A stretch of DNA of 62,937 nt, counting the filler, from Vannella sp. (lineage: Eukaryota): the NCBI GenBank assembly GCA_023345925.1. It is 6 parts of 6 records of this genome, joined end to end, with 100 filler letters (N's around TTAATTAATTAA, not from the genome) between each part and the next. Parts side by side here need not be neighbours in the genome. Positions count along the whole stretch, not along the records: positions 18,992 to 28,680 come from JAJQQN010000523.1; 5 more parts are not named here. The stretch is one strand, 5' to 3'. Below the pieces are notes generated by a model. That model ran no database searches. It was not told where the DNA came from and saw only the letters and a list, made by a program, of their open reading frames with translations. This document shows positions 1 through 62,937 of the stretch, piece after piece. How positions within the stretch are numbered: the first letter of the stretch is position 1; the number at the start of each line of letters is the position of its first letter. The position numbers were made by a program, and so were the translations under genes.

Positions 1-64
1 GAAAGAAGCGAATGACCACCACTATGAGTCAAATCATCATTATACATCGATTTGAAGTGAAATA

Positions 65-117
65 AAAAAGTGGGTATTTTAGCAAATCGGACCCAAAAAG
101 TGGGTATTTTGGCAAAT
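65..117. repeat. Short direct repeat upstream of the glucoamylase (AAAAAGTGGGTATTTT(A/G)GCAAAT x2)
   Basis: Two ~23-nt copies at ~65-87 and ~95-117 with one mismatch. Confidence 0.7.
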
Positions 118-239
118 GTCTCTAAATTGAAATTATCGGGATTTGCCGAATCGGAGGCCAGGATTGCGGAAAGTTCCGTGAATGTAGAATCGGCTGCCGA
201 AACTTTTCGTTTTGTGAGCATTCCCTCTCCTTTCCTTTC

Positions 240-1832
240 ATGATGCAACGAATCGTGGCCTTGGCCGTGCTCGTTGCGTTAGTGTGTGGACAAGACGCGT
301 GTGGAGTGAAGAACAGTACAAGGATTGATTGCGGCTTTTCTGGTATCAACCAACAAGGTTGTAACCAGAAAGGATGTTGCTGGGTGCCTGATGGACAGGG
401 CTCTTCTACTCCTTGGTGCTTCTATGGTCTTAACTACACCACAACGCCTCCTCCTTTCCCTCCTCCAGCTCATGCTGGTTCGCCCTTCACCTCTGCGCAG
501 GTCAGCACGATGTTCTCTTACTTCCTTGCCAACCTTAACATCCAAGGACTCGGTGGCGTTGTTGCCAGTCCTGATACAACCACTCCTGGAGGCTCTTACT
601 ACTACCACTGGGAGCGTGATGGAGCTCTGTCCATGCACGCCCTCCAAATCGTGTCCAACTTCACCTTCTTCAACCCTTACATGCAATCCTACGTGCAGTG
701 GGTACTCAAGGTCCAGAACGAGGCTGACCCTAACGGCATTGACGTGCGCACGGAGCCCAAGTACAACTTACCCAACGGCGACGTCTTCACTGGTGGTTGG
801 TGCCGTCCCCAGACGGATGGACCTGGCCTGCGCGCCATTGCTCTCATCGACTATGCCAACTCGTTGATGAAGAATGGTCAGAGCAACTACATCAAGCAGT
901 ACTTGTGGACGAGCAACCCCAACGTCTACAATGGCGGAGCCATCAAGCACGACTTGGACTGGATTGTGAGCAACTGGCAGCAGAACGGCTGTGACCTCTG
1001 GGAGGAAGTACAAAGCACTGACTTCTTCTGGAACCGATTCACGATGAAGCATTCTCTCTACTTGGGGTCTCAATTGGCCGCCAAGTTGGGTGATTCTGCC
1101 ACTGCTCAGTCCTACAACAACGTTGCCAATGCTATCAATCAGACCCTCATCAAGCATTGGAACGGAGAGTACATTTATGAGTCCACCAACCGCCCTGAGG
1201 ACTCTGCTGTGATCTTGGCCTTCAACAATGGATACTCGAATGATGGATTCCTTGGCCCCACTGACCCTCGAGTGACTGCCACCATCAACACATTGAACTT
1301 TGTGTTCTACTTTGCCTATCCCATCAATCTTCAGGACTCTGCCAACGGCGTTCCCGGCATTATGTACGGCCGCTATCCCGGAGACACTTATGCTGGTGGC
1401 AATCCTTGGATCCTTAGCACTGCTTCTCTTGCTCAGCTGTTCTACCGAGGAGCTGGAGGTATCATCACTGGAAACGCCATTCCCGCCAAGGAAAGTCACA
1501 AAGACTGGGAGGATATCTTCTCTTTGGTACTCAATCAAACTCACCCGGCTCATGTGTTGAAGACTTATACTCCTCTGGAGTTTGCCCGTCTGGTCACGTC
1601 AGCTGGTGATGCCGTTCTGGATCGCCTTTATGTTCATGTGCAAGCTGGGAACTTCCACTTGGCAGAGCAAATCGACAAGAACACTGGAGAAGAAGTCTCT
1701 GCCACAGACCTCACTTGGAGTTATGCCACCGTCCTCAAGGCGATGCATTATCGAAACGTTGCCAGTGCCAGTACTTTGAAGATGGCTCCTGAACTCTCTG
1801 CCGACGCTTTCTACGAGCAAGTTGCTTGGTAA
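240..1832 (+). CDS. Secreted glucoamylase (GH15) with N-terminal trefoil/P-type domain
   Basis: Signal peptide; trefoil Cys pattern (RIDCG..CNQKGCCW...PWCFY); Pro/Thr linker; GH15 motifs YYYHWERDGA, WCRPQTDGPGLRA, DLWEE, GRYPGDTYAGGNPW, LAEQ, DLTWSYA. Intronless. Confidence 0.93.
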   Translation: MMQRIVALAVLVALVCGQDACGVKNSTRIDCGFSGINQQGCNQKGCCWVPDGQGSSTPWCFYGLNYTTTPPPFPPPAHAGSPFTSAQVSTMFSYFLANLNIQGLGGVVASPDTTTPGGSYYYHWERDGALSMHALQIVSNFTFFNPYMQSYVQWVLKVQNEADPNGIDVRTEPKYNLPNGDVFTGGWCRPQTDGPGLRAIALIDYANSLMKNGQSNYIKQYLWTSNPNVYNGGAIKHDLDWIVSNWQQNGCDLWEEVQSTDFFWNRFTMKHSLYLGSQLAAKLGDSATAQSYNNVANAINQTLIKHWNGEYIYESTNRPEDSAVILAFNNGYSNDGFLGPTDPRVTATINTLNFVFYFAYPINLQDSANGVPGIMYGRYPGDTYAGGNPWILSTASLAQLFYRGAGGIITGNAIPAKESHKDWEDIFSLVLNQTHPAHVLKTYTPLEFARLVTSAGDAVLDRLYVHVQAGNFHLAEQIDKNTGEEVSATDLTWSYATVLKAMHYRNVASASTLKMAPELSADAFYEQVAW

Positions 1833-2219
1833 TCTTCATGAACTGATTCTCCATGCAATAAATCCTTCTCTTACTGTGGCTTTGCATCCTCTGGAAGCGT
1901 TCGGGATTTAAGTGCCATCACGGCCTGCCTCAGTTGACAGTTCTCCTCCACTCAAATGATGCTTCGAGCGTTCATTCATTGGCGGTGAACCAGGTAGATG
2001 ATGCCATTGCCGTAACTTCTGGAGGTCTTGGTGCTCGCTGTGACTTTGGTCAAGCAACTGATGATTCTGGACACCGATTGTGCCCATGTTTCCTTGATGG
2101 AGGATGGTTAATGGATTCGTTCAGATGCCATCACCATTAGAGTCTCTGGCTGACGCTGTGGAGTCAAGAGGCTCGATGCGGCCAGTCTGACCAGTTCCAA
2201 AGCACCTGAAAGATGCAGC

Positions 2220-4276
2220 TCATGTGCAGACAGCTTTGTGAATTGGCCAATGGGCAATTTGACAATCTTGGTGACAGTAGCAAACTTGTCGGCAGCGTCC
2301 ACAACGCATCAGTTTGCGACCGACAGCATGATCCTCTTTCGTTAATTCCTGCCTACATTGGATACAAAGCATTCGGAGTAGAATAGCTTTGCATGTTTCC
2401 ATCTCAGTCTTTTGGTTTTCACTCAAGAATGATGATTTCAAGAGAGCTTTGTCCAAAAGGACTAAAGCAATCTCTCTGTAGTGAGGCTTCGAATGGCAAA
2501 CCATCCAATATCGGACCCATCCTCGAGCGAGCCAATAAATGGCTCGAGATTCATCGCTCAGATCTGTTTGATTGGGCGCCTCTTCCAATGTCTCCCTCAG
2601 AGCGTAGCGCTCTTGAATGGCAGAGAGAGCTGCGCGCCCATAGGATTCGAATTGACGATTTGAAAGGATCTTTGGGTTTTCGTCAAAACTGGAGGAGGAA
2701 TGTACCTGCATCATTGCAAGAGACTGTTCCACACGTCGAGAGAGATCCAATATTGCCATTTTGGCATCCTCCACCCTGAATTTCTCCCCAGCAAAGCGGA
2801 GAAGTCTCGCGCGAACAATCGAAGTGCAATGGAGGGTTGGCATTAATGTGACCCCTTGAGTGGGCAGGAGCTCAGTAAAGTCCTCAGTGGTGTAGAAGTA
2901 CTTTTCAAAAATCACTTCCCAAAAGCAGTTGGCTGGTGCGTTGTGAGCACCAGGAAAGCCCCTGATGACTGCTTGATTTCTCTTCTCCCAGAGTTGAAGG
3001 AGCTCTGTGAAGTGGCTCTCAATGAGACCTTCAGGCAAAAGGTAAGAGCAACATTCTGATTCATGAGAGAGAGCTTCCACAAGATTGATCATAACGTTGC
3101 AAGTAGCGGCAACTTCTCCTGCATCTCGGTCCTCAGCCTTTTTCTTTCGCATCTGGTCATGAAGACCCTGGGCAGATCCCATCAGTACAGTCAAGACAAA
3201 GGGGTGAATGAAGTGGAGATGGTTCAAGATCTGCTGGCGGATTAGAAGCCGTTGCATCGTTGGCTCTCGAGGATGTTGCTCAGGTCGTAACAAAACCAAT
3301 AAAAAGACGCCCACATGCCTAGCAGTCACAAGAGCCCTACCACCATATTGGTACCACTCCATTTGCCCCCTTTCACACAAATAAGCCACAATTTCGTCCA
3401 AGTCATCTAGATCCAGGAAGAACTGGACAAGCTCAGAAGGATCTCCTTCAGCTCAAGTCACTCATTTGTACTCAGAAGGAATGAGTTGGATACTAACCTG
3501 CTCTCATCAGGGCCATGGCGAGGAAATAATTAACTGTGGCTGCGCGTGTTTCTTCCGCAAGGCTATTGCTGAAAGTACACACATGATAGAAGCTCACAAG
3601 CTTTCTTGTAGAGGCTAGAGGCCGCTGTAGAGCTGCCTTAGGTCCGTCTGTCAACTCAGATTGAATCTCTTTCACCTTTCCCTCTGGTTACGCAGGTTCG
3701 AGTGAGGATAGCGTTACATACAGTTGGACAGCATCTTTGGAGGACAAGCCGGATGGTAGAGGGTTGGCAGAGGGGTGAACAGGCGGAAAGCCCGCACTTA
3801 AGAGCAAGTACGCTAATAACTCGAATGACATTCCCTCTCACGGTGACGTAGGGAGCATAAAGGAGGCTTTTCAGAGACTCGATGAGCCTTGGCATCTTTA
3901 ACAAGGTAGGGCGGGCCTGCGCACCTGAAGGGGAGATGAGAAAGTTGGTAGGGAGGTTGGATTGGAAGATCTCACTGGCTAAGAGATTGTACAGTGCATC
4001 GAGCGCTCTGTAAAGAGCTATAGGGGTGGCCTTCTCTTCTTCAATGATGTCCAAAAGAGCGGCAAAGAGGACGCCATCCAGTTTCAAGGGAACTCCCGAT
4101 CCCAAACCAGACAGCACTGTTTGGATGATTAGTGAACTCAGATCTGCTGCCCACCTCTCCTGCAGCAATACGGGATGCTCTTTCATAGCTGCCAGTGACT
4201 TCCTGATTCCCTCCTCAGCCCTCTCCTCAGGAAGACAGCGGAGACATGTCAGGCACGTCGGCCACGGACAGCTCAT
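2220..4276 (-). CDS. MYND zinc-finger protein with helical (ARM-like) N-terminus, multi-exon
   Basis: C-terminal CGRCRQVCYCHQDCQIAHWPIHKAVC is zf-MYND. Upstream ORFs 3656-4279 and 3493-3675 are co-oriented and probably joined by short introns; exon boundaries approximate. Confidence 0.75.
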
Positions 4277-4343
4277 CAAAAAATGAATTAATTGATAAAA
4301 TATTCACCAACCTTCCCTCTGGATCGCTCATTAACAGGCGACA

Positions 4344-4364
4344 CTAAACCCTAAACCCTAAACC
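4344..4364. promoter_or_regulatory. Telo-box-like (CCCTAAA)n motif in a divergent promoter region
   Basis: CTAAACCCTAAACCCTAAACC between the divergent MYND and GCN5 genes. Confidence 0.5.
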
Positions 4365-4637
4365 AATTCCTCCTTTGCTCTTGAAGGGAATCTTGAGACA
4401 AACAAGCCTCGAGAATGTCCGTAACGTATCATGTAGTGATGTAGCAAACAGCCTCAACATGCCATCCCAACCTTCCCTCCTCCGCGTCGAAAGTCCTCAG
4501 CTTTCGCCTCGTTTGCCCTTTTCCTCCTCACGGAGATCGTGTTTGCAAGGTTCAGTCAACCACAACTACAACTTAGCCTTTAGACCAAGCTTGGAGAACC
4601 TCCATAGCTCTGGAGACCCTTCGTGGAAGACATTTTC

Positions 4638-6955
4638 ATGAGCTCCGCCCCAAACCGCGAGCAGGCGGAGCGCTTGCAAAGCATCCTCCGGATTGCCGCC
4701 ATGTTTGGTTGTGACGAGGACAACTGCAAGTGCGTGGGGTGGCGGAAGAAGACAACCACGGGAGACCCGTCCTATTCGTGTAACTCTTGCGGTCATCCTC
4801 TTACCAGGCACGGGAACACCCTTCAGCTCTCCCCTGACGCGCTGAGTACCCTTGCACAACACGCCAACCAGATTGAGTACGCCTTTAGTCAGGCTAATCA
4901 GGCCTCAGATCCAGCCCACAAGCGAACCCACATAGAACGGGCGTCTCGCCTTCGACTGTGAGTAGTTGGCTTTCTGAAGGAGTTTGGGGTGTCTTGTAAG
5001 ACTCACATTTGATACCAACACGTAGGGAGCTTCGTAAAATGCACCAAACGTACCTAGAAGCAACGATTGATCCCCAACGGCCGCGGGCATTGCCCTCCTC
5101 ACCTCCCTTTGAGTCTCCTTGCTTCGCAAAGATTATTAAGAACTTTGTCATCTTCAAGTATGAGGGTAGGTATGCTGAAGCGAAGAAGAGGGCCATCGAC
5201 AAGATCCATTACACTCTCATGTCCTGTGCAAACAAGCTTTTGCTGCCAAAGATCGGCGAGCGGAGCACCAAGATCTTAGATGATTCTTCTTATGAAGTCT
5301 TCTACCCATTGTGGGAGCAGTACTGCCTCCCTGGTCTGCGAGAAGACAAGAATAAGGTTGTGGAGAAAGGAAGAGGACCCATTCAGACTTGCAATGCCTT
5401 TGGAAGGCACTTCTTCCGTGCTTTCCTACCTATCTTGAAGACTACTATGCTGTCACAGTATCAACTGACCCGGGAGATGGAGAATATTGCTCCAACATTC
5501 TTCCATGACCTCACAGAAGAGCTCTGGGACAGCCACAGTATCGTTTGTATGGATGGATTTGATGAGGCCATGACTCATTCCCACTGCATCCAAGAGCAAC
5601 TGAACGTGGAGGCAGCTGAAAAGGAGGAAAGTTCCTCCTATCGACCATCCTTTATGCCTCTGAAGCGTAAGAGCGATGCTTTACGTGAGATAGGACCTCT
5701 TGCAGAGGCCCATTACGCAAAGTATCGGGCGGGAGAATTGGATCCTTCGGCAGAACCAGCAATTCCTGTCCCTATGCCAGTGAAACAGACCCCAAAACCT
5801 GATCTAATGGTCACTGATGAATCTTCAGAGGATCCTTTGAACGATAACCCCATCGAGGCACGTGATAAGCAGGCCAAGATGGAGGAGTTACAGGGGGTTC
5901 TTACCAGTGTTGTCATCAACAATGACGACACTCCAGAAATGATGATTCTCCTTATTACAATCCGGAATGTGTTCGTTGAGATGCTCCCAAACATGCCAAA
6001 GGAGTATATTACTCGATTGGTTCTCGACAAGAACCATCGTTCCCTTCTTCTCATCAAACACAACGTTGTGGTTGGTGGTGTTTGCTTCCGCCCTTGGAAG
6101 CAAGGTTTCATTGAGATTGCCTTCCTGGCCATTAAGGGCGTGCACCAAGTCAAAGGCTACGGGACTCACTTGATGAACCATTTGAAGTCGAAAATGCAAG
6201 AGGAAAAGTATCTTTTCTTTGTGACTTACGCAGATAACTTTGCTATTCCGTACTTCAAGAAACAAGGCTTCTCTGAGTTTGTTACTATGGACAGAGACTG
6301 GTGGGCGGGTTATATCAAAGACTACGAAGACAGTACACTGATGGAATGTCACATTCACCCCACATTTGAGTATCCCAAGGTCCCTGAGATTATCAGAAAG
6401 CAACGCGCGGTATGTTCTCCTTGACTTAGCATGGATTCGGCTCGCTGATAGGGAGAATAGGCCATTCACCAGAAGGTGCGAGAGAATGTCAATTCGCACG
6501 TTCGGCGAGTAGGAATCAAAGATCTAGAAGGGAGACGGGTGACCCTCAAACACATTCCCGGGGTCAAAGAGTGCCGTGATTACCAAGCAGTACAGAGAGA
6601 TTTTCCGACAAAAGAGAGGATTGAAGTGCTTCACACTCTTTTTCAAGACATGGTGACCGCTTTGCTGAAGATGGAAGACATCATCTGGCCTTTTGAACAG
6701 CCTGTGTCTGAAGAAGAGGTGCCAGACTATCGAGATGTCGTCAAGGACCCAGTAGACTTGTCTCTGATTCAAAAGAGGCTGGATAGTAAGTGTTACTACA
6801 TCACTGAGCATATCTTCTTTGCAGATATCCGCCGAATGCTAGAAAACTGCAAACTATACAACAATGCCAGCACTCTCTATTACCAACATGCTGAATCAGT
6901 GGAGAAGGCCTTGTGCGAGCGGGGATGGGAAAAATATTTCCCCAAGAAGAAGTAA
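4638..6955 (+). CDS. GCN5: GCN5/PCAF-family histone acetyltransferase (PCAF_N-like Zn domain, GNAT, bromodomain); at least 2 introns
   Basis: LPNMPKEYITRLV, GGVCFRP, EIAFLAI, QVKGYGTHLMNHLK, TYADNFAIPYFKKQGF; bromodomain WPFEQPV..VPDY..PVDL...NCKLYN; N-terminal CDEDNCKCVGW...CNSCGH. Introns at ~4958-5025 and ~6411-6452. Start may lie further upstream. Confidence 0.93.
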
Positions 6956-6991
6956 CTCAACTCCCTAACAGCCCTCTTAGTAAAGGACTAT

Positions 6992-8011
6992 TTAGAACGC
7001 CACATCCTCTTGAGTGCAGGGAAGATCTGGGCTCTGAAGGGCCGCAAGAAGATTTTGGTAGTTTTGGTCAGTGGTCTCCACAGCTCTTCGGGAGAAAGCC
7101 CCAAGTCCCGCACTGGAACTCCAGATGCGGAGAGACCATTCGGAGATGTTGATTGGAAGTCTTCCCAGACCAGTCTTTGCATCTCCAGCTGTGGGATAGT
7201 TAATTGTAACAGAAGATTTGAACTTGGTCACTCCATCCGAAAGCAATCCGTTATGTTCTAGTTCGTACCACCATCCAGAGAACATTGTATCAAGAGACAG
7301 CTTTTTTGAATAAGACGCAGGAGAGATTGCTGTCTTAAGCCTCCCAAAGATCTTAGTTAGATCCTCACAAGTCTGAAGGCGTGATTTGAAAGGAACTGCC
7401 ATTCTTGACTCCACTGAATACTTGATTTTGCAGGGATGAACGTCCCACTCAAACTTGGTGGTGGAGGCTTGTTTGTAAGGAGGGAATATCGTCCAATCCT
7501 TATCTACAATCTGTTGGGGGCTCTCATCAGGAGCAGCTCTTGACTTGATATCAAGTGTTGAAGTGTTTGCTCGGTGCCCGAAGAAGTAATCTCTTCCTCG
7601 AGGATTGTAGCTCTTCCCGCACACAGCAGTGTCTAGAAGGTATTGAAACCGAACGGTCTCTTCTCCCATGCTCATAAGGGAGATCTGAGGAAGGTGTAAA
7701 GCGTCTCCTATGATCTTCAGTACGGCTGGCAACGTCTCGTTCCTCCTCCCTCTCAACAATGTTCGGTTCAAGGTCACCTGGTACTCTCTTGTGAGGATCA
7801 TTCCTTGATCCAAGGCTTTGCTATCCACATCACTAAGAAGGAGGAAGTCCACCTTCTTCTTCTTCGGCATGGCCACTCCCTCCTTGTCCATTCTCTTCAT
7901 TCCCAGGAAATAGAAGTTCATGCAGACCACAATCACAGACGCGACTGCAATCGCGACGAACACCCTCCGAAGTCTCATGCTAAGAAAAACTGCGGCCAAA
8001 CTCTCCTCCAA
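6992..8011 (-). CDS. Uncharacterised type II membrane protein (paralog of the 8142-9314 gene)
   Basis: 339-aa ORF with an N-terminal TM anchor; shares DIKS, VxPC, TCxDL and EWSLR motifs with its neighbour. Confidence 0.75.
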   Translation of the reverse strand: MEESLAAVFLSMRLRRVFVAIAVASVIVVCMNFYFLGMKRMDKEGVAMPKKKKVDFLLLSDVDSKALDQGMILTREYQVTLNRTLLRGRRNETLPAVLKIIGDALHLPQISLMSMGEETVRFQYLLDTAVCGKSYNPRGRDYFFGHRANTSTLDIKSRAAPDESPQQIVDKDWTIFPPYKQASTTKFEWDVHPCKIKYSVESRMAVPFKSRLQTCEDLTKIFGRLKTAISPASYSKKLSLDTMFSGWWYELEHNGLLSDGVTKFKSSVTINYPTAGDAKTGLGRLPINISEWSLRIWSSSAGLGAFSRRAVETTDQNYQNLLAALQSPDLPCTQEDVAF

Positions 8012-8141
8012 TCAACTGTAACATGGTTACACTGTATTTCCGTCTTTTGATTGGTTACGGAGATAAGATGCCTGCCTTTGATTGGTTCAAGTAACTCGAT
8101 TTCAGAGAACAATCTGGCAAAAAAGATGATGTCAGCCCAAC

Positions 8142-9314
8142 TTGATTAATTTGCCTTTTGACGTCAAGCGAGCATTTTTTATTATGACCGAGTTGACGGT
8201 GTTCTCTCCTCTATCGACGGAGGAGGAGATTGAGATTGAGGAGGTTCTGGATGCTGGGAACGTCAAGGAAGAGCTCGTATCATTCCATGAAGAGAAGAGT
8301 CGCAAGAAACTTCCATTCTTGACAGCAGATAGGCGTCGGCTGATTGTCATCGTCGCGGTGGTGATCGTTCTGGGCCTTATTCTTGTTTCTTTGGTCAGTG
8401 CAGGCTCCCTTAGTGTCCTTGCATGGAGTAAGAGCTATAAGCCTCACGTACCAGACTTCTTTGAAGAGTCTGACGTGCTCCAGACGGTCGATTACTTCAT
8501 CGCCCTCAACCCCAAGCGCGATTGGGCTCTCCGGGAGTACATGGTGGATCGCTGGCTCAACTCTATCAACGAATACAGCAATCTACTCAATCTGACACGC
8601 GTCAGTGGACAAGAGAACATCTACGGCCAACTCCACTTCCAGACGGATCGCTGCGGGACATCCGACGAGCTCTCCACGCGCCTACGACAGAGTTTACAGT
8701 CTGAGACGTTCATTGACATCAAGAGTAGTGGAGGGAGTAAGAAGTCCTCGTGCTCAAGCCCTGACTGGCCTGCAGAACAGTTCTACAACGTCTCCCGACA
8801 GAGATGCGGGGAGGAGGTTCGTCCTTGCTCTGACAAGTTCGTCCGCACCACTGTTGTGGAGTTTGCTCAAGGGAAAGAGTTTAAAACTTGTCAGGATCTC
8901 CAAGAGGTCTTCCCTGAGGCGTTCCACACCGTTAATGAGGAAAACCAAAACAAGTCTCTCAAAACGTCCCCTGAAACGTACTGGTGGAGGCTCCATTGGC
9001 ATGGAATAGTGGGAAAACAAATGCACTATGAAGTCACTTTTGAGCTGGAGTACGTCAACGTCCCACTGGACTGTATAATGGCGGATGGTTGCCCGATGTA
9101 CCAGGGCGAATGGTCACTTCGTTTCTACACAGAGGGTGACGAAAAGTGGGAGATGGATGTGGTGGCCGATCTCCAAGCCACCTTTTATCGACTGGTTCTT
9201 GAGTATGATGTCGGGCAAGATCACAGGAAATGTGCCAAAAAGTACTTTGCAGACAATGCACTTGGCGTTGGTGAGTTTGGTGTTCAAATGAGCGAGCACA
9301 AATCCAGACTCTAA
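8142..9314 (+). CDS. Uncharacterised type II membrane protein (likely ATG ~8184)
   Basis: 390-aa ORF with a single TM (LIVIVAVVIVLGLILVSLV); motifs FIDIKS, VRPC, TCQDL, GEWSLRF. Confidence 0.78.
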   Translation: MINLPFDVKRAFFIMTELTVFSPLSTEEEIEIEEVLDAGNVKEELVSFHEEKSRKKLPFLTADRRRLIVIVAVVIVLGLILVSLVSAGSLSVLAWSKSYKPHVPDFFEESDVLQTVDYFIALNPKRDWALREYMVDRWLNSINEYSNLLNLTRVSGQENIYGQLHFQTDRCGTSDELSTRLRQSLQSETFIDIKSSGGSKKSSCSSPDWPAEQFYNVSRQRCGEEVRPCSDKFVRTTVVEFAQGKEFKTCQDLQEVFPEAFHTVNEENQNKSLKTSPETYWWRLHWHGIVGKQMHYEVTFELEYVNVPLDCIMADGCPMYQGEWSLRFYTEGDEKWEMDVVADLQATFYRLVLEYDVGQDHRKCAKKYFADNALGVGEFGVQMSEHKSRL

Positions 9315-9638
9315 TGAGACTACATTGTTAAACCGGTCTTTCCCAAAACTTGCCAAAGCCTCCCAATCGCAGTGTGGCAGTAGTTGCAGGACTACAGGGT
9401 ATCGGCTAAGCCCTCAGTACACAGAAAGGGACATCTTATGAGAGCAGAGCATTGTCCAACAGTGCCGAGCTAAATCACTCAACAAAAGGGCCAGTTTCTG
9501 TTCTGCGGAAGGGCCTATAGGTGGATTGGAGTGTTTCGTACTTAGATCTGTTTAATGGAACAGTAGGAAGAAGGAGTCACATACACCTTACAGGATTCGA
9601 TGGGCACTGACGAGTGAGTCTAGTGAGTCGAGCAGTCC

Positions 9639-9674
9639 AAGAAGAAGAAGAAGAAGAAGAAGAAGAAGAAGAAG
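9639..9674. repeat. (AAG)n microsatellite
   Basis: About 12 uninterrupted AAG units. Confidence 0.9.
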
Positions 9675-9816
9675 ACGGGAGAAGGAAAGTCAGTTTCGAG
9701 GCGTCAAGAAGGCGGGTTTAAAGATGATTTACTCAGAAAGAAGAGAAAACAACAAGAAACAGAGTCCGTTCTCCGAGTGAGAAGCAACGCTGATCCTTCT
9801 CATGATCAAAGGGGAT

Positions 9817-10087
9817 CTACAAAGCGACCAGGGCCTTGCCGGTGTTGTCTCCTTGGAGCATGCGGATGAAAGTCTCGGCAATCACCTCGACGTTGCCGTT
9901 GGCGGGGGACTCAGAGATGCGATTGTAGATCTTGCCTTCAGCAGCCCACTTGATCATCTCCTGAGCAGCAGCTGGCCAGTCAGCAAGCATGTCCGTAACA
10001 ATGAAGCCTTGAAGGCGGAGGGACTTGGTGATGATCAACCACTCGACGCGAGGGCCAGTCAGCACCTCCGTGGCGTTGTAAGTAGAG
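9817..10087 (-). CDS. NADP-dependent oxidoreductase (prostaglandin reductase/MDR family), 3' fragment cut by contig end
   Basis: KSLRLQGFIV...MIKWAAEGKI...FIRMLQGDNTGKALV is typical of the PTGR/LTB4DH C-terminus. Confidence 0.8.
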
Positions 10088-10187
10088 NNNNNNNNNNNNN
10101 NNNNNNNNNNNNNNNNNNNNNNNNNNNNNNNTTAATTAATTAANNNNNNNNNNNNNNNNNNNNNNNNNNNNNNNNNNNNNNNNNNNN
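10088..10187. other. Artificial contig linker (N-TTAATTAATTAA-N)
   Basis: 100-nt N run with a central all-frame stop linker; identical at five places. Confidence 0.97.
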
Positions 10188-12033
10188 TCGTCTTGTTTGG
10201 AGTACTTCTCCGCATATGCGCCACTCACGAGGCGGGATGTTGGTATGTACTGTCCATACACCTTTGTGAGAGCATCACTGATCTCTCCCACTGTGCAGCG
10301 CACCCGTGCGGCTTCAATGGCTAGACCCAGCAAGTTGCTTCCTTCAGCGCCTTGCTCCTTCGCTGCAGCTTCTCCAATAGCAGCGAGTGCCTTAGCAACC
10401 TTCTCAGAGTCACGAGTAGCGCGAATCTGAGCTAAACGGTTGACTTGGCTGGTGCGGACGGCTTCGTTCTCGATGGTGAAGATCGGGATCTGGGTCTCCT
10501 CAGGGGACTTGAACTTGTTGACACCGACAATCACTTCAGCTTGGGAGTCGATGTCTGCTTGGCGCTTGGCAGCAGACTCTTCAATGCGGAGTTTCGGCAT
10601 TCCTGTGTCTACAGCCTTGGCCATGCCTCCCTTCTCATCCACTTCACGGATGAGCTTCTCAGCTGCTTCTTCCAGCTGTGCAGTGATCGCCTCCATGGCG
10701 TACGAGCCAGCCCAGGGGTCGATGATCTTAGGAATGCCGGTTTCGTACTGGAGGATCAGCTGTGTGTTACGAGCGATACGTGCTGAATGGTCTGTTGGTA
10801 GGCCAATAGCTTCGTCAAGAGCATTCGTGTGGAGGGATTGCGTGCCTCCCAACACAGCGGCCATGGCTTCCACAGTCGTTCGAACGACGTTGTTGTAAGG
10901 ATCCTGCTCGGTGAGAGACCAGCCAGACGTCTGACAATGAGTGCGAAGCAACAGAGACTTCTCGTTCTTGGGTTGGAAGCGCTCCTTGACCAAGCGAGCC
11001 CACAATCGGCGGGCGGCTCGGAGCTTGGCGATCTCCAAGTAGAAGTTCATTCCAATGCCAAAGAAGAAGGAGAAGCGAGGAGCAAGTTGGTCCACAGAGA
11101 TGCCGTTGCGCATACCGCACTTGATGTACTCAAGGCCGTCGGCAATGGTGAATCCGAGTTCAAGGACGGGGTCCGCGCCTGCTTCCTGCATGTGGTAGCC
11201 ACTGATGGAGATGGAGTTGTACAGGGGCATATGGTTAGAGGTGTACGACATAATGTCTCCAACAATGCGCATGGAAGGCTCTGGAGGGTAGATGAAGGTG
11301 TTGCGGACCATAAACTCCTTCAGGATGTCATTTTGAACGGTTCCACGGAGTTGATCTTGAGTAGCTCCTTGCTCCTCCGCAGCAACCACGTACATGGCAA
11401 GTACAGGAAGCACAGCACCGTTCATTGTCATCGAAACGGACACATCTTTGAGTGGAATGTCCTGGAAGAGGATCTTCATATCCTCCACAGAGTCAATGGC
11501 AACACCAGCCATTCCAACATCTCCAGAGACACGCGGATGGTCAGAATCGTAGCCACGGTGAGTGGCCAGGTCGAATGCAACGGACAAACCAGTTTGCCCC
11601 GCCTTCAAGTTCTTCTTGTAGAAGGCGTTCGACTCCTCAGCAGTACTAAAACCTGCATATTGACGAAGAGTCCACGTTTTGTGGGTGTACATGGAGGCGT
11701 AAGGGCCACGCGTGTAGGGGAAACTACCCGCGGTCTCTTTGTCTTCGTTCTCTTTCACGTGGTCCGGAACATCCTTGCGCATGTAGAGGGGTCTGAAGGT
11801 CAATCCCTACACCGTTCTATCCGTGAGATCAGGTTGATGAGAGAGAGGTCACGTACCGCGGAGTTCCAGCTGAGGGTGGCATGAGGGTCCAACCCTTTCA
11901 ACTCTTTCGTCGCTCGCTTGTACCAATCTTGTGGGTACGATTCTGCTCCACCAGTGTTCATCCGAGAACAGGGGCTCCACATTGCCGCGACAGCTGATCT
12001 GGCCAGTCGCTCGGTTGCTTGCACCCGCAGCAT
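10188..12033 (-). CDS. MMUT: Methylmalonyl-CoA mutase, mitochondrial; 3' end (B12-binding domain) lost at contig end
   Basis: [76 protein letters not shown]; transit-peptide exon at ~11854-12033 and one short intron. Confidence 0.96.
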
Positions 12034-12881
12034 TGGAGAAAGAAATGGACCTTTCCTTCGGTTTGGACTTTTGTTGAATCACAATCACTTCATTGGGCTC
12101 AACCTCCTTTGTCTGTCTTCTACTTCATTGAAGTGCATGAAAATGGTCTTGCTCATGCAGAAAGGCATTCGCTTCATCGATTCTCCCTCCAAACTCTTTG
12201 ACCCTTCCCATTCCCATTCTTCGCTGAGGCTCCTTTTTTATTCTTGGCGAGAAAAACCAACCCAGGAACTGGTTTACTTTTTGGTCGCCATTTCATTTAT
12301 TCCGTGCTGCACTGTGAGAGAGCTCAAATTCGTACCGGGCGAAACACACAAACACTTAAGCACAGCTGCCAGCTTAGCGTTTGTTCAGAAGGATCAGCTT
12401 GATTGACATGACTACAAAAAGGATTGCAATGGCCTGTCGAGAGCGAAGAGCAGGCTTTGTGTGCACTCGTGACGAGAAAGCGACAGAGATTTGGTCGTTG
12501 CTGCACCAGCAATATCAGAGAAGATACCTTATCGTGGTGATTACTCCAAGAAGCAAGGAAGTACAAGTGAACTCAGTGACAGACGGGCGTCACTGAGATG
12601 AGGTGTCGTTTTCATCAGCCGAGGTCTCATCTTGCACAAGGTCTCATCTTGGGCCGTACTTGTTACCAGGAAACGCTTCCTCAAGTCGTTTCTCCGCTCT
12701 ATTCGTTGAGACGATCCCGAAGGCTGTTTTAGGGAGGCTTTTCGGTGGACAAGCCAGGAGGTAATGGAAATGCAGAACCATAAAAGGACTTTGGATGTTG
12801 CAGTAAGCAAAGGGAGTGGGAATAGGATGTCGACAGGCTGATTGCTTGGAAAGAAATGTACAAAAAACGAAAGAGGGAAGA

Positions 12882-13850
12882 TCATCGGAACTTGAACCGA
12901 TGCTTTTGGTCAGGCACTTGCAAGGTGATGTTTGGTTCCAGGACAGGAGGCTTGGAAGGGTCCCCTGACACGAGCCATTCATATCCGCCGCTGAAGACGA
13001 TTCCGAACCCTGATGCAGGCATCGAGGAGGGCGCATGACTTGCTTCAGGTAGAAGAGGCATAGAGGGAGTAGAAAGACTGAAGGGACTGCATGTCTCTGA
13101 GTGCGCCGGAGTCTTCTCTTGTGGTGGGGTGGATCCGCTGTAAAGTAAATCATCGGACCCTTCGGTTCTCTGTTCAGAGGTGTGAGCAGAAGAGGAACTA
13201 CGCTTCTGGTGTTTCTTGTAAATGGTGCGGAACTCTCTTCGCTGCTGGTGCAAGGGTTGGTGATGCTGTCGAGGATCGGAGAGGATGAGAATCCTCTTTT
13301 CGCGTAACTCTGAGATCCGTTTCCGAAGAGACTCCTTTTCCTGCTCAAGGACCTCTGTGAGAAGTACAGCCTCCAGCTTCTCAATCATGTTGGCCAGGCT
13401 CTGGATCTGCCGATAGGGCCAACGAGGTAGACCGAGATCACGACACAAGTTCTTTAACAACGTGGGACAGATGGCAAGATGCTCTGCCGCCTCTGCAATG
13501 GGTAGATGAAAGAGAGGTGCAATCATCTCATACGTAGTCTCCGACTGCCGCGCGGCCTTGAGCATCGGAGAGTGCCACCCGCTTAACCACAATTTGGGCG
13601 TTTTTTCTGTGAACCTTCTCAATTCGTCCGAATGTTGTATTCCCTCTTGAGGGTCGAAAAGAGAGGTCTGTGTGCTTTCTCTCTGATTGTTTCTTTTATT
13701 TGGCGTTCTGCTGGTCCGACTCTTGGGACTGCCCCTTTTGGGCTGAATGGAGCTCCCCGTGGGTTCCACTTGATCATCTCTTCTCGTGGAACCCTTGGAG
13801 AACTCCAGAGGTTCATCAAGGAAACCACAGACGCTTTCTAGTCTGAGCAC
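12882..13850 (-). CDS. RWP-RK domain transcription factor
   Basis: IAPLFHLPIAEAAEHLAICPTLLKNLCRDLGLPRWPYRQIQSL matches the RWP-RK domain; start uncertain. Confidence 0.88.
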   Translation of the reverse strand: MLRLESVCGFLDEPLEFSKGSTRRDDQVEPTGSSIQPKRGSPKSRTSRTPNKRNNQRESTQTSLFDPQEGIQHSDELRRFTEKTPKLWLSGWHSPMLKAARQSETTYEMIAPLFHLPIAEAAEHLAICPTLLKNLCRDLGLPRWPYRQIQSLANMIEKLEAVLLTEVLEQEKESLRKRISELREKRILILSDPRQHHQPLHQQRREFRTIYKKHQKRSSSSAHTSEQRTEGSDDLLYSGSTPPQEKTPAHSETCSPFSLSTPSMPLLPEASHAPSSMPASGFGIVFSGGYEWLVSGDPSKPPVLEPNITLQVPDQKHRFKFR

Positions 13851-13924
13851 TGAACGATTTACCCCCTTTGGATAACGCCTAGATGGGGAATCCTTGAATG
13901 AAAATCACCAATTTATTTGTTCGC

Positions 13925-15262
13925 TCACACTCGGAAGATTGGGAGGCGATTGCCAATGTCGGTTTGGCAGGTGGGGCACAGGAATTGGGTTTCGAGACAC
14001 TTGGTGCAGTAGCCGAGATGCCCACAGGGTATTAAGACACAATCTGCCATTCTCTCATAGCAGATCTTGCAGCTGTTCATCTCTAGTAACTCCTCCAGGC
14101 TCCACGCGGCCAACCTGGCAGCTTCTATCTCTAATTCACTCATGTGGGAGTCTTGGGGTGTTTCCAGGGACACCCGGAGATTGTCAAGAGAAGAGGCGGC
14201 CTTAACAAAGGCAAGCCTCTCAGGCTTATCCTGAAAGGGAGTGGGAGTCCGACAAGACTGTCCCATACTTCCCTCAAGCTGCGTTGACTTCTTGTAGCGG
14301 GTTTCCAGTGCATCCCGCATAACCTCGTCCGGAATGAGCTGCTCTATTTTCAAACGATCGCTTTCTGAGGGTGGCCGAAGACCTTTGTCCCGAAGGCGAG
14401 CGAGATACCTGGCAATGGGAGCGAGAAGTACTCCTTCTCGCTCACTTTCGTTCATATCTATGAGCCTACGAGCTTCTTCAACTTGTTTGTCCTCATACTG
14501 TTCGTCATAGTGGGCCTCTAAGAGTTTTCGGATCTCCTTATCTCCTGAAGAGTGCCACCAACAACGCTTCAAGAGCGGATCATCGCGAGCGCCTTGGTGA
14601 AGCAAGTCAGCTACCATATCCTTTTGGCCTGAAGAGCACGCATAGAAGAGAGGAGAGTTGCGGAAGCTGTCAAGAGAATTGATGTCCACACCGTCCTCCA
14701 AACACTTTCCCAGTGCTTCGATGTCCCCCTTCTGAGCACAATCCCAGATGTCCTTGCACATGAGAGTTGATCCAGCCCCTTGAGTGCGAGGACTGCGCGG
14801 TGAAGAAGTAGGACTAGACAAGGGAATGTGAGCACTGCACAAAACATTCCCTTCGGTGGGGCAATGCTTATCACACATTGCATTAGAGCACGTAGCAGAT
14901 GTCTGTGAACCGCAGGTAATGCATGGTGGAGACCATGGAAGAGAGAGTGAGGCACTTTTTGTCTCGAAAGTGAGAGGTTCAGACATCCACTCCTCAGCAG
15001 AGGGCACGAATGGGGTGATTTCGTTTGCAAGAACCTCTTGTTTCGGAAGATCTGCAAGGCTGAATGTAGTTGACCTCTTTGCAGAACTTAATCGCGGTGC
15101 TGCACTCAAAAAGGAAGATTCCCCCGCATGAACGGAGCATCGGATCTGTCCCGTTAAGCCACAGTCCGTCTTACACATCCGATTCGGACACTCAGCATCT
15201 CTTGCAAGCGGACAAAACGGGGTCTCGCACTGTTGAACCCTCAACTTCTTCCTCTTCGGCAT
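13925..15262 (-). CDS. Ankyrin + C3HC4 RING E3 ligase with two N-terminal Cys/His zinc-finger repeats
   Basis: ANK: CAQKGDIEAL...GVDINSLDSFRNSPLFYAC; RING: CKICYERMADCVLIPCGHLGYCTKC...CPTCQ. Intronless. Confidence 0.88.
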   Translation of the reverse strand: MPKRKKLRVQQCETPFCPLARDAECPNRMCKTDCGLTGQIRCSVHAGESSFLSAAPRLSSAKRSTTFSLADLPKQEVLANEITPFVPSAEEWMSEPLTFETKSASLSLPWSPPCITCGSQTSATCSNAMCDKHCPTEGNVLCSAHIPLSSPTSSPRSPRTQGAGSTLMCKDIWDCAQKGDIEALGKCLEDGVDINSLDSFRNSPLFYACSSGQKDMVADLLHQGARDDPLLKRCWWHSSGDKEIRKLLEAHYDEQYEDKQVEEARRLIDMNESEREGVLLAPIARYLARLRDKGLRPPSESDRLKIEQLIPDEVMRDALETRYKKSTQLEGSMGQSCRTPTPFQDKPERLAFVKAASSLDNLRVSLETPQDSHMSELEIEAARLAAWSLEELLEMNSCKICYERMADCVLIPCGHLGYCTKCLETQFLCPTCQTDIGNRLPIFRV

Positions 15263-15361
15263 CCACGAGGGCCAGCGAAACGTAAAATAAGTAATAAATT
15301 GTTAAATTTATCGCCTTTTGCTACAATTTTGACTTCGGGCAATGTTGAGGATCATTTCCTG

Positions 15362-16732
15362 ATGCGCAGTCCTCGAGGAGGACCTAGCGGGGCGGATGAG
15401 GACACCTCGCCTGTCCCTCTAGAGAAGAGCAAACGGAGGTCTAAGAAGCTGGGAAAGGATAGGCCTGTCGAAGGGGACTCGTCACTTGCCCCCAGTACAA
15501 GTAAGCGACGATATCTGAGGAGCAATCCGCTTGGGCGGTCGTTGAGCCGAGAGTCTCGCCGACGGGATGAGATTCCAGGCTTTTCGAAGGATACTGATAG
15601 CGCCTTTGTGCAACGTTCGGAAGGGTGAGTGTCTTTGGCCGTACCCATCTTCCGGCGCCTTACATCAACAGCACGCAATCCGTTCACGAAGTGGATGCGT
15701 TTGGGGCTGGGCGTCGCCCCCTAGATATGAAGATGGAACGGAGCTTTTCTAATCCTGATGCGTTCGACATGCTCCCTCATGCACCTGGAGACTTCAGCTG
15801 GTTGACAGAGGAAGGACTTATTGAACAGCTACAGAAGAACCACGTGGAGCTATCAGGACCTAAACCAGTCCGAGGGAGAGGAAAGAGACCTCTCCAGGCT
15901 CTAGCGGAGGAGCAAAGAAATCGGATCGGAACGCCCTCCCCGGTCCTCATGAGTGCCTATTGGAGCGGTAAACAACACGTCGCCCCGGCTGGTTCTCTCC
16001 TGAAAGAAGTGTTGCCACTGGAAGTCACTTCTGCAAGCATCCGTTGGGTCATGAACGTAATTGGTAAGCGGGCGTCTTTTCCTTTCCGATTGCCTCTCAC
16101 GAGTTCTTGCAGTCAAGGGAGCGCGCTGCCAACCTGATGAATCACTGGCCAGTAAGAAACTTTGATTTATGGCTGCCTACTCACTCTTCTCTAGCTCCAC
16201 CTGTCATCAATGCTGCTATTTCCTTCAACAATGGGGTTAGCCACTACACCTCCTCCATTCCTTCCTGGGAGCCTGATTGGAACGAGTCATTCTTCTTGTA
16301 AGGTCACTTCTGCTTCTTCTACAAGGCCATACTCATCAAGGAGTCAGTGACGTCCCTGACGTGAAGACGGGACAAGTGAACATTGCCGTTTACATGATGC
16401 GCAACAAGGGGAAGGATCACAGAGAGGGAAGCTGTCTTGGTACATGCAGCTTAGATGTCAGTTCATTCTACGTTGCGTATGGATACCACGCTCCCTGGGA
16501 CAAATGGGAAGTACTTCTCGATCCCAAAAACAACCAAACATCCAACTGCTTCGTCCACCTCATCGCACAGCTCGTCCCTGAAGGTACCTCAAACCTGATT
16601 CGCCTACTCTCCCTACTAACATTGGGTGGAAGGTGTGGAATGCTTCTCCGACCTCGAGAACGAAACAATCCGGATTCTGCCCAACAAGAAACAGTATCTC
16701 GAGCAATTTGGCACACACATCATCAAGAATAA
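15362..16732 (+). CDS. C2-domain-containing protein, multi-exon
   Basis: Exon fragments (WVMNVI..AANL, HYTSSIPSWEPDWNESFF, LGTCSLDV..WEVLLDP..FVHLIAQLVP) resemble a C2 beta-sandwich; GT-AG introns; boundaries approximate. Confidence 0.6.
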
Positions 16733-16789
16733 GATGCCATCTCATCCTCCTGTAGAATAATTGTCATAAACGATTGGTCGAAACATGTG

Positions 16790-16804
16790 AGGGTTAGGGT
16801 TTAG
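16790..16804. promoter_or_regulatory. Telo-box-like motif upstream of PCH2
   Basis: AGGGTTAGGGTTTAG about 55 nt upstream of ATG 16860. Confidence 0.45.
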
Positions 16805-16859
16805 CCTGATTTCGTGCGTAATCAAACAAGTTTGTCACTTTTTGCCGTTCTTTGCTGTG

Positions 16860-18391
16860 ATGGGGCGTCCTGGAATTGGTATGATGATCTTCCCTGGAGT
16901 TCCTGCTCATCATAAGGGTAGTGGAAGTGTGCCTGATGGACCAGTGCTCTCAGAACCCCTCTTTGATCGTGCCGTTGGTGGAATCGTTGCTCTTGGGAGT
17001 TCAACAATTGGCAGAAGGAGTGATGAATCCCTCTTACTACAGTAACATGTCCCTCCTAAGTGGCAACGTGGAATACATCAAAGTCTGCCAATTGCCAGGA
17101 GAAGGCGAACATCGATTTACCATTCATGCCTTTCACTTGAACTTTGACGAGTGTGTGGATGATGTGGATGACATCGGAGAGGAAGTAGTCCACACCAGTC
17201 AGCAATGGCTCCTCCCGGTCAGATCTCTGGATGGTGTTTGGGACAGTCTGATCTATGAAGAGAATCTGAAAGAGAAACTCCTCCGCTACGTCGGCACCTC
17301 TCTCCAGCTCTCTAAGAGCGGAGTAGATAGCAACATCATTGCTTGGAACCGAGTTGTGCTTCTCCATGGTCCTCCTGGCACTGGGAAAACGAGTCTCTGC
17401 AAAGCTCTGGCTCAAAAGATCTCCGTCCGCTTTGCTTCTCAATTCAGCAGCATCCACTTGGTGGAAATCAACGCTCACAGTCTCTTCAGCAAATGGTTTT
17501 CGGAGAGCGGCAAGTTGGTGATGAACCTTTTCGCTCGCATTCGTTTGCTTCTTGAGGACAAGACCAGCTTTGTGTGTATCCTCATTGGTATGGTCATGGT
17601 GGTGATTCACCTTTACTTCTGCTCACAGGAATGATCAGATGAGGTGGAGAGTTTGGCAGGGGCTCGCACTTCAGCAATGTCAGGTTCGGATCCTTCCGAT
17701 GCCATTCGAGTGAGTGTTGGGGCGCCCAGAAACCTATTCTTACCCAAGAGGCTAGGTCGTGAATGCTCTCCTCACCCAAATAGACCAATTGAAGAGTTTC
17801 AATAACGTTCTCATCCTCACCACCTCCAACATCACTGGTGCCATTGGTGATTCCTTCCCTTCCTTTCAATCCCCAACTCATCCCTTCTTCAGATCTGGCC
17901 TTTGTGGATCGTGCGGACATCAAGCAGTACATCGGACCTCCTTCCCCTGAGGCGATCTACCAAATCATCTCCTCGTGCGTTACCGAGTTGGGGAGAGCCC
18001 GAATCATCTCCCGAGGAGTAAGTTCTCCTCTTCTGGCAGATGGCGAACAAGGATCATTCATGCTTCACAGCCCAAACTTCTCAACTACCACTGGCTCAAG
18101 CAGATGAAGGACACGAACAGTGAAGCTGTCCAACTCAGCTTGGCCCTATTCGACATCTGTCAGCAATGTGCGGGCTTCAGCGGGCGCAAGCTACGAAAGC
18201 TTCCGTTTCTGGCGTTGGCACTCGAGGTTCCGGTAAGGATTCGAATCACCCGAAGGATTCAATGAAAGCTCACCAGTCCCAAGGAGAGTCCTTGTACACT
18301 CCCCGTCTTCCTCGACGCACTTCGAAGCGTTGTTTCAGCGGAGAGAACCAGTCTCAGTCGATTGAGCCAGCCAATCTCCACCTCAGTGTGA
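16860..18391 (+). CDS. TRIP13: Pachytene checkpoint AAA+ ATPase PCH2/TRIP13, multi-exon
   Basis: [50 protein letters not shown] (next exon), [43 protein letters not shown]. Confidence 0.95.
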
Positions 18392-18891
18392 GGTATCGAT
18401 CCGATCAAGTCCTTTCCTCCCTGGATAAGATACCAACTCTAAAAAGAGGTCCATTCTACTACTGAACCTTCTGAATGTTTACAGAAGATAGAAAAGAGCA
18501 TAGTGGGGGTCTTATTGGGTCAAGAACCGAACAAAGCAAGCATTGGAACGTATTTTGCCTTGCATCGAAGCCCAAGACAGTATTCGGCCGAATTCAGTCA
18601 CTCGTTCCTTCAATACTTCATCTTCAAAGCGCTCTAGAGTGTGAGTGAGTAAGCTATGAACCTTGATGGTGTATGAGCGTACTAAAATGCTTTGTAGGGG
18701 GCATGGGAGGCAGTCCGGGGATCTCTTGGCGAGCGAGCCACTCATGCAAGTTCTTGAATTCGTTGTATCTTCGGCGGATGCGGTATTCAGAGCCATCAAA
18801 GTGAGGGAGGTTTGTCTAATTGGAATCAGATGACATTGGAAGTGGATTAGAGCTGGTCACACCGTTGTGGAGACCTCATAAGTGGTATATT

Positions 18892-18991
18892 NNNNNNNNN
18901 NNNNNNNNNNNNNNNNNNNNNNNNNNNNNNNNNNNTTAATTAATTAANNNNNNNNNNNNNNNNNNNNNNNNNNNNNNNNNNNNNNNNNNNN
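18892..18991. other. Artificial contig linker
   Basis: N-TTAATTAATTAA-N, 100 nt. Confidence 0.97.
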
Positions 18992-21456
18992 GTTGGGCAT
19001 CTGATGATCTCACCTTGTCCAAGTCCAGCATCCGAACGAGATTTTGAAGGTGATTCTCACTCAATAAGGTGTGTTCAGCCACTAAAGAGGGGTCTTGATT
19101 TTGCACTTTGTTGAGGATGCCGGAAACCTCTTTGAGAGCGCCGGAAAGGCGGTCTTGTAAAGAGTGCATTTGACTCTGCCACTCAGCCATGCGCCAATCA
19201 AGTCCGCGACTGCGTTTCCAATACATCCATTCCTCTTGGAGAGCAGTTGCTCTTCCACCGCTCACATTTTTGGCCATGTGAGAAGCCACCAACTGCAGAA
19301 AGACAAGACGCCCTTCAATTTCCATGACAGCTCCCTCCCACGCCAGAGATTCAGCCTCCAGTGCATGAAGATGAGAGAAAAGGATCAAGGCGCTTATCAA
19401 CGCGAGGCCAAAAGCTAAACTGACTCCAAATCCTCGCACGGTGATTGACTGACCAAGAACATTTGCCATTGTGGCATCGAGGAAGCTAACTGGGGTAGTT
19501 GGAGGGGCTAGGAAAGCGTCCGCAGCCATATCCGAAGTGTTCTCTGGAGCCGCTTCGATCCTTTGACTCAGCAACTCGGCTTCTCCGTCTTCTGGGGGTT
19601 CTTGTCGTGGTATTACTTCTGCTGATGTTTGAGCAGGAGCTGAATTGGCAGCTACTAAAGAAGGGTCCGCAAGCCACTTCTTTCCGAGATCAACCCAACC
19701 AAGAAGAGAGGCTTCCGTTGCCACTTTCGCGTTCTTCTCGATAATGCCTTTGATCCAAACGCTTTTGATAAAATTCACTCTCCACCTCACCTGAAGTCGG
19801 CACCTTTGTTCATTAGACCGATAGCTCAACGCGTCAGAGCGGATTTTCGTACCCAGTTCCTTCTTGAACAGCTTTCCAGAGAGATTCTACAACAAAAGCG
19901 TCCCCGTACATTGGAATATCTAATGATGCTGTACTTGTGTCCATAATGACCTCGCTTTCAGAGATCCCACGTTCAGGAGAGGAAGAAAGAGGAAGAGGAA
20001 AAACTCACGTTTCTGAGGGGCAACTGATCCGCTGTGTTTGAATCACGCGAGTCTCTTTTGGGCCCATGGGAGCGCCCTTGATGGGTGTCATAAAAGTGCA
20101 CTTTCTTGAGTATAAACTGGTTGGCTCCTCATTAGAGGGCGACATTGGCGGCACCACAATGTTCCAATTCTCCTGCTCTTTGAAGACGTATCGCCAGAAG
20201 TCGACATTCGCCATTAACTTATGATACAATTCAGACACTGTGACATTCAGGAAGACAGCGTCGACTACTGGAGTCCCCTCGACCGGTAAATGTGATTTGA
20301 CTGCTCCAGAAGGCCGAGGAGCTTCTACAGGTGCCTCTGGGGCTTCCGCTTTAGTCTCTTTTGGGACTCCGCTGGCTTTAGGGAGCTTCAAGTTTTCTCT
20401 ACTCTTGGAATCGCTCCTCAGAACAGCGAGGTCGAGAGGTTTCTCCCGAGCCCCACTCTCTAGATCTGATAGATTGAATGGCTGGCTTAGTTTCCTAGCC
20501 TGAGAGATGGGAGCCTGTGCTCTCTTCCTCTCGGACTGGGGATGCCTCCGAATAGGATCAGTTCCAGACGAAGTAGCGATTCCCCCTTCTTCCATCAAGA
20601 AGGAATCGTCGTCCTCGCGGATCTCACGGACAGACAGGGGCGCTGTACCAGTCTTCTTCAGCTGGATAGGGGCTGGAGGCTTCAGCTCCTCCTTGGAGCG
20701 ATCCAATTCAGGGGAGGTGATGTCCAAGGTTTCAGTGACTGGTTCTTCGAAGGATTTGCCCAGGCGTAGCGCGGGACGCGGGTCACTGTCCATAGATGAT
20801 CGATTACCATGCTGGCTTTCATCTGGTGAAGGCTTCTGCGCATTCCTCTCCTTCTTAAAGGAGTTCTGTACCTTTGGATTCCCATCGTGGGCTTTCTGCT
20901 GGGCCCAAGTTCGAGCCATAACATCGAATATCTTATCTCTGTTGTTGATGGAGGAGTACAGATCCTGCAAATGCGTCAGCAACAAGTCACACTGAAAAGG
21001 GAGGGGATGACGGACAGATCCTCCAGAATGGGTGATTCCAATCGCGTTGGAGAACACCAAGGCTGTGTTCTTCTTCACAATGTTTGCCACATCGGAGAAT
21101 GCCATCGTATGCTGACAGCCACGTGAGTTCCCACACGGAGGCCCCTTCAGGGCTTCTTACGCTTCGAGTGCTTTGCTTCTCCTTCCAAATGAAGGAGACA
21201 AACTTGTTGGATATAAACATCATCCCATGGTACACTATGCTCTCCTCATCACACTCAAAGTCACAAGAACAAGCTGTCCCACACATGAGAAGGGCCCATA
21301 CTCCACACCAAGTCACCCACCCGCCAGCAAAGTGTCCTCCAGATGTCCAAGAGAGGTCTGAAACTCAGTCTCCGCTGCTTCATCAAACAACGGAGCCAGA
21401 TCCACACCAGAAGATCTCAATCCCTGCCGAGGCACAGGAGCGATCACCCCTTGCAT
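18992..21456 (-). CDS. GRAM + VASt/StARkin + TM lipid-transfer protein (LAM/GRAMD1-like), 3' truncated
   Basis: GRAM (DFEC..YHGMMFISNKFVSF..VKKNTALVFSNAIGI); VASt (SRKCTFMTPIKGAPMGPKETRVIQTQ, DIPMYGDAFVV, CRLQVRWRVNFIKSVWIKGIIEKN); TM and coiled coil; several introns. Confidence 0.87.
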
Positions 21457-21535
21457 GACCAAGATCAAATGATTCCCTTAGAACGTGAAAAATACAATAT
21501 TATTTGGCATCATGAGCGAGGGCGGAACTCTCCTT

Positions 21536-22733
21536 CTACTGCTTTTTGAAGCGGTTGCCGGCTTGTCGGATACGTTTGAATATGTTCTTGGAAGACCAAC
21601 TGGATCTTCTGTTGCCGCTGGAGGGGAGTCGCGCACCGCGAGGGGAGAGGAGGTTGTTGTCAAGGTCGGTGCAGGACAGTTGCGAGGGGAGGAAGCGAGG
21701 GGGACTGTGCACTGGGAGGATTTCTGTCAGATCTGGTTGTGAAGAGGATTGAACTGTGCCGCGATTGGGGAGATGATGGAAGCTGTTAAGAGCAATGGGA
21801 ACCGCGGGCAACTCCTCCTCGAATGACGACTCTTCTTCCTCACCGGCATGCTCTGACGACAGATTGAACTTCTCATCTTCACTTGTCATCCAAGCACTGG
21901 AGAGGACCTCTTCAATCGTCAACCGGTTCTCGGGAACATACTGCAACAAGTTCCTCAGGACGTAGAGCAAGTTAGGATCGTCAGGGAGCTTTGACTCGAG
22001 GATCTTGATTCTCCCTTCTGCAATAAATCGACTTAGTTCTTCCTCGCATGAAGCTGAGTATGGCCAGAAGCCGGTGAACAGCACATGCAAGAGAATTCCA
22101 AGACTCCACGCGTCCGCTTCTGCAGGGTAGTAGGACTCCTTCTTCTTCTAAACAACTGGTCAGGAGTGTAAAATGAAGAAAGGAGAGGAGACATACCACC
22201 TCTGGAGCGCAGTAGAAGCTGGTGCCCGTGATGCCAACTTTTTTGGGTTCCTCGTCGCTCCACTCAAAGCAAGAGCCGAGATCTCCAACTTTGACACAGA
22301 ACACATCGTTAATGAAGATGTTCTCGGGTTTGATGTCCAAGTGCGCGATGGATTGAGAGTGCATGGCTTGAAGGGCGAGGCAGACTTGTTTGAAGATGAG
22401 TCGAACCTCTCCTACTTCAAGGGGGCCACTTTCGATAAAGTCCAGAAGATCTTGGACCATCCTCTCCAACACAATGACACCAAAACTCCCTGTACGGAAG
22501 CTGTCAAGCATGTGGACAACTTGGGGGATGTGGTGGCATTTGGAAAGAGCGTAGACCTCACGTTCGAACTCGGACTTGAACCAGCTATTTGTCAGAGGGA
22601 CGAACTTCATCACCACGTAGTCTTTCTTTTCGTTGACCGCGCTGAAGACACTTCCTGACGCTCCTTCTCCAATCTTGCGGAGAAGGAGGTACCCTCCGAC
22701 GCGGGTACCAGTTTCCAGTCGTTGCTTCGGCAT
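21536..22733 (-). CDS. Ser/Thr protein kinase (CAMK-like), 1 intron
   Basis: IGEGASGSV, VVMK, HLDIKPEN, DLG, GTSFYCAPE; the second exon completes the C-lobe. Confidence 0.9.
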
Positions 22734-23325
22734 GTGAGGAAAAAAATGACTCAAAGCGAGACAGGCGGATTTTTGGCCCTCGTTCTTTGAAGGATCGGTG
22801 AAACTTTGTGTTCGAGCAGATCAGTTATTGGGGTAATGGCGGCGCCAATGTTTGAGAAGACGTTGCTTCTATTATTGGGGCCCGCTTGGTGGCAGGCGTT
22901 CTTTGTGCATTCAAACAAAAACTGGTCTAAAAACAGAACCTGAAACAGCTCACTTGGGCGTTGACTTTTGTTGGCATGTTCGCTTGAGTCAGTGAAGGCC
23001 GACTGTGTGGCGTCTCAGTAAAGTCTATGAAAGATGCACTCTTGATCACTTGTTAGACCAGGAGCTGATTTGACCTGAAGGACTAGCCAAGGTTCCCTTG
23101 TCCAAGCGGAATCCCACGTCACGAGTCAAAAAAGAGCCAAGTTGGAACCGCCCACCTTTTTGAGAGAGTCCACGGCCCCAGTAAACCACCGAATCCCTCC
23201 CTGTTGATCTCGGGCCACCTTTTTGGAATACGCTTTAAATCTCAATTCTTCAAACGGAATTGAATAATTGTGTAAATTAACTCAGGTGGGCAGTCGCTGG
23301 TCAGTCGCTTTGTGTTGTGGTGGGG

Positions 23326-26300
23326 ATGGACGAGGACGAGTTGCACGAAATCTGCAACAACGGGGATGTTGACGGACTTCGCAAGTTCATTCGAGACGCT
23401 CCTACTGGATATGATTTCAATCAATATGAGGTGAGAGCCTTCACCCCCAAAGGTGACCTGATCCTGACCTCTCTCAGAACGTAAGTGCGAACTTTACCAC
23501 TCCCAGACTCTTCTAAGATATAGCTTGCACCATAGTGGGTAAGTGGAGTGTTACACGTCTTCTGGCTCTCCTGCTGACCAAGTCGTCATCGCGTCCACCA
23601 TTCTAGAAAGTAAGTGAAGCTCAGAGGCGATCATTGGCAAAGTTAAGAAGCTCACGTATCACTCCTTTTAGTGGGTGAGTCTCCTTACAGCGTCGAACAA
23701 GCGCGCAGAGATTGACCGGCGATCCTCCTTCTTTTTAGAGAGTAGGTGATGGCCCCGCCTTCTGGCTTTGATTGACATACTAACTATACTATTCTCCTTC
23801 AACAGTACGTAAGTGGCTAACTGACACTGTCACTTCACCGTGGACTGAACGAGGTTCCCCCTCAGACTCCGCTTGGTATTGCTTGCAAGAAGGGGCACTT
23901 GGAGGTGGCGAAGATCTTAGCTGCGCATTCTGGCGTGAACCTTGAGCAGGTGAGTGCTCACCAGAGCGGTGTCCCGCGCACAACATCGACGAACAATCGG
24001 GACTGACCCAACTTGGGGCAGGGCGTAAGTCTTCAGCTCTTTGGGAACTCGCTGTACTAGACTCTCATCAGTAACTAACCTTTGGGTGACTCCCGTTGTG
24101 GATTAGTGGGTAAGAGGACCATCCTTTGCACTGGAGTGTGGGCGCGATAGACGAGGGCGAGCTAACAGGTCTTCTAGGTGGTAGGTTTACACTAATTGGG
24201 AAGGGATAAAGCACCAAGCTCATGGAACCGAACTCTAGGGCGTACGTGCTTTCTTCCTTCCCTTCCTGAACTCACAACCGGGAAGGAATGGGTAAGGTGT
24301 TGAGACGAGGGCGTGCCACGCGCTAACTCTGCCTTTGCTTTCTTATAGGGAGTAGGTGGCCTCTTCCAAGAGTGAGGGATTGATACTAACCTACTTTGGG
24401 AGCTTAGCTGGTGAGAGTAAGTTGTTGGATGTTCCTGCGTTTGTACCTGCGTTTCTCTCTCCTCACAACAAGCGATAGACGCCATTAGAAGTGGCTTGTT
24501 CGTCAGGCGAGGACGAGATTGTCAAGTTTCTGGTTGAGAAGCAAGTGGATGTCACCCCAAAGGTAGTTCTAACGCATAAGAGCTCCCTCCAGTGCTGATG
24601 CCTTGCTGCAGGCTTTCTTAAACTACGCTAAGCAGACCATTCGAGACAAGAAGATGAGCAAAATAGCCAACTCCAACCCCACAGAGGAGCGTGACTCACC
24701 GACAAAGCGCGCTGATGAGGCACGCCGGCAGGAGGACGAGCAGGAGAGGGAGAGGCTGTCACGAGAGAACAAGAACCTCACCAGGGATGTGAGCCGCCTC
24801 AAGAACGAGGTGTCTTTCCTCAAGGACGAAGCACAACGCCAGGAGGAGCGACTGAAGAGTGCTCGCAGCCGCTCCGACAGAGACCGGGAGGCGCTCATAG
24901 AGGAAGTCAAGACCCGAAACATTGACATCGTGCCCAGCCCCAGAGGCCGCTCATCCTCTGTGGTGGAGATCAGAGAGGTGATCAAAGAGGTGCCGGTGAT
25001 CACAGAAGTCATCAAGGAGGTGATTCGCGAGATCCATGTCCCAGGCGGGGTTGCTGGTCCCACGTATGAGTCCGAAGGGTGGTGGGGCGAGGCCAATGCA
25101 GTTCTGGAAGACACGATTGCCCTCAATCAGAAGCGAATTGGCCTTGTGGATCGAGTAGAAGTTGTTGCGGATCACCTGCGCAAGTACCGCAAGGCGGGCG
25201 GATCCACTCCCAAGAACCGCCGAGCGGCTGGACCCGTCAACCTTCGTGACGATCACAACACAATCTCTAAAAGCCACGCCAGCTGGAAGAAAATCCTGAC
25301 CGACGGCCTCGAGAGCTTCTTCGCGGGTGATTTCGGCAAGGACAACTCCATTGACGTCACCAAGATCAACCTTGTCATCAAAGCTGCTCGTAAGGAACAA
25401 GAGAAGTGCCAAGAACACATCAGAGGCTTCTACGCCAAGCTAGAGGACCTCGATAACGATAATGAGAGCGCTGACATGTCCCAAATCCGCCAGCGCAAGA
25501 AAGTTATTGAAGATCTGAAGACTACCATCCAAGGCATTGCCGACCAGTACAAATTCCAGCTCCCTGATATTGAGAAAGAGATCGCAAGTTCCGATTGCAT
25601 TCCAAGTGACCTGGAAGATATGCTGAATCTCTGGAGTTCCTGGTACAGTCGCTATCAGAACTCTACCACTTCTGCTGCTTTGAACGAGCTCTCCCGCTCT
25701 CTTGCTACAACTCTTGTCTCTGCCAAGGAGGTGCTGCAGTTCCTCAAACGAGAGGAATCCATCTTTAACTTGCCTACGATTGGAGCTGCGCCACTTCCCG
25801 TGGTGAATATCCAGCAGTACCCAGCCATTCCCACCCAATTCGTTGAGTTCCTCATTTGCTGCTTCCGTTGGGCAGCTTCAGTCAGAGCTTTCTACAAGAA
25901 GCAGATTAAGTCAGATACTGAGACTTACCGCCAGCAGCAAGCTCGCGACGAAGTCCGTGCTCGTGTCCACACCATAGAAACTCAGATTGGGCAACATCTG
26001 GTTGAGGAACAGCAGATCGATAACATGGTCAATGAATTCCAGAAGATCAAGATCTCCTTGAAGAAGATGATGAGCTCCATCGCCCGCGATGATAGTAAGC
26101 TTTTGGACTATGAGATCACCATGGAAGAAGCAGACTTCAACGATGACGCTGAGATGACTAAGGAGGACATTGAAGAGCAGATGAAGAACACTTGCCAACG
26201 CATTGGACAGACAAAGGAACACCTTTGCACCATTCAGGAGCAGAAGCGATTGATTCTTCGCAACTTGCGGAACTTTGCCCTCCGAGGCCACTTGCTGGTT

Positions 26301-28370
26301 CTTGCTAACACGGAGATTTTCGACTCTCAGGGATTCCGAAATGAGCTCCTTCGGGGAGGTATGGAAGACCTGTACTTGGTCGGAGAGAACATCACAGATT
26401 ATGAGCAAATTGAATCGTTTGCCAAGTGTGTGGCCAAGTACCGGCACAAACAAGACGCCGGAAAGATCTGCGTCATGAAGCGCTACGAGATTATGGACGA
26501 GCAACAAGTCAAGTTCTTCCGCAACGAGCTCAAACTCCTCCGCAAGATGCAGCACCCTTTCGTTGGGAGCGTCGTCGGTGTTCTCTTCACCAAGAGTGAA
26601 GCTTACATCCAACTGCCTTATTATTCTGGCGGCAGCCTCCGCGATCGATGTGTTACCATTCAGCAGAAGCGCACACAATCTGACTACGCCAACAAGCACG
26701 AGCAGCGAGATTTTCACGAGATGAAGCGAATCTTCCACGAGGTGCTCCAAGCGTTGGCTTACTTGCACTCGCAATCTATCACTCACTATGATGTCAAGCC
26801 CGAGAATATCGTATTCGACGAGTACGAGCATCCCATTCTCATTGATTTTGGCATCAGCGAGGATCCCAACAGCACTCTCTTCACTCAGAATCCTGAGAAT
26901 GCCAGCTCACAAATTCGTGGGAGTGTGGGGTACATTGCACCAGAGATCAAGTCTGGCCAACCCTCCATTCTCACTTCAGATTGCTGGTCCTTTGGCGTGA
27001 TGCTCTTTGAGTCATTCTACGACCTGCCTAACTTTGACCTGGAAAGCTTGGGACTGGTGGAGATTCCAGCACACTCTGACGAGGATCTGCGGGCTCTGTT
27101 GAAGGGACTACTCAACACGGACCCCTCTCGGCGATTCACAGCATCTCAAGCCCTTAAAAGCGCATTCTTCTCTCAGAAGTCGTACGAGAAAGCCTTTGAC
27201 AGGGAGAGTACAGTTCAATCTGCCAAGAAGCTGGAGGCTTTCCGCCACTTCCTGGAGATCATTCGCAACAACGATCGTCTTTTCATCATCAACATTCACC
27301 GCGAAGTGTTGGTGAAAGACATCTTCACCGAGTTCCGCAGCAAGACAGCGAACCCTGAAGCTATGCGATTCCAAACCGTCGTCCAGTACATTGGCGAGAG
27401 TGGCATCGACACGGGGGGTCTCCGCCGCGACCTTTACTGCTCCTTCTTTAAGGAGATCTGCGATAGCAAGTATGGCATGTTTGAACTCAGCAGCGAGGGC
27501 AAGTTCTATTACCCCATTCCAGACAAGGACCGCAAGCAGAGCTTAGAAGAGCAGTATCTTCTCTTTGGCAAGATCCTGGCCAAGACTATGATTGACGGGG
27601 ACGTCATTGGAGACTATTTCCCCATCACTCTGTTCAAGTTCCTTGCGGACCAGCAGGATACCATCGACCTTTCTGATGTCTATCTGTACGATAAGCAGCT
27701 TTATGGGAACTTACAGTCATTGCTTATGCAGTCCATTGATGGGTGGGAGCTTGATTGGGACATTGACGAGAATCCCAACAACTACGAACTCATTGATGAC
27801 CGCAACAAGGACGTTTACATCCTCCTGAAGAGTCGCTCAGTGCTGATTGACCAAAGGAAAGAGGCGCTCAATGCGATTAAGAAGGGCTTCCAATCCGTGC
27901 CTGAATTACTGTCTCACTTGGCCCTCTTATCGCCAGTGGAACTGCGCCTCCTCCTCAGCGGAGAGACGTACATTGACGGTGACATGGTTCTGCATCAGAT
28001 TGAGTTTGAGGAGCGGTGGGAGAAGCCAGATGCTCAGGCTACACGAAAGAACTTCTCCAAATGGATCCGGACAGAAGCCAGCTCGGACCAGCTGAAGATG
28101 GTCCTCATGCTGACAACTGCCTCGCCCACCATCCCCGTTGGTGGCTTCAGCCCTCCCATCAAGGTCCGCTATGTTGATGGTAAGCAACTCCCTCTGCGTT
28201 CTCACTCCCTTCTGACATGAACCAACTCAGATTCGACTCGGTTGCCCGAAGGGCAGACTTGCGTCAACATGCTCATGCTTCCTAACTACAAGGATGATTA
28301 CGCTCTATTAACCAAGCGCTTTTCAACCGCTTTGGAGAACATTGGATCGAGCGGGTTCCAACTCAACTAA
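23326..28370 (+). CDS. Ankyrin-repeat (microexon-encoded loops) - coiled-coil - protein kinase - HECT E3 ligase fusion
   Basis: Exon 23326-23430 (MDEDELHEICNNGDVDGLRKFI...FNQYE); 6 microexons; exon 23866-23949 (TPLGIACKKGHLEVAKILAAHSGVNLEQ); 7 microexons; exon 24479-24562 (TPLEVACSSGEDEIVKFLVEKQVDVTPK); exon 24612-28179 with kinase (VMK, HYDVKPEN, DFG, GYIAPE) and HECT (GESGIDTGGLRRD); last exon 28231-28370 with the catalytic Cys motif LPEGQTCVNMLMLPNY and TAA. Confidence 0.9.
23478..23808 (+). other. Microexon array A1: six 3-nt exons AAC, TGG, AAA, TGG, AGA, TAC (N W K W R Y)
   Basis: Positions 23478, 23536, 23607, 23672, 23739, 23806; each is yAG|NNN|GTRRGT, separated by 47-68-nt introns with branch-point-like motifs. 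Confidence 0.85.
24022..24410 (+). other. Microexon array A2: GGC, TGG, GTG, GGC, GAATGG (6 nt), GGA, CTG (G W V G EW G L)
   Basis: Positions 24022, 24107, 24178, 24239, 24286-24291, 24349, 24408; each flanked by an AG acceptor and a GTAAG/GTAGG/GTACG/GTGAG donor. Confidence 0.82.
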
Positions 28371-28510
28371 CCAGTTGGTTTCCAAACCATAAATGGGTCA
28401 TCCATTCTGCCTTGGTCCATTAACCTCTCCAGGATGGCGCCAATGGAAAGAGGGCTGCAGAAGGGGTATTCTGAAGTTCTCTGACCTTCCAGGCCATGCT
28501 TGTTTGTCCT

Positions 28511-28645
28511 AGGACAAGCTCCACCTTGGGATGGGAGATGGATGTGGACTTTCAACCTTCCAGAGAGAATCCACGAGCGAAGGGGAAGAGGGCAGAACTC
28601 GTGTTTGCGTAGCTTGTCCTGATGACCTCCATCTCCTTTTTCTTT
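28511..28645. repeat. Dispersed structured repeat / candidate ncRNA, copy 1
   Basis: Core CGTAGCTTGTCCTGATGACCTCCATCTCC shared with 29054-29081 and 40403-40430; inverted repeat GGAGATGGA (28534) / TCCATCTCC (28628) followed by TTTTCTTTT. Confidence 0.6.
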
Positions 28646-28680
28646 TCGCCTTCCGCGGGTCGCACCTCTCTCCGTGCGAT

Positions 28681-28780
28681 NNNNNNNNNNNNNNNNNNNN
28701 NNNNNNNNNNNNNNNNNNNNNNNNTTAATTAATTAANNNNNNNNNNNNNNNNNNNNNNNNNNNNNNNNNNNNNNNNNNNN
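28681..28780. other. Artificial contig linker
   Basis: N-TTAATTAATTAA-N, 100 nt. Confidence 0.97.
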
Positions 28781-28920
28781 ATCAGCTGGATGTGTATCTC
28801 TGCATCCGGTCTGATGTCACGAAAGGCCAAAAGGTCCTCATCTTCAAAGATCACATCCGCAGTCACCTCTTTCCTCGCAATACGACAAAAAATGCAATCC
28901 GCCTCTCCGACCTCTCCCAT
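28781..28920 (-). CDS. HIT-family (HINT-like) nucleotide-binding protein, 5' fragment
   Basis: DCIFCRIARKE...VIFEDEDLLAFRDIRPDAEIH is the HINT N-terminus; truncated by the linker. Confidence 0.85.
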
Positions 28921-28965
28921 CCCGCACCAACACGAAATGGCTCCCACACGAGAGCATTACTTCTA

Positions 28966-29103
28966 GGAGATGGAGCATGTTCCAGAGTCGTCCTGCTCTT
29001 CGCATGTTTGGAGAAAATCCACGAGTGAAGGGGCAGAACCCATGTTTGAATTTCGTAGCTTGCCCTGATGACCTCCATCTCTTCAGGATAAGCTTTTGGA
29101 CTT
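28966..29103. repeat. Dispersed structured repeat / candidate ncRNA, copy 2
   Basis: GGAGATGGAG...AATCCACGAGTGAAGGGGCAGAAC...CGTAGCTTGCCCTGATGACCTCCATCTCTTCAGGATAAGCTTTTGGACT. Confidence 0.62.
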
Positions 29104-29257
29104 ATTTCATTTTTTCGCTTTTTGGATGTTTGAGGACCCAAACAAGGGGAAATGCCCTCGCCGCTCGTTTGCTGTTTCCCTAGAACTGACAATTTTAAAA
29201 ATCTTTGAGCAAATAAAATGATTAGAAGGAAAAGGCTTCATTTTGGTTCCTCTTTCG

Positions 29258-30016
29258 ATGAGCGACCTCAAGGCCCAGTGGGGAGAGATCGTTTCCAAGC
29301 CAGTGGATGAACAAGTGAAACTCTTTCTGAGAGCCTTTGTGTTGGAGTTCCAGGGCAAGTTCGAAGAGGTGTTGAACATCGCCGACAACTTTAAGAACTT
29401 CCGAGAAGGCGTGGAGGAGTCTGAGCGCAAGAACATTCGAGAGTTAGGAGAGTTTGAGTGCCATTGCTTCTTGGAGAAGAGAGGAGAGACCTTGACCGTC
29501 CGTGACCTTCGAGAGAACCTGAAAGCTGAAATCCGCTTGGACCCTCACCACAACGTTGCCATCCTCGAGTACTTGCTTTGGAAGTACCAGAAGAGCTTGC
29601 AGCAGCTATTTACTCCCCCTCCTGAAGGTTCTGTCCCTGCGCACCTTCTTGCAGCTTTGGATGAAGCTATCGAGGCCCACAACGCTGCTCTGGAGGCCGA
29701 GAGACAGCGCCAACTCAAGATCAAGAGTCTAGCAGAGGCTGAAGCTAGCTCTCGCAATGAACTAGAGCGCCACACCGCAAACAAGGAGAAGTCCAACCTC
29801 GAAGGTCAAGAGTTTGGAGCTGCCTTTGCCCAAATGCAAGCCCGCAAGAAGAAGAGAGAGGCAGAGGAAGCACTGAAGAACGCAGAGAAAGTGGATCCCT
29901 TCCAAGAGGAACAAAAGCGCCTGGCAGAGGAGAAAGCAAAGCGCGAGGAAGAGGAGAAACGTCAAAAGGACGAGAGCCGCTCCCGCCTAGCTGCCAAGGC
30001 CTCTCTGTGGAAGTAA
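29258..30016 (+). CDS. Calcium-regulated actin-bundling protein (ABP34)-like protein with coiled-coil tail
   Basis: KPVDEQVKLFLRAF and TLTVRDLRENLKAEIRLDPHHNVAILEYLLWKY resemble the Dictyostelium 34-kDa bundling protein family (from recall, not searched). Confidence 0.7.
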   Translation: MSDLKAQWGEIVSKPVDEQVKLFLRAFVLEFQGKFEEVLNIADNFKNFREGVEESERKNIRELGEFECHCFLEKRGETLTVRDLRENLKAEIRLDPHHNVAILEYLLWKYQKSLQQLFTPPPEGSVPAHLLAALDEAIEAHNAALEAERQRQLKIKSLAEAEASSRNELERHTANKEKSNLEGQEFGAAFAQMQARKKKREAEEALKNAEKVDPFQEEQKRLAEEKAKREEEEKRQKDESRSRLAAKASLWK

Positions 30017-30218
30017 TCTTCCTCGACCTTGATAAACGGACTGCCTTGTGCTCCTCTAGAACGAATAACAATCTCTCTCCATGACGAAGTCCAGACTTCG
30101 TGGACTTTAATGCGCTTTGTTGTAGAATGACCGCATTTTGAACGAAAAATGAATTCTGGAGAGTCCTGGAAGAAGATCATTCTTAGTCATATTATTGGCC
30201 ATTTCCTTTTCCTTGCTG

Positions 30219-32494
30219 ATGGCACACACGGGTGGCCTCCGAGACGCCATTTACTCTGGCAATTTGAGCCAGTTGAAGGCGTGTTTGGACGCCAATCCTG
30301 AGGCTCTTAACCAAGTGGGTCCTCCTTCACTTTGAGAAAGCTATCTTTTGAGAAGGAGAGGCTTGATGAAGGAGAAGACTCACCAAAAGGGGATCATTTA
30401 AGATTGTTAGTGACACATTACCTCGCTAAGGAGAAGCAGGCGAATACAGTACACTAAAACGGTCTCTTTTAGTGGGTAAGTGATTGATCCATAACCTTTC
30501 ATGAGGAAAAGGAGATTTCCAGAAGATCCTGATCAGAGAAGAGAGGTTCTCACCGAAAGTCTCATGTAGGAGGTCAGTAACTCATTGAAGGAATCTTCTT
30601 GAGAAGGAGATGAGAGAAGAACTCACTAAAAAGGCTCATTCAGCAAGTAAGGACTGATCTGCTGCTCCCTTTTATGATAAGATCAGCTCATTCAAATGAA
30701 CTTTAGGATGTGAGTACCTATGTACTTCTGATGAGGAGATGGACCCACTTGATCAGAAAAACTCACCAAAAGTCCCCTTAGCGAGTAAGGATAGTTAGTC
30801 AGATAGAGAGGAGGGCCATTCATCATGATGGGCCTTTCAGGGCGTAGGTTACCATTTCAAAAGAGAAGAATTCAGCAAACGGATCTCTTTTAGTGGGTAA
30901 GTGACTGATTGATCCATCACCTGCCTTTGGAAAACCAGAGATTCAACAAGAGAAAATACCATAAGGCTCACTTAGAGTCTCGTTTAGTATGTAAGTGACA
31001 AACTGTCATCTGGTTTGATGAAGAAAGCCTTCTCTAAAATGTTGTGTTTAGGAAGTAAGTGATTCTAAGAGAGAAGAAGAACTCACCAAAAGCGCCCCTT
31101 TCAGAAAGTAAGTGACTGATATCCTAAGTTGATGAGCTTGAGAGAGGGGAATTCACCAAAATGGTCTGTTTTTAGAGCGTAAGCGACTGGTTCATTACTT
31201 TCAAACCGGCCATATGAAGGACATGTACTCATCAGGGCTTTGCTTAGTGGGTAAGTGATTCAATCCATCACTTTTGAGAAAAGACTCTCAGAAGGAAAGG
31301 AAATTGCGAGACACTGATCAATCGAGTCCAATTTAGGCAGTAAGTTATCAGGCTGTAAGCTGATTAGAAAACTGTTCCCCAAGACAAGGAGTAGTGCTCA
31401 TTAAATGATGAATCTCTTTTAGTGGGTAAGGAACTGAATGATCATCTCTATTTGGAGAAAGGAACTAATTATCACTTTAGGTAAGTTGCTGGGATTGCTA
31501 CCTACTCCCCCTGCCAATGATTCATAGGATACCTTTGAAAATTGCTCACAAGCTTGAAGACCATTCTAGGATGGGCTTCGTTTCAAGGATGGGACAAAAT
31601 AGTAGAGTTCTTGGTTACTCGACGTGGCATCGACCTTCAAAAAGGAGTATGTTCAAGGTTTGTGAGAGATTCTTCTCACATGATTTTTCAGAATGTAAGT
31701 TCTTTCTATCAGTGTCTAGAACTTGAGGTGGCTAGGTGAGTCAGCTTTACCAAGATATAACCTTGATTGAATGATAATCTTATTGACCCTGAGATTCAAG
31801 AGTTCGTGTTCACATACCGTGCTCCTGAAAATTCTCGAGAGACTCTGAGATAAGGAAGAAGAACTCACCAAAAGACTTTAGACGGTGAGTGATCGATTCA
31901 TCTCTGCTTTTGAGGAGAGGAGCTGCACTATCAGCAGGGAAAATAGCTCACAGAGAAGAATTATTTAGAGAGTGCGTGATTTTTTCCACCTTATGAGGAA
32001 AAGTACTTCTTGAATGGAACTTGGTCAGAGGTTTATGAGGAGAAACTGACCAAGTTCTGAACTTTAGGGAGTGAGTGACTCAAAAATCACGGTAGAATGG
32101 AGGTGAGCATTACTGAAGATGTTTTAGGATGTAAGTGCCTCATGCATACTCCTTGATGTTGAGCGGATGCGAAGAAAAGACTCAAACTGACTAAGGAATG
32201 TAATTTAGACAGTGAGTAACTGATCACTCTTTGGTGAAAACCCTCTCACGTGGGGCATGCTCAGTTGGTAGGTAGTAGACTATCACTACAAGAAAAACTA
32301 ACCGAAACCGGATTCAGTCCTCGCTGGATCTAGCTCTGCGTCGAGGACCCACACACAATGCAGTTATTGAAATTCTCATCTCTGCAGGGGCAAAGTGCAA
32401 AGATGTGCGAAATCTGAGTGTCTACCAAGGAGTACTTACTTCAGCAGGAGCAAACTTTGATGGAAAAATATCTGGGGGAGAAGAACCAGGCTGA
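30219..32494 (+). CDS. Small stand-alone three-ankyrin-repeat protein with microexon-encoded loops (not in ORF track)
   Basis: Exon 30219-30314 (MAHTGGLRDAIYSGNLSQLKACLDANPEALNQ); 15 microexons; exon 31560-31646 (TILGWASFQGWDKIVEFLVTRRGIDLQKG); 7 microexons; exon 32318-32494 (SSLDLALRRGPTHNAVIEILISAGAK...EPG*). All junctions are phase 0. Confidence 0.85.
30403..31425 (+). other. Microexon array B1: fifteen 3-nt exons ATT TGG GAG CAA GAT CGA GGC TGG TAT GAA AAA AGC TGG GCA TGG (I W E Q D R G W Y E K S W A W)
   Basis: Starts at 30403, 30473, 30570, 30644, 30707, 30782, 30841, 30894, 30988, 31052, 31105, 31176, 31248, 31337, 31423; each AG|NNN|GT, usually with an upstream CTCAC/CTCAT-like branch motif. 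Confidence 0.87.
31692..32267 (+). other. Microexon array B2: AAT, ACG, AGA, GGA, GAT, ACA, TTG (N T R G D T L)
   Basis: Starts at 31692, 31882, 31969, 32068, 32128, 32209, 32265; each yAG|NNN|GT. Additional ambiguous sites at ~31735 and ~31801. Confidence 0.82.
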
Positions 32495-32790
32495 CTCAGT
32501 TGCCTTGAAGCAGAAGAGAACTCAACAGCACTGCATAATGTCTTGATTCTCATCAAGGATGACATAAAGTGTCGATACTCAGAACTCATTTTCTGGATCT
32601 TCATGCAACATTCAGGATTCAGAGCTCCCGTTAGCTCAGTAGGATGTCCTGAGATGAGAGAGTCCAACAAGGCCCAGACTGATTGCCAGGAAATAATTGC
32701 TTCATAATGACTTTATCAATGAAATCCGCTGGCTGATAAGGATTGTAAAATAGGAGGTTAAATAAATCATTATATTTGATCTTTGGGTTG

Positions 32791-33768
32791 ATGACAACTG
32801 TGGCGGAGAAGGTGCAGTGGTTGGAGGGTGTTAAGGAGGAGCTGAAGACAGTTCTGGGTGATCTCCGTTTGGAATGTGCGATTGAAGAAGCTGTTCATAG
32901 GAACTTGAAGGAGGAGCAGCGAGAGATGAGGGAGCAGCACGAAGAGCTGTTCTGGCGGAGGATAGAAACGGAGCAAGAGATCAGACGAGTTCTCGCTAAC
33001 TCAGCAGCGAATGAGAAGCACACAAAGGAAGCAGAAGAGGCAAGGATTACTACGGAAAGGCTTACTTCTCTTCTGCAGAAGACAGAGGGGAGGTTGGCCT
33101 CTGCTGCTCGAGAACGAGAGACATTGCAGCAGAAGACTTGCTCCTTGCGCGAAACGGTTACTCAGGCCCACAGATCCTTCAAACAGTCATCTGTTGAAGC
33201 TTCTGGTTTATCAGAATGTCAGAGGATCGGCTTGAGCGCTCTCCATCGCAAGATCCAGTCTCGAACCGATATCCAATCGCTCTTACTCTCCCTTGCCAGA
33301 GATCTAGAGACACTGAGACACAACATTGAGATAGAAAGCAAACAAAGGGAGACTCTGACCACTCAATTACACTACCAAGCGAACATAATTCGTTGTGGAC
33401 TGGAAGTGGCATTGAATGATCGAGAAACCATCGTGGAAGACCTTCATAACGGGCTCAAACAACGAGCCATTACAAGAGATAACCTTCAGCTACTTTCAGC
33501 TCAGACGCAGATCGCACTTCGGAACAACGACAGCTCAAAGATATCTTTATCAGTTCACGACTGCCTGCAGCTTCAAGAGATTGTATCTAGTCTCGATCTA
33601 CAAATTGAAGACATCTACCATTACGATGAAGAAGGTTCCCGGCCAGAAGATACGGATCTCCTTCCCGTTGGTGAAATCAACACCCTTCACGATGGAATGG
33701 TCCTTTTAGAGTCCCACCAAGCTGCTTTGGAAAGCAGAATCAGCTTAGCTTCGAAAGGTCCAGTTTGA
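32791..33768 (+). CDS. Coiled-coil protein of unknown function
   Basis: Long intronless ORF with heptad/EQR-rich composition. Confidence 0.65.
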   Translation: MTTVAEKVQWLEGVKEELKTVLGDLRLECAIEEAVHRNLKEEQREMREQHEELFWRRIETEQEIRRVLANSAANEKHTKEAEEARITTERLTSLLQKTEGRLASAARERETLQQKTCSLRETVTQAHRSFKQSSVEASGLSECQRIGLSALHRKIQSRTDIQSLLLSLARDLETLRHNIEIESKQRETLTTQLHYQANIIRCGLEVALNDRETIVEDLHNGLKQRAITRDNLQLLSAQTQIALRNNDSSKISLSVHDCLQLQEIVSSLDLQIEDIYHYDEEGSRPEDTDLLPVGEINTLHDGMVLLESHQAALESRISLASKGPV

Positions 33769-34076
33769 TTGATGGTGAGGAAAGTCTCCAAAACCAACAT
33801 TGACGGCCAAGTAACTTAACAGAAACCTGTCGCCACTCTTTGTTAGCTCAGAAAAGAGAAAGGATGGCAAGCTTTCTTCAGCTTTCACAAGGAATGATGT
33901 GAAATACAATATTTATCAAGAACATAATATCGCCAAGTTGTCCCCTTCCCAAAAGTGGGAAAAGTCTGATTGGGGTCAATCCTCGAATTTCGAAGCCTCT
34001 CTCCTTCCTCGTGGATTTTTAACCACCATTTGGAAGCATTTGACCGGCTGCTCCTCCGGTAAATGAAAACATCGGG

Positions 34077-34097
34077 AACCTAAACCCTAAAACCTAA
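34077..34097. promoter_or_regulatory. Telo-box-like motif upstream of the RRM gene
   Basis: AACCTAAACCCTAAAACCTAA about 35 nt before ATG 34131. Confidence 0.45.
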
Positions 34098-34130
34098 GCG
34101 GGAAAGACCATCTTCTCCTGGCCTGGCTTG

Positions 34131-36913
34131 ATGGACGAGGAGGGCTTTCAAGTGGTCGTTCAACGCGGGAAGGCAAAAGTGAGCACAGAGAATCAAGTGA
34201 GAGGCGCAAGGAGACAAGACAAGGCTCCTTTGGTACGTTTGGAAGGGAATGGCAGGAGAAACAAGGTGAAAGTTGCTGTTTCTCGAAGAGAAGAGGCGGA
34301 TGTTGCTGTTACTCGAGGTGTCTCGCCTCCCCCACAGTCGCCATTGGATGAGAAGACTCTGAAAGTGAGCAATCTCCCATTGGGACCGATAGAGGAAGCT
34401 TTGCGCCTTCAGATGGAGAGCGCTGGACCGATTCCTGTCGCCCTCCGCTTCGTCGAGTACAAAGGCGACCGCTTAGCGTTTGTGAATTACGAGACCCATG
34501 AGCAGGGTACGTTTGAAAGCCATTGATATAGCGTACGCTGACTTGTGAGCAGCTTCTCAGGCTCTTCAAACCTTGTTGTCGAGTCTGACTCTCGATGGGA
34601 CACTTCTTCGCATCGAGCGGGCTTGGAAATCCCCTCAAAAAGAAGCCAAAGTTGCTAGGAAGCCTGCATCTCATCGCAAGGAAGAGGAGGACAAGGGCCA
34701 GCCCACTCAGAGGAGGCGAAAGCGTCCGATTGTGAAGCAGGAAGCTGCTGAAGGCCCCAGCATGACAACTTTAGCACGAAAGGATGACGAAGTTCAAGTT
34801 CAGAGTAGTTCTCTTCGCCAGAGGGCCAAAGCAGGGCCACAACGGCCTCGTGGGGAGAGAAACTTGACACAATCAGCTGACTTGATCTCGACCGGACCAC
34901 TCAATGGCACAGCAAAAGACGCAGACAAGTCCTCTCGATCCACTGAAGCTCAAAAGGGGAGAGTGGCACTTGAAGCTTCGGAAGAGGGCACATTAAGTAA
35001 GAAGGAGCAACAAAGACTCGAAGCAAAGCAAAAGAAGATGCTTGATGCTCTGGCTGCCGCTCCAGTTCCACTGTTTGAGATCAAAGTAGATTCAGGAGCG
35101 GTCACAATCCCCAGTGCCACTGCCAATGCTCCGATTATCTCCCAAACCGGTGCCAAACGAGCCACCGTTACAGCCAATCAACGGAAGAGACAAAAGAAGA
35201 AGTCTGAGGCGGCTCAGCGTCTCGCAGAGCAGCGAGCCGCTGCTATCAAAGTGCAAAAAAAGAAGGAACGCCAGGAGAAGCTCAAGCAGGACCTAGAAGA
35301 TGCTGAGCGCTGTCTCAGAGCAGAAAAGGAGAGAGAAGCCGCAGAGCTTGCAAGAATTGAGGCTGAGCGACTTGCGTTGGAGAGGAAGATGCGCCTTATT
35401 GATGAACAGATGGCCGTTATCTTTGAGCTTCAGCAGAAGGTGGAAGAAGTTGATTCGCCCAAGGTTGAAGAAACCAAAGCTACAATCGTCAACAAGAGAG
35501 AAAAGAGTCCAAATGTCTTCCTGTTTGGAGAGGGAAAGAAAAAACCCATCCGAAAATCTAAAGCCAAGCCAATTGTGACCACATCAACGCGTCAGGCAGC
35601 GTCTGTTGGATTCGCAATCGTGCACATGCCTTTACATGAACAGGAAAAACTTTTCTCTGCTCGCTTTGAACCAATCATCTTGCCTACTCCCGTCCGCAGC
35701 CTTTCCAAACCAAAGAAGTCTTCTCGTCCTGCCCAAGCAACTTTCAGTTCTACCACTGATAGCGAGAAGGTGAGAGCTTCGAAGCTTGTCACTGCGGAGA
35801 ATCGTGATTTAGTGGAGCTTGATCAAGGAGACCGCTCGACCAAAGAGCCAGAGCAAATGAGTGCAAAGGAAACAGAAGTTACGAATCAAGAAGAACAAAA
35901 GCAAGAAGTCTTTAATCTTCTTCCAACGGTTCACGATGATAAGGAACCAATTGCTCTACAAGAACTCTCAGTAGAGGCGAAATCTGAGGCAAAAGAGAGC
36001 TCAGAAGAGCTGATAACGCAGGAGGAGCACAAGGAGCAGGCAATTTCTGAAAAGGCAGCCGAGGAAGTCCCAATTTTGATCCCAGCTGAAGCATCTTGCA
36101 GTGACTTGGGAAGGACTGTTGAAAAGGGATTTGCAGAAGAGCAACCAAGCGATCAAGCTTCACAAACTATCGAACAGTCTCAACCTAATCCAATCTCCAG
36201 TGAAATAGTCACTGTAGTGGTTCCTGTTGAACCAACCAAGGAAGTAACTCGCAAACATCAGCGACCTATTTTAACTCTCTCTCACGACGACTCCTATGTA
36301 CGGAATCCCATATAAGATACTCCGCTACTCACTCCCAATGTAGCGCATTTTCCCATCAGGAATGAAGACCACAACTTCCCGGCGATTGCCAACCCGCAAA
36401 ATCAATCTCCAACCGATTCCAGCGCAGCATTACGAAAGAATGAAGAGAATCACAGAGGAAGCAGCAGCTGAACAAGAAGAGGAGGAAAGAAAGAAGCGAG
36501 CTTTACGAGGAGTTCAGATGGGAGGTGGACCAAACCTCTTTGGAGGGTTCGATCCATCAAAAATCAAGCTGGGATCAAGATCTGTGCGCGGACCCAGTTC
36601 AGTGAATGCGGGAGCTGAAGAACTGAGATCTAGTCTCCGTGATAGAAGTGCAAGTATCAGCGAAAGTGCACCAAGTGGATTGCCAGAGATTGGAGGTCTT
36701 GCAGCTGTATTGAAAAGCCGCCGAGAGGCCTCTCAAAAGAAAATGGAAGATTCACCAGCCAATGTCACTCCCATCCCTCAGTCTATCTTTCCCGTGAAAC
36801 TCAAGCCCCGAAATGCGACTGTTTCTCGTCCAGTGGTATCAACCCCACTGGTCACAAACGAATTATTCGCAAAGCTGCAGAAGCGCAAAGAAGCATCAGA
36901 AGGATCATCATAG
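34131..36913 (+). CDS. RRM-containing, coiled-coil, low-complexity protein with C-terminal actin-regulator-like motifs; at least 2 introns
   Basis: RRM (TLKVSNLP...LAFVNYETHEQ...LDGTLLRIERA); coiled coil; tail motifs GVQMGGGPNLFGGFDPSKIKL and NELFAKLQKRK; introns at ~34507-34552 and ~36298-36343. Confidence 0.65.
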
Positions 36914-36959
36914 ATGATGGCGGTTATTCCATCTTCAAACTGATAAATTGATGAGGGAT

Positions 36960-39179
36960 CAGATTAGATTAGTGGCATCCTGCGAACACTTCGTTGAGAA
37001 AGGCTTGCACGTAAGTGGCTGAGACAGTGCCAGTCCACCCCTTATCATCAACCCCAAACAAGTAATGCAATCCGTCAGCGGTCGCATCAGGCCTTCCTAG
37101 TGTGATGTGCTGAGAGTGGAGGTGTCGAACTCCAGGAAATTCATTTCTGCCTGAGGATCAAATTCTGTTCTGCTCCCCATTTGCTGAGCACTTACTTTGC
37201 AATTTGGTTGAAAGAAACACTTCGGAATTGAGTCAAGTATTCTGTTCCTGCATGGGCGTTACCAGGAAAGTAAGGATTTCCGTACCAATACAGCTTTGGA
37301 GCTCCTTTCTGGCCCTGTTGCATAACTACATCAGAAGTAAGCTCTTGAAGATCTTGCATCCATTTTTTGAAGACTCGAGACTTTTGATTGAATAGTGCGT
37401 GTGCATTGGCTGCGTTGAATAAGAGGACGTTCGGCCTGTGTTCCTGAAAAAGCACTTCACAGACCATCAACGGCTCTTCTATTATCTTGGATGTGTTCGC
37501 TGCTCTGATATTGAACTGATCTAACATTGTACGAATGTATTCCTTACTCCTCTCCTTTGTAATCGGATCCACTAAGTGCTCTCCATTGCTGATATCGTGC
37601 CAGGCCTCATAAGACACCCTCAAGTCGGTTCCGTCGATGAGCTGATCGGCAAACATAAATTTGCCCGTATCAACAATAGAATTGAATGATTGGATGTAGG
37701 CTGCGAACTCACGAATGAGCGAGTCTGAAGCAAATAAATCTCAAGTCAAAGTTCTTGAATGATGTGCACGCACCTCCTAGCATATGTATCCATCGGATTC
37801 CTTTCTTTTTCGCACACTTTCCGATATCCTTGAGGGAATAGTAGTGATAGTGGCACCGGTAGGGCACCCAAATCCAAGGGTTTTCTGAGAATTCCCTTCG
37901 TAGCAGTGAGTATCGGAATTTCCAGTAGGATCAAGCATACCATGAAGAATTGGTGATGCGTGCTGCTGTCCGGTCTCCAGTGCAAAATGGGGGATAGCAA
38001 GATTCTCCAGCTGCCAGGACTTTGAGCCATCGGCCCTCTTCGAGCATCGAAGTGCATTGGATCTGGTCTTGGACGTTTGGAATCATTAAATCACTTTCCT
38101 TCGCACCCCGCTTTTTGACATTCAAAACCAATGATCGGGAACCACTTATTTCGCTCCGATCTTGATCACAAGGAAAGTTTCTGTGGGCAATGTGAGAGCC
38201 AACAAGAATCGGGATGGGATCTTCAAGAGGCTCTGAGTCAGCATAGAACCAATTCAATATCACAACCAAATTAAAACTGCCAGTATCCTTTCCCTCAAAG
38301 GAAACAGCGTAGCCTTGATGGACCTTGTCATAGTGGAGGGAAACATCCGCATTTTGGATAATCGACTCACTCTCCAGGAAGGCGGCGAAGACAAGATGAC
38401 GGAGCAGATTTGGGTCAAAATTCGCCTTCACTTGCGGGTGGGGAACAATCCATAGTCTCTATTGACTTGTCAAAAGTGACTTCTCAAAGTGACGTACCAT
38501 TTTCTCTCCCCTCATCAGATTATGGCGGAGGCCTTTGAATAGGTAGTCTCCTTTGTCATCTTTGAGGAGGAAGTGGTATGCCAGAGGAAGAGGCTGATGA
38601 AGATGAGCTTTTTCAAGTTAGAACCGATTCTCTTCACTTCCAGAGACCCAAGTCCTCGTACCTTGACACCAAGTACAATGTGGTTGAGATGAAGTGATTC
38701 CTTCAACTTCCAGGAGCTTCTCTTTCACTTCTCCTGCCAAGTTGGCGAACGAAGAAGTAGAAAAGGGGCGCAGAGTACAGCTGGCAGTCCCATCGTCAGG
38801 GAAGAAGACGACCTCGAAGTGGCGAGTCTTCTCATAGGTAGGTATAGCAGGCAGGATCCTTCTGAAGCTCTCCGTAGACTCTGGAATGTTGCAAATCAGC
38901 TCCACGCCAAGTACGCTCATCAGGGCGACCCGTTCTTCGTAGGTCATCTCTCGATCAGCACTGAATGAGGTCACAGAGGAAGTACAGATCTGCAGCTGCT
39001 CAGGCAGAGACACATTCAACGTGATCAACCCACCCAGACCAGAACTCCCCTTCCTTCCTCCCTGAAGGAGTGAGAGAGACAGATAAGAACCATCTGATAG
39101 AAAGTAAACACAAAAAAGCATCCAAAGCACGCTGACCAGCGCCAAAGCAGGCACAAAACGGCGAGAGAAGCGGAGCATG
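36960..39179 (-). CDS. Type II membrane protein, multi-exon, possibly a Golgi glycan-modifying enzyme
   Basis: Signal anchor RFSRRFVPALALVSVLWMLFCVYFLS followed by co-oriented ORFs (38618-39229, 37931-38431, 37192-37656); function and exact ends not established. Confidence 0.45.
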
Positions 39180-39726
39180 AAGTGAGGCGAGCGAATCCAA
39201 TCAGCAGAATGGCACTTTATAGTCCCCACTTGTCATGTACACTCTTACTTGGCCAGCTTGCTTGATAAGAGCTTCATTTACGCTCTTCAGACTCTCTGTT
39301 GAGAGGCGCTGACTTCCCTTTGCAGGAGGACCTACTGAGTTCCTTATCATATGGATGATAATCGCACTCGCTTCTCCTCCGCCAAGAGCCAAAGGGAGAT
39401 CGCAGCAAGGTCTAGTACCATAAACTCCAGTTGAAACTCCCAGCCTTCATGTTTCGTGACAGGAAGGCTGGGGCATTGACCGAATGGGGTTGACAGGTGA
39501 CTTGGCGACAGTCAATCCTTTGGCCACCGACCTCATTCAAGAACCATTTTACAACTTCTAATCACTCACGTAGAAGTTGGCTCATTTCGAGAGGTAGTCA
39601 GTCGAAAAGGGGCGATTCGCTAAGATTGGCCAATTCAAGGAAAAAGAAAAGAAAGGTGAAAGGGAGGACTAAAGAGAGGCTTTGAGGAGACAGCACTCTT
39701 CAAACAAACTCCTTCTGCCTTCTTCT

Positions 39727-40308
39727 ATGCAATCAATCAAGTGTGTCGCTGTTGGGGACGGTGCTGTCGGAAAGACGTGCCTTCTGACCACTTACACAAC
39801 CAACTCCTTCCCCAGTGACTACGCTCCGACGATCTTCATCAACTACGCGCGCGAAGTCATGGTGGATAACAAGGCTGTTCACTTGGGCTTGTGGGACACC
39901 GCAGGACAAGAAGACTACGATCGCATTCGCCCCCTTTCCTATCCCCAGACCGATGTGTTCCTCGCATGCTTCTCCGTGATCTCCCCAACCTCCAGAGATA
40001 ACATCAAGTCCAAGTGGGCTCCAGAGATTCGCCACCACTGCCCCTCTGCCTCCGTGATCCTCGTGGGAACCAAGATCGACTTGCGAGATGACCCCGCCAT
40101 CACCTCCCGTTTGGCCGAGCGTGACCTTCCCATCACTTTTACTGAGGGATTGGAGTGCTCCAAGCAGATCCATGCGAACAAGTACATCGAATGCTCTGCC
40201 TTGACACAACAGGGAATGAAGAATGTGTTTGACGAAGCCATCCGCTCGGTCACTGCTCCTCCATCCTCTAAGCCCTCCAAAAAGAAGGCTCCTTGCTCTC
40301 TCTTATAA
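39727..40308 (+). CDS. Rac/Rho-family small GTPase
   Basis: [44 protein letters not shown], polybasic region + CSLL CAAX box. Intronless. Confidence 0.96.
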
Positions 40309-40395
40309 ACATGCAAGCGTTCATACAACAAACGTAGCTCGTACAGAGAGTGGAAGCCAACACCTGCGCGACTGGCAAAAGTGACTTCGAATACC

Positions 40396-40450
40396 GTATT
40401 TGCGTGCTTGCCCTGATGACCTCCATCTCCTCAGGATAAGCTTTTGGACT
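40396..40450. repeat. Dispersed structured repeat / candidate ncRNA, copy 3
   Basis: GTATTTGCGTGCTTGCCCTGATGACCTCCATCTCCTCAGGATAAGCTTTTGGACT, near-identical to 29058-29102. Confidence 0.62.
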
Positions 40451-40605
40451 GATTTTAGTCGGGGTACTTGTTGGGCTCATTGACCATCCCCCCAAACGAG
40501 GGAAAAGTAACCCTCTTAAAAACATATAAAAACATCATTTGGATCGGTGCCAGTCAGGGGTGGTCATAGCTAGGTGATAAGAAGCCGTAAGATAGCAATC
40601 TTATG

Positions 40606-40705
40606 NNNNNNNNNNNNNNNNNNNNNNNNNNNNNNNNNNNNNNNNNNNNTTAATTAATTAANNNNNNNNNNNNNNNNNNNNNNNNNNNNNNNNNNNNNNN
40701 NNNNN
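40606..40705. other. Artificial contig linker
   Basis: N-TTAATTAATTAA-N, 100 nt. Confidence 0.97.
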
Positions 40706-40729
40706 CCTTTTTTTCTCCTCCGAACGACG

Positions 40730-41422
40730 ATGGTCCAGCGTATCACCTACCGCCGAAGACACTGCTACAACACCAAGTCTAACAAGATCAAGGTTGTTAA
40801 GACCCCTGGTGGCAAGTTGGCCGTTCAATACCGAACCAAGAGCGCCAAGGGCCCTAGCTGCGGTGACTGCGGCATCTCCCTTCCCGGTGTAGGTTATTCA
40901 AGCATGATTTCGCGAGGATACTTATTTGGAAGGATAGATCGCCCACCTCCGACCTAAGGAGTACAGCCGTATCCCCAAATCCCAGAAGACTGTTGCCCGT
41001 GCTTATGGTGGCAGCGTCTGTGGAGGCTGCGTCAGACAGCGGTAGGTTCATCTCCATCTCTCTTTGTGAAATGATGAAACTCTATCTTGGATTCCCCTTC
41101 GTAACTATCCTTGACGAATATCCTCATTCTGATCACAAACCTTTTGCTGTATCTTTCTGACCCAACGTACAGAATCCTCCGCGCCTTCCTGGTTGAGGAA
41201 CAGAAGGAAGCCAAGAGCAGTGCTTACGCTGCCGCCCGCGCTGAGGCAAAGGATAAGGCTGGACAAGCTAAGCCTGAGGCAGCCAAGGCTGCTCCCGCCA
41301 AGGCTGCCACAAAGGCTGCCCCCGCAAAGGCTGCTGCCCCAGCTAAGGCCGCCGCTCCCGCAAAGGCTGCTGCCCCAGCCAAGGCCGCCGCTCCCGCCAA
41401 GAAGACTGCCGCCAAGAAGTAG
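40730..41422 (+). CDS. RPL34: 60S ribosomal protein eL34 with Ala/Lys/Pro-repeat C-terminal extension; 2 introns
   Basis: MVQRITYRRRHCYNTKSNKIKVVKTPGGKL...CGDC; second exon KTVARAYGGSVCGGCV; third exon RILRAFLVEEQK followed by (AAAPAK)n. Confidence 0.95.
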
Positions 41423-41520
41423 GACAATTGACACTAATATATCTCTGTGCCATTTTCTTTCATCCTTCTCAAATCGTGACAAATTCAGAGCTCTGGAAGC
41501 CATTATCAGGCGTTTGAGCA

Positions 41521-42530
41521 ATGCTGGAAGGGTGGTGGGACTTCACCCTTTACGAGATAGCCCATGCTGTGTTATCGGCCGAGTACTTGTTGCTGACATT
41601 TGTCGCAAGTTTCGTCTTGTCTCGGATGGCACGTCACCAAACGGTCTACTCGTACAAGGCAGTCTTCTTCGTTCTCATCATCATTGGTGCAGACGGTACG
41701 CGGTCACAGGCAGGGAGAGGATTTCCATCACTGCTAACCAACGGTTTATAGCACGTAGTATGGGATTCCTCACCTTCACGCTACTCTACAGTGGTAAAGT
41801 TACATTAAGCAACTCCTTTGGTTTCTTCATTGCCTTGGTCCCTGCCTTCCTCTTCTTCACAGCGTATATGCTCCTTCTGATACAATGGATTGTGATGCTC
41901 CTCACTATTCGAGCTGTCACAACCAACAAAGGAGACCCTGAGAAGATCAAACAATGGTCAACCATCATCTTTCTTGGTAGGACACTTTTCCACACGTTTA
42001 CTCATCACCCCTTACCCCCAACAGTACTAGCTTGCATACAGTATTCCACTCTGTTGATCCTTTGCTTCTTCTCTTTGGAAATCTTCGGAGTGCAGCCTCC
42101 ATCGACCGTCCCCTTCACAGGGAACATTATAGAGGCGCTCCTGAGTGGCACAATATCAGTGTGTTATACCTTGGTATCCGTTCTCTTCCTTATTTGCGGG
42201 ATTCTACTGATAAGGTATGTCCCTCAGAAAGTGTATTCTGGGACAGCATTAACCAGGAACAGGGAGTTTCGTACCAACTTGCTCATTCAAAGCGACTCTG
42301 GGAATCAGTCTCAGGTACAGAGACGAATGTCTTCGATTGTCATCATCGTCCCTTTAACTTTCCTCATCCGTGTGGTCTTTGTGGCCTTTGACATTGTCGT
42401 TAACCTCTCTGAACTCTGGTGGATGGATTGGTTCTACTTTACAGTATTCGAATGGCTTCCTCTCCTCTTCCTCATAATACTCTCTGTCCGATCGTCAAGT
42501 GACCTTGTCCGACCTCCGAGAGCACTGTAA
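41521..42530 (+). CDS. Multi-pass membrane protein (TOM1/THH1, DUF1084-like 7TM), about 2 introns
   Basis: Several hydrophobic helices; PAFLFFTAYMLLLIQW, FLIRVV and YFTVFEWLP resemble the TOM1/GPR137-like family. Confidence 0.6.
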
Positions 42531-42674
42531 AATCAACAGATAATAGAAGGGCTACCTTCCCAATTGTACTTATAAACATCCTTGTTCTTCATCCAGAGAG
42601 ACGGATGCCAAGATGGGCTGGTGAGGAGGAAAAGATATTTTAACCAACATATCTTCGAAAGCGTAGCGGCGAGG

Positions 42675-43600
42675 ATGATTGGAAGGGTTCATTCCTTTCG
42701 GGAGAGTTACGGAATGGATTCAGATACACTGCAGGAGCTTCGTACTCACGTGAGGAGTGAAATAGCGGAGGCGAAAAGCAATCCGTTGAAGGAGGCGGTC
42801 TTGTTGCTCAGTAAGGGAGAGATTGATTACATCTTTTGGGTGTGCGATCGATTGCAGTGCACTCCTTTAGCGAGCCACGTATCCGTCACTATCTACGCCG
42901 AGGCAGTTCGACAGAGTCGTGTGACCAAGACTTCGGGATGGTGAGTCCAAACCCTTTGTGGGACTGTCTTGACTCCGACCTCCAGCCCCATCAAGTCTCC
43001 TAGTAGGATCCAACAGAAGTGGGCGCTGACCTCTATCATCATTGCTTCGAAGGTGCGAGCCAAAGAGGCGACAATCCGGAAGGTTTCTGATGACGTTCAG
43101 ATGCACAACCCTTACCACCAACTCTCCCTCCAGGACTTGCAACCCTTCCTGAAGCTGTCTGCAAAAGAGCTGATAGAGAGTGAGAAAGTCTTATTGAGGC
43201 TGATTGGCTACTCTGCCAATATGAGAGGAGGGGTGTTGCTAAGGAGCGTCCATTTCGCCCTCACTCACTACGGCGAGAGCTTTCTAGTCCTTGAAGGAGA
43301 CAAAATCCAGCTCAACACCATCGGTACTATGATAGTGGAGCAGGTTCTGGTGGAGAAGAGAGTTTTGGCGCTTCGAACCTCAGAGCTCATTGCTGGGATT
43401 TGCTTGTGCGCCGCCCTGATGTGGAAACAGAACGGCCTGTGTATGTCATCTGCAGACTTAGAGTGGGGTAAGGAAGCTCCTCCCAAAGGACAGCACAATC
43501 TCACCAAGAACCAATTCATCTAGCAAGTCACATCTTTGGTCTAATCCCGATTCTCCCTTCCATGCAAAGAGTGCTGGCCCTCTTTACCCCCCAATTAATA
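42675..43600 (+). CDS. Cyclin-like protein (cyclin N-terminal fold)
   Basis: IDYIFWVCDRLQ..ASHVSVTIY, ALTSIIIASKV, ELIESEKVLLRLIGY fit cyclin-box helices; ends approximate. Confidence 0.65.
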
Positions 43601-43715
43601 ACTCTTCTATAAACTATGCATTTGATGGGACCATTCCTTCTTTGAATAGAAGGAAATGTTCGATGGTGACGTGGCATTCTTATTTGGCCTTCTCTTGGGG
43701 AAGTGGCTGTTCTTC

Positions 43716-44724
43716 ATGCTCCCATTCTCGTTCTTCCCTGTTCAAGTTCCCGTGTCAGCCCCTCCTCAGCCGCGGTACTATTGCCATGAGTGCAGCGCGG
43801 AAGTAGAGACATTTGAGGAGAATGGGGAGCGAGCGTGTGCTCGGTGTCGGGAGACTTTTGTGGAGGAGCTTGAGACTCCCTTAGCACCTCCCCCAGTAGC
43901 TCCACCACACAACATCCCCCCTTTCTTCCAGCACTTCAGCTCACCCAATATCGGACAACCTGGAGGGGTCTCCTGGACAGTCCGAGTCGGCCAGGACTTG
44001 GGAGCAAACGGTGTCAACCCAGCTCAACTGATGATGAATAACCTACTCCAATCTATGGGTGACAGAAGCATGCAGGGCGAGGGGGGCGTCCCCGTTAACA
44101 TTGCACAGTAAGCAACCTCTCTTCACGCCTTTGTGGAGTCACTCACTGGCTGTTAGACTCATGAACATGATGACTATGGGACAAGGTAACTTTGGTAACA
44201 TGGAGACAATGATGAATCGCCTCTTTGAACAACAGTGAGAGCCCACAACACTCTTTCGAACGGATCCGTTCTCATCTTCTGATAGCATCTCCCAGGGACC
44301 TCCTCCAGCCGATGAAGGCGAGGTAGGTAAACTACCTCGTCGGAAGATCACCGAAACAGAGGGTAAGTGATCCAATGGAATCGATCAAGTCGAGGAATGA
44401 CTTTGAGTCTGCTTCAGAAGAGGAGCATGCCGACTGCTCTGTTTGCAAAGAGGATTTCAGTACAGAGGAAGAAGTTATTGAGATGCCCTGCAAGCACCTC
44501 TTCCATCCCGATTGCATTCTACCTTGGCTCAAAACGGTGAGTGACTCTCTTTTGCCCATTCTGGTGACCTGGATTGACAGAAACAGAGAAACACTTGCCC
44601 AACATGTCGATACGAGCTCCCAGTCCAGAAGAACGAGCCACCTGCCCCTGAGAACGCCTCCAATCTACCCCCGGAAGAGGAGGAAAGTGGACCACACCAC
44701 GAGACGGACCATCTTTACATGTAG
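43716..44724 (+). CDS. RNF115/RNF126-like RING-H2 E3 ligase, multi-exon
   Basis: N-terminal [10 protein letters not shown]...[12 protein letters not shown] zinc ribbon; GPPPA; RING-H2 CSVCKEDF...[16 protein letters not shown]...TCPTCRYEL. Start uncertain. Confidence 0.88.
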
Positions 44725-44789
44725 AACAAGCAATCCAATCGCCCCATTAAGAAGGGTATAATGTATAATACAACAAGCAGGCAGTCCTG

Positions 44790-46182
44790 TCACAGATGCG
44801 GTTCCTCGTTCCTCGTTTCTGTGGGAGAAAGAGCGTCAACGTGGTCAAAAAGCCTCTTGTACTGTACAATCATCACTTGAGCGATGCGGTTGCCTTTCAT
44901 GGCATCCGCTACCACAGACATATCAGTGATATCCAGAACCTCCTTCCAGATGAGGTTCGGGGAGATCACCCGCGCAAGATTCTCTGCATTCATCTGTGTC
45001 AGCTCGGAATCAAGGCTTAGATCATGAAGGAGACTGAACAGAAAGTCTAAAAGATCATAGTTACACCGAGGAAGACCTCGGATTAAGCTCCTGAGAGCCA
45101 TCACCTTCTCATCCTCCTCTTCCAAGTCTTCCCCTTTGTCAGAACCTCATACGGGCAAGAGGAGGAGCCCAACTCACCGTCAATCATGATGAATCGTTCG
45201 TAGTTCTCAAAGTGAAGGATGGGAGTGGGTAACTCACGAAGGAAGGCCTTCATGAGAGTGGTAATCAAATGGGTGTCCTTCCACACTGCCTCTTCAATCT
45301 CCTCTCCACAGTCGATCTTCTCCTTCACCACCTTGATATCCTTGATCTTACCACGGATGCGGAAGATGCCTTTGACAGAGCCACCGTGAAGTCGGACTGC
45401 CTTGCCAGCTTCGTGGTAAAAGAGGGGGACGGTGAGGTCAGGGTGTCCCTCTCGTTGGCGAGCGAGCACCTCTTCGAGAGGAATACCAAAAATATGCATA
45501 CTTGTCTCTCCTAATGGCTTCAGAAGGACTCGGACAGTGCCAGGCTCCACAGTATGAACGGAGTCTTCGGCAAGGAGGAGGGGAATGGAGGAGATCTTCA
45601 GCTGTTCTATGGTGGGAATGGGGTCCTGATCACTTCTAGTGCGATGACAGTTCGCTTCCGTTTTGCCTTCCTCTACGATATGCATGGAACGTGTGTGTCG
45701 ATGATGACTTCGAGTCTTGGGGCGGACAGAGGGAACTCCTACTGAGTCTCCTTCATCCACAGAGTTAGCAAGGTTCGTCGTCCTATTTCTTCGTCTAGTG
45801 GGGGCTGAGCTCCCCCGTGACAGCGAGTCTCCTTCAGCTTTCGAAGTGAGAGGGGGCTCCTCGCTCCCCATCAGTCCACGAAGCTTCTTCCCCATCACCC
45901 TAAACGAAGCTGTACGCGATAGACCTCGATTCTCCGTGATAAGGGCAACAGAGAGCTCAATGCCACCGCCAAGAGGGAGAGTTTCTTCGTACTCACTCGG
46001 TGCTGAAAAGCGCTCGAGTGGGATGATGACTTCTCCTCTATGTCAGAGTAAGAAAGAGGAGTTAACAAGCTGTTGAAGCACTCACAGAACCCGTTTTGAC
46101 CGCTTCGAGCACAACCGGAAGGTGAGCCCATCGGTGGGTCCGAAGGTTCCTCTGAAGGGAAGGTCAGGGCGTGTACTACCAC
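44790..46182 (-). CDS. RhoGAP domain protein
   Basis: IFGIPLEE, KGIFRIRG (Arg finger), LMKAFLRELPTPI, TQMNAENLARVISPNL; introns at ~45128-45177 and ~46042-46082. Confidence 0.9.
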
Positions 46183-46489
46183 TAAAGCAGAAAGACTTAC
46201 ATTGGGAATACTTCATCCCATACGCTGGTGCTACCTCTCGCTACGTTGGAGCGATGGACCTGCTCTTTAAACTCTACCTCGCAGTAGGAAGACCGGTCTC
46301 CCAACCCGTTGGCCGTGCAAACTACAACAACCTTCAGTGCTTCATTCTCTCGAAACGCATCTTCTTTACCTCGCACTGAGAGATATCGGGGCATTGGGTT
46401 CTCCTCAACGGAGACTGGTGCAGATCCCGAGCACGAGAAAGAAATGACAATTCGAGGGTTGCCGAACACCAAGGTGTGTATTAAGAAAC

Positions 46490-47163
46490 TTAACGGTATC
46501 TTCTGAGGGTGAGAGTGTTGTGCTTCTTCCAGATGGAGCGGCGAGAAGGCTTGGTCTTGTTGAAACGGTGTCCCTTGCCAACGAGACCACGGTTGTGGCG
46601 GCCGGCAGAGGTGAGTCCGCGCAACTCCCTGTGCTTCATGGTTGGGCGGCAGATCCAGTTGATCTTAGGATCGTTGCGGATGGTGGTATGGGCAGAGTCC
46701 ACAAGGATAACCTCGAAATACTTGTAGGTGGAGTCCTGGTTAACCCAGTAAGAGTTGAGAACTCGCAAGTTACCAGCACGGCGGCCGATACGCTCCTCAG
46801 CAACAGATCGCAGAGAGCGTTGGAACTTGAGTTGAGTCACACCCTGGTTGACGGGCTTTCCGTAGGTGATACCCTTGGGTGCCTCCCTCTTGCGAGAGCC
46901 TCGGCGAACGCGGACACGGTACACAACGAAGCCCTGCTTAGCCTTGTATCCAAGACGCCTGGCCTTGTCAGGGCGGGTGGGGTTTTGGACACGGTGGACA
47001 GCGGGAAGCTGACGGTACTCCCAGCATCTCACGCGGAAAAGGAAACGAAGAGCATCAGACTGCTTCTTCTTCCAGATCTCCTCCAAATATTTGTAGGCAC
47101 CTGGGAGAGTGTAAGAAAAGGAACTAAACGACACACAAGCAGATCAGGAGCGAGCATACCCAT
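46490..47163 (-). CDS. RPL15: 60S ribosomal protein eL15; intron after the first 4 coding nt
   Basis: ATG G|intron 47159-47102|GT GCC TAC gives MGAYKYLEE...; [26 protein letters not shown]. Confidence 0.97.
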
Positions 47164-47374
47164 GTCTAAGCGGCAGCCGAAAAAAAGGAACAAAGCAGGA
47201 GACAGAAAAAAGTCGAAACTTTCGTTAGTGATTATTGCGAGATAATTTCGAGCGGGAACAGGACTTGTCTTTGCGATTGCGGAACTCTCACTCAGTTTCT
47301 GTTTCCTTGGTAGGTGAGGGTCTCCTCTTATCACAATCTCGCATCTGATGAGACATCCTTACCATTGACAGACA

Positions 47375-50307
47375 ATGGATGCGGAGTTTATCCGACACTT
47401 GCAGAGCCTGCGCGACTCAGACTCCAGTGTTCGCCAGCAAGCCGAAGAATTGCAACGAGCACAACTCCAACAGAACTTGGTGCGTGTAGTCATGTCCATG
47501 TTCCTCAACTCGGGGTCTGACGTGTGTGTAGGGCCCTTATCTTTTCAACTTGGCCAAAGCTATCAGCACACAAGGTGTGGATGATGCGATAAAGCAGTTG
47601 GCTGGTATCATCATCAAAAACGCGATCGATGGCCCTTCTGAGGTAACAAGACGCGCACATCAGCAAACATGGTTGCGACTTGCTGGTGAAGCTCGTACTG
47701 AGATCAAGACAAGCGTAGGTTATGATTCTAATTTGTTCTTTTCTGACTCTAGTCTCCCAGCTCTTCGCAGGTCTGGGCAGCGAGAACCCCCTTGGTCGTA
47801 GAGGTGCCGCTTCTGCTATCGCAAGCATTGCTGTTGCGGAGATCTCTGTTGGAGAATGGAACGAACTCATTCCAACACTCGGAAATGCTGTCAAACAGGG
47901 CAACCATACCGCACAAGAGGGAGCCCTTATCACTATTGGTCTGATCTGCGAAGATGTTGTACGTAGACTTCGCTTCAGTGTTCTCCATTAAGCTGACACG
48001 AAGTGAAAAGGATCCCATCCCTGAAGCACTCACAATGCAGTCCGGAGACATCCTGAACGCCATTGTTGTTGGATCAACCTCTCAAGTTCCGGTAGAGGTG
48101 AGGAGCTGGTGGTGTGTCGATCATGTTTCTCCTGACACGATTGGCTTAGGTCCGCAGGGCTTCAATCAAGGCTATGTACGGTGCCCTCAGCATCGTGGAA
48201 TCCAACTTCCTTCAAAAGGAGCAGCGCGACTACATCATGAAGATCATTTGCGGCGCCTGCGGGGATCCGGACACCACCGTTCAAAACACTGGTGTTAGCT
48301 GTTTAGTTCGCACTGCGGAGCTTTATTACCAGAACCTTGAGGGCTACTTGACCACGATCTGGGAGGTGAGGTTGCCATCTGGGTATGTCACTATTCTGAC
48401 TGATTCTAGATCACATCTCGGCTGCTAATGAACGAGTCTGACTCAACATCAACTGCTATTGAGTTCTGGTCCTCCATTGCTGAGACTGAGAAGGATCTCT
48501 ACAACGAGGAAGAGGAGGTGAGAACCACCCTTTGATTACTTCCCGAGTGCTGGCTCTGATCTATCTGCAGAATGACGAGAGCCTGAACTTCTCTCTTCGC
48601 TATTCTCCTAACTTAGTGCCCCTCTTGTGCCATAACTTGCTCAAGCAAGCAGAAGCTGTTGATGAAGACGACGAATGGACTGTCGCCGCCGCAGCCGCAG
48701 CTTGCATCACGATTCTGTCCGAATGCTTAGGCGATAACCTTGTCAGTACCCTGGTTCCTTTCATCCAACTCATCAACGACGCAAACTGGCGCCAGCGAGA
48801 AGCCTCCACCATGGCTTTTGGTTCCATCACGTCTGGTAGCGAGTCGGAACAGTTCAAGGCAATGACCCAGGAGATCATGGGAACACTCTTGGCCCACATT
48901 GGCTCGGATCCCAACGAGTGTGTTCGAGCAACATCTGCATGGACTGTTGGAAGAATCGCTGAGTTCCACGGAGATATCATCCAAAAGGATGTTAAGGCTG
49001 TTCTTGGCGTTCTAGTAGGCGCTCTGTCTCAAGAGGAGCCAGTTATTGCTGCTCACGCTTGTTACGGCATCTTCCATGTGCTGAACAACGTCTACTCTGA
49101 TCGGTCAGACGACGAAACCAACGAACTCAGCCAATTCTTCGCCCCTCTGTTCACCGAACTGATGAAGGCCGGAGATCGCGAGGATGCCTCCTCTGCCAAA
49201 TTGCGTGTGGTGGTTTACGAAGCGATCAACACATTGATCGAGGTGGCTCCCAAAGATTGCCTCCAACAGGCCGCCACTCTGATCCCTCCATTCCTTCAGA
49301 AGCTTGAACAAAGCTTCCAAGCGACTATGGAGCTTGAGGACCAAATCCAGTACCAATCGTACATCCCCTTGGTCCTCCAAACGATCACGCAGCGTATTGG
49401 AAAGGGTGTGATGCCCAATGCTGAGATGATGTACAAGCGCTTCGTGGAGATCTTCGACAACCGGAAGATGATCCTCGATGAACCCATGAACGGCATCGCC
49501 ATGCTCTTCTCGATCCTGCCTGAGGTCATTCCAGGTGTCCTTCCCTCCTTCACGCCCTACTTCTACGGTGCGATTAAGAACGCACGAGATGTTTCTGTGC
49601 TGAAGTCGGGACTGGTCTGCTTGGGTGCCTTGTGTGATGGACTCCAAGAGAACCTCTATCTGTTTGATAATGGACAACTGTGCAACACTGTACTCGGCTC
49701 TCTGATCTCGCACTTGCAAGACCCCGAGGTTGATCGCTACCTTCGAGCGCTCATCATCACTTCGTTCGGAGACATCGCCATGGCCATCAAAACCAACATT
49801 GTCAATTACTATCCTCATATCATTAGCATCCTCAGTGCGGCTTCAGACATCCCCATCACTGCGAATGACGACGAGGACACCATCGACTATGTCATTGCAC
49901 TCCGCGAGGCCATTCTTGAATGCTTCCCTGTACTCGTTATTCAAATGTGTGACGCAAAACAAGCTTCTGCTGTTATCCCCTCTCTTTCAAAGATGATCCC
50001 CTTCATGGAAGTGCTGTGGAACCAAACCGACTATCGCACAACGCACATCCTTTCGTCCATGGTCAGCATCGTCAAGTAAGTCTTTGGATGTGCCAAACCA
50101 CCATTAGACCACCATCTAACCTCACTCTGTAGCGATATCCTCACTGATTTGGTGCCAGTGATGGATCAGAACACTCAGCAGCAGTTGCTTGGCCTCCAGT
50201 TCATCCATGAGCTTGTCAACCGTGGCTTGCAAAGCCCACAACCAAACACCAGGAGTTGTGCAGAGTGGGCCCAGTCCCGGCTGAACACTTTGTGTGGAGC
50301 GAGATAG
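47375..50307 (+). CDS. KPNB1: Importin beta-1 (HEAT repeats), multi-exon
   Basis: IBN_N (VRQQAEE, QLAGIIIKNAI), AIEFWSSIAE, DDEWTVAAAAAAC, NWRQREASTMAFGSI, VRATSAWTVGRI, FGDIAMAI, LREAILEC. Confidence 0.92.
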
Positions 50308-50488
50308 ACTGAAAAGGAAGCTGTGCGGTTGCGAGGGAGCCGGTGGGAGAAATTAATTAGAGTTGAGAACTCTGCGGGAGGAATTCGAGTATGTGCACTA
50401 AAACTGTATCTGCTTTGAACAAGATTTTATGGGAGATATTATTGGTCCGCCTTGTGATTGGCTGGGAAGTCTTCACTCTTTGGGGGCC

Positions 50489-53400
50489 ATGACGGAGTGG
50501 AGTAGCAAGGCCTTCAAGCACGCGGAGCATCCTCGCACGTTTGCTAATGCAGTCACTATCGACAAGACGGTTCACATCTATGGTGGCCAGTTGAAGGGAA
50601 CCTCTTTGACCACCAGCCTTCAGATTCAGACTGGTAAGGGCCCTCCCTTGTGTGCCGCTCTTGTGTCTTTCTCACACTTTCTAGGTGGTCTTAAAACCAT
50701 GGTTTGGACCAAAGGCCTTGGTTCAGCCCCGTCTCCTCGGGTCAGAAACACGGCATGTGTGGTTGACGACAAGTCGCTCATCGTGTTTGGTGGTCAAGAG
50801 AGTGAGCCACTCAACGACGTCTTTGCTTACAACATCAGTACGTCCCCTTCGCCCGTTTAACCCTCCTGAACCTAACCTGTACGCAGAGTCGAAGATTTGG
50901 GCGAAGCCACGCATAAGCGGAGACTCTCCCTCACCACGCTTTGGCCATGCAGCGGATGCCATCGGCCCTTTGATGTTCTCGTTCGGAGGAACAAATGGCA
51001 ACGAGTACTTCAGTGACATCGCTTCGTTTGGTGTGAAGGGGAACCGATGGGACATCCTTCCCGCTTCAAACGCTCCACCTGCTCGCAGCTTCCACACACT
51101 CTCTGTCGTTGGGGGTAAGCTATACAGCTTTGGAGGCTCTAATGGACGTGAGCTGTTCAATGACCTCTGGTGCTTTGATCCCTCCAAGAACGCTTGGACA
51201 CAGATTGCCCCACAAGGAGGTGCTCCCGCTGCTCGAGAGGGCCACGTGTCATTGGGATGGAAAAACACATTGATTGTGATTGGCGGCAAAGGAAGCAACG
51301 GAGTCCTGAGCGACATCAGCTTCTACGACACCCTGGCGAACAAGTGGGTGTCCGTCAAGCCCGCAACCGGAGCACCAGCCGGCCTGTACGGGCACTGTGC
51401 CTCGTTGGTTGGAAACATTCTTTGGATCGTTCCTTCAGATGTTTCGGAAGCATACTGGGTGGATGTCAGCAAGTGCGACACCGCTGACTCCGATGGTTCT
51501 GCAGCAGCAGTTGCAGCACCGGCGCCAGTAGCAGCACCAGTGGCTGTAGCTTCTGCCCCAGTTTCGGCACCAGTAGCTGCCCCAGTGGCCACACCTGTGG
51601 CCGCTCCAGTGACTCCAGTAGCTAAGCCAGCTGTTTCAGCGCCTGCACCTGTGGCCGCCGAACCAGCCGCACCCAAAGTATGGGTGGAGCAGAAGTCAAC
51701 TCCAACTCCTACCCCCGTTGCAGTCTCTCAACCAGTCGTTGTAAAACAGACCACTCCTGTTGGCGCGAATCCTCTCTCGCGAGGTCAAACCTCGACGAGC
51801 ATTGGAACTCAAAAGCCTGCTGGAGTGGAGCAAGCTCAACTCCAGGCACTGAACCAACAACTGGCTGAGGCCAACAACAGTAGTGCGGCTGCTACCAAAC
51901 GTGCAAATGACCTCCAAGGCAAAATCTCTGGTCTGGAATCTGAGCTGGCAGGATTGAAGGCCAAAGCTTCTGCTCAACACCCCGCGGAAGCGAAAGCTCT
52001 TGCCCTCCAAGAAGAGGTCACTTCCCTAAAGGCCAAAGTCTCTAGCCTGGAGTCCACGGTCGCATCTGGCAATGCAATTGCTTCTGGAGCGAAAGACGCG
52101 GAAAGGCTGGCGAACGAGGCTCAGAAAAGAAATGCAGAGCAAGCGGAAGAGATCAACTTGTTGAAGACCAAGATCACTTCCCTGGAGTCCGCCTCATCTG
52201 CTGCCTCAGGTAACCAGGACCGAGTTCAGTTGCTTGAAAGAGAGGTGGCTTCCCTGAAGACCCAGGCTGATAAGGCTGCTGCTGCCGAGAAGAAGGCTGC
52301 GGATCTGTCTGCTGAGCTCACAAGCCTAAAGGCCAAGGTTTCTGCTGGCGATGGCGCTCAAGCCGCGGCCCAAGCTGCAGAAAGTAAGAACTCTGCACTG
52401 GAGAAGGACGTTGCTGCTCTTCAAGTCAAGTTGGCAGCCTCCCTGGAGTTTGAGAAGAAAGCGTCTGCCCTGGAGAAGGAGGTTGCGACACTCAAGAGCC
52501 AAGAGACTTCTCGGGCTGTCCCTGTTGTGGATACAACTGAAATCGAGGGAGTCAAGAGACAGCTTGTCGAGTCACAGAGAAAGGTGACTGCTTCTGAGAA
52601 GCGAGTAGAAGAGTTGGAAGCTGCTGCGCAACTCAGTGGAAGCACATCAGCTGGTCTGGAGAAGAAGGCCGCCGAGGCTGAGGCCGCGATTCGCAAATTG
52701 AAGGGCGAACTCACTGCGTCCACGAGCCGTGTGGAGGAATTAGAGAGAGCCGCTGCATCAGCAGCAGTTGCTCAGCCAAAGTCCAGCGATGAATCTAGCG
52801 GATTTGCTCTCAAGTCAGCGAACAACAAGATAGACGCTCTTGTGAAGGAGAACGAGGATCTCAAGGGTCAAGTCACAGCTCTTCAGGGCAAGTTAGATAC
52901 CAGTGAAGATCGACTGAAGAAGTCTTGGGCAAAGGCATCTGGTGTGGAAGAGAAGGCAGCTTCTGCAGAGACTAGGGCAGCAGCAGCTGAAGCTCGTATT
53001 AGAACCGAGGAGCAAAAGGCTGAGAATGCAGAAAAGGCAACAAAGAAGGCACAGAGTGACCTTGTGGAGGCTCAGGATGCGGCTAGAAAGGCTCAGGGTG
53101 AACTTACTACTCTCAAGCGAACATCAGACGAACACGAACAGGCAAGGCGGAAGGCGGAACAGGAGGCCAAGGCACATGCAGAGAAGGCGAACATGTCGCC
53201 CGATGAGCGAGTGGATGCTGCAGAGAAGCAGGCGAAGGAAGCTGTTGACAAGCTTGAAGCTGCGGAGAGCAAGATTAAGGAGTTAGAGGAGAAGATTGCT
53301 TCTGCTCCTGTCGGAGGACCTCCCATGATGGGCGGACCTCCTCCCCCTCCCGGATTTGGTGGTCCACCACCTCCACCCCCACCAGGCATGGGTCCTCCTC

Positions 53401-53645
53401 CACCTCCTCCCATGGGCGGAGCTGGCCCAGGACCTTCCCCAATGGCTGGCCGTGGAGCTCTCCTCAGTGCAATCAAGGGAGGCGGTGGTGGAGTCAAACT
53501 CCGCAGCGCCAAGGCTGCTCCACCCGTCAAGCAACTACCTGTGGAGGACAAGAAGCCTGCTCCTGGTGGCGGAGGTGGCATGCCCAACATCGCCATGCTT
53601 GCCATGGCTGCCCGTGGCAACCTGAAGAAGACTGGCAAGAGGTAA
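50489..53645 (+). CDS. Kelch-repeat / coiled-coil / polyproline / WH2 actin-regulatory protein
   Basis: Kelch repeats (PSPRFGHAA, LYSFGG, AREGH), Ala/Pro linker, long coiled coil, PPPPP tracts, WH2-like GRGALLSAIKGG..VKLRSA and terminal AARGNLKKTG; two early introns. Confidence 0.85.
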
Positions 53646-53731
53646 AGGGTCACTTGCCTCCTTTCCACTACAACTAGTTCAATAGACACGATCTATATTA
53701 CTCCTGACTCAACCTCCATCAATCTTGGCGG

Positions 53732-54400
53732 CTAGAAGAGCGGCTGGAAGGTGTCATCGAAAGAGAGAACATCTGGAGAGTAATCAGCGAGTAATTCATC
53801 CATTTCTCCCAGCGAAGAGCCTGTCCAGCCGAGGGGCTGGTCGTCCTCCAGTGTGGAGAAACTGCCTCGTGTTTGTGAAGTGGGAAGGGGCGGTGGTGGG
53901 GGGCAGATGGAGCTCGTTTCAGAAGAGCTAGAGGATGGGGAGTGTTCACTCAAGGTATGCTCAGGAGACAAGTCGGTGAGCTCTTCCCTTGGGGAAGACA
54001 GATCGACCCGCTCACACCAAAAGGCGAAGCGCACATGGGTGGGAGTTGTGACCTTAAACCACCACATTTTGATCCTTGGAATGGATAGCTTTCGCTTGTG
54101 AGAAGAAGAACGCCGTTTGCGGGGACAGAGCTTGAGGATGTCCACAGTAAGAAGCTGTTGTTGAAGCATCACTTGCTGGTGCGACTTGGGCTGGTTCCAT
54201 CTCCAGTGTTGTGCACTGGGAAGATCTCGTGCAAACACTGGCTCTGAATAGACTTGGAAGGCGCCCTCCTCCCAGACATCAAACAGAAGGCGGTTGGATG
54301 CACTTCGGACAGCTTCGATGCCGGCGTCGAGATTCCTGGTCAAATGACGCACCGCCCGAACATATTCCGGCGGCATACATTGAGGGCTTGTTCGGGGCAT
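53732..54400 (-). CDS. Hypothetical protein
   Basis: 222-aa ATG-initiated ORF with a Trp/basic central region and acidic tail; no family recognised. Confidence 0.45.
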   Translation of the reverse strand: MPRTSPQCMPPEYVRAVRHLTRNLDAGIEAVRSASNRLLFDVWEEGAFQVYSEPVFARDLPSAQHWRWNQPKSHQQVMLQQQLLTVDILKLCPRKRRSSSHKRKLSIPRIKMWWFKVTTPTHVRFAFWCERVDLSSPREELTDLSPEHTLSEHSPSSSSSETSSICPPPPPLPTSQTRGSFSTLEDDQPLGWTGSSLGEMDELLADYSPDVLSFDDTFQPLF

Positions 54401-55083
54401 GTGACTTGGCGCAATGGCTGAGGAGGCAGAGAGTCGGGTGGGCGGCGTTTAGATATGGAAGTCCCCACCAGCCCACCACCAATGCCAGGGCCGAGCCGCA
54501 AATCGATCTCGTTCATCGGCGCCCATCGGCTTGATTTGGCTTCCTTTCTTTGCAAGATCGAAACTAATTAATAACCAGTTCGATCTTACGTCGGTGTGGA
54601 TTTGTCTTCTTTTAGAGGCACCAGGGCTCCCATTTGAAAAGATTCAAAAGAAGCCAATGAAGGCCTGACGGTTTCACTGGCCTAAAGGGACTCGGTCAGC
54701 GACGCGGGAAGCGATCAACGTTTCAGATGAATTGCATTATTGAGAGCAGGGGGGTGAAGCATCAGAGGTGGTGGCAGGCTCCCTGCTTGATGCTCCACTC
54801 AGGTTGGTAGCGGGACTCTGGAAGGAACGTGTTCAAGTCTTTGGACGCCACAACGGAGAGGAGAAAGTCGGACGCTGAGATACTTCGCCCAGAGCTGGAA
54901 TCGCTGAAAAGGGATCGCCAATGCCAACGCGGAGGAGAAGAGGAGACTCGCAGAAGAGCAGAACAGGATGTCCCTTCGAGTGAAGGCTTTGAAGGACTCT
55001 TTGAGAAAAGGAGAGACCGAGATGGACGCATTGAAGGAGCTTAACTCAGCTCCTTTCAGAAGAGCTCCTGGTGCAAAGCAATC

Positions 55084-55183
55084 NNNNNNNNNNNNNNNNN
55101 NNNNNNNNNNNNNNNNNNNNNNNNNNNTTAATTAATTAANNNNNNNNNNNNNNNNNNNNNNNNNNNNNNNNNNNNNNNNNNNN
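55084..55183. other. Artificial contig linker
   Basis: N-TTAATTAATTAA-N, 100 nt. Confidence 0.97.
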
Positions 55184-58100
55184 CCAATCAGCACTGGAAT
55201 TGGCAAAACCTGATCTTTTCAAAGGAACCACTGAGAGGGTTTCTACTATTCTTTTCAATTTAGCGGACACTCATTTGTATCTAAGAGAATTTCCCGAAGC
55301 TTTACGACTTATTGAAGAAATTCTTGAGAATAACAAGCAAATTAACGAGGAGAATAGCAAGATATTTGCTTCTACTATGGTTATAACTCTGAAAGCATTT
55401 TTTCAAATGCAGATACTTGGAATGAAGGCTGATAGTATTCACTATCCTATTCTCGAAATTCTCAAGCGATTTGATTCAAATGTTTCTTTGAAAGAAGTCT
55501 CTTCTGTTTATGGCGGAAGTCGACTGCTGCAGTACCAAAGACTGATTATTGCGTGGAACTATTCTCAGCAGATGTTCATGTGTCTCTTGAAACAGCTCCC
55601 TCTTTTTGCTCTCCTTTCTTCACCTCTCTTGAGGGAATCAGAAATTTGTGGAACCAATTACAACAAAGGCTGATTTTAGATCTTGGTACAAACAGCCGCT
55701 TACTTTCTCCTTCAGCAAGAAACATGGCATGCGAGATTGCCATCCGAATACTGCACTTAATGGATCAATGCTTTGGACAATTCTGCCGCGAACGAGGTTG
55801 TGGAACCAAAGAAGCTTATTTTCCGCATTGCTATAGTGATGAAGATCTCTTAAACAAGCTTCGTGCAAATGGATTGAGTTTGATTGTTCCCGAGCAAACT
55901 TTGGACAGTATTGAATTCGCAAATCTCGAGGATCCTTTGACTTGTATCCGCGAGATGCAACCTTATGTTTCTTTCAACAGGCGCTCCTTTTCAGATGGGC
56001 CCAACGAGAGTTGGTGGGAATCACTTTATCAAATTGCTAATGATACTAAGCATGTGCGTTTAGTACCTCAATCAGTCTGCTCTGAAATCAAACATTCGAA
56101 CGGCTTAGTTGACGATCGTGATGTCACTATTTTGATTGACCACAGCGAAGCCTTGCCACAACTAACAGATTGGACTTTTTTCCGGTTCGCACAATGTGAT
56201 GTCCCAATTTTCGAGAATCAACTGCACCAATTCTCATCACTGCTGAGATCTGCTCTGCTGAAACCCCCTCACTCGATATTCGAGTGTCACAAACAAGGAA
56301 AGATTCCATTCGTTATTCCCAGCGAAGCTCTTCAGAACAGATGGAAAAGGGGTGAAGAGGACGCCATTGTTGATGAAATAATGGATTGTGTTAGATCAAG
56401 AATGAAGATGAATCAGCAGGACACAAGTTTCAACGATTTTGTGAAAGAGAAACTGTACAGCTTTATCGAGGTGAGAATCAATCGCTTGTCTTCAAAAGAC
56501 GGGGTTTGGGAACCTGACTTCTCTCGAAACCTGGCCGATCTCTACAAGGAAGCCCTTGGAACCAGCTCAAAATCCATACAACACCTCCTTATCAAGTTCG
56601 GCGTGCCCTGTGAGCAGTCTGAAACAAAAAAAACACTCAAACTGCAAAACAGTGAGCCAACAACTCCCATTGCAGCTTTTAGGGTGCTGTATGAAAAGCC
56701 AACCCCCACAAAAATCCAAGTTTGCCTACAAATAAGAGAATGGCGAAATCTCGCATTTGTTTGCTCAGCCTTGGAAGATTGCCGTTGGCTAACAGCCGAA
56801 TGCTACCGTCAGGCAACCAAATTGTCCCATGTCTCGTTTGAACTTGAAGCCGTTCGACTCATTGCGAGTTCTATGCTTGACCTGGTGGATCAGCAATTGC
56901 ATGAATCCCACTTCTTCGATTCGCAAACATCGTTGGTGAAGGCTGAGCAGTACATCTCGGACTATGTTCCTGGAGGAGAGCTCCGCGAGAAAGAGAATTC
57001 TATTCAACTTTCTAACATAATCCATGAGGAGAGCCTAGTTAAATCAAAAGAGGAGTGGCTGAAACTCCACTCGACCGCCAAACTCGCATGTGGAGAGAGC
57101 GGAGATTTAGAAGAGCAGCTGCAGTACAACAGAGAGCAACTTCATCGGCTAAGATGCTCCCAAATCAAAATCTTTACGAGGGGTGGACACGCTTCGAAGA
57201 TTCTACTGATCAAATGCATGTCCCAAGCATACACCATCGCGATACGATTCAGAAATCTGATAGACCAATGGGCTTCACGACTACTTCAGCGGACATTTTG
57301 CGAAGCGAACAACTTGTTCATTTTCCAACTGGGTTTAGGGCACTCAGGAAGTAGGGGTTCGCTGATCAAGAAGTTAGGGAAACAACTAACCACTAATGGG
57401 TCCGGTGGCATTGACCAGAAACTGAACCAGTACTTTCTTGAAACTGAGAACGGAAAGAGCGTTTTGGGATTAGTTGAATCACTTCAACCCTATGGTGAAG
57501 AATCTAATCGCCAAATACCAGAATGGCTCCCTCTTCTCATATCGATTACCAACAAAGCAAAGCACGTTGAAGAACGGATTGCTTCTCTGGAAGATATTAG
57601 AAACGTGTCAACTTTCGACGAATTCCTTTACTTCCAAGTGGAGGACTCTTTGTTTGAATACTACAGCTTCACCGAGGATGCGAAAAAGGGAAATTACCTC
57701 AACCGTCTCGCCTCTTCTGCGAAGCTGCTGAAGACTCTCAAGGGAAAAGATATTCTTTGTTCTAAAGGGAGAGCCTCAGAACGTTTACTTGATCAAACAA
57801 GGCGGTCTCTCACACCATTGCTTCTTAAAGACGTCCCTCCATGCTTAGTCAGTGAATTTGAATGGGAGAAAGTAATTGACCGCATCTGGCGGCTTCGGAA
57901 CTATTCTATGACACAGCAAAAAGTGCCTGGAGCCTTGACACTTGACAAAACCTCTTTCATAGAGTTCGTACTTCCAAATCAGATTATTCTGGAACCTGAG
58001 CATGCTTCCGAAAAGCTCTTTATGTCACTTTCTTGCTCTCAACAAAGTCACGAAGCTGATCACCCTCTTAAGCACCCCATTTGCGTTGATGTCGTCGCGT

Positions 58101-58354
58101 GTGGTTGTGATACGACCTTGAAGAACCTCAGAGTGCAATGGAGGAACTTGATTAAGAGTGGTTCCTCCCAACCTATCGGTCTTGGTCAGGTATTCAATGA
58201 GACAAATCTTCAAGAATTCCTCAGAAACAAAGAAAAATCTCACAGGCAATCAAAGAGAGTTCAATGTGACCTTCTGCCAATCCCTCGCCGTGTACTTGTT
58301 CGCCCCTTCCTTCAAATTGTCTTGGACGAGGTGTCTCGTATCACTTCAACATGA
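55184..58354 (+). CDS. Large protein with TPR-like N-terminus and an internally duplicated HEPN-like domain (5' truncated)
   Basis: TPR-like LFNLADTHLYLREFPEALRLIEEILE; 933-aa ORF with two copies of AIR..LxDQ ... QPY ... W..L..I.N..KH. The frame change near 55520-55570 is probably an intron. Confidence 0.6.
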
Positions 58355-58935
58355 ATAACACCATATAATAGACCTCTCGCTGGCAATGGACAGCGACCAC
58401 CTCACAGTCAGACCTAGAGAAGCATAAATTCTTCACCAGTCACTGAACGTTTCTCGTTGGCACAGATGGCTTTGACAGGATCCTAAAGCTGAAAGTTATG
58501 GCCCCATGCAAAGCTGAAGCTACATCGGGCCCAGTTGTTGGAAAAGGAACCCTTCTGCGACTTTCTGGGGCCAAGGTGAACCCATCCGCATCCTTCCCTT
58601 TCAAAGTGGCTGTGATTGCGATCCTCTGGACCATTTGTTGGCGTTCAACTTCCTTTTGGGCGAGGACGACACTTTGAACGCTGCTCCTTCGTTTGAGGAC
58701 ACGAATGTGGCTGTAGCGGACGCTGGGAAGCTGCGGTGTGCTGTGGGGACATCCATTTCCTTTGGTATGTGAAGGGAGGAGTGTGGGGGAAGCGTGGGGA
58801 GGTGGAGTTGCTGTTGGATGGTTCCCAAAGGTGCAAGTTTGGAGAGACTTCACTGCTGCTTCTTGTAGCTTAGCGATAACCATCTGTGATGTAAGTAGAG
58901 GGAGAAAGAGGGAGTTTCTTTCATTTTCATTTGGG

Positions 58936-60258
58936 ATGGGGAAGCTGGAAAGCCTTCTTTGTGTGGTTTTGGGGTTGGGCTTGGTTGTGGGGTTGGAATT
59001 GAATGTGCAAGTGATGTACAATGGAAGTCCTAGTCCTCAGAGCATGTACTTGCGTGGAGATGGGCTGGGACTGAACTGGAACGAGGGTGTTGTGTTGGCT
59101 CCTTCCAACTCGACCCCATTCCTCTGGACTGGCGTGTTCTCGTACTCAAGCGCTAGCGTTGGAAGCAAGTGAGTTCCAAAGTACCATTCCTGTCACCTGT
59201 CTGATAGAGCTGCTCAAGAGTGCAGATGAAACCTCTCAAGGGCGACACTCGATGGTCCATTGGCGCTAACTTTCAAGTGCTCTTGCCCTCCAGGTCCAGC
59301 TCTGTGGTGATCTATCCTTGGTTTAACACTGGAGCTGGAATGTACAAAGTGATAGGCCAGGTCTTCTCCCCACAGCTGAACAACACTCGAGACATTGTCA
59401 TTTACACTCCTCCTTCGTACTACGAGAACACTCTGAAGCCAATGACCAACGTTTTGGTTATGCATGATGGTCAGAACATCTTCAACGCGTCAACTTCCTT
59501 CGGTGGGACACCCTGGGGCTGTGATAAGACCGTGGACAGACTCGTCGTTCAAGGCGACATGGAAGAAGTCCTCATCATTGGAGTCTACAACACTCCCGAC
59601 CGTCTCAACGAGTACACCTACATCTATGATCCATGCTACGATACCACGCTTTTGGGGGAATGCGTTGGAGGTGGCGGATTGGGAGACATTTACCTCGATT
59701 TTCTCATCGAAACGGCAGTACCCTTTGTCTCTAGCTCTGGCTATCGCATTGAAACGAAGAAAGAAAACCTCGGAGTCTTAGGGTCATCTCTAGGTGGTCT
59801 TATCTCTTGCTATGCAGGTGAGTGATCCTGCACAGAATTTTCTCAAGCTTACTGGTTGGCAGGGTGGACAAGGAGCTCAGTTTTTGGCAAGTCTGGATGC
59901 ATGTCGTCTTCTTTTTGGTGGGACAAGCGCAACTTTGACGTCAGCATTCTTGCGGATTATCCGCCCCCTAATCGAGAGACATTCTACGTCGACAGCGGAG
60001 ATTGCTGCCCTGAACCTTATTCAGATGACCGCTATGTACGATATATTCAAATCCGTAAGATACCTTGCACTGACTTCTTTGCAGCAAACTCTGCAAGTCC
60101 GGAATCATATGGAACGTCTCGGGTGGGTGATTGGAAAAGATCTTTTTTACTACTTGGACAAAGGAGGACAACATAATGAATACTATTGGGGCCGACGCTT
60201 TGACCAGCCCATGAAGGATTTGTATCCCATAACGAACTCGCCCACTAGTCCTCTCTAG
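58936..60258 (+). CDS. Secreted alpha/beta-hydrolase (putative esterase family) with N-terminal CBM20-like domain; 3 introns
   Basis: Signal peptide; YLRGDGLGLNWNEG; RDIVIYTPPSY, VLVMHDGQNIF, RLNEYT, GSSLGG nucleophile elbow, FYVDSG, GGQHNEYYWGRRF. Confidence 0.87.
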
Positions 60259-62498
60259 TTTTCCTCGGGAAGGTTTAACTCTTCTAAAGACTCTTCAGGA
60301 GCATCGACTTGAATGGCTAAATGGGCTTCTTTGACCTTCTCTAGTTGAAGGTGGATACGAATGGCGTCAGAGATCTTCAATTTGAAGTTCTTTGCGATTG
60401 TAGCAGGGCTCATGAGCATCAAATGACCGGGAATTGCTTTCAGCTCCAGCACTCGCTCTGCTGGAAGTGCAATGCCTGCTTCTTCCAAAAATTCTACGGA
60501 AGACTCAGGCGTTTTGCTTTGGCAGAGTTGGCAGGCTTTCTGGTGGTCCCGATTAAGAATCAATCCGTTTGTAAGATGGTGGATTCCAAGAAGGATTCGC
60601 TGCTGTTGAATAACATCCACCACTCCCAGCTCCATCAGAAGATCTTCTTTTAGATGAGGAAGAAATGCTAAAGTGACTTCTTCTTCAAGTGCCTCGGCAA
60701 TCTTTGGGATGTTAGAGACTCCGAAGAGGTTCAGGACAAAGCCCAAATCATCGCAAGTGAGGTCATCAGGCTGACTTGACCCCAGCTTTTGCTTCATCTC
60801 TTCATGAACAATAGCTTCCACTTCCACTGCCTTCTTCAAGAAAGGCTCAATCGAGGCTGTGACTTTGAGCTGTTGCTTTGTGCGTTCATGAGTCTGCTTG
60901 CTTTTGTAGAGAGACCTTTCAGCGGCTTCGAGTGCATCTTCTTGCTTTGCCAAGAGTACTTTAGTTTCTCTAACGATTTCCATCATTTGAGCAACACTGG
61001 CTTCTTCTTGCTCCAAAGCGATGTATTCTCGGTCTACCTGCTGCTCCAATTCTTCTTTGTAGAGACTCTCTTTTAACAGCAGGCTGTTCCAGTCTGCTGT
61101 GGGGGTATTCCCTCGGGCCAAATTGGATCGGAAATCATCACAAAGCTGGAGAAGATCTTCTTCTGTCAACTCTTCAATGGGATTCTCCCTCTGTTCACCA
61201 TCACAGATAGTCTGGATTGTTTGCCATATATCAATATCTTCTCTTGGTGGATGAAGATCAACGCAACGGGGCGAGAGATCTGGAGACTGGTCCATCTCAT
61301 TGCTAAAAGCAGAGCTTGAGAATTCATCTTCATCGGAAGAGCGATTCGGAGAAAGACTGAGAACTTCTCTCATTCTGTGAGCAAGAACTGGACTGCACGA
61401 TCGAGGGGCCTCACCAACTGGAGGGTAAAGTGAGAGATTGGGTTGAAGAGGACAGCTTGCAGGAGCCATTTGACTGCCTTTGTGACCCAGTCCGAGTTGT
61501 CCAAACTGGTTGAGACCAAAAGCTATCACCTTTCCGTCCGATTTGAAGACCAACGTGTGATGTCCTCCCACCAAGAACGTCCTTGTATCCACTAGTGACT
61601 CCAAAAGACCAGGTTGGGACATGACAGACGTATTTCCAGTTCCAAGTTGCCCATAAGCGCCTCTTCCCCAGCACCAAACGTTTCCTTCCTCGTCCAAGGC
61701 AAGAGTATGCTCCTCTCCACACATAGCAGTCCTCAGTGGAGGCATGGACACAGAGGATGAGGTATCTGTGATGCGTTCAAAGACAGTACCATCTCCAGGA
61801 CGCCCCAATTGACCAAAGCTGTTAGCTCCTGCCGACCAAATGCGCCCTCGAGAGTCGATGAGAGCTGAAGCTTGATACAGCGCGGACAGCGAACGCAGAG
61901 GCCATAGCAGACCTTTAGGCCGTATGTTGATTGGTTCTTTGACTGGCCTCTTGTGGCCAACACCAAGCTGGCCTTGAGCGTTGTCTCCGAACACCCAAAG
62001 TCCGTTGTCAGCCTCTCCTACGAGGAAGTCCCTTCCACAAGCCACTTTCCGAAGCTTAGGGAAACCTTGAACGCGACAAGGTATGTCTGAAGCCCAAGAG
62101 AGACGCGTTTGGGCCGTCCACGCCCAAAGAACTCCATTTTCATCGAGCGCAGCGCTATGTTGGTACCCAGCAACAACCAGGACGATTCGCGGAAGCTCTG
62201 GAACCCGCTTGAAAGTCAGAAAGGGAGAATCAACGCTACGACACCTTCCAGACTCCCAAACACTGCCTTCCTCATCGAGAACAAGGGAGTGGTGGAAGCC
62301 CCAGTCCGCTTGTACAGGCGGAGGACCTTCCCACGGGACCTGAACTGGTTCTGCAGGAGAAACACAATGTCCTATGCCAAGCTGGCCCTCCAAGTTACGT
62401 CCAAACGCCAACAACAAGTCCTTGGTCAACAAAAGCGTGTGGAGCCCCTTGGGCATGAGAAATAAACGTTTTTCCAAACTTGCGATGATCGCCTCCAT
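60255..62498 (-). CDS. RCC1-repeat + coiled-coil + SAM-like domain protein
   Basis: Repeated (F/W)GxNxxGQLGxG and GxxHSL motifs; central coiled coil; C-terminal SAM-like LKEDLLMELGVVDVIQQQRIL. Intronless. Confidence 0.88.
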   Translation of the reverse strand: MEAIIASLEKRLFLMPKGLHTLLLTKDLLLAFGRNLEGQLGIGHCVSPAEPVQVPWEGPPPVQADWGFHHSLVLDEEGSVWESGRCRSVDSPFLTFKRVPELPRIVLVVAGYQHSAALDENGVLWAWTAQTRLSWASDIPCRVQGFPKLRKVACGRDFLVGEADNGLWVFGDNAQGQLGVGHKRPVKEPINIRPKGLLWPLRSLSALYQASALIDSRGRIWSAGANSFGQLGRPGDGTVFERITDTSSSVSMPPLRTAMCGEEHTLALDEEGNVWCWGRGAYGQLGTGNTSVMSQPGLLESLVDTRTFLVGGHHTLVFKSDGKVIAFGLNQFGQLGLGHKGSQMAPASCPLQPNLSLYPPVGEAPRSCSPVLAHRMREVLSLSPNRSSDEDEFSSSAFSNEMDQSPDLSPRCVDLHPPREDIDIWQTIQTICDGEQRENPIEELTEEDLLQLCDDFRSNLARGNTPTADWNSLLLKESLYKEELEQQVDREYIALEQEEASVAQMMEIVRETKVLLAKQEDALEAAERSLYKSKQTHERTKQQLKVTASIEPFLKKAVEVEAIVHEEMKQKLGSSQPDDLTCDDLGFVLNLFGVSNIPKIAEALEEEVTLAFLPHLKEDLLMELGVVDVIQQQRILLGIHHLTNGLILNRDHQKACQLCQSKTPESSVEFLEEAGIALPAERVLELKAIPGHLMLMSPATIAKNFKLKISDAIRIHLQLEKVKEAHLAIQVDAPEESLEELNLPEEN

Positions 62499-62937
62499 GA
62501 GCTAGCTAGTCAGACTGACTACATGTATGGGGTTGAGTTCATGGAAATCCGGATGTGGGCAGAATGTTCCTCGAGAGAATTCGCTCGTTGAAGGGCTCAC
62601 AGGAAACGGACCTTCTCGTTTTTCATACCAACAAAACGAATGACCAGTCATACCCACCAACGCAGAAATTTATTTCCTATTGAACCGCTGATAGGAAAAA
62701 AGGTGGGATTGACCCGATCCGAGCTGGTGAGCCAATCAGATGCCCGCTTTCCGAGGACCTTCGATTTCAGCTTCCATCATCATCTGATTCCAAAACCAGC
62801 GATCAGTTGGCCAGTCGAGAACCCAGCTATTGCTGTCAGGGATGGTTAAGAATATGAAGTAGCTAAAAGCTAAATCCCTTACGGCTTTGGGTAGTAAGCC
62901 CTAAAAACTTAAGCCACAGAAAATTGGGTTTTAGAAG

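Follow-up and report, generated by a model that had tools for sequence, protein, structure and literature searches.

A predicted ankyrin-kinase-HECT gene of Vannella sp. with arrays of codon-sized exons in its ankyrin loops

Results

The window analyzed here, a 62,937-nucleotide stretch of Vannella sp. DNA made of six joined parts, contains a gene (gene 1) whose predicted product is a cytosolic protein of 1340 aa, with codon-sized exons encoding its two ankyrin hairpin loops. We put at roughly one in two the probability that these exons are skipped in varying subsets, presenting many binding surfaces in front of a constant kinase and ubiquitin-ligase output. Many loop variants would then arise from one gene, the loops would bind a partner, and the bound partner would be phosphorylated by the kinase and ubiquitinated by the HECT domain.

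Gene 1 is predicted to combine an ankyrin module with kinase and HECT domains

The joined model at 23326-28370 (+ strand) translates as a single open frame that encodes, in order, ankyrin repeats, coiled coils and the kinase and HECT domains. An in-frame stop at 23278 lies upstream of the ATG, and no signal peptide was seen in exon 1. The features are as follows.

23326..23430, + strand: exon 1, opens with the ATG and has 35 codons; by eye, it resembles an N-cap half repeat of ankyrin type
23431..23865, + strand: array 1, six 3-nt exons between seven introns of 47-68 nt
23478 (N), 23536 (W), 23607 (K), 23672 (W), 23739 (R), 23806 (Y), + strand: codon exons of array 1
23866..23949, + strand: ankyrin exon 2, 28 codons, begins TPL; Pfam Ank, E 2.1e-4
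23950..24478, + strand: array 2, six 3-nt exons and one 6-nt exon between eight introns of 44-82 nt
24022 (G), 24107 (W), 24178 (V), 24239 (G), 24286-24291 (EW), 24349 (G), 24408 (L), + strand: exons of array 2
24479..24562, + strand: ankyrin exon 3, 28 codons, begins TPL; Pfam Ank_3, E 5.9e-5
24563..24611, + strand: intron of 49 nt, phase 0, between ankyrin module and large exon
24612..28179, + strand: large exon; coiled-coil/helical part, kinase and most of HECT
24612..26339, + strand: first part of the large exon; short helix (probable ankyrin C-cap), long coiled coil and helical bundle; AlphaFold mean pLDDT 69
26340..27170, + strand: protein kinase domain; Pfam Pkinase, E 3.3e-38
27290..28179, + strand: HECT domain, N-lobe and most of the C-lobe; Pfam HECT, E 3.3e-32
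28180..28230, + strand: intron of 51 nt, phase 1; spliced at the same point in relatives P0001, P0113 and P0118
28231..28370, + strand: last exon; HECT catalytic Cys codon at 28260, then stop; Pfam HECT, E 1.1e-6

This layout agrees in all its elements with a preliminary description of the locus, which had located arrays N-W-K-W-R-Y and G-W-V-G-EW-G-L, both ending directly before a TPL motif, and had assigned the catalytic Cys to the last exon. The least certain array exon is EW, which has an AAG (non-YAG) acceptor. Some details needed revision. The '1205-aa ORF' is indeed a kinase-HECT frame, but that length starts at a TTG (24603) within the intron; from stop to stop, the large-exon frame is 1215 aa. 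Of the 'three ANK exons', profile searches recover exons 2 and 3, along with the kinase and HECT domains, and exon 1 has no Pfam match. Exon 2 also aligns to DARPin and ankyrin repeats in the PDB.

For the 5' part, splicing is a prediction from sequence. The last splice is seen in relatives, and transcript-derived proteins of relatives have the ANK-kinase-HECT architecture, which has been recorded from Soliformovum, Gefionella and Willaertia. These proteins and the gene model support the proposed link between the ankyrin module and putative kinase and HECT outputs.

Could the ankyrin exons instead form a separate short gene, with the kinase-HECT exon having its own start? We consider this highly improbable. 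If intron 24563-24611 were retained, a stop would follow after 11 codons, giving a short ankyrin-only frame; the donor of this intron, GTAGTT, is weak, a Met lies near the start of the large exon in three relatives, and a second gene in the window is apparently ankyrin-only. However, gene 1 has Leu where those relatives have Met, and similarity to relatives starts at the 24612 exon edge: in P0115 (A-F-x-N-Y) it begins two residues before the Met position, at the acceptor. The intron also has a branch-like site and a YAG in frame, with ankyrin exon 3 predicted to continue into 24612 as previously proposed, and ANK-kinase-HECT proteins exist in other protists.

Catalytic residues are retained in both predicted enzymes

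The kinase keeps the Lys, alpha-C Glu, HYD (non-RD), DFG and APE elements, and the beta-3 Lys, alpha-C Glu, catalytic Asp, Lys, Asn and DFG Asp are invariant in all 16 aligned proteins. The P-loop is short and glycine-free (GxGxxG is absent from all 16), and the structure model keeps a short hairpin there. Pfam and structure matches are CAMK-like (SIK3, AMPK, CHK2), not IRAK. The HYD loop occurs in gene 1 and 7/7 close relatives, and Arg precedes the catalytic Asp in 14 of 36 scored family members. The non-RD state is thus common across the whole family and therefore lends little weight to a receptor reading; the available text of PMC4654520 ties the link between non-RD kinases and immunity to plants and animals.

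The HECT fold matches the HUWE1 HECT domain (Foldseek E 2e-16), and its catalytic Cys is kept in spliced relatives. The residue before T-C, usually His, is Gln in gene 1 and its close relatives. The activities of both domains are predicted. For the helical region at 24612..26339, no fold match at E<=0.001 and no Atlas match were found.

Predicted codon-sized exons are far in excess of chance, and both arrays end at a TPL motif

Gene 1 has 13 tiny predicted exons (12 of 3 nt and one of 6 nt) among its three ankyrin-type exons. All are in phase 0, and all array introns are GT-AG and 44-82 nt long. Between 23431 and 24478 we counted 12 YAG-NNN-donor sites, the donor pattern having been fixed after the sites had been seen; across 500 dinucleotide shuffles the count averaged 0.15 and never exceeded 3. 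The same test at seven other exon lengths gave 0 or 1 site each. A looser count across the + strand of the window found 48 sites for length 3 versus 10-17 for lengths 1-2 and 4-12. This exon layout is far beyond chance.

A tandem-repeat artefact was considered and rejected for this gene: in 21 of 23 loci of a prokaryote control scan the sites lay in tandem repeats whose triplet was fixed or nearly so, whereas the gene 1 introns are unrelated and its codons varied. Only 2 of 120 gene 1 intron pairs are related (z>4), and the array is, judging from this divergence, old and stable. The array pattern had no match in viral contigs; a search there for gene 1 orthologue DNA gave 70 pattern matches, none confirmed, and no gene 1 orthologue was recognised in the metagenome scan run with the array pattern.

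Both arrays fall in the beta-hairpin just ahead of TPL, the region that is randomised in designed ankyrin binders according to the available text of PMC4308713. In a fungal-type locus (L070), the array ends at the same point, before the TPL equivalent. The preliminary figure of 2^13 isoforms holds for exon sets; the number of distinct loop peptides is smaller, at 56 x 104 = 5824, of which 1786 keep repeat spacing at 33-36 residues. Trp is abundant: across both window genes it accounts for 8 of the 36 loop codons, whereas 21 ordinary ankyrin loops from related proteins have none in 126 positions. It also makes up 8 of 13 codons ending in G, versus a background of 3.3%. The Trp counts in the second gene are not independent, because its units were duplicated.

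With every exon included, TPL-to-TPL spacing is 36, three above the consensus of 33. This is close to natural ankyrin spacings (n=7) of 32-35, with one of 43, so exon skipping is not forced. In a possible, though less probable, account, all codon exons are included and gene 1 makes one fixed protein, a regulatory kinase-E3 whose two slightly long, Trp-rich loops bind one conserved partner. Full inclusion lengthens each loop by only three residues, the introns have diverged, and the enzyme half is 72-85% identical across five relative clusters, versus 50-62% for the nearest importin-beta relatives (different genomes). An ankyrin gene with such exons is also on record: Drosophila sowah has annotated exons of 3, 3, 6 and 12 nt, according to the consulted part of PMC8042270 (Table S4). 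On the other hand, 15 introns kept for 14 residues would be costly without gain, and both the truffle precedent discussed below and a much longer loop in the second gene argue against fixed loops.

A second gene carries a 15-codon array

The next contig in the window contains a gene with the same layout.

30219..32494, + strand: second gene; arrays between ankyrin-type exons, as in gene 1
30219-30314, + strand: N-cap-like exon, followed by 15 codon exons
31560-31646, + strand: ankyrin exon, followed by 7 codon exons
from 32318, + strand: ankyrin-like exon that closes with a stop

The 15-codon loop would give a repeat spacing of about 43 versus 33, and is hard to read as a single fixed loop. 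No enzyme domain was found in this gene, and no open splice route out of its last exon; neither its exon 1 nor the downstream coiled-coil ORF has similarity to gene 1.

Its introns are related (30 of 276 pairs at z>4), and its long introns contain two AG|GT points at which the acceptor meets the donor with no exon between, resembling units from which the codon has disappeared. Both observations would fit arrays that vary in DNA and not by splicing, with intron-plus-codon units duplicated, deleted and mutated between strains or species and mainly one isoform per genome; so would loci L015, L022 and L070, in which introns are near-identical and codons varied. We regard this as unlikely for gene 1: its 2 related pairs leave little trace of recent duplication, and variation at the DNA level is compatible with exon skipping, not exclusive of it. 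Diversification of the gene 1 loops by splicing is plausible by analogy with the truffle genes and with this 15-codon loop.

Relatives carry different front ends on a conserved enzyme half

Among 39 kinase-HECT relatives picked from the 150 matches listed, front ends were ANK in 9, TPR in 4, LRR in 2, RCC1 in 1, beta-helix in 1 and Zn-ribbon in 2, with none in 20. This pattern suggests recognition modules swapped on one output, a reading that we count in favor of a variable binder. Evidence on the opposing side is that two isoforms from Soliformovum, a distant homologue, have identical ankyrin loops, and that the enzyme half is strongly conserved. A quick tree, limited to sequences found in this analysis and with long branches that leave deep forks unsure, places close relatives in a short-branched clade, with no visible birth-death family.

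The N-terminal ankyrin module is absent from all 8 close relatives retrieved. Among 2501 candidates, a single shorter protein matched residues 1-300, and it is a same-sequence fragment without the ankyrin part.

Discussion

If the loops are spliced in subsets, a single protist gene would supply a whole recognition repertoire with a direct connection to ubiquitination. It would open a concrete, testable route to understanding how phagotrophic microbial eukaryotes recognize intruders, and would extend the truffle mechanism to another lineage and another output. Even with fixed loops, gene callers would be missing the entire N-terminal module of a conserved family (0 of 8 close relatives include it). 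Uncharacterised protist kinase-HECT ligases, whose front ends appear to be swapped repeat modules, also gain a candidate function.

That gene 1 senses non-self or a pathogen goes a step further than variable loops, and we advance it only tentatively. None of the results speaks for or against giant viruses or intracellular bacteria as targets, which the preliminary description had offered as examples. More speculative still is a natural counterpart of a DARPin library, generated by splicing in a free-living protist. One gene would yield thousands of Trp-rich ankyrin binders, all of them coupled to kinase and ubiquitin-ligase domains; together they would serve as an intracellular receptor, diversified somatically, that marks proteins of intruders for destruction. 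Codon-exon arrays would then be a eukaryote-wide device for diversifying receptors, not a truffle oddity.

The codon-exon device is not new: NLR genes of truffles are known to have it, and it is frequent in metagenomes. In Tuber melanosporum, the nank (NACHT-ankyrin) NLR genes contain dozens of alternatively spliced 3-bp mini-exons (Iotti et al. 2012, as summarized in passages of PMC4986451, PMC13449251 and PMC9815663). Both systems combine codon-sized exons with ankyrin recognition repeats and have in-frame combinatorial potential. They differ in that gene 1 lacks a NACHT (STAND) domain (Pfam on the large exon finds kinase and HECT only), has an N-terminal sensor with kinase and HECT-ligase outputs, and has short arrays (6 and 7) with diverged introns in a host that is likely no fungus; alternative splicing has been shown in Tuber, whereas gene 1 is known from sequence alone. 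We found no description in the literature of codon-exon arrays with ankyrin-kinase-HECT outside fungi, although subscription journals and bioRxiv supplements may hold one.

Kinase-HECT fusions have been published for Naegleria and Ectocarpus (the GL-Bikonta kinase-HECT family), with the kinase directly upstream of a divergent HECT, as in gene 1; a Naegleria lovaniensis relative, P0138, was among our matches. Neither microexons nor an ankyrin front end appear in the accessible portion of that description. HACE1, an ankyrin-HECT ligase of holozoans and Acanthamoeba (PMC3673628), shares N-terminal ankyrin repeats and a C-terminal HECT domain with gene 1. It lacks a kinase and known codon exons, and is not the best match of the gene 1 HECT domain.

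Animal Sowah genes have few tiny exons and long introns, are not known to encode a kinase or HECT domain, and may have fixed loops. They resemble gene 1 in that Drosophila sowah is an ankyrin gene with 3-nt and 6-nt exons, as far as the consulted part of PMC8042270 describes it. Finally, brown algal NB-ARC-TPR and ROCO-LRR genes undergo exon shuffling and alternative splicing (work cited in the available text of PMC13449251), and thus also present a repeat sensor diversified at the level of splicing outside animals, plants and fungi. In those genes whole repeats serve as exons, whereas in gene 1 the units are single loop residues.

Gene structure and genomic setting

The six contigs are artificially joined by linkers (10088-10187, 18892-18991, 28681-28780, 40606-40705 and 55084-55183), which are N-runs with a 12-base all-frame-stop spacer, so genes across them are not true neighbours. 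The host genome sequence is about 50% GC, intron-bearing (introns 44-95 nt) and eukaryotic. Gene 1, the ankyrin-kinase-HECT gene, lies wholly inside contig 18992-28680. It is listed here with the other genes considered.

126-1832: Trefoil-GH15 fusion
10136-11806: methylmalonyl-CoA mutase
12882-13904: RWP-RK protein
13925-15301: ankyrin-RING protein, without codon exons
21536-22820, minus strand: second protein kinase gene, head to head with gene 1 and about 500 bases upstream
23326-28370, plus strand: gene 1
30219-32494, plus strand: gene 2, with the plan of gene 1 on the next contig; 15 + 7 three-base exons

If the contigs share one organism, the RWP-RK and methylmalonyl-CoA mutase genes presumably point away from a fungal host.

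Gene 1 begins with a 35-codon exon, six codon exons (predicted exons of 3 nt) and a 28-codon exon opening with the motif TPL; a second array, in which one 6-nt exon joins six of 3 nt, precedes a second 28-codon TPL exon. An intron of 49 nt then leads to the large exon (3568 nt), and one of 51 nt to the last exon. Every 5' intron is in phase 0, starts with a GT donor and ends with an AG acceptor, and 15 of 16 carry a branch-like motif. The exon model of the preliminary description is present in the sequence, with the arrays standing before TPL. The joined frame is open over 1340 aa, its single stop being terminal. Across 23431-24478 there are 12 YAG-NNN-donor sites; 500 shuffles averaged 0.15 such sites and never exceeded 3, and each of seven other exon lengths gave 0-1; window-wide, the plus strand holds 48 sites for length 3 versus 10-17 at other lengths. 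The layout is real and well beyond chance.

Three ankyrin exons had been proposed; exons 2 and 3 match Pfam Ank, while exon 1 has no Pfam Ank match. The predicted kinase and HECT domains were borne out in the 3568-nt exon (Pkinase, E 3e-38; HECT, E 3e-32), with HECT completed by the last exon. That last splice is real in relatives, since the related proteins P0001, P0113 and P0118 continue unbroken across the junction position into the Cys motif. Similarity to relatives starts at the large-exon acceptor (A-F-M-N-Y in the relative P0115, A-F-L-N-Y in gene 1), which argues that the gene 1 frame extends upstream; a reading as separate genes is highly improbable. Gene callers missed the N-terminal module in every close relative retrieved.

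The arrays probably encode hairpin loops, possibly variable ones

The arrays occupy the beta-hairpin just ahead of TPL, the region randomised in designed ankyrin binders (PMC4308713). Trp accounts for 8 of 36 codons across the loops of genes 1 and 2, as against 0 of 126 in ordinary ankyrin loops of related proteins; because the excess persists among G-ending codons, splice-site preference alone is an insufficient explanation.

The introns of gene 1 have diverged (2 of 120 pairs with z>4), and those of gene 2 are related (30 of 276). Gene 2 also has AG|GT points with no exon between acceptor and donor (31480/31481 and 31735/31736). Together, the intron relatedness and exon-less points indicate that arrays expand and contract by duplication or loss of intron-plus-codon units in DNA. 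Variation between genomes through such unit duplication is an unlikely alternative to variation in the mRNA. The last ankyrin-like exon of gene 2 reads into a stop, and the gene may be a stand-alone sensor or decaying.

In gene 1, inclusion of all codon exons gives a spacing of 36, a value that natural repeats come close to; for loop 1 of gene 2 the figure would be about 43. A single fixed loop with a single partner is a possible, less probable reading. At roughly even odds (0.5), we favour inclusion of subsets of the predicted codon exons in gene 1 mRNA, which would let a three-repeat ankyrin module display many different hairpin surfaces rich in aromatic residues; a protein bound there would be delivered via a coiled-coil body to the kinase and HECT ligase. 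The ceiling of 2^13 (8192) isoforms suggested initially was too high, as distinct loop pairs number 5824 at most.

The kinase-HECT half and its family

Five clusters of relatives share 72-85% identity with gene 1 over kinase plus HECT and 55-69% over the full exon. The relative P0118 (77% identical) comes from a marine protist transcriptome collection. The close relatives group together on short branches in a quick 46-row tree, and their clade has 100% support. Each of the 16 aligned proteins keeps the kinase Lys, Glu, catalytic Asp, Lys, Asn and DF, and in each the P-loop is short and lacks the glycine motif. The HRD Arg is replaced by Tyr throughout the close-relative clade; non-RD status is a weak immune pointer, because most of the kinase-HECT family is non-RD. 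A gene 1 role against viruses or bacteria is conjectural. The predicted structure of the C-terminal half is a kinase plus HECT (pLDDT 82); the middle 570 residues are modelled as long helices and gave no match in a fold search.

A wider search brought up numerous proteins in which a kinase is fused to HECT, about 30% identical to gene 1. Among the matches listed, 39 relatives whose match spanned both domains were scanned, and 19 carried a front repeat or finger module (9 ANK, 4 TPR, 2 LRR, 1 RCC1, 1 beta-helix and 2 Zn-ribbon). ANK-kinase-HECT proteins are on record in Soliformovum, Gefionella and Willaertia. The retrieved proteins P0120-P0218 represent a broad, little-described protist coiled-coil/kinase/HECT family in which one N-terminal repeat type is swapped for another (ANK, TPR, LRR-filamin, RCC1, beta-helix, Zn-ribbon); genera with named members include Naegleria, Willaertia, Pharyngomonas, Gloeochaete, Soliformovum and Gefionella. 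For the kinase-HECT proteins of Naegleria and Ectocarpus, PMC3673628 gives function as unknown.

Codon-exon arrays elsewhere

Prokaryote genomes and metagenomes were scanned for a W-anchored pattern of three codon exons. The prokaryote genomes gave 23 loci, two of them real arrays, both on evidently eukaryotic contigs; the other 21 were rejected as plain tandem repeats. In a Mycoplasma-labelled genome, L043, L040 and L044 (G001 C69, C114 and C171; also L015 and L022) lie on contigs of 17-19% GC, evidently eukaryotic contamination. Their arrays have about 30-37 codon exons and near-identical 30-nt GTAAGT..TTTAG introns; a C-P-H-K-G run closes two, one of the three has a stop codon, and L044 has a RING-like stretch downstream.

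Metagenomes yielded at least 121 matching stretches. Among the matches listed, 78 loci (L045-L122) were considered; five were dropped as overlaps or plain repeats, one strand of L110 was also dropped, and 73 were scored. Varied arrays of 6-67 codon exons occurred in 42 of these, with one stop in 949 codons. The 55 flanking frames scanned contained five HET domains, one ubiquitin-like domain, three matches from one NACHT-ANK gene (L054) and three weak GTPase-like family matches. At L070 (2236-3111, minus strand), an array with near-identical introns stops directly before the S-P-L that opens the terminal ankyrin-like exon, just as the gene 1 arrays stand before TPL; this L070 exon has no Pfam match.

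Comparison with known systems

The literature searched, with subscription journals outside its coverage, held no description of protist microexon-ankyrin or kinase-HECT immunity, and our searches returned neither a union of codon-exon ankyrin with kinase-HECT nor this device in this position outside fungi. Both halves have precedents. Annotated exons of 3, 3, 6 and 12 nt occur in Drosophila sowah (PMC8042270). Tuber melanosporum nank genes, as described in PMC4986451, PMC13449251 and PMC9815663, encode ankyrin receptors whose diversity comes from dozens of 3-bp exons that are alternatively spliced. Gene 1, with its codon-exon arrays and ankyrin repeats, would work in a similar way; unlike nank, it has no NACHT domain, and therefore is not a nank member.

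Follow-up and report, generated by a model that had tools for sequence, protein, structure and literature searches.

Two genes in the window, the whole 62,937-nt stretch of Vannella sp. DNA that was analysed, carry 32 strong YAG-NNN-GT units in four arrays, with the two genes on different contigs. Every unit has consensus splice sites, lies in phase 0 and is 3 nt long; no unit codon is a stop, and the arrays sit before a TPL-like motif. Judging from the DNA, we consider that the units are probably spliceosomal exons of one residue each within the ankyrin hairpin, and that together they probably serve as a library of loops, with skipping expected to select differing in-frame subsets, above all at locus 2. 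We give this reading a probability of about 0.55.

The gene on the first contig, locus 1, has an ANK3-coiled-coil-kinase-HECT architecture with the following features.

23326-23430, + strand: exon 1, ATG and first cap-like ankyrin repeat (from the translation), phase-0 donor GTGAGA
23478-23808, + strand: array L1a, six 3-nt units (23478 N, 23536 W, 23607 K, 23672 W, 23739 R, 23806 Y), introns 47-68 nt
23866-23949, + strand: ANK core exon 2, 28 aa, TPL start
24022-24410, + strand: array L1b, six 3-nt units (24022 G, 24107 W, 24178 V, 24239 G, 24349 G, 24408 L)
24479-24562, + strand: ANK core exon 3, 28 aa, TPL start, Pfam Ank_3 E=6e-5
24612-28179, + strand: large exon, predicted coiled coil, protein kinase and HECT ubiquitin ligase
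28231-28370, + strand: last exon, likely HECT catalytic Cys motif, TAA; preceding intron 51 nt (28180-28230)

Exon 1 by itself gave no Pfam match. Positions 4-28 of the 33 in Pfam Ank were matched by core exon 2 (E=2e-4), whose matches in the PDB were DARPin and ankyrin chains. Pfam found Pkinase (E=3e-38, ~26439-27170) and HECT (E=3e-32, from ~27444) in the large exon, and no NACHT in locus 1. Within L1b we also noted, behind an AAG acceptor at 24286, a candidate unit of 6 nt, and a second in-frame donor at the last unit (24408) that yields 9 nt. The protein search returned five close homologs (668-2127 aa), one near-identical 218-aa fragment and cluster members, and a handful of these relatives resembled orthologs. 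Homologs of the large exon were 50-84% identical, several beginning at the same junction, and the last-exon junction was read through by homologs P0004 and P0123 as the spliced model predicts. Gene callers overlook one-codon exons altogether: the ANK part was absent from all five close homologs, and the protein searches for a full-length or N-terminal form returned none with ANK. Viral contigs held no relative of locus 1.

Locus 2 is small (2.3 kb, 20 strong units, a protein of ~140 aa) and weakly ankyrin-like.

30219-30314, + strand: exon 1, ATG and cap-like repeat, donor GTGGGT
30403-31425, + strand: array L2a, 13 strong units (30473 W, 30644 Q, 30707 D, 30782 R, 30841 G, 30894 W, 30988 Y, 31052 E, 31105 K, 31176 S, 31248 W, 31337 A, 31423 W) and two weak-site units (30403 I, 30570 E)
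31478-31486, + strand: zero-length unit, TAG then directly GTAAGT; another at 31733-31741
31560-31646, + strand: core exon 2, 29 aa, TIL start, AAG acceptor, GTATGT donor
31692-32267, + strand: array L2b, seven units (31692 N, 31882 T, 31969 R, 32068 G, 32128 D, 32209 T, 32265 L)
32318-32494, + strand: last exon, SSL start, TGA end

In L2a a second Ala unit at 31352 overlaps the unit at 31337, 12 nt apart. Exon 1 searched by itself gave no ANK match, and the locus had none in the domain library at E<=0.02; in a library search core exon 2 reached Ank_3 at E=0.087, and it had no PDB match at E<=0.01. All six PDB matches of the last exon were ankyrin or DARPin chains (E 0.0095-0.69), and the joined model scored 18.9 bits, whereas no shuffle of it exceeded 6.6 (130 of 200 shuffles scored). 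The ankyrin repeat form (TPL-helix-helix, ~33-34 aa) was recognized by Pfam Ank in both locus 1 cores and, at locus 2, by this score of the joined model. The 3-bp exons lie in an ANK domain, strongly supported at locus 1 and weakly at locus 2. The NACHT domain of the Tuber nank family was not found in the locus 2 protein.

Other features of the window served for layout, comparison and host placement.

28681-28780: artificial linker between contigs, N44-TTAATTAATTAA-N44
13925-15262, - strand: ANK-RING comparison gene, single open frame of 458 codons, Ank and RING matches
29258-30016, + strand: actin-bundling-protein-like neighbour gene, used solely for host placement

Two points of the sequence-only reading were borne out here: the linker separates locus 1 from locus 2, and the ANK-RING gene, with its uninterrupted frame, is intronless and without arrays, so that arrays are not a general trait of ANK genes here. 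A dispersed repeat common to the two contigs implies that they probably come from one source genome. In a quick tree of one gene, the actin-bundling-protein-like neighbour clustered with Balamuthia and Acanthamoeba and apart from Gonapodya; the host is probably an amoebozoan, and the fungal host of the Tuber nank family did not emerge from this one-gene tree. A PDB search with RPL15 gave no placement of the host. No Rfam family was found in 23000-41000.

The units departed strongly from chance. YAG-NNN-GTRAG occurred 34 times in the window compared with 8.0±3.2 in 100 shuffles (shuffle maximum 21), and 26 of the 34 matches were on the + strand at 23475-32216. Chains of three units were seen 3 times in the window and never across all shuffles. 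When k was varied in the pattern YAG-N(k)-GT[AG][ACG]G across the spans of the four arrays, k=3 gave 33 matches, k=0 and k=7 two each and k=9 one, and k=1, 2, 4, 5, 6 and 8 gave none. The two k=7 candidates were out of frame, and departures from 3 nt were mostly frame-keeping (0, 6 and 9 nt). All 32 acceptors were YAG and all 32 donors GT-R-N-G, with GTAAGT in 14 of them. A branch-like CTRAY or CTCAC lay upstream of 20 of the 32 units compared with 212 of 1533 background YAGs, a contrast that is partly regional because 25 of the 57 non-unit YAGs within the arrays also had the motif. The absence of stops among the 32 codons had P ~0.016 from their own base make-up. Trp accounted for 7 of the 32 units compared with 11 of the 1190 residues of the locus 1 large exon; binding surfaces are typically rich in aromatic residues. 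The claim that the arrays share one structural position was confirmed, as in all four the final acceptor is in phase 0 and the T/S of a TPL-like motif follows at once, at 23866, 24479, 31560 and 32318. The upstream boundary varied by 1-3 residues among the four arrays.

The number of units related differently to loop length in the two genes. At locus 1 the counts (6 and 6) were near a normal loop, whereas L2a has 13-15 units compared with the ~3-6 that a loop needs. We scored subsets of units with a small local ANK profile, which itself has just 12 units and to which locus 2 is a weak match. For L2a the top score came with three units and the lowest with the full 13 (mean 10.6 vs 7.2 bits), and L1a scored best with four of its six. 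Each of the three best subsets of L2b combined N, T, R and G with a single further unit (D, T or L). In L1b the best score came with all six, and exactly six residues are wanted by the Pfam register, with Gly at the usual position; the complete L2b of seven units also scored well (21.5 bits). Both of these arrays fit constitutive use. The possible subsets at locus 2 numbered up to ~10^6, of which 36,036 were of normal loop length.

Intron pairs were compared at a threshold of Z>4, with two weak-unit boundaries off by 2 nt. The earlier observation that the introns of the two loci are unlike each other held fully (0 of 336 pairs between loci), and none of the 91 pairs within locus 1 passed. Within locus 2, 44 of 276 pairs did, some of them spanning both arrays. 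Codon identity in locus 2 was 0.27, compared with 0.41 at intron positions +7 to +12, which suggests introns related by duplication and codons at random identity. Similarity upstream of units did not predict similarity downstream (0.41 vs 0.41), so conserved intron motifs, and not recent duplication alone, may explain the contrast between flanks and codons. The locus 2 introns reach 187 nt and have lower GC. A difference in history, missed by the sequence-only reading, separates the loci: locus 1 looks old and near loop-sized, and locus 2 duplicated and oversized.

That the units are chance or minisatellite matches in two long introns, and not exons, is highly improbable. Tandem repeats did match an unconstrained pattern at 15 loci in viral contigs, but Tandem Repeats Finder reported nothing in the arrays, the locus 1 introns are mutually unrelated, and the strict 3-nt spacing and the shuffle controls also argue against it. 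In addition, the loop becomes too short for the repeat once all units are removed. A quite possible alternative is that the units are real and always included, as in animal sowah, giving normal loops (L1b) or extended, LoopDARPin-like ones (L2a), with variation arising in the germline by duplication or loss of units. The normal length and Gly position of L1b, the good score of the complete L2b and the strong splice sites at most units are all consistent with this. Precedents are found in fly sowah (FBgn0036302), annotated with 3-, 3-, 6- and 12-nt exons (PMC8042270, Table S4), and in engineered LoopDARPins, described as accepting a long loop at the same β-turn (PMC6977956). However, L2a would then become a W-rich insert of 13-15 residues, the overlapping units at 31337 and 31352 are mutually exclusive, and the zero-length and weak-site units, together with the double donor at 24408, imply choices.

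For locus 2 in particular, the array might be decaying or selfishly amplified, made of neutral, frame-safe 3-nt cassettes whose splice variation is noise with no binding function. The weak ANK signal, the AAG acceptor of exon 2, the zero-length and weak units, the long introns of lower GC and the lack of a DNA match among 135 pattern-derived loci would agree with this. We nevertheless regard it as unlikely, given that the three core exons are all open with ATG and stop present, that the 32 codons are free of stops, and that the joined model exceeds its shuffles.

If the units are indeed skippable one-residue exons, the short introns would be removed one at a time (intron definition), units would multiply as a cassette of intron plus codon is duplicated in tandem and exchanged unequally, and surplus units would be skipped in varying combinations. 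The altered hairpin would in turn alter protein binding, and at locus 1 could deliver different substrates to the kinase and HECT ligase. The locus 1 array may be old, of near-normal size and largely fixed. A possible role in defence or non-self recognition is suggested solely by likeness to fungal NLRs. It is rather doubtful that an amoebozoan lineage has its own genome-wide natural DARPin libraries, with hairpins that are assembled one residue at a time out of one-codon exons that duplicate and that splicing shuffles, and with the locus 1 kinase-HECT protein tagging variable targets. If true, the targets tagged via locus 1 might include proteins from giant viruses or from intracellular bacteria, and splice-based, adaptive-like recognition would exist outside fungi and animals.

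Randomised positions are held by the β-turn of DARPins. Iotti et al. in 2012 reportedly described Tuber melanosporum nank NLR genes with 3-bp mini-exons. The literature on these NACHT-ANK (nank) genes describes dozens of alternatively spliced 3-bp exons and cites codon-sized exon arrays as a truffle-specific device for varying NLR sensors (PMC4986451, PMC9815663, PMC13449251, PMC10197012). As these sources present them, the nank genes resemble the window genes in having frame-neutral arrays of codon-sized exons in ankyrin-repeat genes, proposed to vary the recognition domain. In contrast, the window genes have no NACHT, their ANK module is either the N-terminal part of a kinase-HECT protein or free-standing, their arrays have 6-15 units, and their host is probably an amoebozoan and not a fungus. 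Alternative splicing is reported for nank, whereas for the window genes it is predicted from the DNA sequence. Animal sowah/SOWAH likewise has 3-nt exons in an ankyrin-repeat gene, but with a different domain architecture and host; the exons tabulated for the fly include just two of 3 nt beside those of 6 and 12 nt, with no duplicated cassettes or surplus units among them. The brown-algal ROCO-LRR and NB-ARC-TPR genes, described as candidate immune receptors, vary a repeat-protein binding surface by splicing or at the exon level through exon shuffling (PMC13449251), but there one exon is a whole repeat, and in the window one exon is one residue of the inter-repeat loop. DARPins and LoopDARPins, as described, likewise keep the ANK scaffold constant and vary residues at the β-turn or close to it; they are man-made DNA libraries with helix positions also randomised, whereas the window core exons keep the helices fixed. 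Our literature search turned up no report of codon-sized exon arrays in amoebae, nor of any in a kinase-HECT protein. If variably spliced, the window genes would extend this device to another supergroup, where it would act on the binding hairpin of ankyrin repeats and be linked to ubiquitination. The small size of locus 2 suits the study of choice among consecutive 3-nt exons in one amplicon.

The proposal that the two loci imply a gene family stood in part. They share the same microexon architecture (three repeats, two arrays, phase-0 acceptor before TPL) at a non-random position in the ANK hairpin, but common descent and many copies did not follow: no intron or cassette shared between them was found, and their ANK cores scored no higher against one another (17, 35 and 19) than against unrelated ankyrins (up to 58), a comparison of low power with pieces of 28-35 aa. 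For two loci in 62 kb the Poisson range is 0.24-7.2 per window, with selection bias left out of account. The unconstrained three-unit pattern was dropped after its matches in viral contigs, mostly fixed-period tandem repeats, and an asymmetric pattern was adopted. This had no matches in viral contigs and 12 in prokaryotic genomes, 3 of which were eukaryote-like contigs in one bin. Among the 135 pattern-derived loci, tblastn with the ANK exons yielded no ANK match and blastn with the window itself no DNA match. The wider search that had been proposed pointed elsewhere: one-codon arrays were common in other eukaryotic contigs, found at 96 of 123 loci in the metagenome scan, and none of them lay beside a detectable ANK, LRR, TPR or Kelch exon. 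Several of the arrays follow NACHT or GTPase genes, and the scan suggests that one-codon arrays are far more widespread than published.

Across the window, six contigs with an artificial linker between them, the pattern YAG-NNN-GTRAG occurred 34 times compared with 8.0±3.2 in shuffled sequence, and 26 of the 34 matches lay on the plus strand between 23475 and 32216. Three chains of three units were seen, with none in the shuffles. Curation left 32 strong units, that is, putative one-codon exons, in four arrays of 6, 6, 13 and 7 (L1a, L1b, L2a and L2b); all splicing statements here are drawn from the DNA and from homologous proteins. Within the array spans, 33 acceptor-donor pairs were spaced 3 nt apart, two pairs 0 nt, two pairs 7 nt and one pair 9 nt; spacings of 1, 2, 4, 5, 6 or 8 nt did not occur. 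The array introns were mostly 45-96 nt long, and the longer ones (107, 134 and 187 nt) contained weak or zero-length units. A branch-like motif preceded 20 of the 32 units versus 212 of 1533 background YAGs, and was also found upstream of 25 of the 57 other YAGs inside the arrays, where Tandem Repeats Finder reported no repeat. The 32 unit codons included no stop; Trp made up seven of them, against 11 of 1190 codons in the large exon of locus 1. The loci and the irregular sites within the arrays are:

23326-28370, plus strand: locus 1, with L1a and L1b
30219-32494, plus strand: locus 2, a small gene on another contig, with L2a and L2b
24408-24416: one unit that would be 3 or 9 nt long, depending on which of its two in-frame donors is used
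31337-31354: two Ala units 12 nt apart, mutually exclusive
31478-31486 and 31733-31741: zero-length acceptor-donor junctions, which might be units minus their codon or recursive splice sites

Locus 1 carries three ankyrin repeats, with core exons of 35, 28 and 28 codons and one array between each pair. A 3.6-kb exon follows on the 3' side and encodes a predicted coiled coil as well as kinase (E=3e-38) and HECT (E=3e-32) domains; one further last exon closes the gene. Five homologs (50-84% identity) were found in metagenome records. The ankyrin part is absent from all five, which would be expected were their 5' ends fragmented as well, and several start at the same exon junction. The database proteins P0004 and P0123 cross the last intron exactly as the spliced model predicts, which fits a spliced transcript or intron loss. 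In the distant protein P0017, ankyrin, kinase and HECT matches lie in one frame, with ordinary loops. The kinase-HECT fusion protein at 24612-28370 has few close relatives; distant fusions of this type were found in green algae, in a dinoflagellate and in an Atlas cluster.

Locus 2 encodes about 140 residues in three exons and two arrays, on the same plan as locus 1. Its ankyrin character is weaker (Ank_3, E=0.087), and its Pfam scan gave no match at E<=0.02. Against the PDB, all six matches of the last exon were ankyrins or DARPins (E 0.0095-0.69), and the other two exons returned nothing relevant. The joined model scored 18.9 bits on a local profile of 12 units, compared with at most 6.6 for shuffles.

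The sequence-only reading had put all four arrays at one structural position, and this held: each ends in phase 0 before the Thr or Ser of the TPL-like motif that opens an ankyrin repeat, in the inter-repeat hairpin. In L1b, the Pfam register needs six residues and six are present. Scored on the small local ankyrin profile (12 units), the best mean loop size was 4 of 6 units in L1a, 6 of 6 in L1b with 4 close behind, and 3 of 13 in L2a (a hand register gives 6). In L2b it was 7 or 5 of the 7 units, and the top three subsets there shared N, T, R and G and differed in a fifth unit, which was D, T or L. Thus, by local profile and register, one array matches the loop size, two carry a surplus of about two units and one a surplus of at least seven.

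The claim that the intron sequences differ between the two loci was confirmed, as none of the 336 intron pairs between them exceeded Z=4; none of the 91 pairs within locus 1 did so either. Within locus 2, 44 of 276 pairs were related, some spanning both arrays. Aligned locus 2 units have similar branch, acceptor and donor contexts and different codons (codon identity 0.27 versus 0.41 at intron positions +7 to +12), a contrast to which conserved intron motifs may contribute. Similarity upstream did not predict similarity downstream. With shared context, differing codons and uncoupled flanks, the units look like mosaics of duplicated pieces. The proposed gene family is supported in part: it has the common three-exon, two-array plan in its favor and the unrelated introns against it. 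The ankyrin cores, compared as short pieces of 28-35 residues with low power, scored no higher between the two loci than with unrelated ankyrins.

We favor, at a probability of roughly 0.55, the reading that the units are exons which would be freed by intron definition, multiplied by the duplication of cassettes and left out in changing in-frame combinations, so that a fixed scaffold would carry a variable binding hairpin. By computation, locus 2 would allow 2^20 subsets, 36,036 of them at the hand-register loop length. Constitutive use of the units, with variation in the germline only, fits L1b and L2b well and is a tentative second choice. Neutral decay of locus 2 fits less well and seems unlikely; chance as the source of the units, also a poorer fit, is very improbable.

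As far as excerpts of four papers describe them (PMC4986451, PMC13449251, PMC9815663, PMC10197012), the NACHT-ankyrin (nank) genes of Tuber melanosporum, with 3-bp mini-exons, would resemble the window arrays in their working. The window genes are not members, being without NACHT and in a host that is probably not a fungus. An excerpt of PMC8042270 describes 3-nt exons in fly sowah, an animal ankyrin-repeat gene. No report of such arrays from amoebae was found in literature coverage lying largely outside subscription journals.

A wider scan with an asymmetric three-unit pattern gave no match in viral contigs and 12 in prokaryotic genomes; metagenome contigs yielded at least 125. Among the matches listed, 96 of 123 metagenome loci had at least five stop-free units; these 96 form 31 blastn clusters, repeats of the same gene included. 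The longest chains among the listed metagenome contigs (L016-L138) reached 74 units. In 137 ORFs from 53 of the metagenome loci listed, Pfam matched NACHT/NPHP3_N (L024, L071, L081) and GTPase-like domains (L028, L052, L083, L086, L088, L089), and gave no ANK, LRR, TPR or Kelch match. These four were likewise not seen in any of the 65 candidate flanking exons scanned out of 75, by a test that detected two of the four window core exons; the flanks of L094-L138 were too short for classing. The suggested search for arrays beside LRR, TPR or Kelch repeats thus came back empty for these ORFs and exons. Given NACHT and GTPase neighbors and none of the four repeat types, the one-codon array device is, on this sequence evidence, general and does not require an ankyrin link. 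No third ankyrin locus with arrays was found among the pattern-scan loci listed and classed. Several metagenome arrays come after NACHT or small-GTPase-like exons.

A genome bin labelled Mycoplasma gave no Ank_2 match. Three of its loci (L145, L147 and L149, on G001 contigs C171, C114 and C69; 15-18% GC) contain one-codon units chained by the dozen, with GTAAG..TTAG introns of about 30 nt between them (38 pattern matches versus none in the reversed control). These contigs were probably mis-binned and come from an AT-rich eukaryote whose introns are tiny.

A dispersed repeat with a CTGATGA core (copies 81-96% alike; no Rfam match) lies near contig ends at 28605-28635, 29051-29107 and 40399-40455, and links the contigs of locus 1 and locus 2 to what would be one genome. 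The host is probably an amoebozoan, judged from one gene neighboring locus 2. Its best species-named matches were Balamuthia (57%) and Acanthamoeba (48%), and it formed a clade with both (SH-aLRT 95-97) in a quick, length-filtered tree that took in 63 of the 68 candidate rows.

Follow-up and report, generated by a model that had tools for sequence, protein, structure and literature searches.

The window, by which we mean the whole stretch of 62,937 nt analysed here with filler included, holds two genes, A and B, and in them four arrays of predicted 3-nt exons, A1 and A2 in gene A, B1 and B2 in gene B. Positions 23478-32267 include a linker of Ns (28681-28780) with one gene to each side of it, therefore these genes need not adjoin in the genome. 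The features are the following.

23326..23430, + strand: gene A exon 1, 35 codons, predicted ankyrin N-cap (by eye), ATG start, GTGAG donor, phase-0 end; alone without Pfam match
23478..23808, + strand: array A1, six predicted 3-nt exons (Asn, Trp, Lys, Trp, Arg, Tyr), introns 47-68 nt
23866..23949, + strand: gene A ankyrin exon from the TPL motif, phase 0 at both ends (Pfam Ank, E 2e-4, over cut-off)
24022..24410, + strand: array A2, six predicted 3-nt exons (Gly, Trp, Val, Gly, Gly, Leu)
24286-24291, + strand: predicted 6-nt exon of array A2 (Glu, Trp), AAG acceptor
24479..24562, + strand: gene A second ankyrin exon from TPL (Pfam Ank_3, E 6e-5, over cut-off)
24612..28179, + strand: gene A long exon with predicted coiled region, protein kinase and HECT ubiquitin ligase (Pfam Pkinase E 3e-38, HECT E 2e-31)
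start 28231, + strand: gene A last exon
30219..30314, + strand: gene B exon 1, 32 codons, predicted ankyrin N-cap, phase 0, no Pfam match
30403..31425, + strand: array B1, 16 predicted 3-nt exons in the order Ile, Trp, Glu, Gln, Asp, Arg, Gly, Trp, Tyr, Glu, Lys, Ser, Trp, Ala, Ala, Trp, the Ala units mutually exclusive
31560..31646, + strand: gene B ankyrin-like exon, phase 0 at both ends (Pfam Ank_3, E 0.053, below cut-off)
31692..32267, + strand: array B2, seven predicted 3-nt exons (Asn, Thr, Arg, Gly, Asp, Thr, Leu)
32318..32494, + strand: gene B last exon, ankyrin-like C-cap (by eye), then stop, no Pfam match

The ankyrin repeat, a helix-turn-helix starting at TPL, is thus represented in gene A by two exons over the Pfam cut-offs, and exon 23866..23949 matches the helices of DARPins. 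For gene B the ankyrin identity is weak, with one of three exons at E 0.053, and a small bacterial ankyrin profile did not detect it. No NACHT domain was found by Pfam in either gene. The kinase-HECT part of gene A has five relatives at 72-86%, and an atlas search returned a kinase-HECT cluster only. When 30 kinase-HECT relatives were scanned for N-terminal repeats, ankyrin was found in 6, TPR in 3, LRR in 2 and RCC1 in 1; by analogy, such exchangeable repeats may resemble those of sensor-effector proteins. All close database relatives begin downstream of the arrays, from which it follows that gene callers miss them. Spliced relatives were absent from the best 120 of 318 near-length matches, and no close one was among the best 150 representatives; shorter proteins yielded one DNA-type fragment. 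Viral and prokaryote collections held no orthologous DNA. Three contigs of 151-346 nt from two metatranscriptome runs all lie in the long exon of gene A and are therefore silent on splicing. For gene B, three DNA runs gave contigs that fit in part and, at one unit, a raised depth, weak signs of an expanded paralogous family like that of the Tuber nank genes; a paralogous contig differs from gene B at exon 31560..31646.

The host is likely an amoeba and not a fungus, judged from the sequence. The window contains an RWP-RK gene, a kind not known from fungi. A tree of RPL15 that had no fungal rows places the host, weakly (81/90), with Echinostelium and Flamella.

A recount of the units first reported gives 34 three-base units and one six-base unit, together 36 codons, of which 8 are Trp, 2 Tyr, 5 Gly and 10 charged, with no Pro, Cys or stop, exactly as the sequence-only reading had them. 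An additional Ile unit at 30403-30405, with the weaker sites AAG/GTTAG, had been overlooked. AG-NNN-GT sites occur 36 times in the array regions, versus a mean of 1.5 and a maximum of 6 in 500 dinucleotide shuffles, and their density is 12.2 per kb as opposed to 0.33 elsewhere; among the unit lengths of 1 to 9 nt tested, none was enriched comparably to 3 nt. The introns within the arrays are 45-107 nt long with GT-AG ends and resemble the ordinary 49-nt intron of gene A, and most donors are strong. In gene A splice signals are the sole common feature of the spacers, the introns being unrelated, and the units of array B1 are diverged tandem copies, the best pairs 60-69% alike. Inside gene B's arrays there are also two codon-less AG|GT sites. 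The Ala units at 31337 and 31352 have only 12 nt between them, hence inclusion of one precludes that of the other. Every array is flanked by phase-0 ankyrin exons, ends exactly at their borders and fills the ankyrin hairpin between them.

Codon-sized arrays were also found at 48 or more further loci in metagenomes (at least 48, after exclusion of 68 of the 116 loci listed, which were microsatellites, monotonous, too short or duplicates) and are not confined to truffles. Among the matches listed, 861 units from the 48 loci were counted and just 2 of these contain an in-frame stop, versus 55 expected, the shifted frames giving 24/805 and 141/805. Both exceptions are in one locus, in which a phase-2 intron precedes the first array. 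From this count 17 overlapping matches had been dropped, 14 of them stop-like triplets 4 bases off a neighbouring unit; without overlap removal there are 16 stops in 883 versus 61 expected, again among the matches listed. Stops in the larger set are thus far from the chance rate. The arrays of the window had been called stop-free, which is true and agrees with the avoidance elsewhere, but for the window alone this is not significant against local trinucleotides (P 0.07-0.26). Translation is likely because the arrays lie between phase-0 ankyrin exons and kindred arrays avoid in-frame stops, and it is very probable that the units are both spliced and translated; the selection on a binding surface which had been claimed together with translation may be proposed, at lesser strength.

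In 44 of 56 other arrays among the matches listed, the triplets vary more than the sequence flanking them; those of the window barely do so, which counts against the proposal made below. No difference was listed on any triplet in the polymorphism data, which at a depth of 2-7 from one study are uninformative. The metagenome arrays adjoin NACHT, CHAT and GTPase domains; ankyrin repeats are nearby in two of the 131 pattern loci listed, in none of which an array lies inside an ankyrin hairpin. Fifteen matches to the array pattern in viral collections included one short array that passed the filter, and these were dropped.

We propose that splicing would bring the AG-triplet-GT units between phase-0 ankyrin exons, each as a one-codon exon, into hairpin loops in two ankyrin proteins, that selection for binding would favour tryptophan in these loops, and that variable inclusion would create many loop versions; taken as a whole, we give this proposal slightly less than an even chance. 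Any subset of units would keep the frame, since each is one codon in phase 0. The flanking exons break just before TPL, at the beta-turn where, as described in PMC4308713, designed ankyrin libraries have binding positions randomised. In gene A, the varied loops would steer the kinase-HECT ubiquitin-ligase module to its targets, and gene B would be a stand-alone binder, member of a small family.

That inclusion varies and is not fixed seems to us, on balance, somewhat favoured. In all four arrays the units exceed the need of a 33-residue repeat (44 of 58 natural repeat spacings are 33), in B1 by about ten. At canonical length, gene B would allow 4,906 x 21 distinct subsets, an upper bound of ~100,000 loop pairs. 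However, fixed inclusion is structurally possible, because A1, A2 and B2 exceed the canonical loop by about two residues only and P0315, a relative from the kinase family, has both long and short ankyrin loops, of about 2 to 12 residues. The units might then be real exons that are always included, as in Drosophila sowah, with one loop per gene and variation only between alleles or paralogues, through duplication, loss and mutation of intron-codon cassettes, a reading that is quite conceivable if short of probable. Exon skipping is uncommon in short-intron microbes, and the strong donors, the tandem copies in gene B and, weakly, the paralogous contigs with other layouts point in the same direction. 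In sowah, 3-, 6- and 12-nt exons appear in the constitutive sheet of Table S5 in PMC8042270. Against constant inclusion speak the resulting B1 insert of 15 residues with four Trp, the Ala units which cannot both enter and the two codon-less sites within gene B's arrays; moreover, the published precedent for arrays, Tuber, is described as alternatively spliced.

In the proposed scheme of variable, Trp-rich loops, the Trp excess would be caused by selection at the protein level, which we consider rather likely. Trp accounts for 8/36 codons, versus 1.2-2.7% from local trinucleotide frequencies (P 1e-8 to 4e-6). With the extra Ile unit it is 8/37, versus 1.8% in 118 natural ankyrin hairpins (P 3e-7), and other arrays have Trp in 26/861 units among the matches listed (Fisher P 3e-5 for the window's excess), both nulls coming from lineages other than the host's, bacterial for the hairpins and mostly fungal-like for the arrays. 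Gene A alone has 4/14, and the flanks of these four units are unrelated. Of the eight Trp units, the four in gene B resemble one another more closely than random quartets do (39 of 7315) and are probably copies of a single unit, to judge from their sequences. With probable copies collapsed, 5/34 remain, still an excess (P 3e-4 to 3e-3), but significance is lost when the comparison is with the one hairpin position richest in Trp (9.3%, P 0.2).

A terminal G strengthening the donor had been raised as a possible cause of the TGG excess. This fails to account for it, as 13/36 triplets end in G and 8 of these 13 are TGG (P 2e-6 versus 1/12), with AGG, CGG and GGG absent, compared with 26/140 in the other arrays listed (Fisher P 0.002). 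A broader version, in which the exons are translated and the excess arises from an RNA-level preference (G-run or terminal G at the donor) together with duplication of one TGG unit, appears improbable to us. The common descent of four Trp units would suit it, the triplets are purine-rich (22, 29 and 25 of 36 by position), TGG and GGN form GGG with the flanking splice sites, and TGG is the most over-represented triplet in the other arrays listed (4.5-fold versus column frequencies), in part as a by-product of the missing stops. Yet among 112 donor-like sites in the rest of the window, many of which are not real donors, TGG stands before 2, and it is absent from 44 of 57 other arrays among the matches listed; the unrelated flanks of gene A's four Trp units argue against it as well.

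For the other residues, the composition described as paratope-like does not extend beyond Trp, since Tyr, Gly, charged residues and the lack of Pro and Cys are at ordinary-hairpin levels (P 0.2-0.8): observed and expected numbers, from the 118 hairpins, are 2 and 0.9 for Tyr, 5 and 6.6 for Gly, 10 and 11.9 for charged residues. Local trinucleotides give P 0.12-0.47 for charged residues, 0.11-0.14 for Tyr and 0.04-0.11 for Gly; the joint lack of stop, Pro and Cys has P 0.006-0.009, in a grouping chosen post hoc. Phe does not occur among the array codons.

A non-coding tandem repeat or assembly artefact mimicking splice sites is very unlikely, for although the search pattern also catches microsatellites, as the many metagenome loci that failed the filters illustrate, the gene A spacers are alike in splice signals only, the arrays end exactly at ankyrin exon borders, contigs of three DNA runs (one study, possibly the source sample) match across them, and Tandem Repeats Finder reported nothing there.

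The closest known system are the NACHT-ankyrin (nank) genes of Tuber, for which later accounts (PMC4986451, PMC9815663, PMC13449251) of Iotti 2012 (PMID 22289772) give dozens of alternatively spliced 3-bp exons. As far as these accounts go, both systems combine 3-bp exon arrays with ankyrin-repeat genes, here as four arrays at the sequence level, and in both a diversified recognition domain is proposed. In Tuber, however, NACHT precedes the ankyrin repeats, mini-exons undergo extensive alternative splicing and the host is a fungus, whereas here the partner is kinase-HECT (gene A) or the ankyrin part stands alone (gene B), the arrays are known from DNA and the host is not a fungus. In L069, the only NACHT-ankyrin locus fetched, the arrays follow the last repeat in phase 2, in contrast to 6-16 units inside hairpins here. 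Drosophila sowah (FBgn0036302; microexons ME2, ME3, ME19 and ME119 in Tables S4 and S5 of PMC8042270) likewise has 3-nt exons in an ankyrin-repeat gene, but according to these tables just two, constitutive and outside long arrays, and no Trp in the four sequences given, unlike the enrichment here; its domain layout also differs from genes A and B. The DARPin and ANK-N5C libraries, as presented in PMC4308713 and PMC8229355, vary the beta-turn before TPL and lack Pro and Cys, as here; they are engineered with fixed loop length, exclude Gly and vary helix-1 positions too, whereas the present arrays are rich in Gly codons and could yield loops of different lengths. In the brown-algal ROCO-LRR and NB-ARC-TPR genes, splicing or cassette exchange is described (PMC13449251) as varying a repeat-domain sensor in a non-animal eukaryote, the shuffled unit being a whole repeat instead of one codon.

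From these sources, codon-sized exon arrays in Tuber and single such exons in sowah are already published. New with respect to these accounts are the arrays inside hairpins, the amoebozoan-like host, the kinase-HECT partner and the Trp enrichment. By analogy, splicing would likely vary ankyrin loops as reported for truffle immune genes. A more speculative and rather doubtful extension is a natural DARPin library, in which the amoeba would splice Trp-rich subsets of one-codon exons, so that sensors and a kinase-HECT ligase might tag proteins of bacterial or giant-virus intruders. If inclusion is fixed, the gene structure is extreme all the same, and gene callers overlook it. If it varies, a single-celled phagocyte would diversify a binding surface somatically and with single-residue resolution, independently of truffles.

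The DNA of the window is eukaryotic and consists of separate pieces joined by N-linkers, so any gene order seen across a linker is artificial. The predicted one-codon exons (units) belong to two genes, each on its own piece:

10088, 18892, 28681, 40606, 55084: five N-linkers, TTAA-type core, joining six pieces
23326 to ~28370: gene A, short ankyrin exons followed by one of 1189 codons that encodes kinase and HECT domains
30219-32494: gene B, small and ankyrin-like

In both genes the ankyrin repeats are interrupted in phase 0 directly ahead of the TPL-type motif that opens the repeat helices, and the gaps are occupied by rows of 6, 7, 16 and 7 AG-NNN-GT units. The 36 array sites lie far beyond chance (1.5 in shuffles, n = 500). 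Within the gene B arrays there are also two codon-less AG/GT sites with good donors (31481, 31736), which could be former cassettes lacking a triplet or points of stepwise splicing.

The sequence-only reading had described 36 codons, in 34 three-base units and one six-base unit, as stop-free and paratope-like. Its tally was reproduced exactly; one Ile unit had been overlooked, and two Ala units are mutually exclusive. With local trinucleotides as the null, Trp is enriched (P 1e-8 to 4e-6), Gly is borderline (P 0.04–0.11), and charged residues (P 0.12–0.47) and Tyr (P 0.11–0.14) are not enriched. The ankyrin hairpin, the loop before TPL, is a better null. We took 133 motifs in 25 bacterial loci and removed 15 as not repeat-like, which left 118 hairpins. 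Per 37 codons this null predicts 11.9 charged, 6.6 Gly, 0.9 Tyr, 1.0 Pro plus Cys and 0.7 Trp, and 10, 5, 2, 0 and 8 were observed. Therefore, all of the composition except Trp is that of an ordinary hairpin, and of the paratope-like character only the Trp excess stands.

A terminal G favouring the donor site does not explain this excess, because TGG makes up 8 of the 13 G-ending triplets here (of 36; P 2e-6) but 26 of 140 in other arrays. Shared descent probably accounts for the four gene B Trp units, which are closer to each other in sequence than random quartets (39/7315). When these are collapsed to one, Trp is 5/34, with P 3e-4 if hairpins serve as the null and 3e-3 if the other arrays do. 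The position directly before TPL holds up to 9.3% Trp in hairpins; against this single richest position the full count of 8/37 gives P 0.019 and the collapsed count P 0.2. A subtler RNA-level preference for TGG may also contribute, as TGG is the most over-represented triplet in the other arrays too. The array feature is real, and Trp is its one significant component.

Within the window, freedom from stops is not significant by itself (P 0.07–0.26 against local trinucleotides). A larger set comes from other organisms. Three consecutive units were matched in at least 117 metagenome stretches, and filtering retained 48 of 116 loci with 56 regular arrays and 861 units. Column frequencies predict 55 stop triplets among these units, and 2 occur (TAA plus TGA, each codon counted once per array: 19 predicted, 2 observed); the shifted frames hold 24/805 and 141/805 stops. 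Both exceptions come from locus L069, where a phase-2 intron precedes the first array. The triplet is more variable than both flanks in 44 of the 56 arrays; Trp is 3.0% of units. These arrays speak for translation of arrays of this type, though, coming from other organisms, not directly for that of the window's units, which are likely translated.

By eye, the metagenome loci look fungal. The 48 retained loci (L001, L005, L012, L028, L038, L055, L067, L068, L077 and others) have arrays that reach ~44 one-codon units, in which spacers are nearly identical and the triplets variable and stop-free; they adjoin NACHT, CHAT and GTPase domains. Pfam searches of 124 reading frames from 13 loci gave NACHT (L038, L069), ankyrin (L069), CHAT (L001) and weak GTPase matches (L028, L055, L077). 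L069:3711-6638 is a NACHT-ankyrin gene, likely of the nank type (the Tuber NACHT-ankyrin family), with arrays 3' of the last ankyrin repeat that open in phase 2. On the minus strand of L077 a GTPase-like exon precedes a 33-unit array with 6 Trp, and ankyrin repeats follow ~900 nt downstream. Third-base C is scarce (11/861 units), possibly due to methylation of the C-GT junction.

With introns of ~45–107 nt and normal ends, ordinary splicing could join the units, and since every unit adds a single phase-0 codon, any subset would preserve the frame. A repeat of 33 residues, the period of designed ankyrin repeat proteins (DARPins), accounts for 44 of 58 natural spacings. By alignment to the consensus it needs ~4–6 residues at the gaps, where 6, 8, 15–16 and 7 are on offer. 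The surplus favours subset choice for B1, in gene B; the other three arrays are neutral, because the kinase-family relative P0315 has loops of ~2–12 residues. Variable inclusion, which we infer, is unproven.

In three runs of one study, contigs match gene B only in part, depth at one gene B unit is 10–21 against ~4 elsewhere, and two weak joints bypass parts of its arrays. Paralogues of gene B seem to exist. The host is likely an amoebozoan, judging by the window's RWP-RK, trefoil-glucoamylase and methylmalonyl-CoA mutase genes and by an RPL15 whose grouping with Echinostelium and Flamella is weak (81/90) in a tree of 34 sequences chosen from 120 listed matches. The window also encodes a Rac-like GTPase whose gene lacks introns and whose switch region is divergent (39727-40305). 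A short dispersed repeat (28611, 29056, 40404; summed contig depth 500–1200 in two DNA runs) is likely a small mobile element.

Among openly accessible literature listings and the openings of abstracts, we found no report of one-codon exon arrays in amoebae. Drosophila sowah has exons of 3, 3, 6 and 12 nt, classed as constitutive (PMC8042270, Tables S4 and S5). In Tuber melanosporum, according to PMC4986451, PMC13449251 and PMC9815663, an expanded NACHT-ankyrin family is diversified via alternatively spliced codon-sized exons. In gene design, genes A and B work like nank, but they lack NACHT, have a non-fungal host and are not members of that family.

The kinase-HECT fusion family (24612-28179; P0252-P0329) is widespread, with exchangeable ankyrin, TPR, LRR or RCC1 front ends. 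Kinase and HECT are present in all 30 domain-scanned relatives, chosen out of the best 150 matches, and their N-terminal parts are ankyrin (6), TPR (3), LRR (2), RanBP zinc finger (2), RCC1 (1), beta-helix (1) or none (15). Such exchange would fit an ankyrin part serving in target recognition. Designed ankyrin libraries randomise a binding face that includes the turn ahead of TPL (PMC4308713, PMC8229355). Selection on a binding surface is plausible; an immune role is a guess.

Follow-up and report, generated by a model that had tools for sequence, protein, structure and literature searches.

Putative arrays of single-codon exons at the hairpins of two ankyrin genes from a likely amoebozoan genome

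Described systems with codon-sized exons

Frame-preserving exon cassettes multiply isoforms in the micro-exon genes of Schistosoma and in the Dscam clusters. The closest described systems are found in ankyrin genes. In Tuber melanosporum, NACHT-ankyrin (nank) genes have been reported to contain tens of 3-bp exons that are alternatively spliced and diversify these genes (Iotti et al., 2012, PMID 22289772), a statement carried by papers citing that work (PMC4986451, PMC10197012, PMC13449251, PMC9815663, PMC3689799). In Drosophila, five microexons are listed for sowah, and those of 3, 3, 6, and 12 nt appear in the sheet of constitutive microexons (PMC8042270, Tables S4 and S5). A preliminary description of the locus considered here knew of no described equivalent; on this point it has to be corrected, since codon-sized exons of Tuber nank genes and 3-nt exons of sowah were already published.

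The hairpin of the ankyrin repeat is also the site where binding diversity has been introduced by design. In DARPins, the beta-turn and a helix are randomised, and LoopDARPins add a long variable loop (PMC4384111), in agreement with the earlier proposal that the hairpin at stake here corresponds to the DARPin randomisation site. Natural ankyrin repeats are 24-48 residues long, insertions occur mainly at the hairpins and binding is enriched there (PMC4687027). Finally, exon shuffling with frame-preserving cassettes is described for brown-algal ROCO and NB-ARC-TPR genes.

The target gene and its arrays of codon units

The window, that is, the whole stretch of DNA analysed (62,937 nucleotides, from a Vannella sp. 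assembly), consists of six contigs joined by N spacers (N44-TTAATTAATTAA-N44, at 10088-10187, 18892-18991, 28681-28780, 40606-40705, and 55084-55183), so that adjacency across spacers carries no meaning. The target gene sits on the contig at 28781-40605 (Table 1).

Table 1. Features of the two genes with codon units and of other window genes (positions along the window; units given as first position and residue)
Feature	Position	Strand	Description
Exon 1, target	30219..30314	+	Start codon; N-terminal cap-like ankyrin helix pair; ends at Asn-x before the hairpin
Extra candidate unit ATT (Ile)	30403..30405	+	AAG acceptor, GTTAGT donor; weak; uncounted in the preliminary description
Array 1, target	30473..31425	+	15 three-nt units; introns of 50-94 nt except a 12-nt gap
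Array 1, units 1-5		+	30473 W, 30570 E, 30644 Q, 30707 D, 30782 R
Array 1, units 6-10		+	30841 G, 30894 W, 30988 Y, 31052 E, 31105 K
Array 1, units 11-15		+	31176 S, 31248 W, 31337 A, 31352 A, 31423 W
Ala unit pair	31337..31354	+	GCA 31337 and GCT 31352, 12 nt apart; short local duplication
Zero-length unit	31479..31482	+	AG then GTAAGT directly (31480/31481); branch-like CTAAT upstream
Exon 2, target	31560..31646	+	One ankyrin helix-turn-helix core from the TPLH position; acceptor AAG, donor GTATGT
Array 2, target	31692..32267	+	Seven three-nt units
Array 2, units		+	31692 N, 31882 T, 31969 R, 32068 G, 32128 D, 32209 T, 32265 L
Zero-length unit	31735/31736	+	AG directly abutting GT, in array 2
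Exon 3, target	32318..32494	+	Ankyrin core and tail up to TGA
Open frame past stop	32495..32707	+	70 codons beyond TGA 32492-32494; weakly coding-like
Ankyrin exons, second gene	23326-23430, 23866-23949, 24479-24562	+	Pfam Ank on both internal exons
First array, second gene	23478-23808	+	Six codon units N, W, K, W, R, Y
Second array, second gene	24022-24410	+	Six codon units G, W, V, G, G, L
Large exon, second gene	24612..28220	+	Coiled coil, protein kinase and HECT ubiquitin-ligase domains
Glucoamylase (GH15), N-terminal trefoil domain	126-1832	+	Pfam
RWP-RK domain protein	12885-13904	-	Pfam
Ankyrin-RING gene	13928-15301	-	Ordinary ankyrin gene, hairpin without microexons

Three large phase-0 exons had been proposed for the target gene, each coding for one ankyrin core. 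The translations agree with this proposal, and the assignment to ankyrin holds to a variable extent. Exon 3 is ankyrin-like according to the ESM Atlas and to an independent ankyrin profile, and gives a weak DARPin alignment (best E 0.01). Exon 2 shows a weak Pfam Ank_3 match (E 0.053) and matched no PDB chain. Exon 1, followed by a GTGGGT donor and scoring highest as coding in the proposed frame, gave no Pfam match, its ankyrin call being made by pattern only. Pfam searches of the target exons, of the ORFs that flank them and of the second gene gave no NACHT match, and no SOWAH-related family matched the exons searched. Because the frame stays open after the TGA, the 3′ end of the gene is uncertain; the open stretch, without significant Pfam match, may be a former or alternative C-terminus.

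The arrays of three-nucleotide units that had been placed between these exons are indeed present. The pattern YAG-NNN-(GTRAG/GTAGG/GTGCG/GTATG) occurs 21 times in 30315-32317; across 300 simulated sequences it averaged 0.26 occurrences and never exceeded 3. When the unit length was set to 0, 1, 2, 4, 5, 6, 7, 8, and 9, counts of 2, 0, 0, 0, 0, 0, 1, 0, and 0 were obtained for the same region, the enrichment being restricted to lengths 3 and 0. A 22nd unit, GAG at 30570, is followed by the donor GTCAGT. On the plus strand of the whole window, 32 of the 41 three-nucleotide matches fall within the four arrays of two genes. Donors and acceptors are strong consensus sites in most units, with GTCAGT, GTTAGT, and GTGCGT as weak donors. 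Introns of the target gene are mostly 45-96 nt long, close to the range of about 48-95 nt first proposed, from which four depart clearly (12, 134, 187, and 158 nt, the last unless the ATT unit is used). The flanks of this ATT are homologous to those of other units (z 6-9), and its use would turn the 158-nt intron into 88 and 67 nt. Branch-like motifs, already pointed out in the preliminary description, are seen 17-28 nt upstream of the acceptors. The count of no stop among the 22 triplets is also correct, though insignificant at local base composition (p 0.21). Trp makes up 7 of the 34 codons across the two genes, for a background frequency of 1.3%; as the units are related by duplication, no weight is given to this share.

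This DNA is reproduced by independent contigs. In three DNA runs, all from one biofilm study, 24 listed contig pieces show mostly 0-3 differences from the target stretch. As Tandem Repeats Finder, in addition, returned no row inside the arrays at score 30, these are neither an assembly artefact nor a simple satellite. It is very improbable that the pattern is an unspliced by-product of a degenerate satellite or of an assembly error: the codons are varied, the units occupy four ankyrin hairpin positions in two genes, and the best pairs of units are only about 65-80% alike, where satellite units would be near-identical. What such an origin has in its favour is that 50 of 118 listed metagenome loci with the pattern are stop-rich or monotonous repeats, as are, without exception and in monotonous form, the 15 pattern loci found on viral contigs.

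The position of the arrays within the repeats points to a coding role. At the four junctions (4/4) of the two genes, the large exons end with the conserved Asn or immediately behind it, and restart at the TPLH position, in a register that we take to be that of the 33-residue ankyrin consensus. Since the large exons carry no hairpin at these places, it can come only from the codon units. Without any unit, the two repeats of the target would have 28 and 29 residues; with all of them, 42 and 36, the former value lying in the long tail of the natural range. The two Ala units of array 1 are only 12 nt apart, the shortest intron being otherwise of 41-45 nt in the two genes; hence they cannot both be joined and one at most would be used. 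In the assumed register, array 1 offers 14 usable codons for the 5-6 needed in a canonical repeat, which bears out the excess noted earlier, and array 2 offers 7 for 4-5. In both arrays, the first units reach Gly (30841; 32068) at its canonical position and the surplus comes after it, with 8 codons in array 1 and 3 in array 2. Judging from the sequence, the units look like genuine coding microexons at the ankyrin hairpin.

The ceiling of 2^22 isoforms put forward in the preliminary description has to be lowered, as distinct peptides number at most 13,912 × 124 = 1.7 million, of which 51,639 (about 5 × 10^4) have the loop length of the canonical register. When isoforms were scored with a profile built from 18 bacterial ankyrin repeats, no subset size was clearly favoured.

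As regards the host, a marker is provided by a methylmalonyl-CoA mutase encoded on a different contig of the window, for which the best-matching named relatives belong to Amoebozoa (73-75%; others up to 90%). In a quick tree built from this protein together with 52 of the 120 matches listed, it falls in a 12-row clade (support 97) within a 34-row group (support 91), which includes dictyostelids, Physarum, and Planoprotostelium and stands apart from fungi; Balamuthia lies outside, on a long branch. The host is therefore likely an amoebozoan, provided that the contigs share one organism; tetranucleotide correlations among the six contigs, from 0.27 to 0.59, speak neither for nor against this. 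Two further observations concern the target contig. A short repeat at 29040-29170, dispersed and reaching a depth of thousands in each of the three runs, with a similar stretch at 28500-28680 near the end of the preceding contig, is likely a high-copy interspersed element of the genome. At 39700-40000 lies a Ras-family gene, and each of the three runs contains diverged copies that are about 85-90% alike.

A second gene, the history of the arrays and related loci

The same codon-unit design is found in a second gene (23326-28220), located on a different contig of the window and absent from the preliminary description. Its large exon, with Pfam matches to Pkinase (E 3e-38) and HECT (E 3e-32), is likely joined to the ankyrin exons through a 49-nt intron (24563-24611). 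With all units included, its repeats would have 38 and 34 residues, near the canonical size. Five relatives (51-84%) are the only close kinase-plus-HECT relatives in the protein collection searched, and all five lack the ankyrin part, being predicted to start at the large exon. Searches for shorter and for more distant spliced forms of this gene returned 1 and 3 proteins, none with ankyrin, and no spliced orthologue was found by protein searches, which gave proteins beginning at the large exon or fragments. The kinase-HECT protein had no relative among viral contigs. Even if all units were always included, genes with codon exons escape gene callers, as illustrated by the missing ankyrin part of the relatives.

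The two genes differ in the history of their units. In array 1, 21 of 105 pairs of units are homologous at z>4, compared with 0 of 66 pairs in the second gene, the introns of which show no mutual homology. Array 1 therefore grew by duplication of intron-plus-codon cassettes, whereas we infer that the gene combining ankyrin, kinase, and HECT represents an older member of the family, one that is nearly fixed. Codons of nearest-neighbour units in array 1 are identical at the chance level (0.24) versus 0.39 in a held-out flank, a difference that is suggestive only. Consensus CTRAC branch sites are found in 0 of the 17 introns between exons 1 and 2 and in 3 of 26 in the whole target gene, where units are not independent; the second gene has them in 8 of its 15 introns.

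Paralogues of the target are likely. In the three runs, 9/17, 6/13, and 9/15 contigs fit only partly, with several aligning at 80-90% to a single unit or to the beginning of exon 2 before continuing into unlike flanks; such partial matches come from all three runs, and diverged copies of exon 2 occur on other contigs of these runs. The target might itself be a decaying or neutral paralogue, with units born from slippage or unequal crossing-over, heterogeneity reflecting splicing noise, and the TGA at 32492 as a nonsense mutation. This possibility seems unlikely. The weakly coding-like frame of 70 open codons past the TGA, the degenerate ankyrin cores, the AAG acceptor of exon 2, and the zero-length units would all be in line with decay. 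However, the three exons are intact and in frame, and 21 units keep their splice signals despite introns diverged to about 60-80%. Furthermore, two exon-3 differences in run X1, seen at low depth, both affect third codon positions and are synonymous.

Codon arrays were also searched for in metagenome contigs. A scan for three consecutive units gave at least 119 stretches, of which 118 loci were kept; 68 of the 118 passed a filter for stop-poor (at most 15% stops) and varied codons, the remainder being satellite-like. Removal of 5 duplicates and, by eye, of L011 and L083 left 61 loci. Among the codons of these listed loci, 10 of 1270 are stops against 6.4% expected, a depletion that is partly circular because loci had been pre-filtered at 15% stops or less. 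For 133 ORFs from 63 listed loci, Pfam gave NACHT/NPHP3_N in 3 loci and a single locus each for ankyrin and for a GTPase, while 4 had transposon or weak matches and the remainder none; the independent profile detected ankyrin cores in L047, L053, and L080. These codon-array loci are likely fungal. None of the matches listed has an array between two ankyrin cores, an absence of little weight because many loci are short. L047 (1900-4640) codes for a NACHT-ankyrin, nank-like protein. Its last ankyrin repeat is followed by a series of about 30 codon exons that includes two TGA units; these would either have to be skipped or point to decay. L080 (802-6570), L072 (2243-6425), and L069 (3025-6685) carry very long arrays, in which about 50-79 codon units are separated by introns close to 70 nt, the array of L080 coming after ankyrin exons. 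In L038 (2315-5202) and L053 (2131-4025, reverse strand numbering), arrays rich in W, Y, N, D, and A lie downstream of a small GTPase-like domain (an MMR_HSR1 match in L038, a similar P-loop by eye in L053).

Inclusion of the units and comparison with known systems

Considering these properties, several modes of use of the units may be envisaged. In the first, which we prefer while giving it even odds, splicing would draw on the surplus that array 1 gained by duplication and include varying subsets of units, yielding a mixture of binding loops on one scaffold. Each short intron would be removed by intron definition, and skipping would couple one donor to a later acceptor, the frame being always preserved. 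The early units would spell a near-canonical hairpin through the conserved Gly, and the run of units beyond it would likely provide alternatives or insertions beside the TPLH position. By analogy with the proposal made for the Tuber nank genes, the family might then act in non-self recognition. In favour of such mixtures, skipping of 5-10% per unit would by simple arithmetic leave all 14 units together in 23-49% of transcripts; the Ala pair that cannot be co-included and the two zero-length units, as well as the Tuber precedent of alternatively spliced codon-sized exons in ankyrin NLRs, weigh on the same side. So do the enrichment of the units and their position at the four junctions, the size of the all-included first repeat in the long tail of the natural range, the homology of array-1 units with codons identical only at the chance level, the scarcity of CTRAC sites in the target relative to the second gene, and the likely paralogues. 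Against them count the synonymy of the Ala pair, which adds no diversity, the CTCAC-type branch sites that are common in candidate ordinary introns too, the near-canonical repeats of the second gene, the failure of protein searches to find a spliced orthologue, and the target protein itself, devoid of an effector domain and possibly truncated at TGA 32492. Long hairpin insertions are moreover natural (PMC4687027), and the sowah microexons are constitutive for the four checked of five.

In a second mode, somewhat less probable though a serious contender, all codon exons would be joined in one mRNA, as in sowah, so that the loop would be long and invariant. Cassettes that are duplicated, lost, or mutated would then alter the loops residue by residue without frameshifts, and loops would vary between paralogues or alleles. 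The constitutive status of the sowah exons of 3, 3, 6, and 12 nt, the strong consensus sites of most units, and the second gene, with its near-canonical counts and old, unrelated introns, speak for fixed inclusion; so does the size of the all-included target repeats, inside the range of 24-48 residues given in PMC4687027. Duplication of units and likely paralogues with other flanks are equally compatible with this mode. Yet, it leaves a surplus of 8-9 residues in one hairpin, the Ala pair, the zero-length units, and the weak donors suggest imperfect inclusion, and the Tuber arrays are reported as alternatively spliced.

A bolder extension of the subset model may be imagined, and it is put forward tentatively, as possible rather than probable. 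The genes would belong to an amoebozoan family of ankyrin sensors, with predicted combinatorial splicing of single codons, thousands of binders per gene, and thus a natural LoopDARPin repertoire. At least one member would be coupled to a kinase and a HECT domain, which could tag recognised intruders. If this were true, the present genes, together with Tuber nank and animal sowah, would indicate that codon exons and the ankyrin hairpin have become associated repeatedly or since ancient times. More generally, if such subsets do arise, splicing alone would provide a free-living single cell with a CDR3-like repertoire aimed at the binding hairpin, with a bearing on phagotrophic protists that face giant viruses and intracellular bacteria. 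The two genes provide a built-in comparison, between an expanded array with surplus and near-canonical arrays.

How do these genes stand among the described systems? Searches of the open-access literature yielded no account of codon exons in ankyrin genes of amoebozoans. Drosophila sowah, likewise an ankyrin gene, resembles the present genes by its 3-nt exons (GGC, TAT), next to which it has exons of 6 and 12 nt. Its microexons, which are taken to spell the hairpin, are few, conserved, and constitutive, without the surplus or the expansion of the target. The second gene is near this canonical codon count; array 1 of the target is not. As in DARPin and LoopDARPin libraries, variation would be directed to the beta-turn of a constant ankyrin scaffold; DARPins are engineered and also randomised at helix positions, beyond the reach of the arrays. 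The cassettes of Schistosoma, Dscam, and brown algae are larger (several codons, whole repeats or domains) and belong to other protein families.

The Tuber nank genes come closest, with tens of codon-sized exons in an ankyrin gene (here 22-23 units in the target and 12 in the second gene) and ankyrin repeats, which are present in both genes here, if weak for target exons 1 and 2. They are reported to form an expanded family, for which diversification of the recognition domain through alternative splicing is proposed. A NACHT domain was detected in neither gene here, and the host is likely an amoebozoan rather than a Pezizomycete fungus. Furthermore, arrays lie here between each pair of ankyrin cores, while in three likely fungal loci they lie before or after the cores. 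The target would work like the Tuber system but stands outside it, being without NACHT and not fungal. Thus, although codon-sized exon arrays of this kind were already published, the host lineage, the location of arrays inside each hairpin, and the kinase-HECT partner architecture appear to be new.
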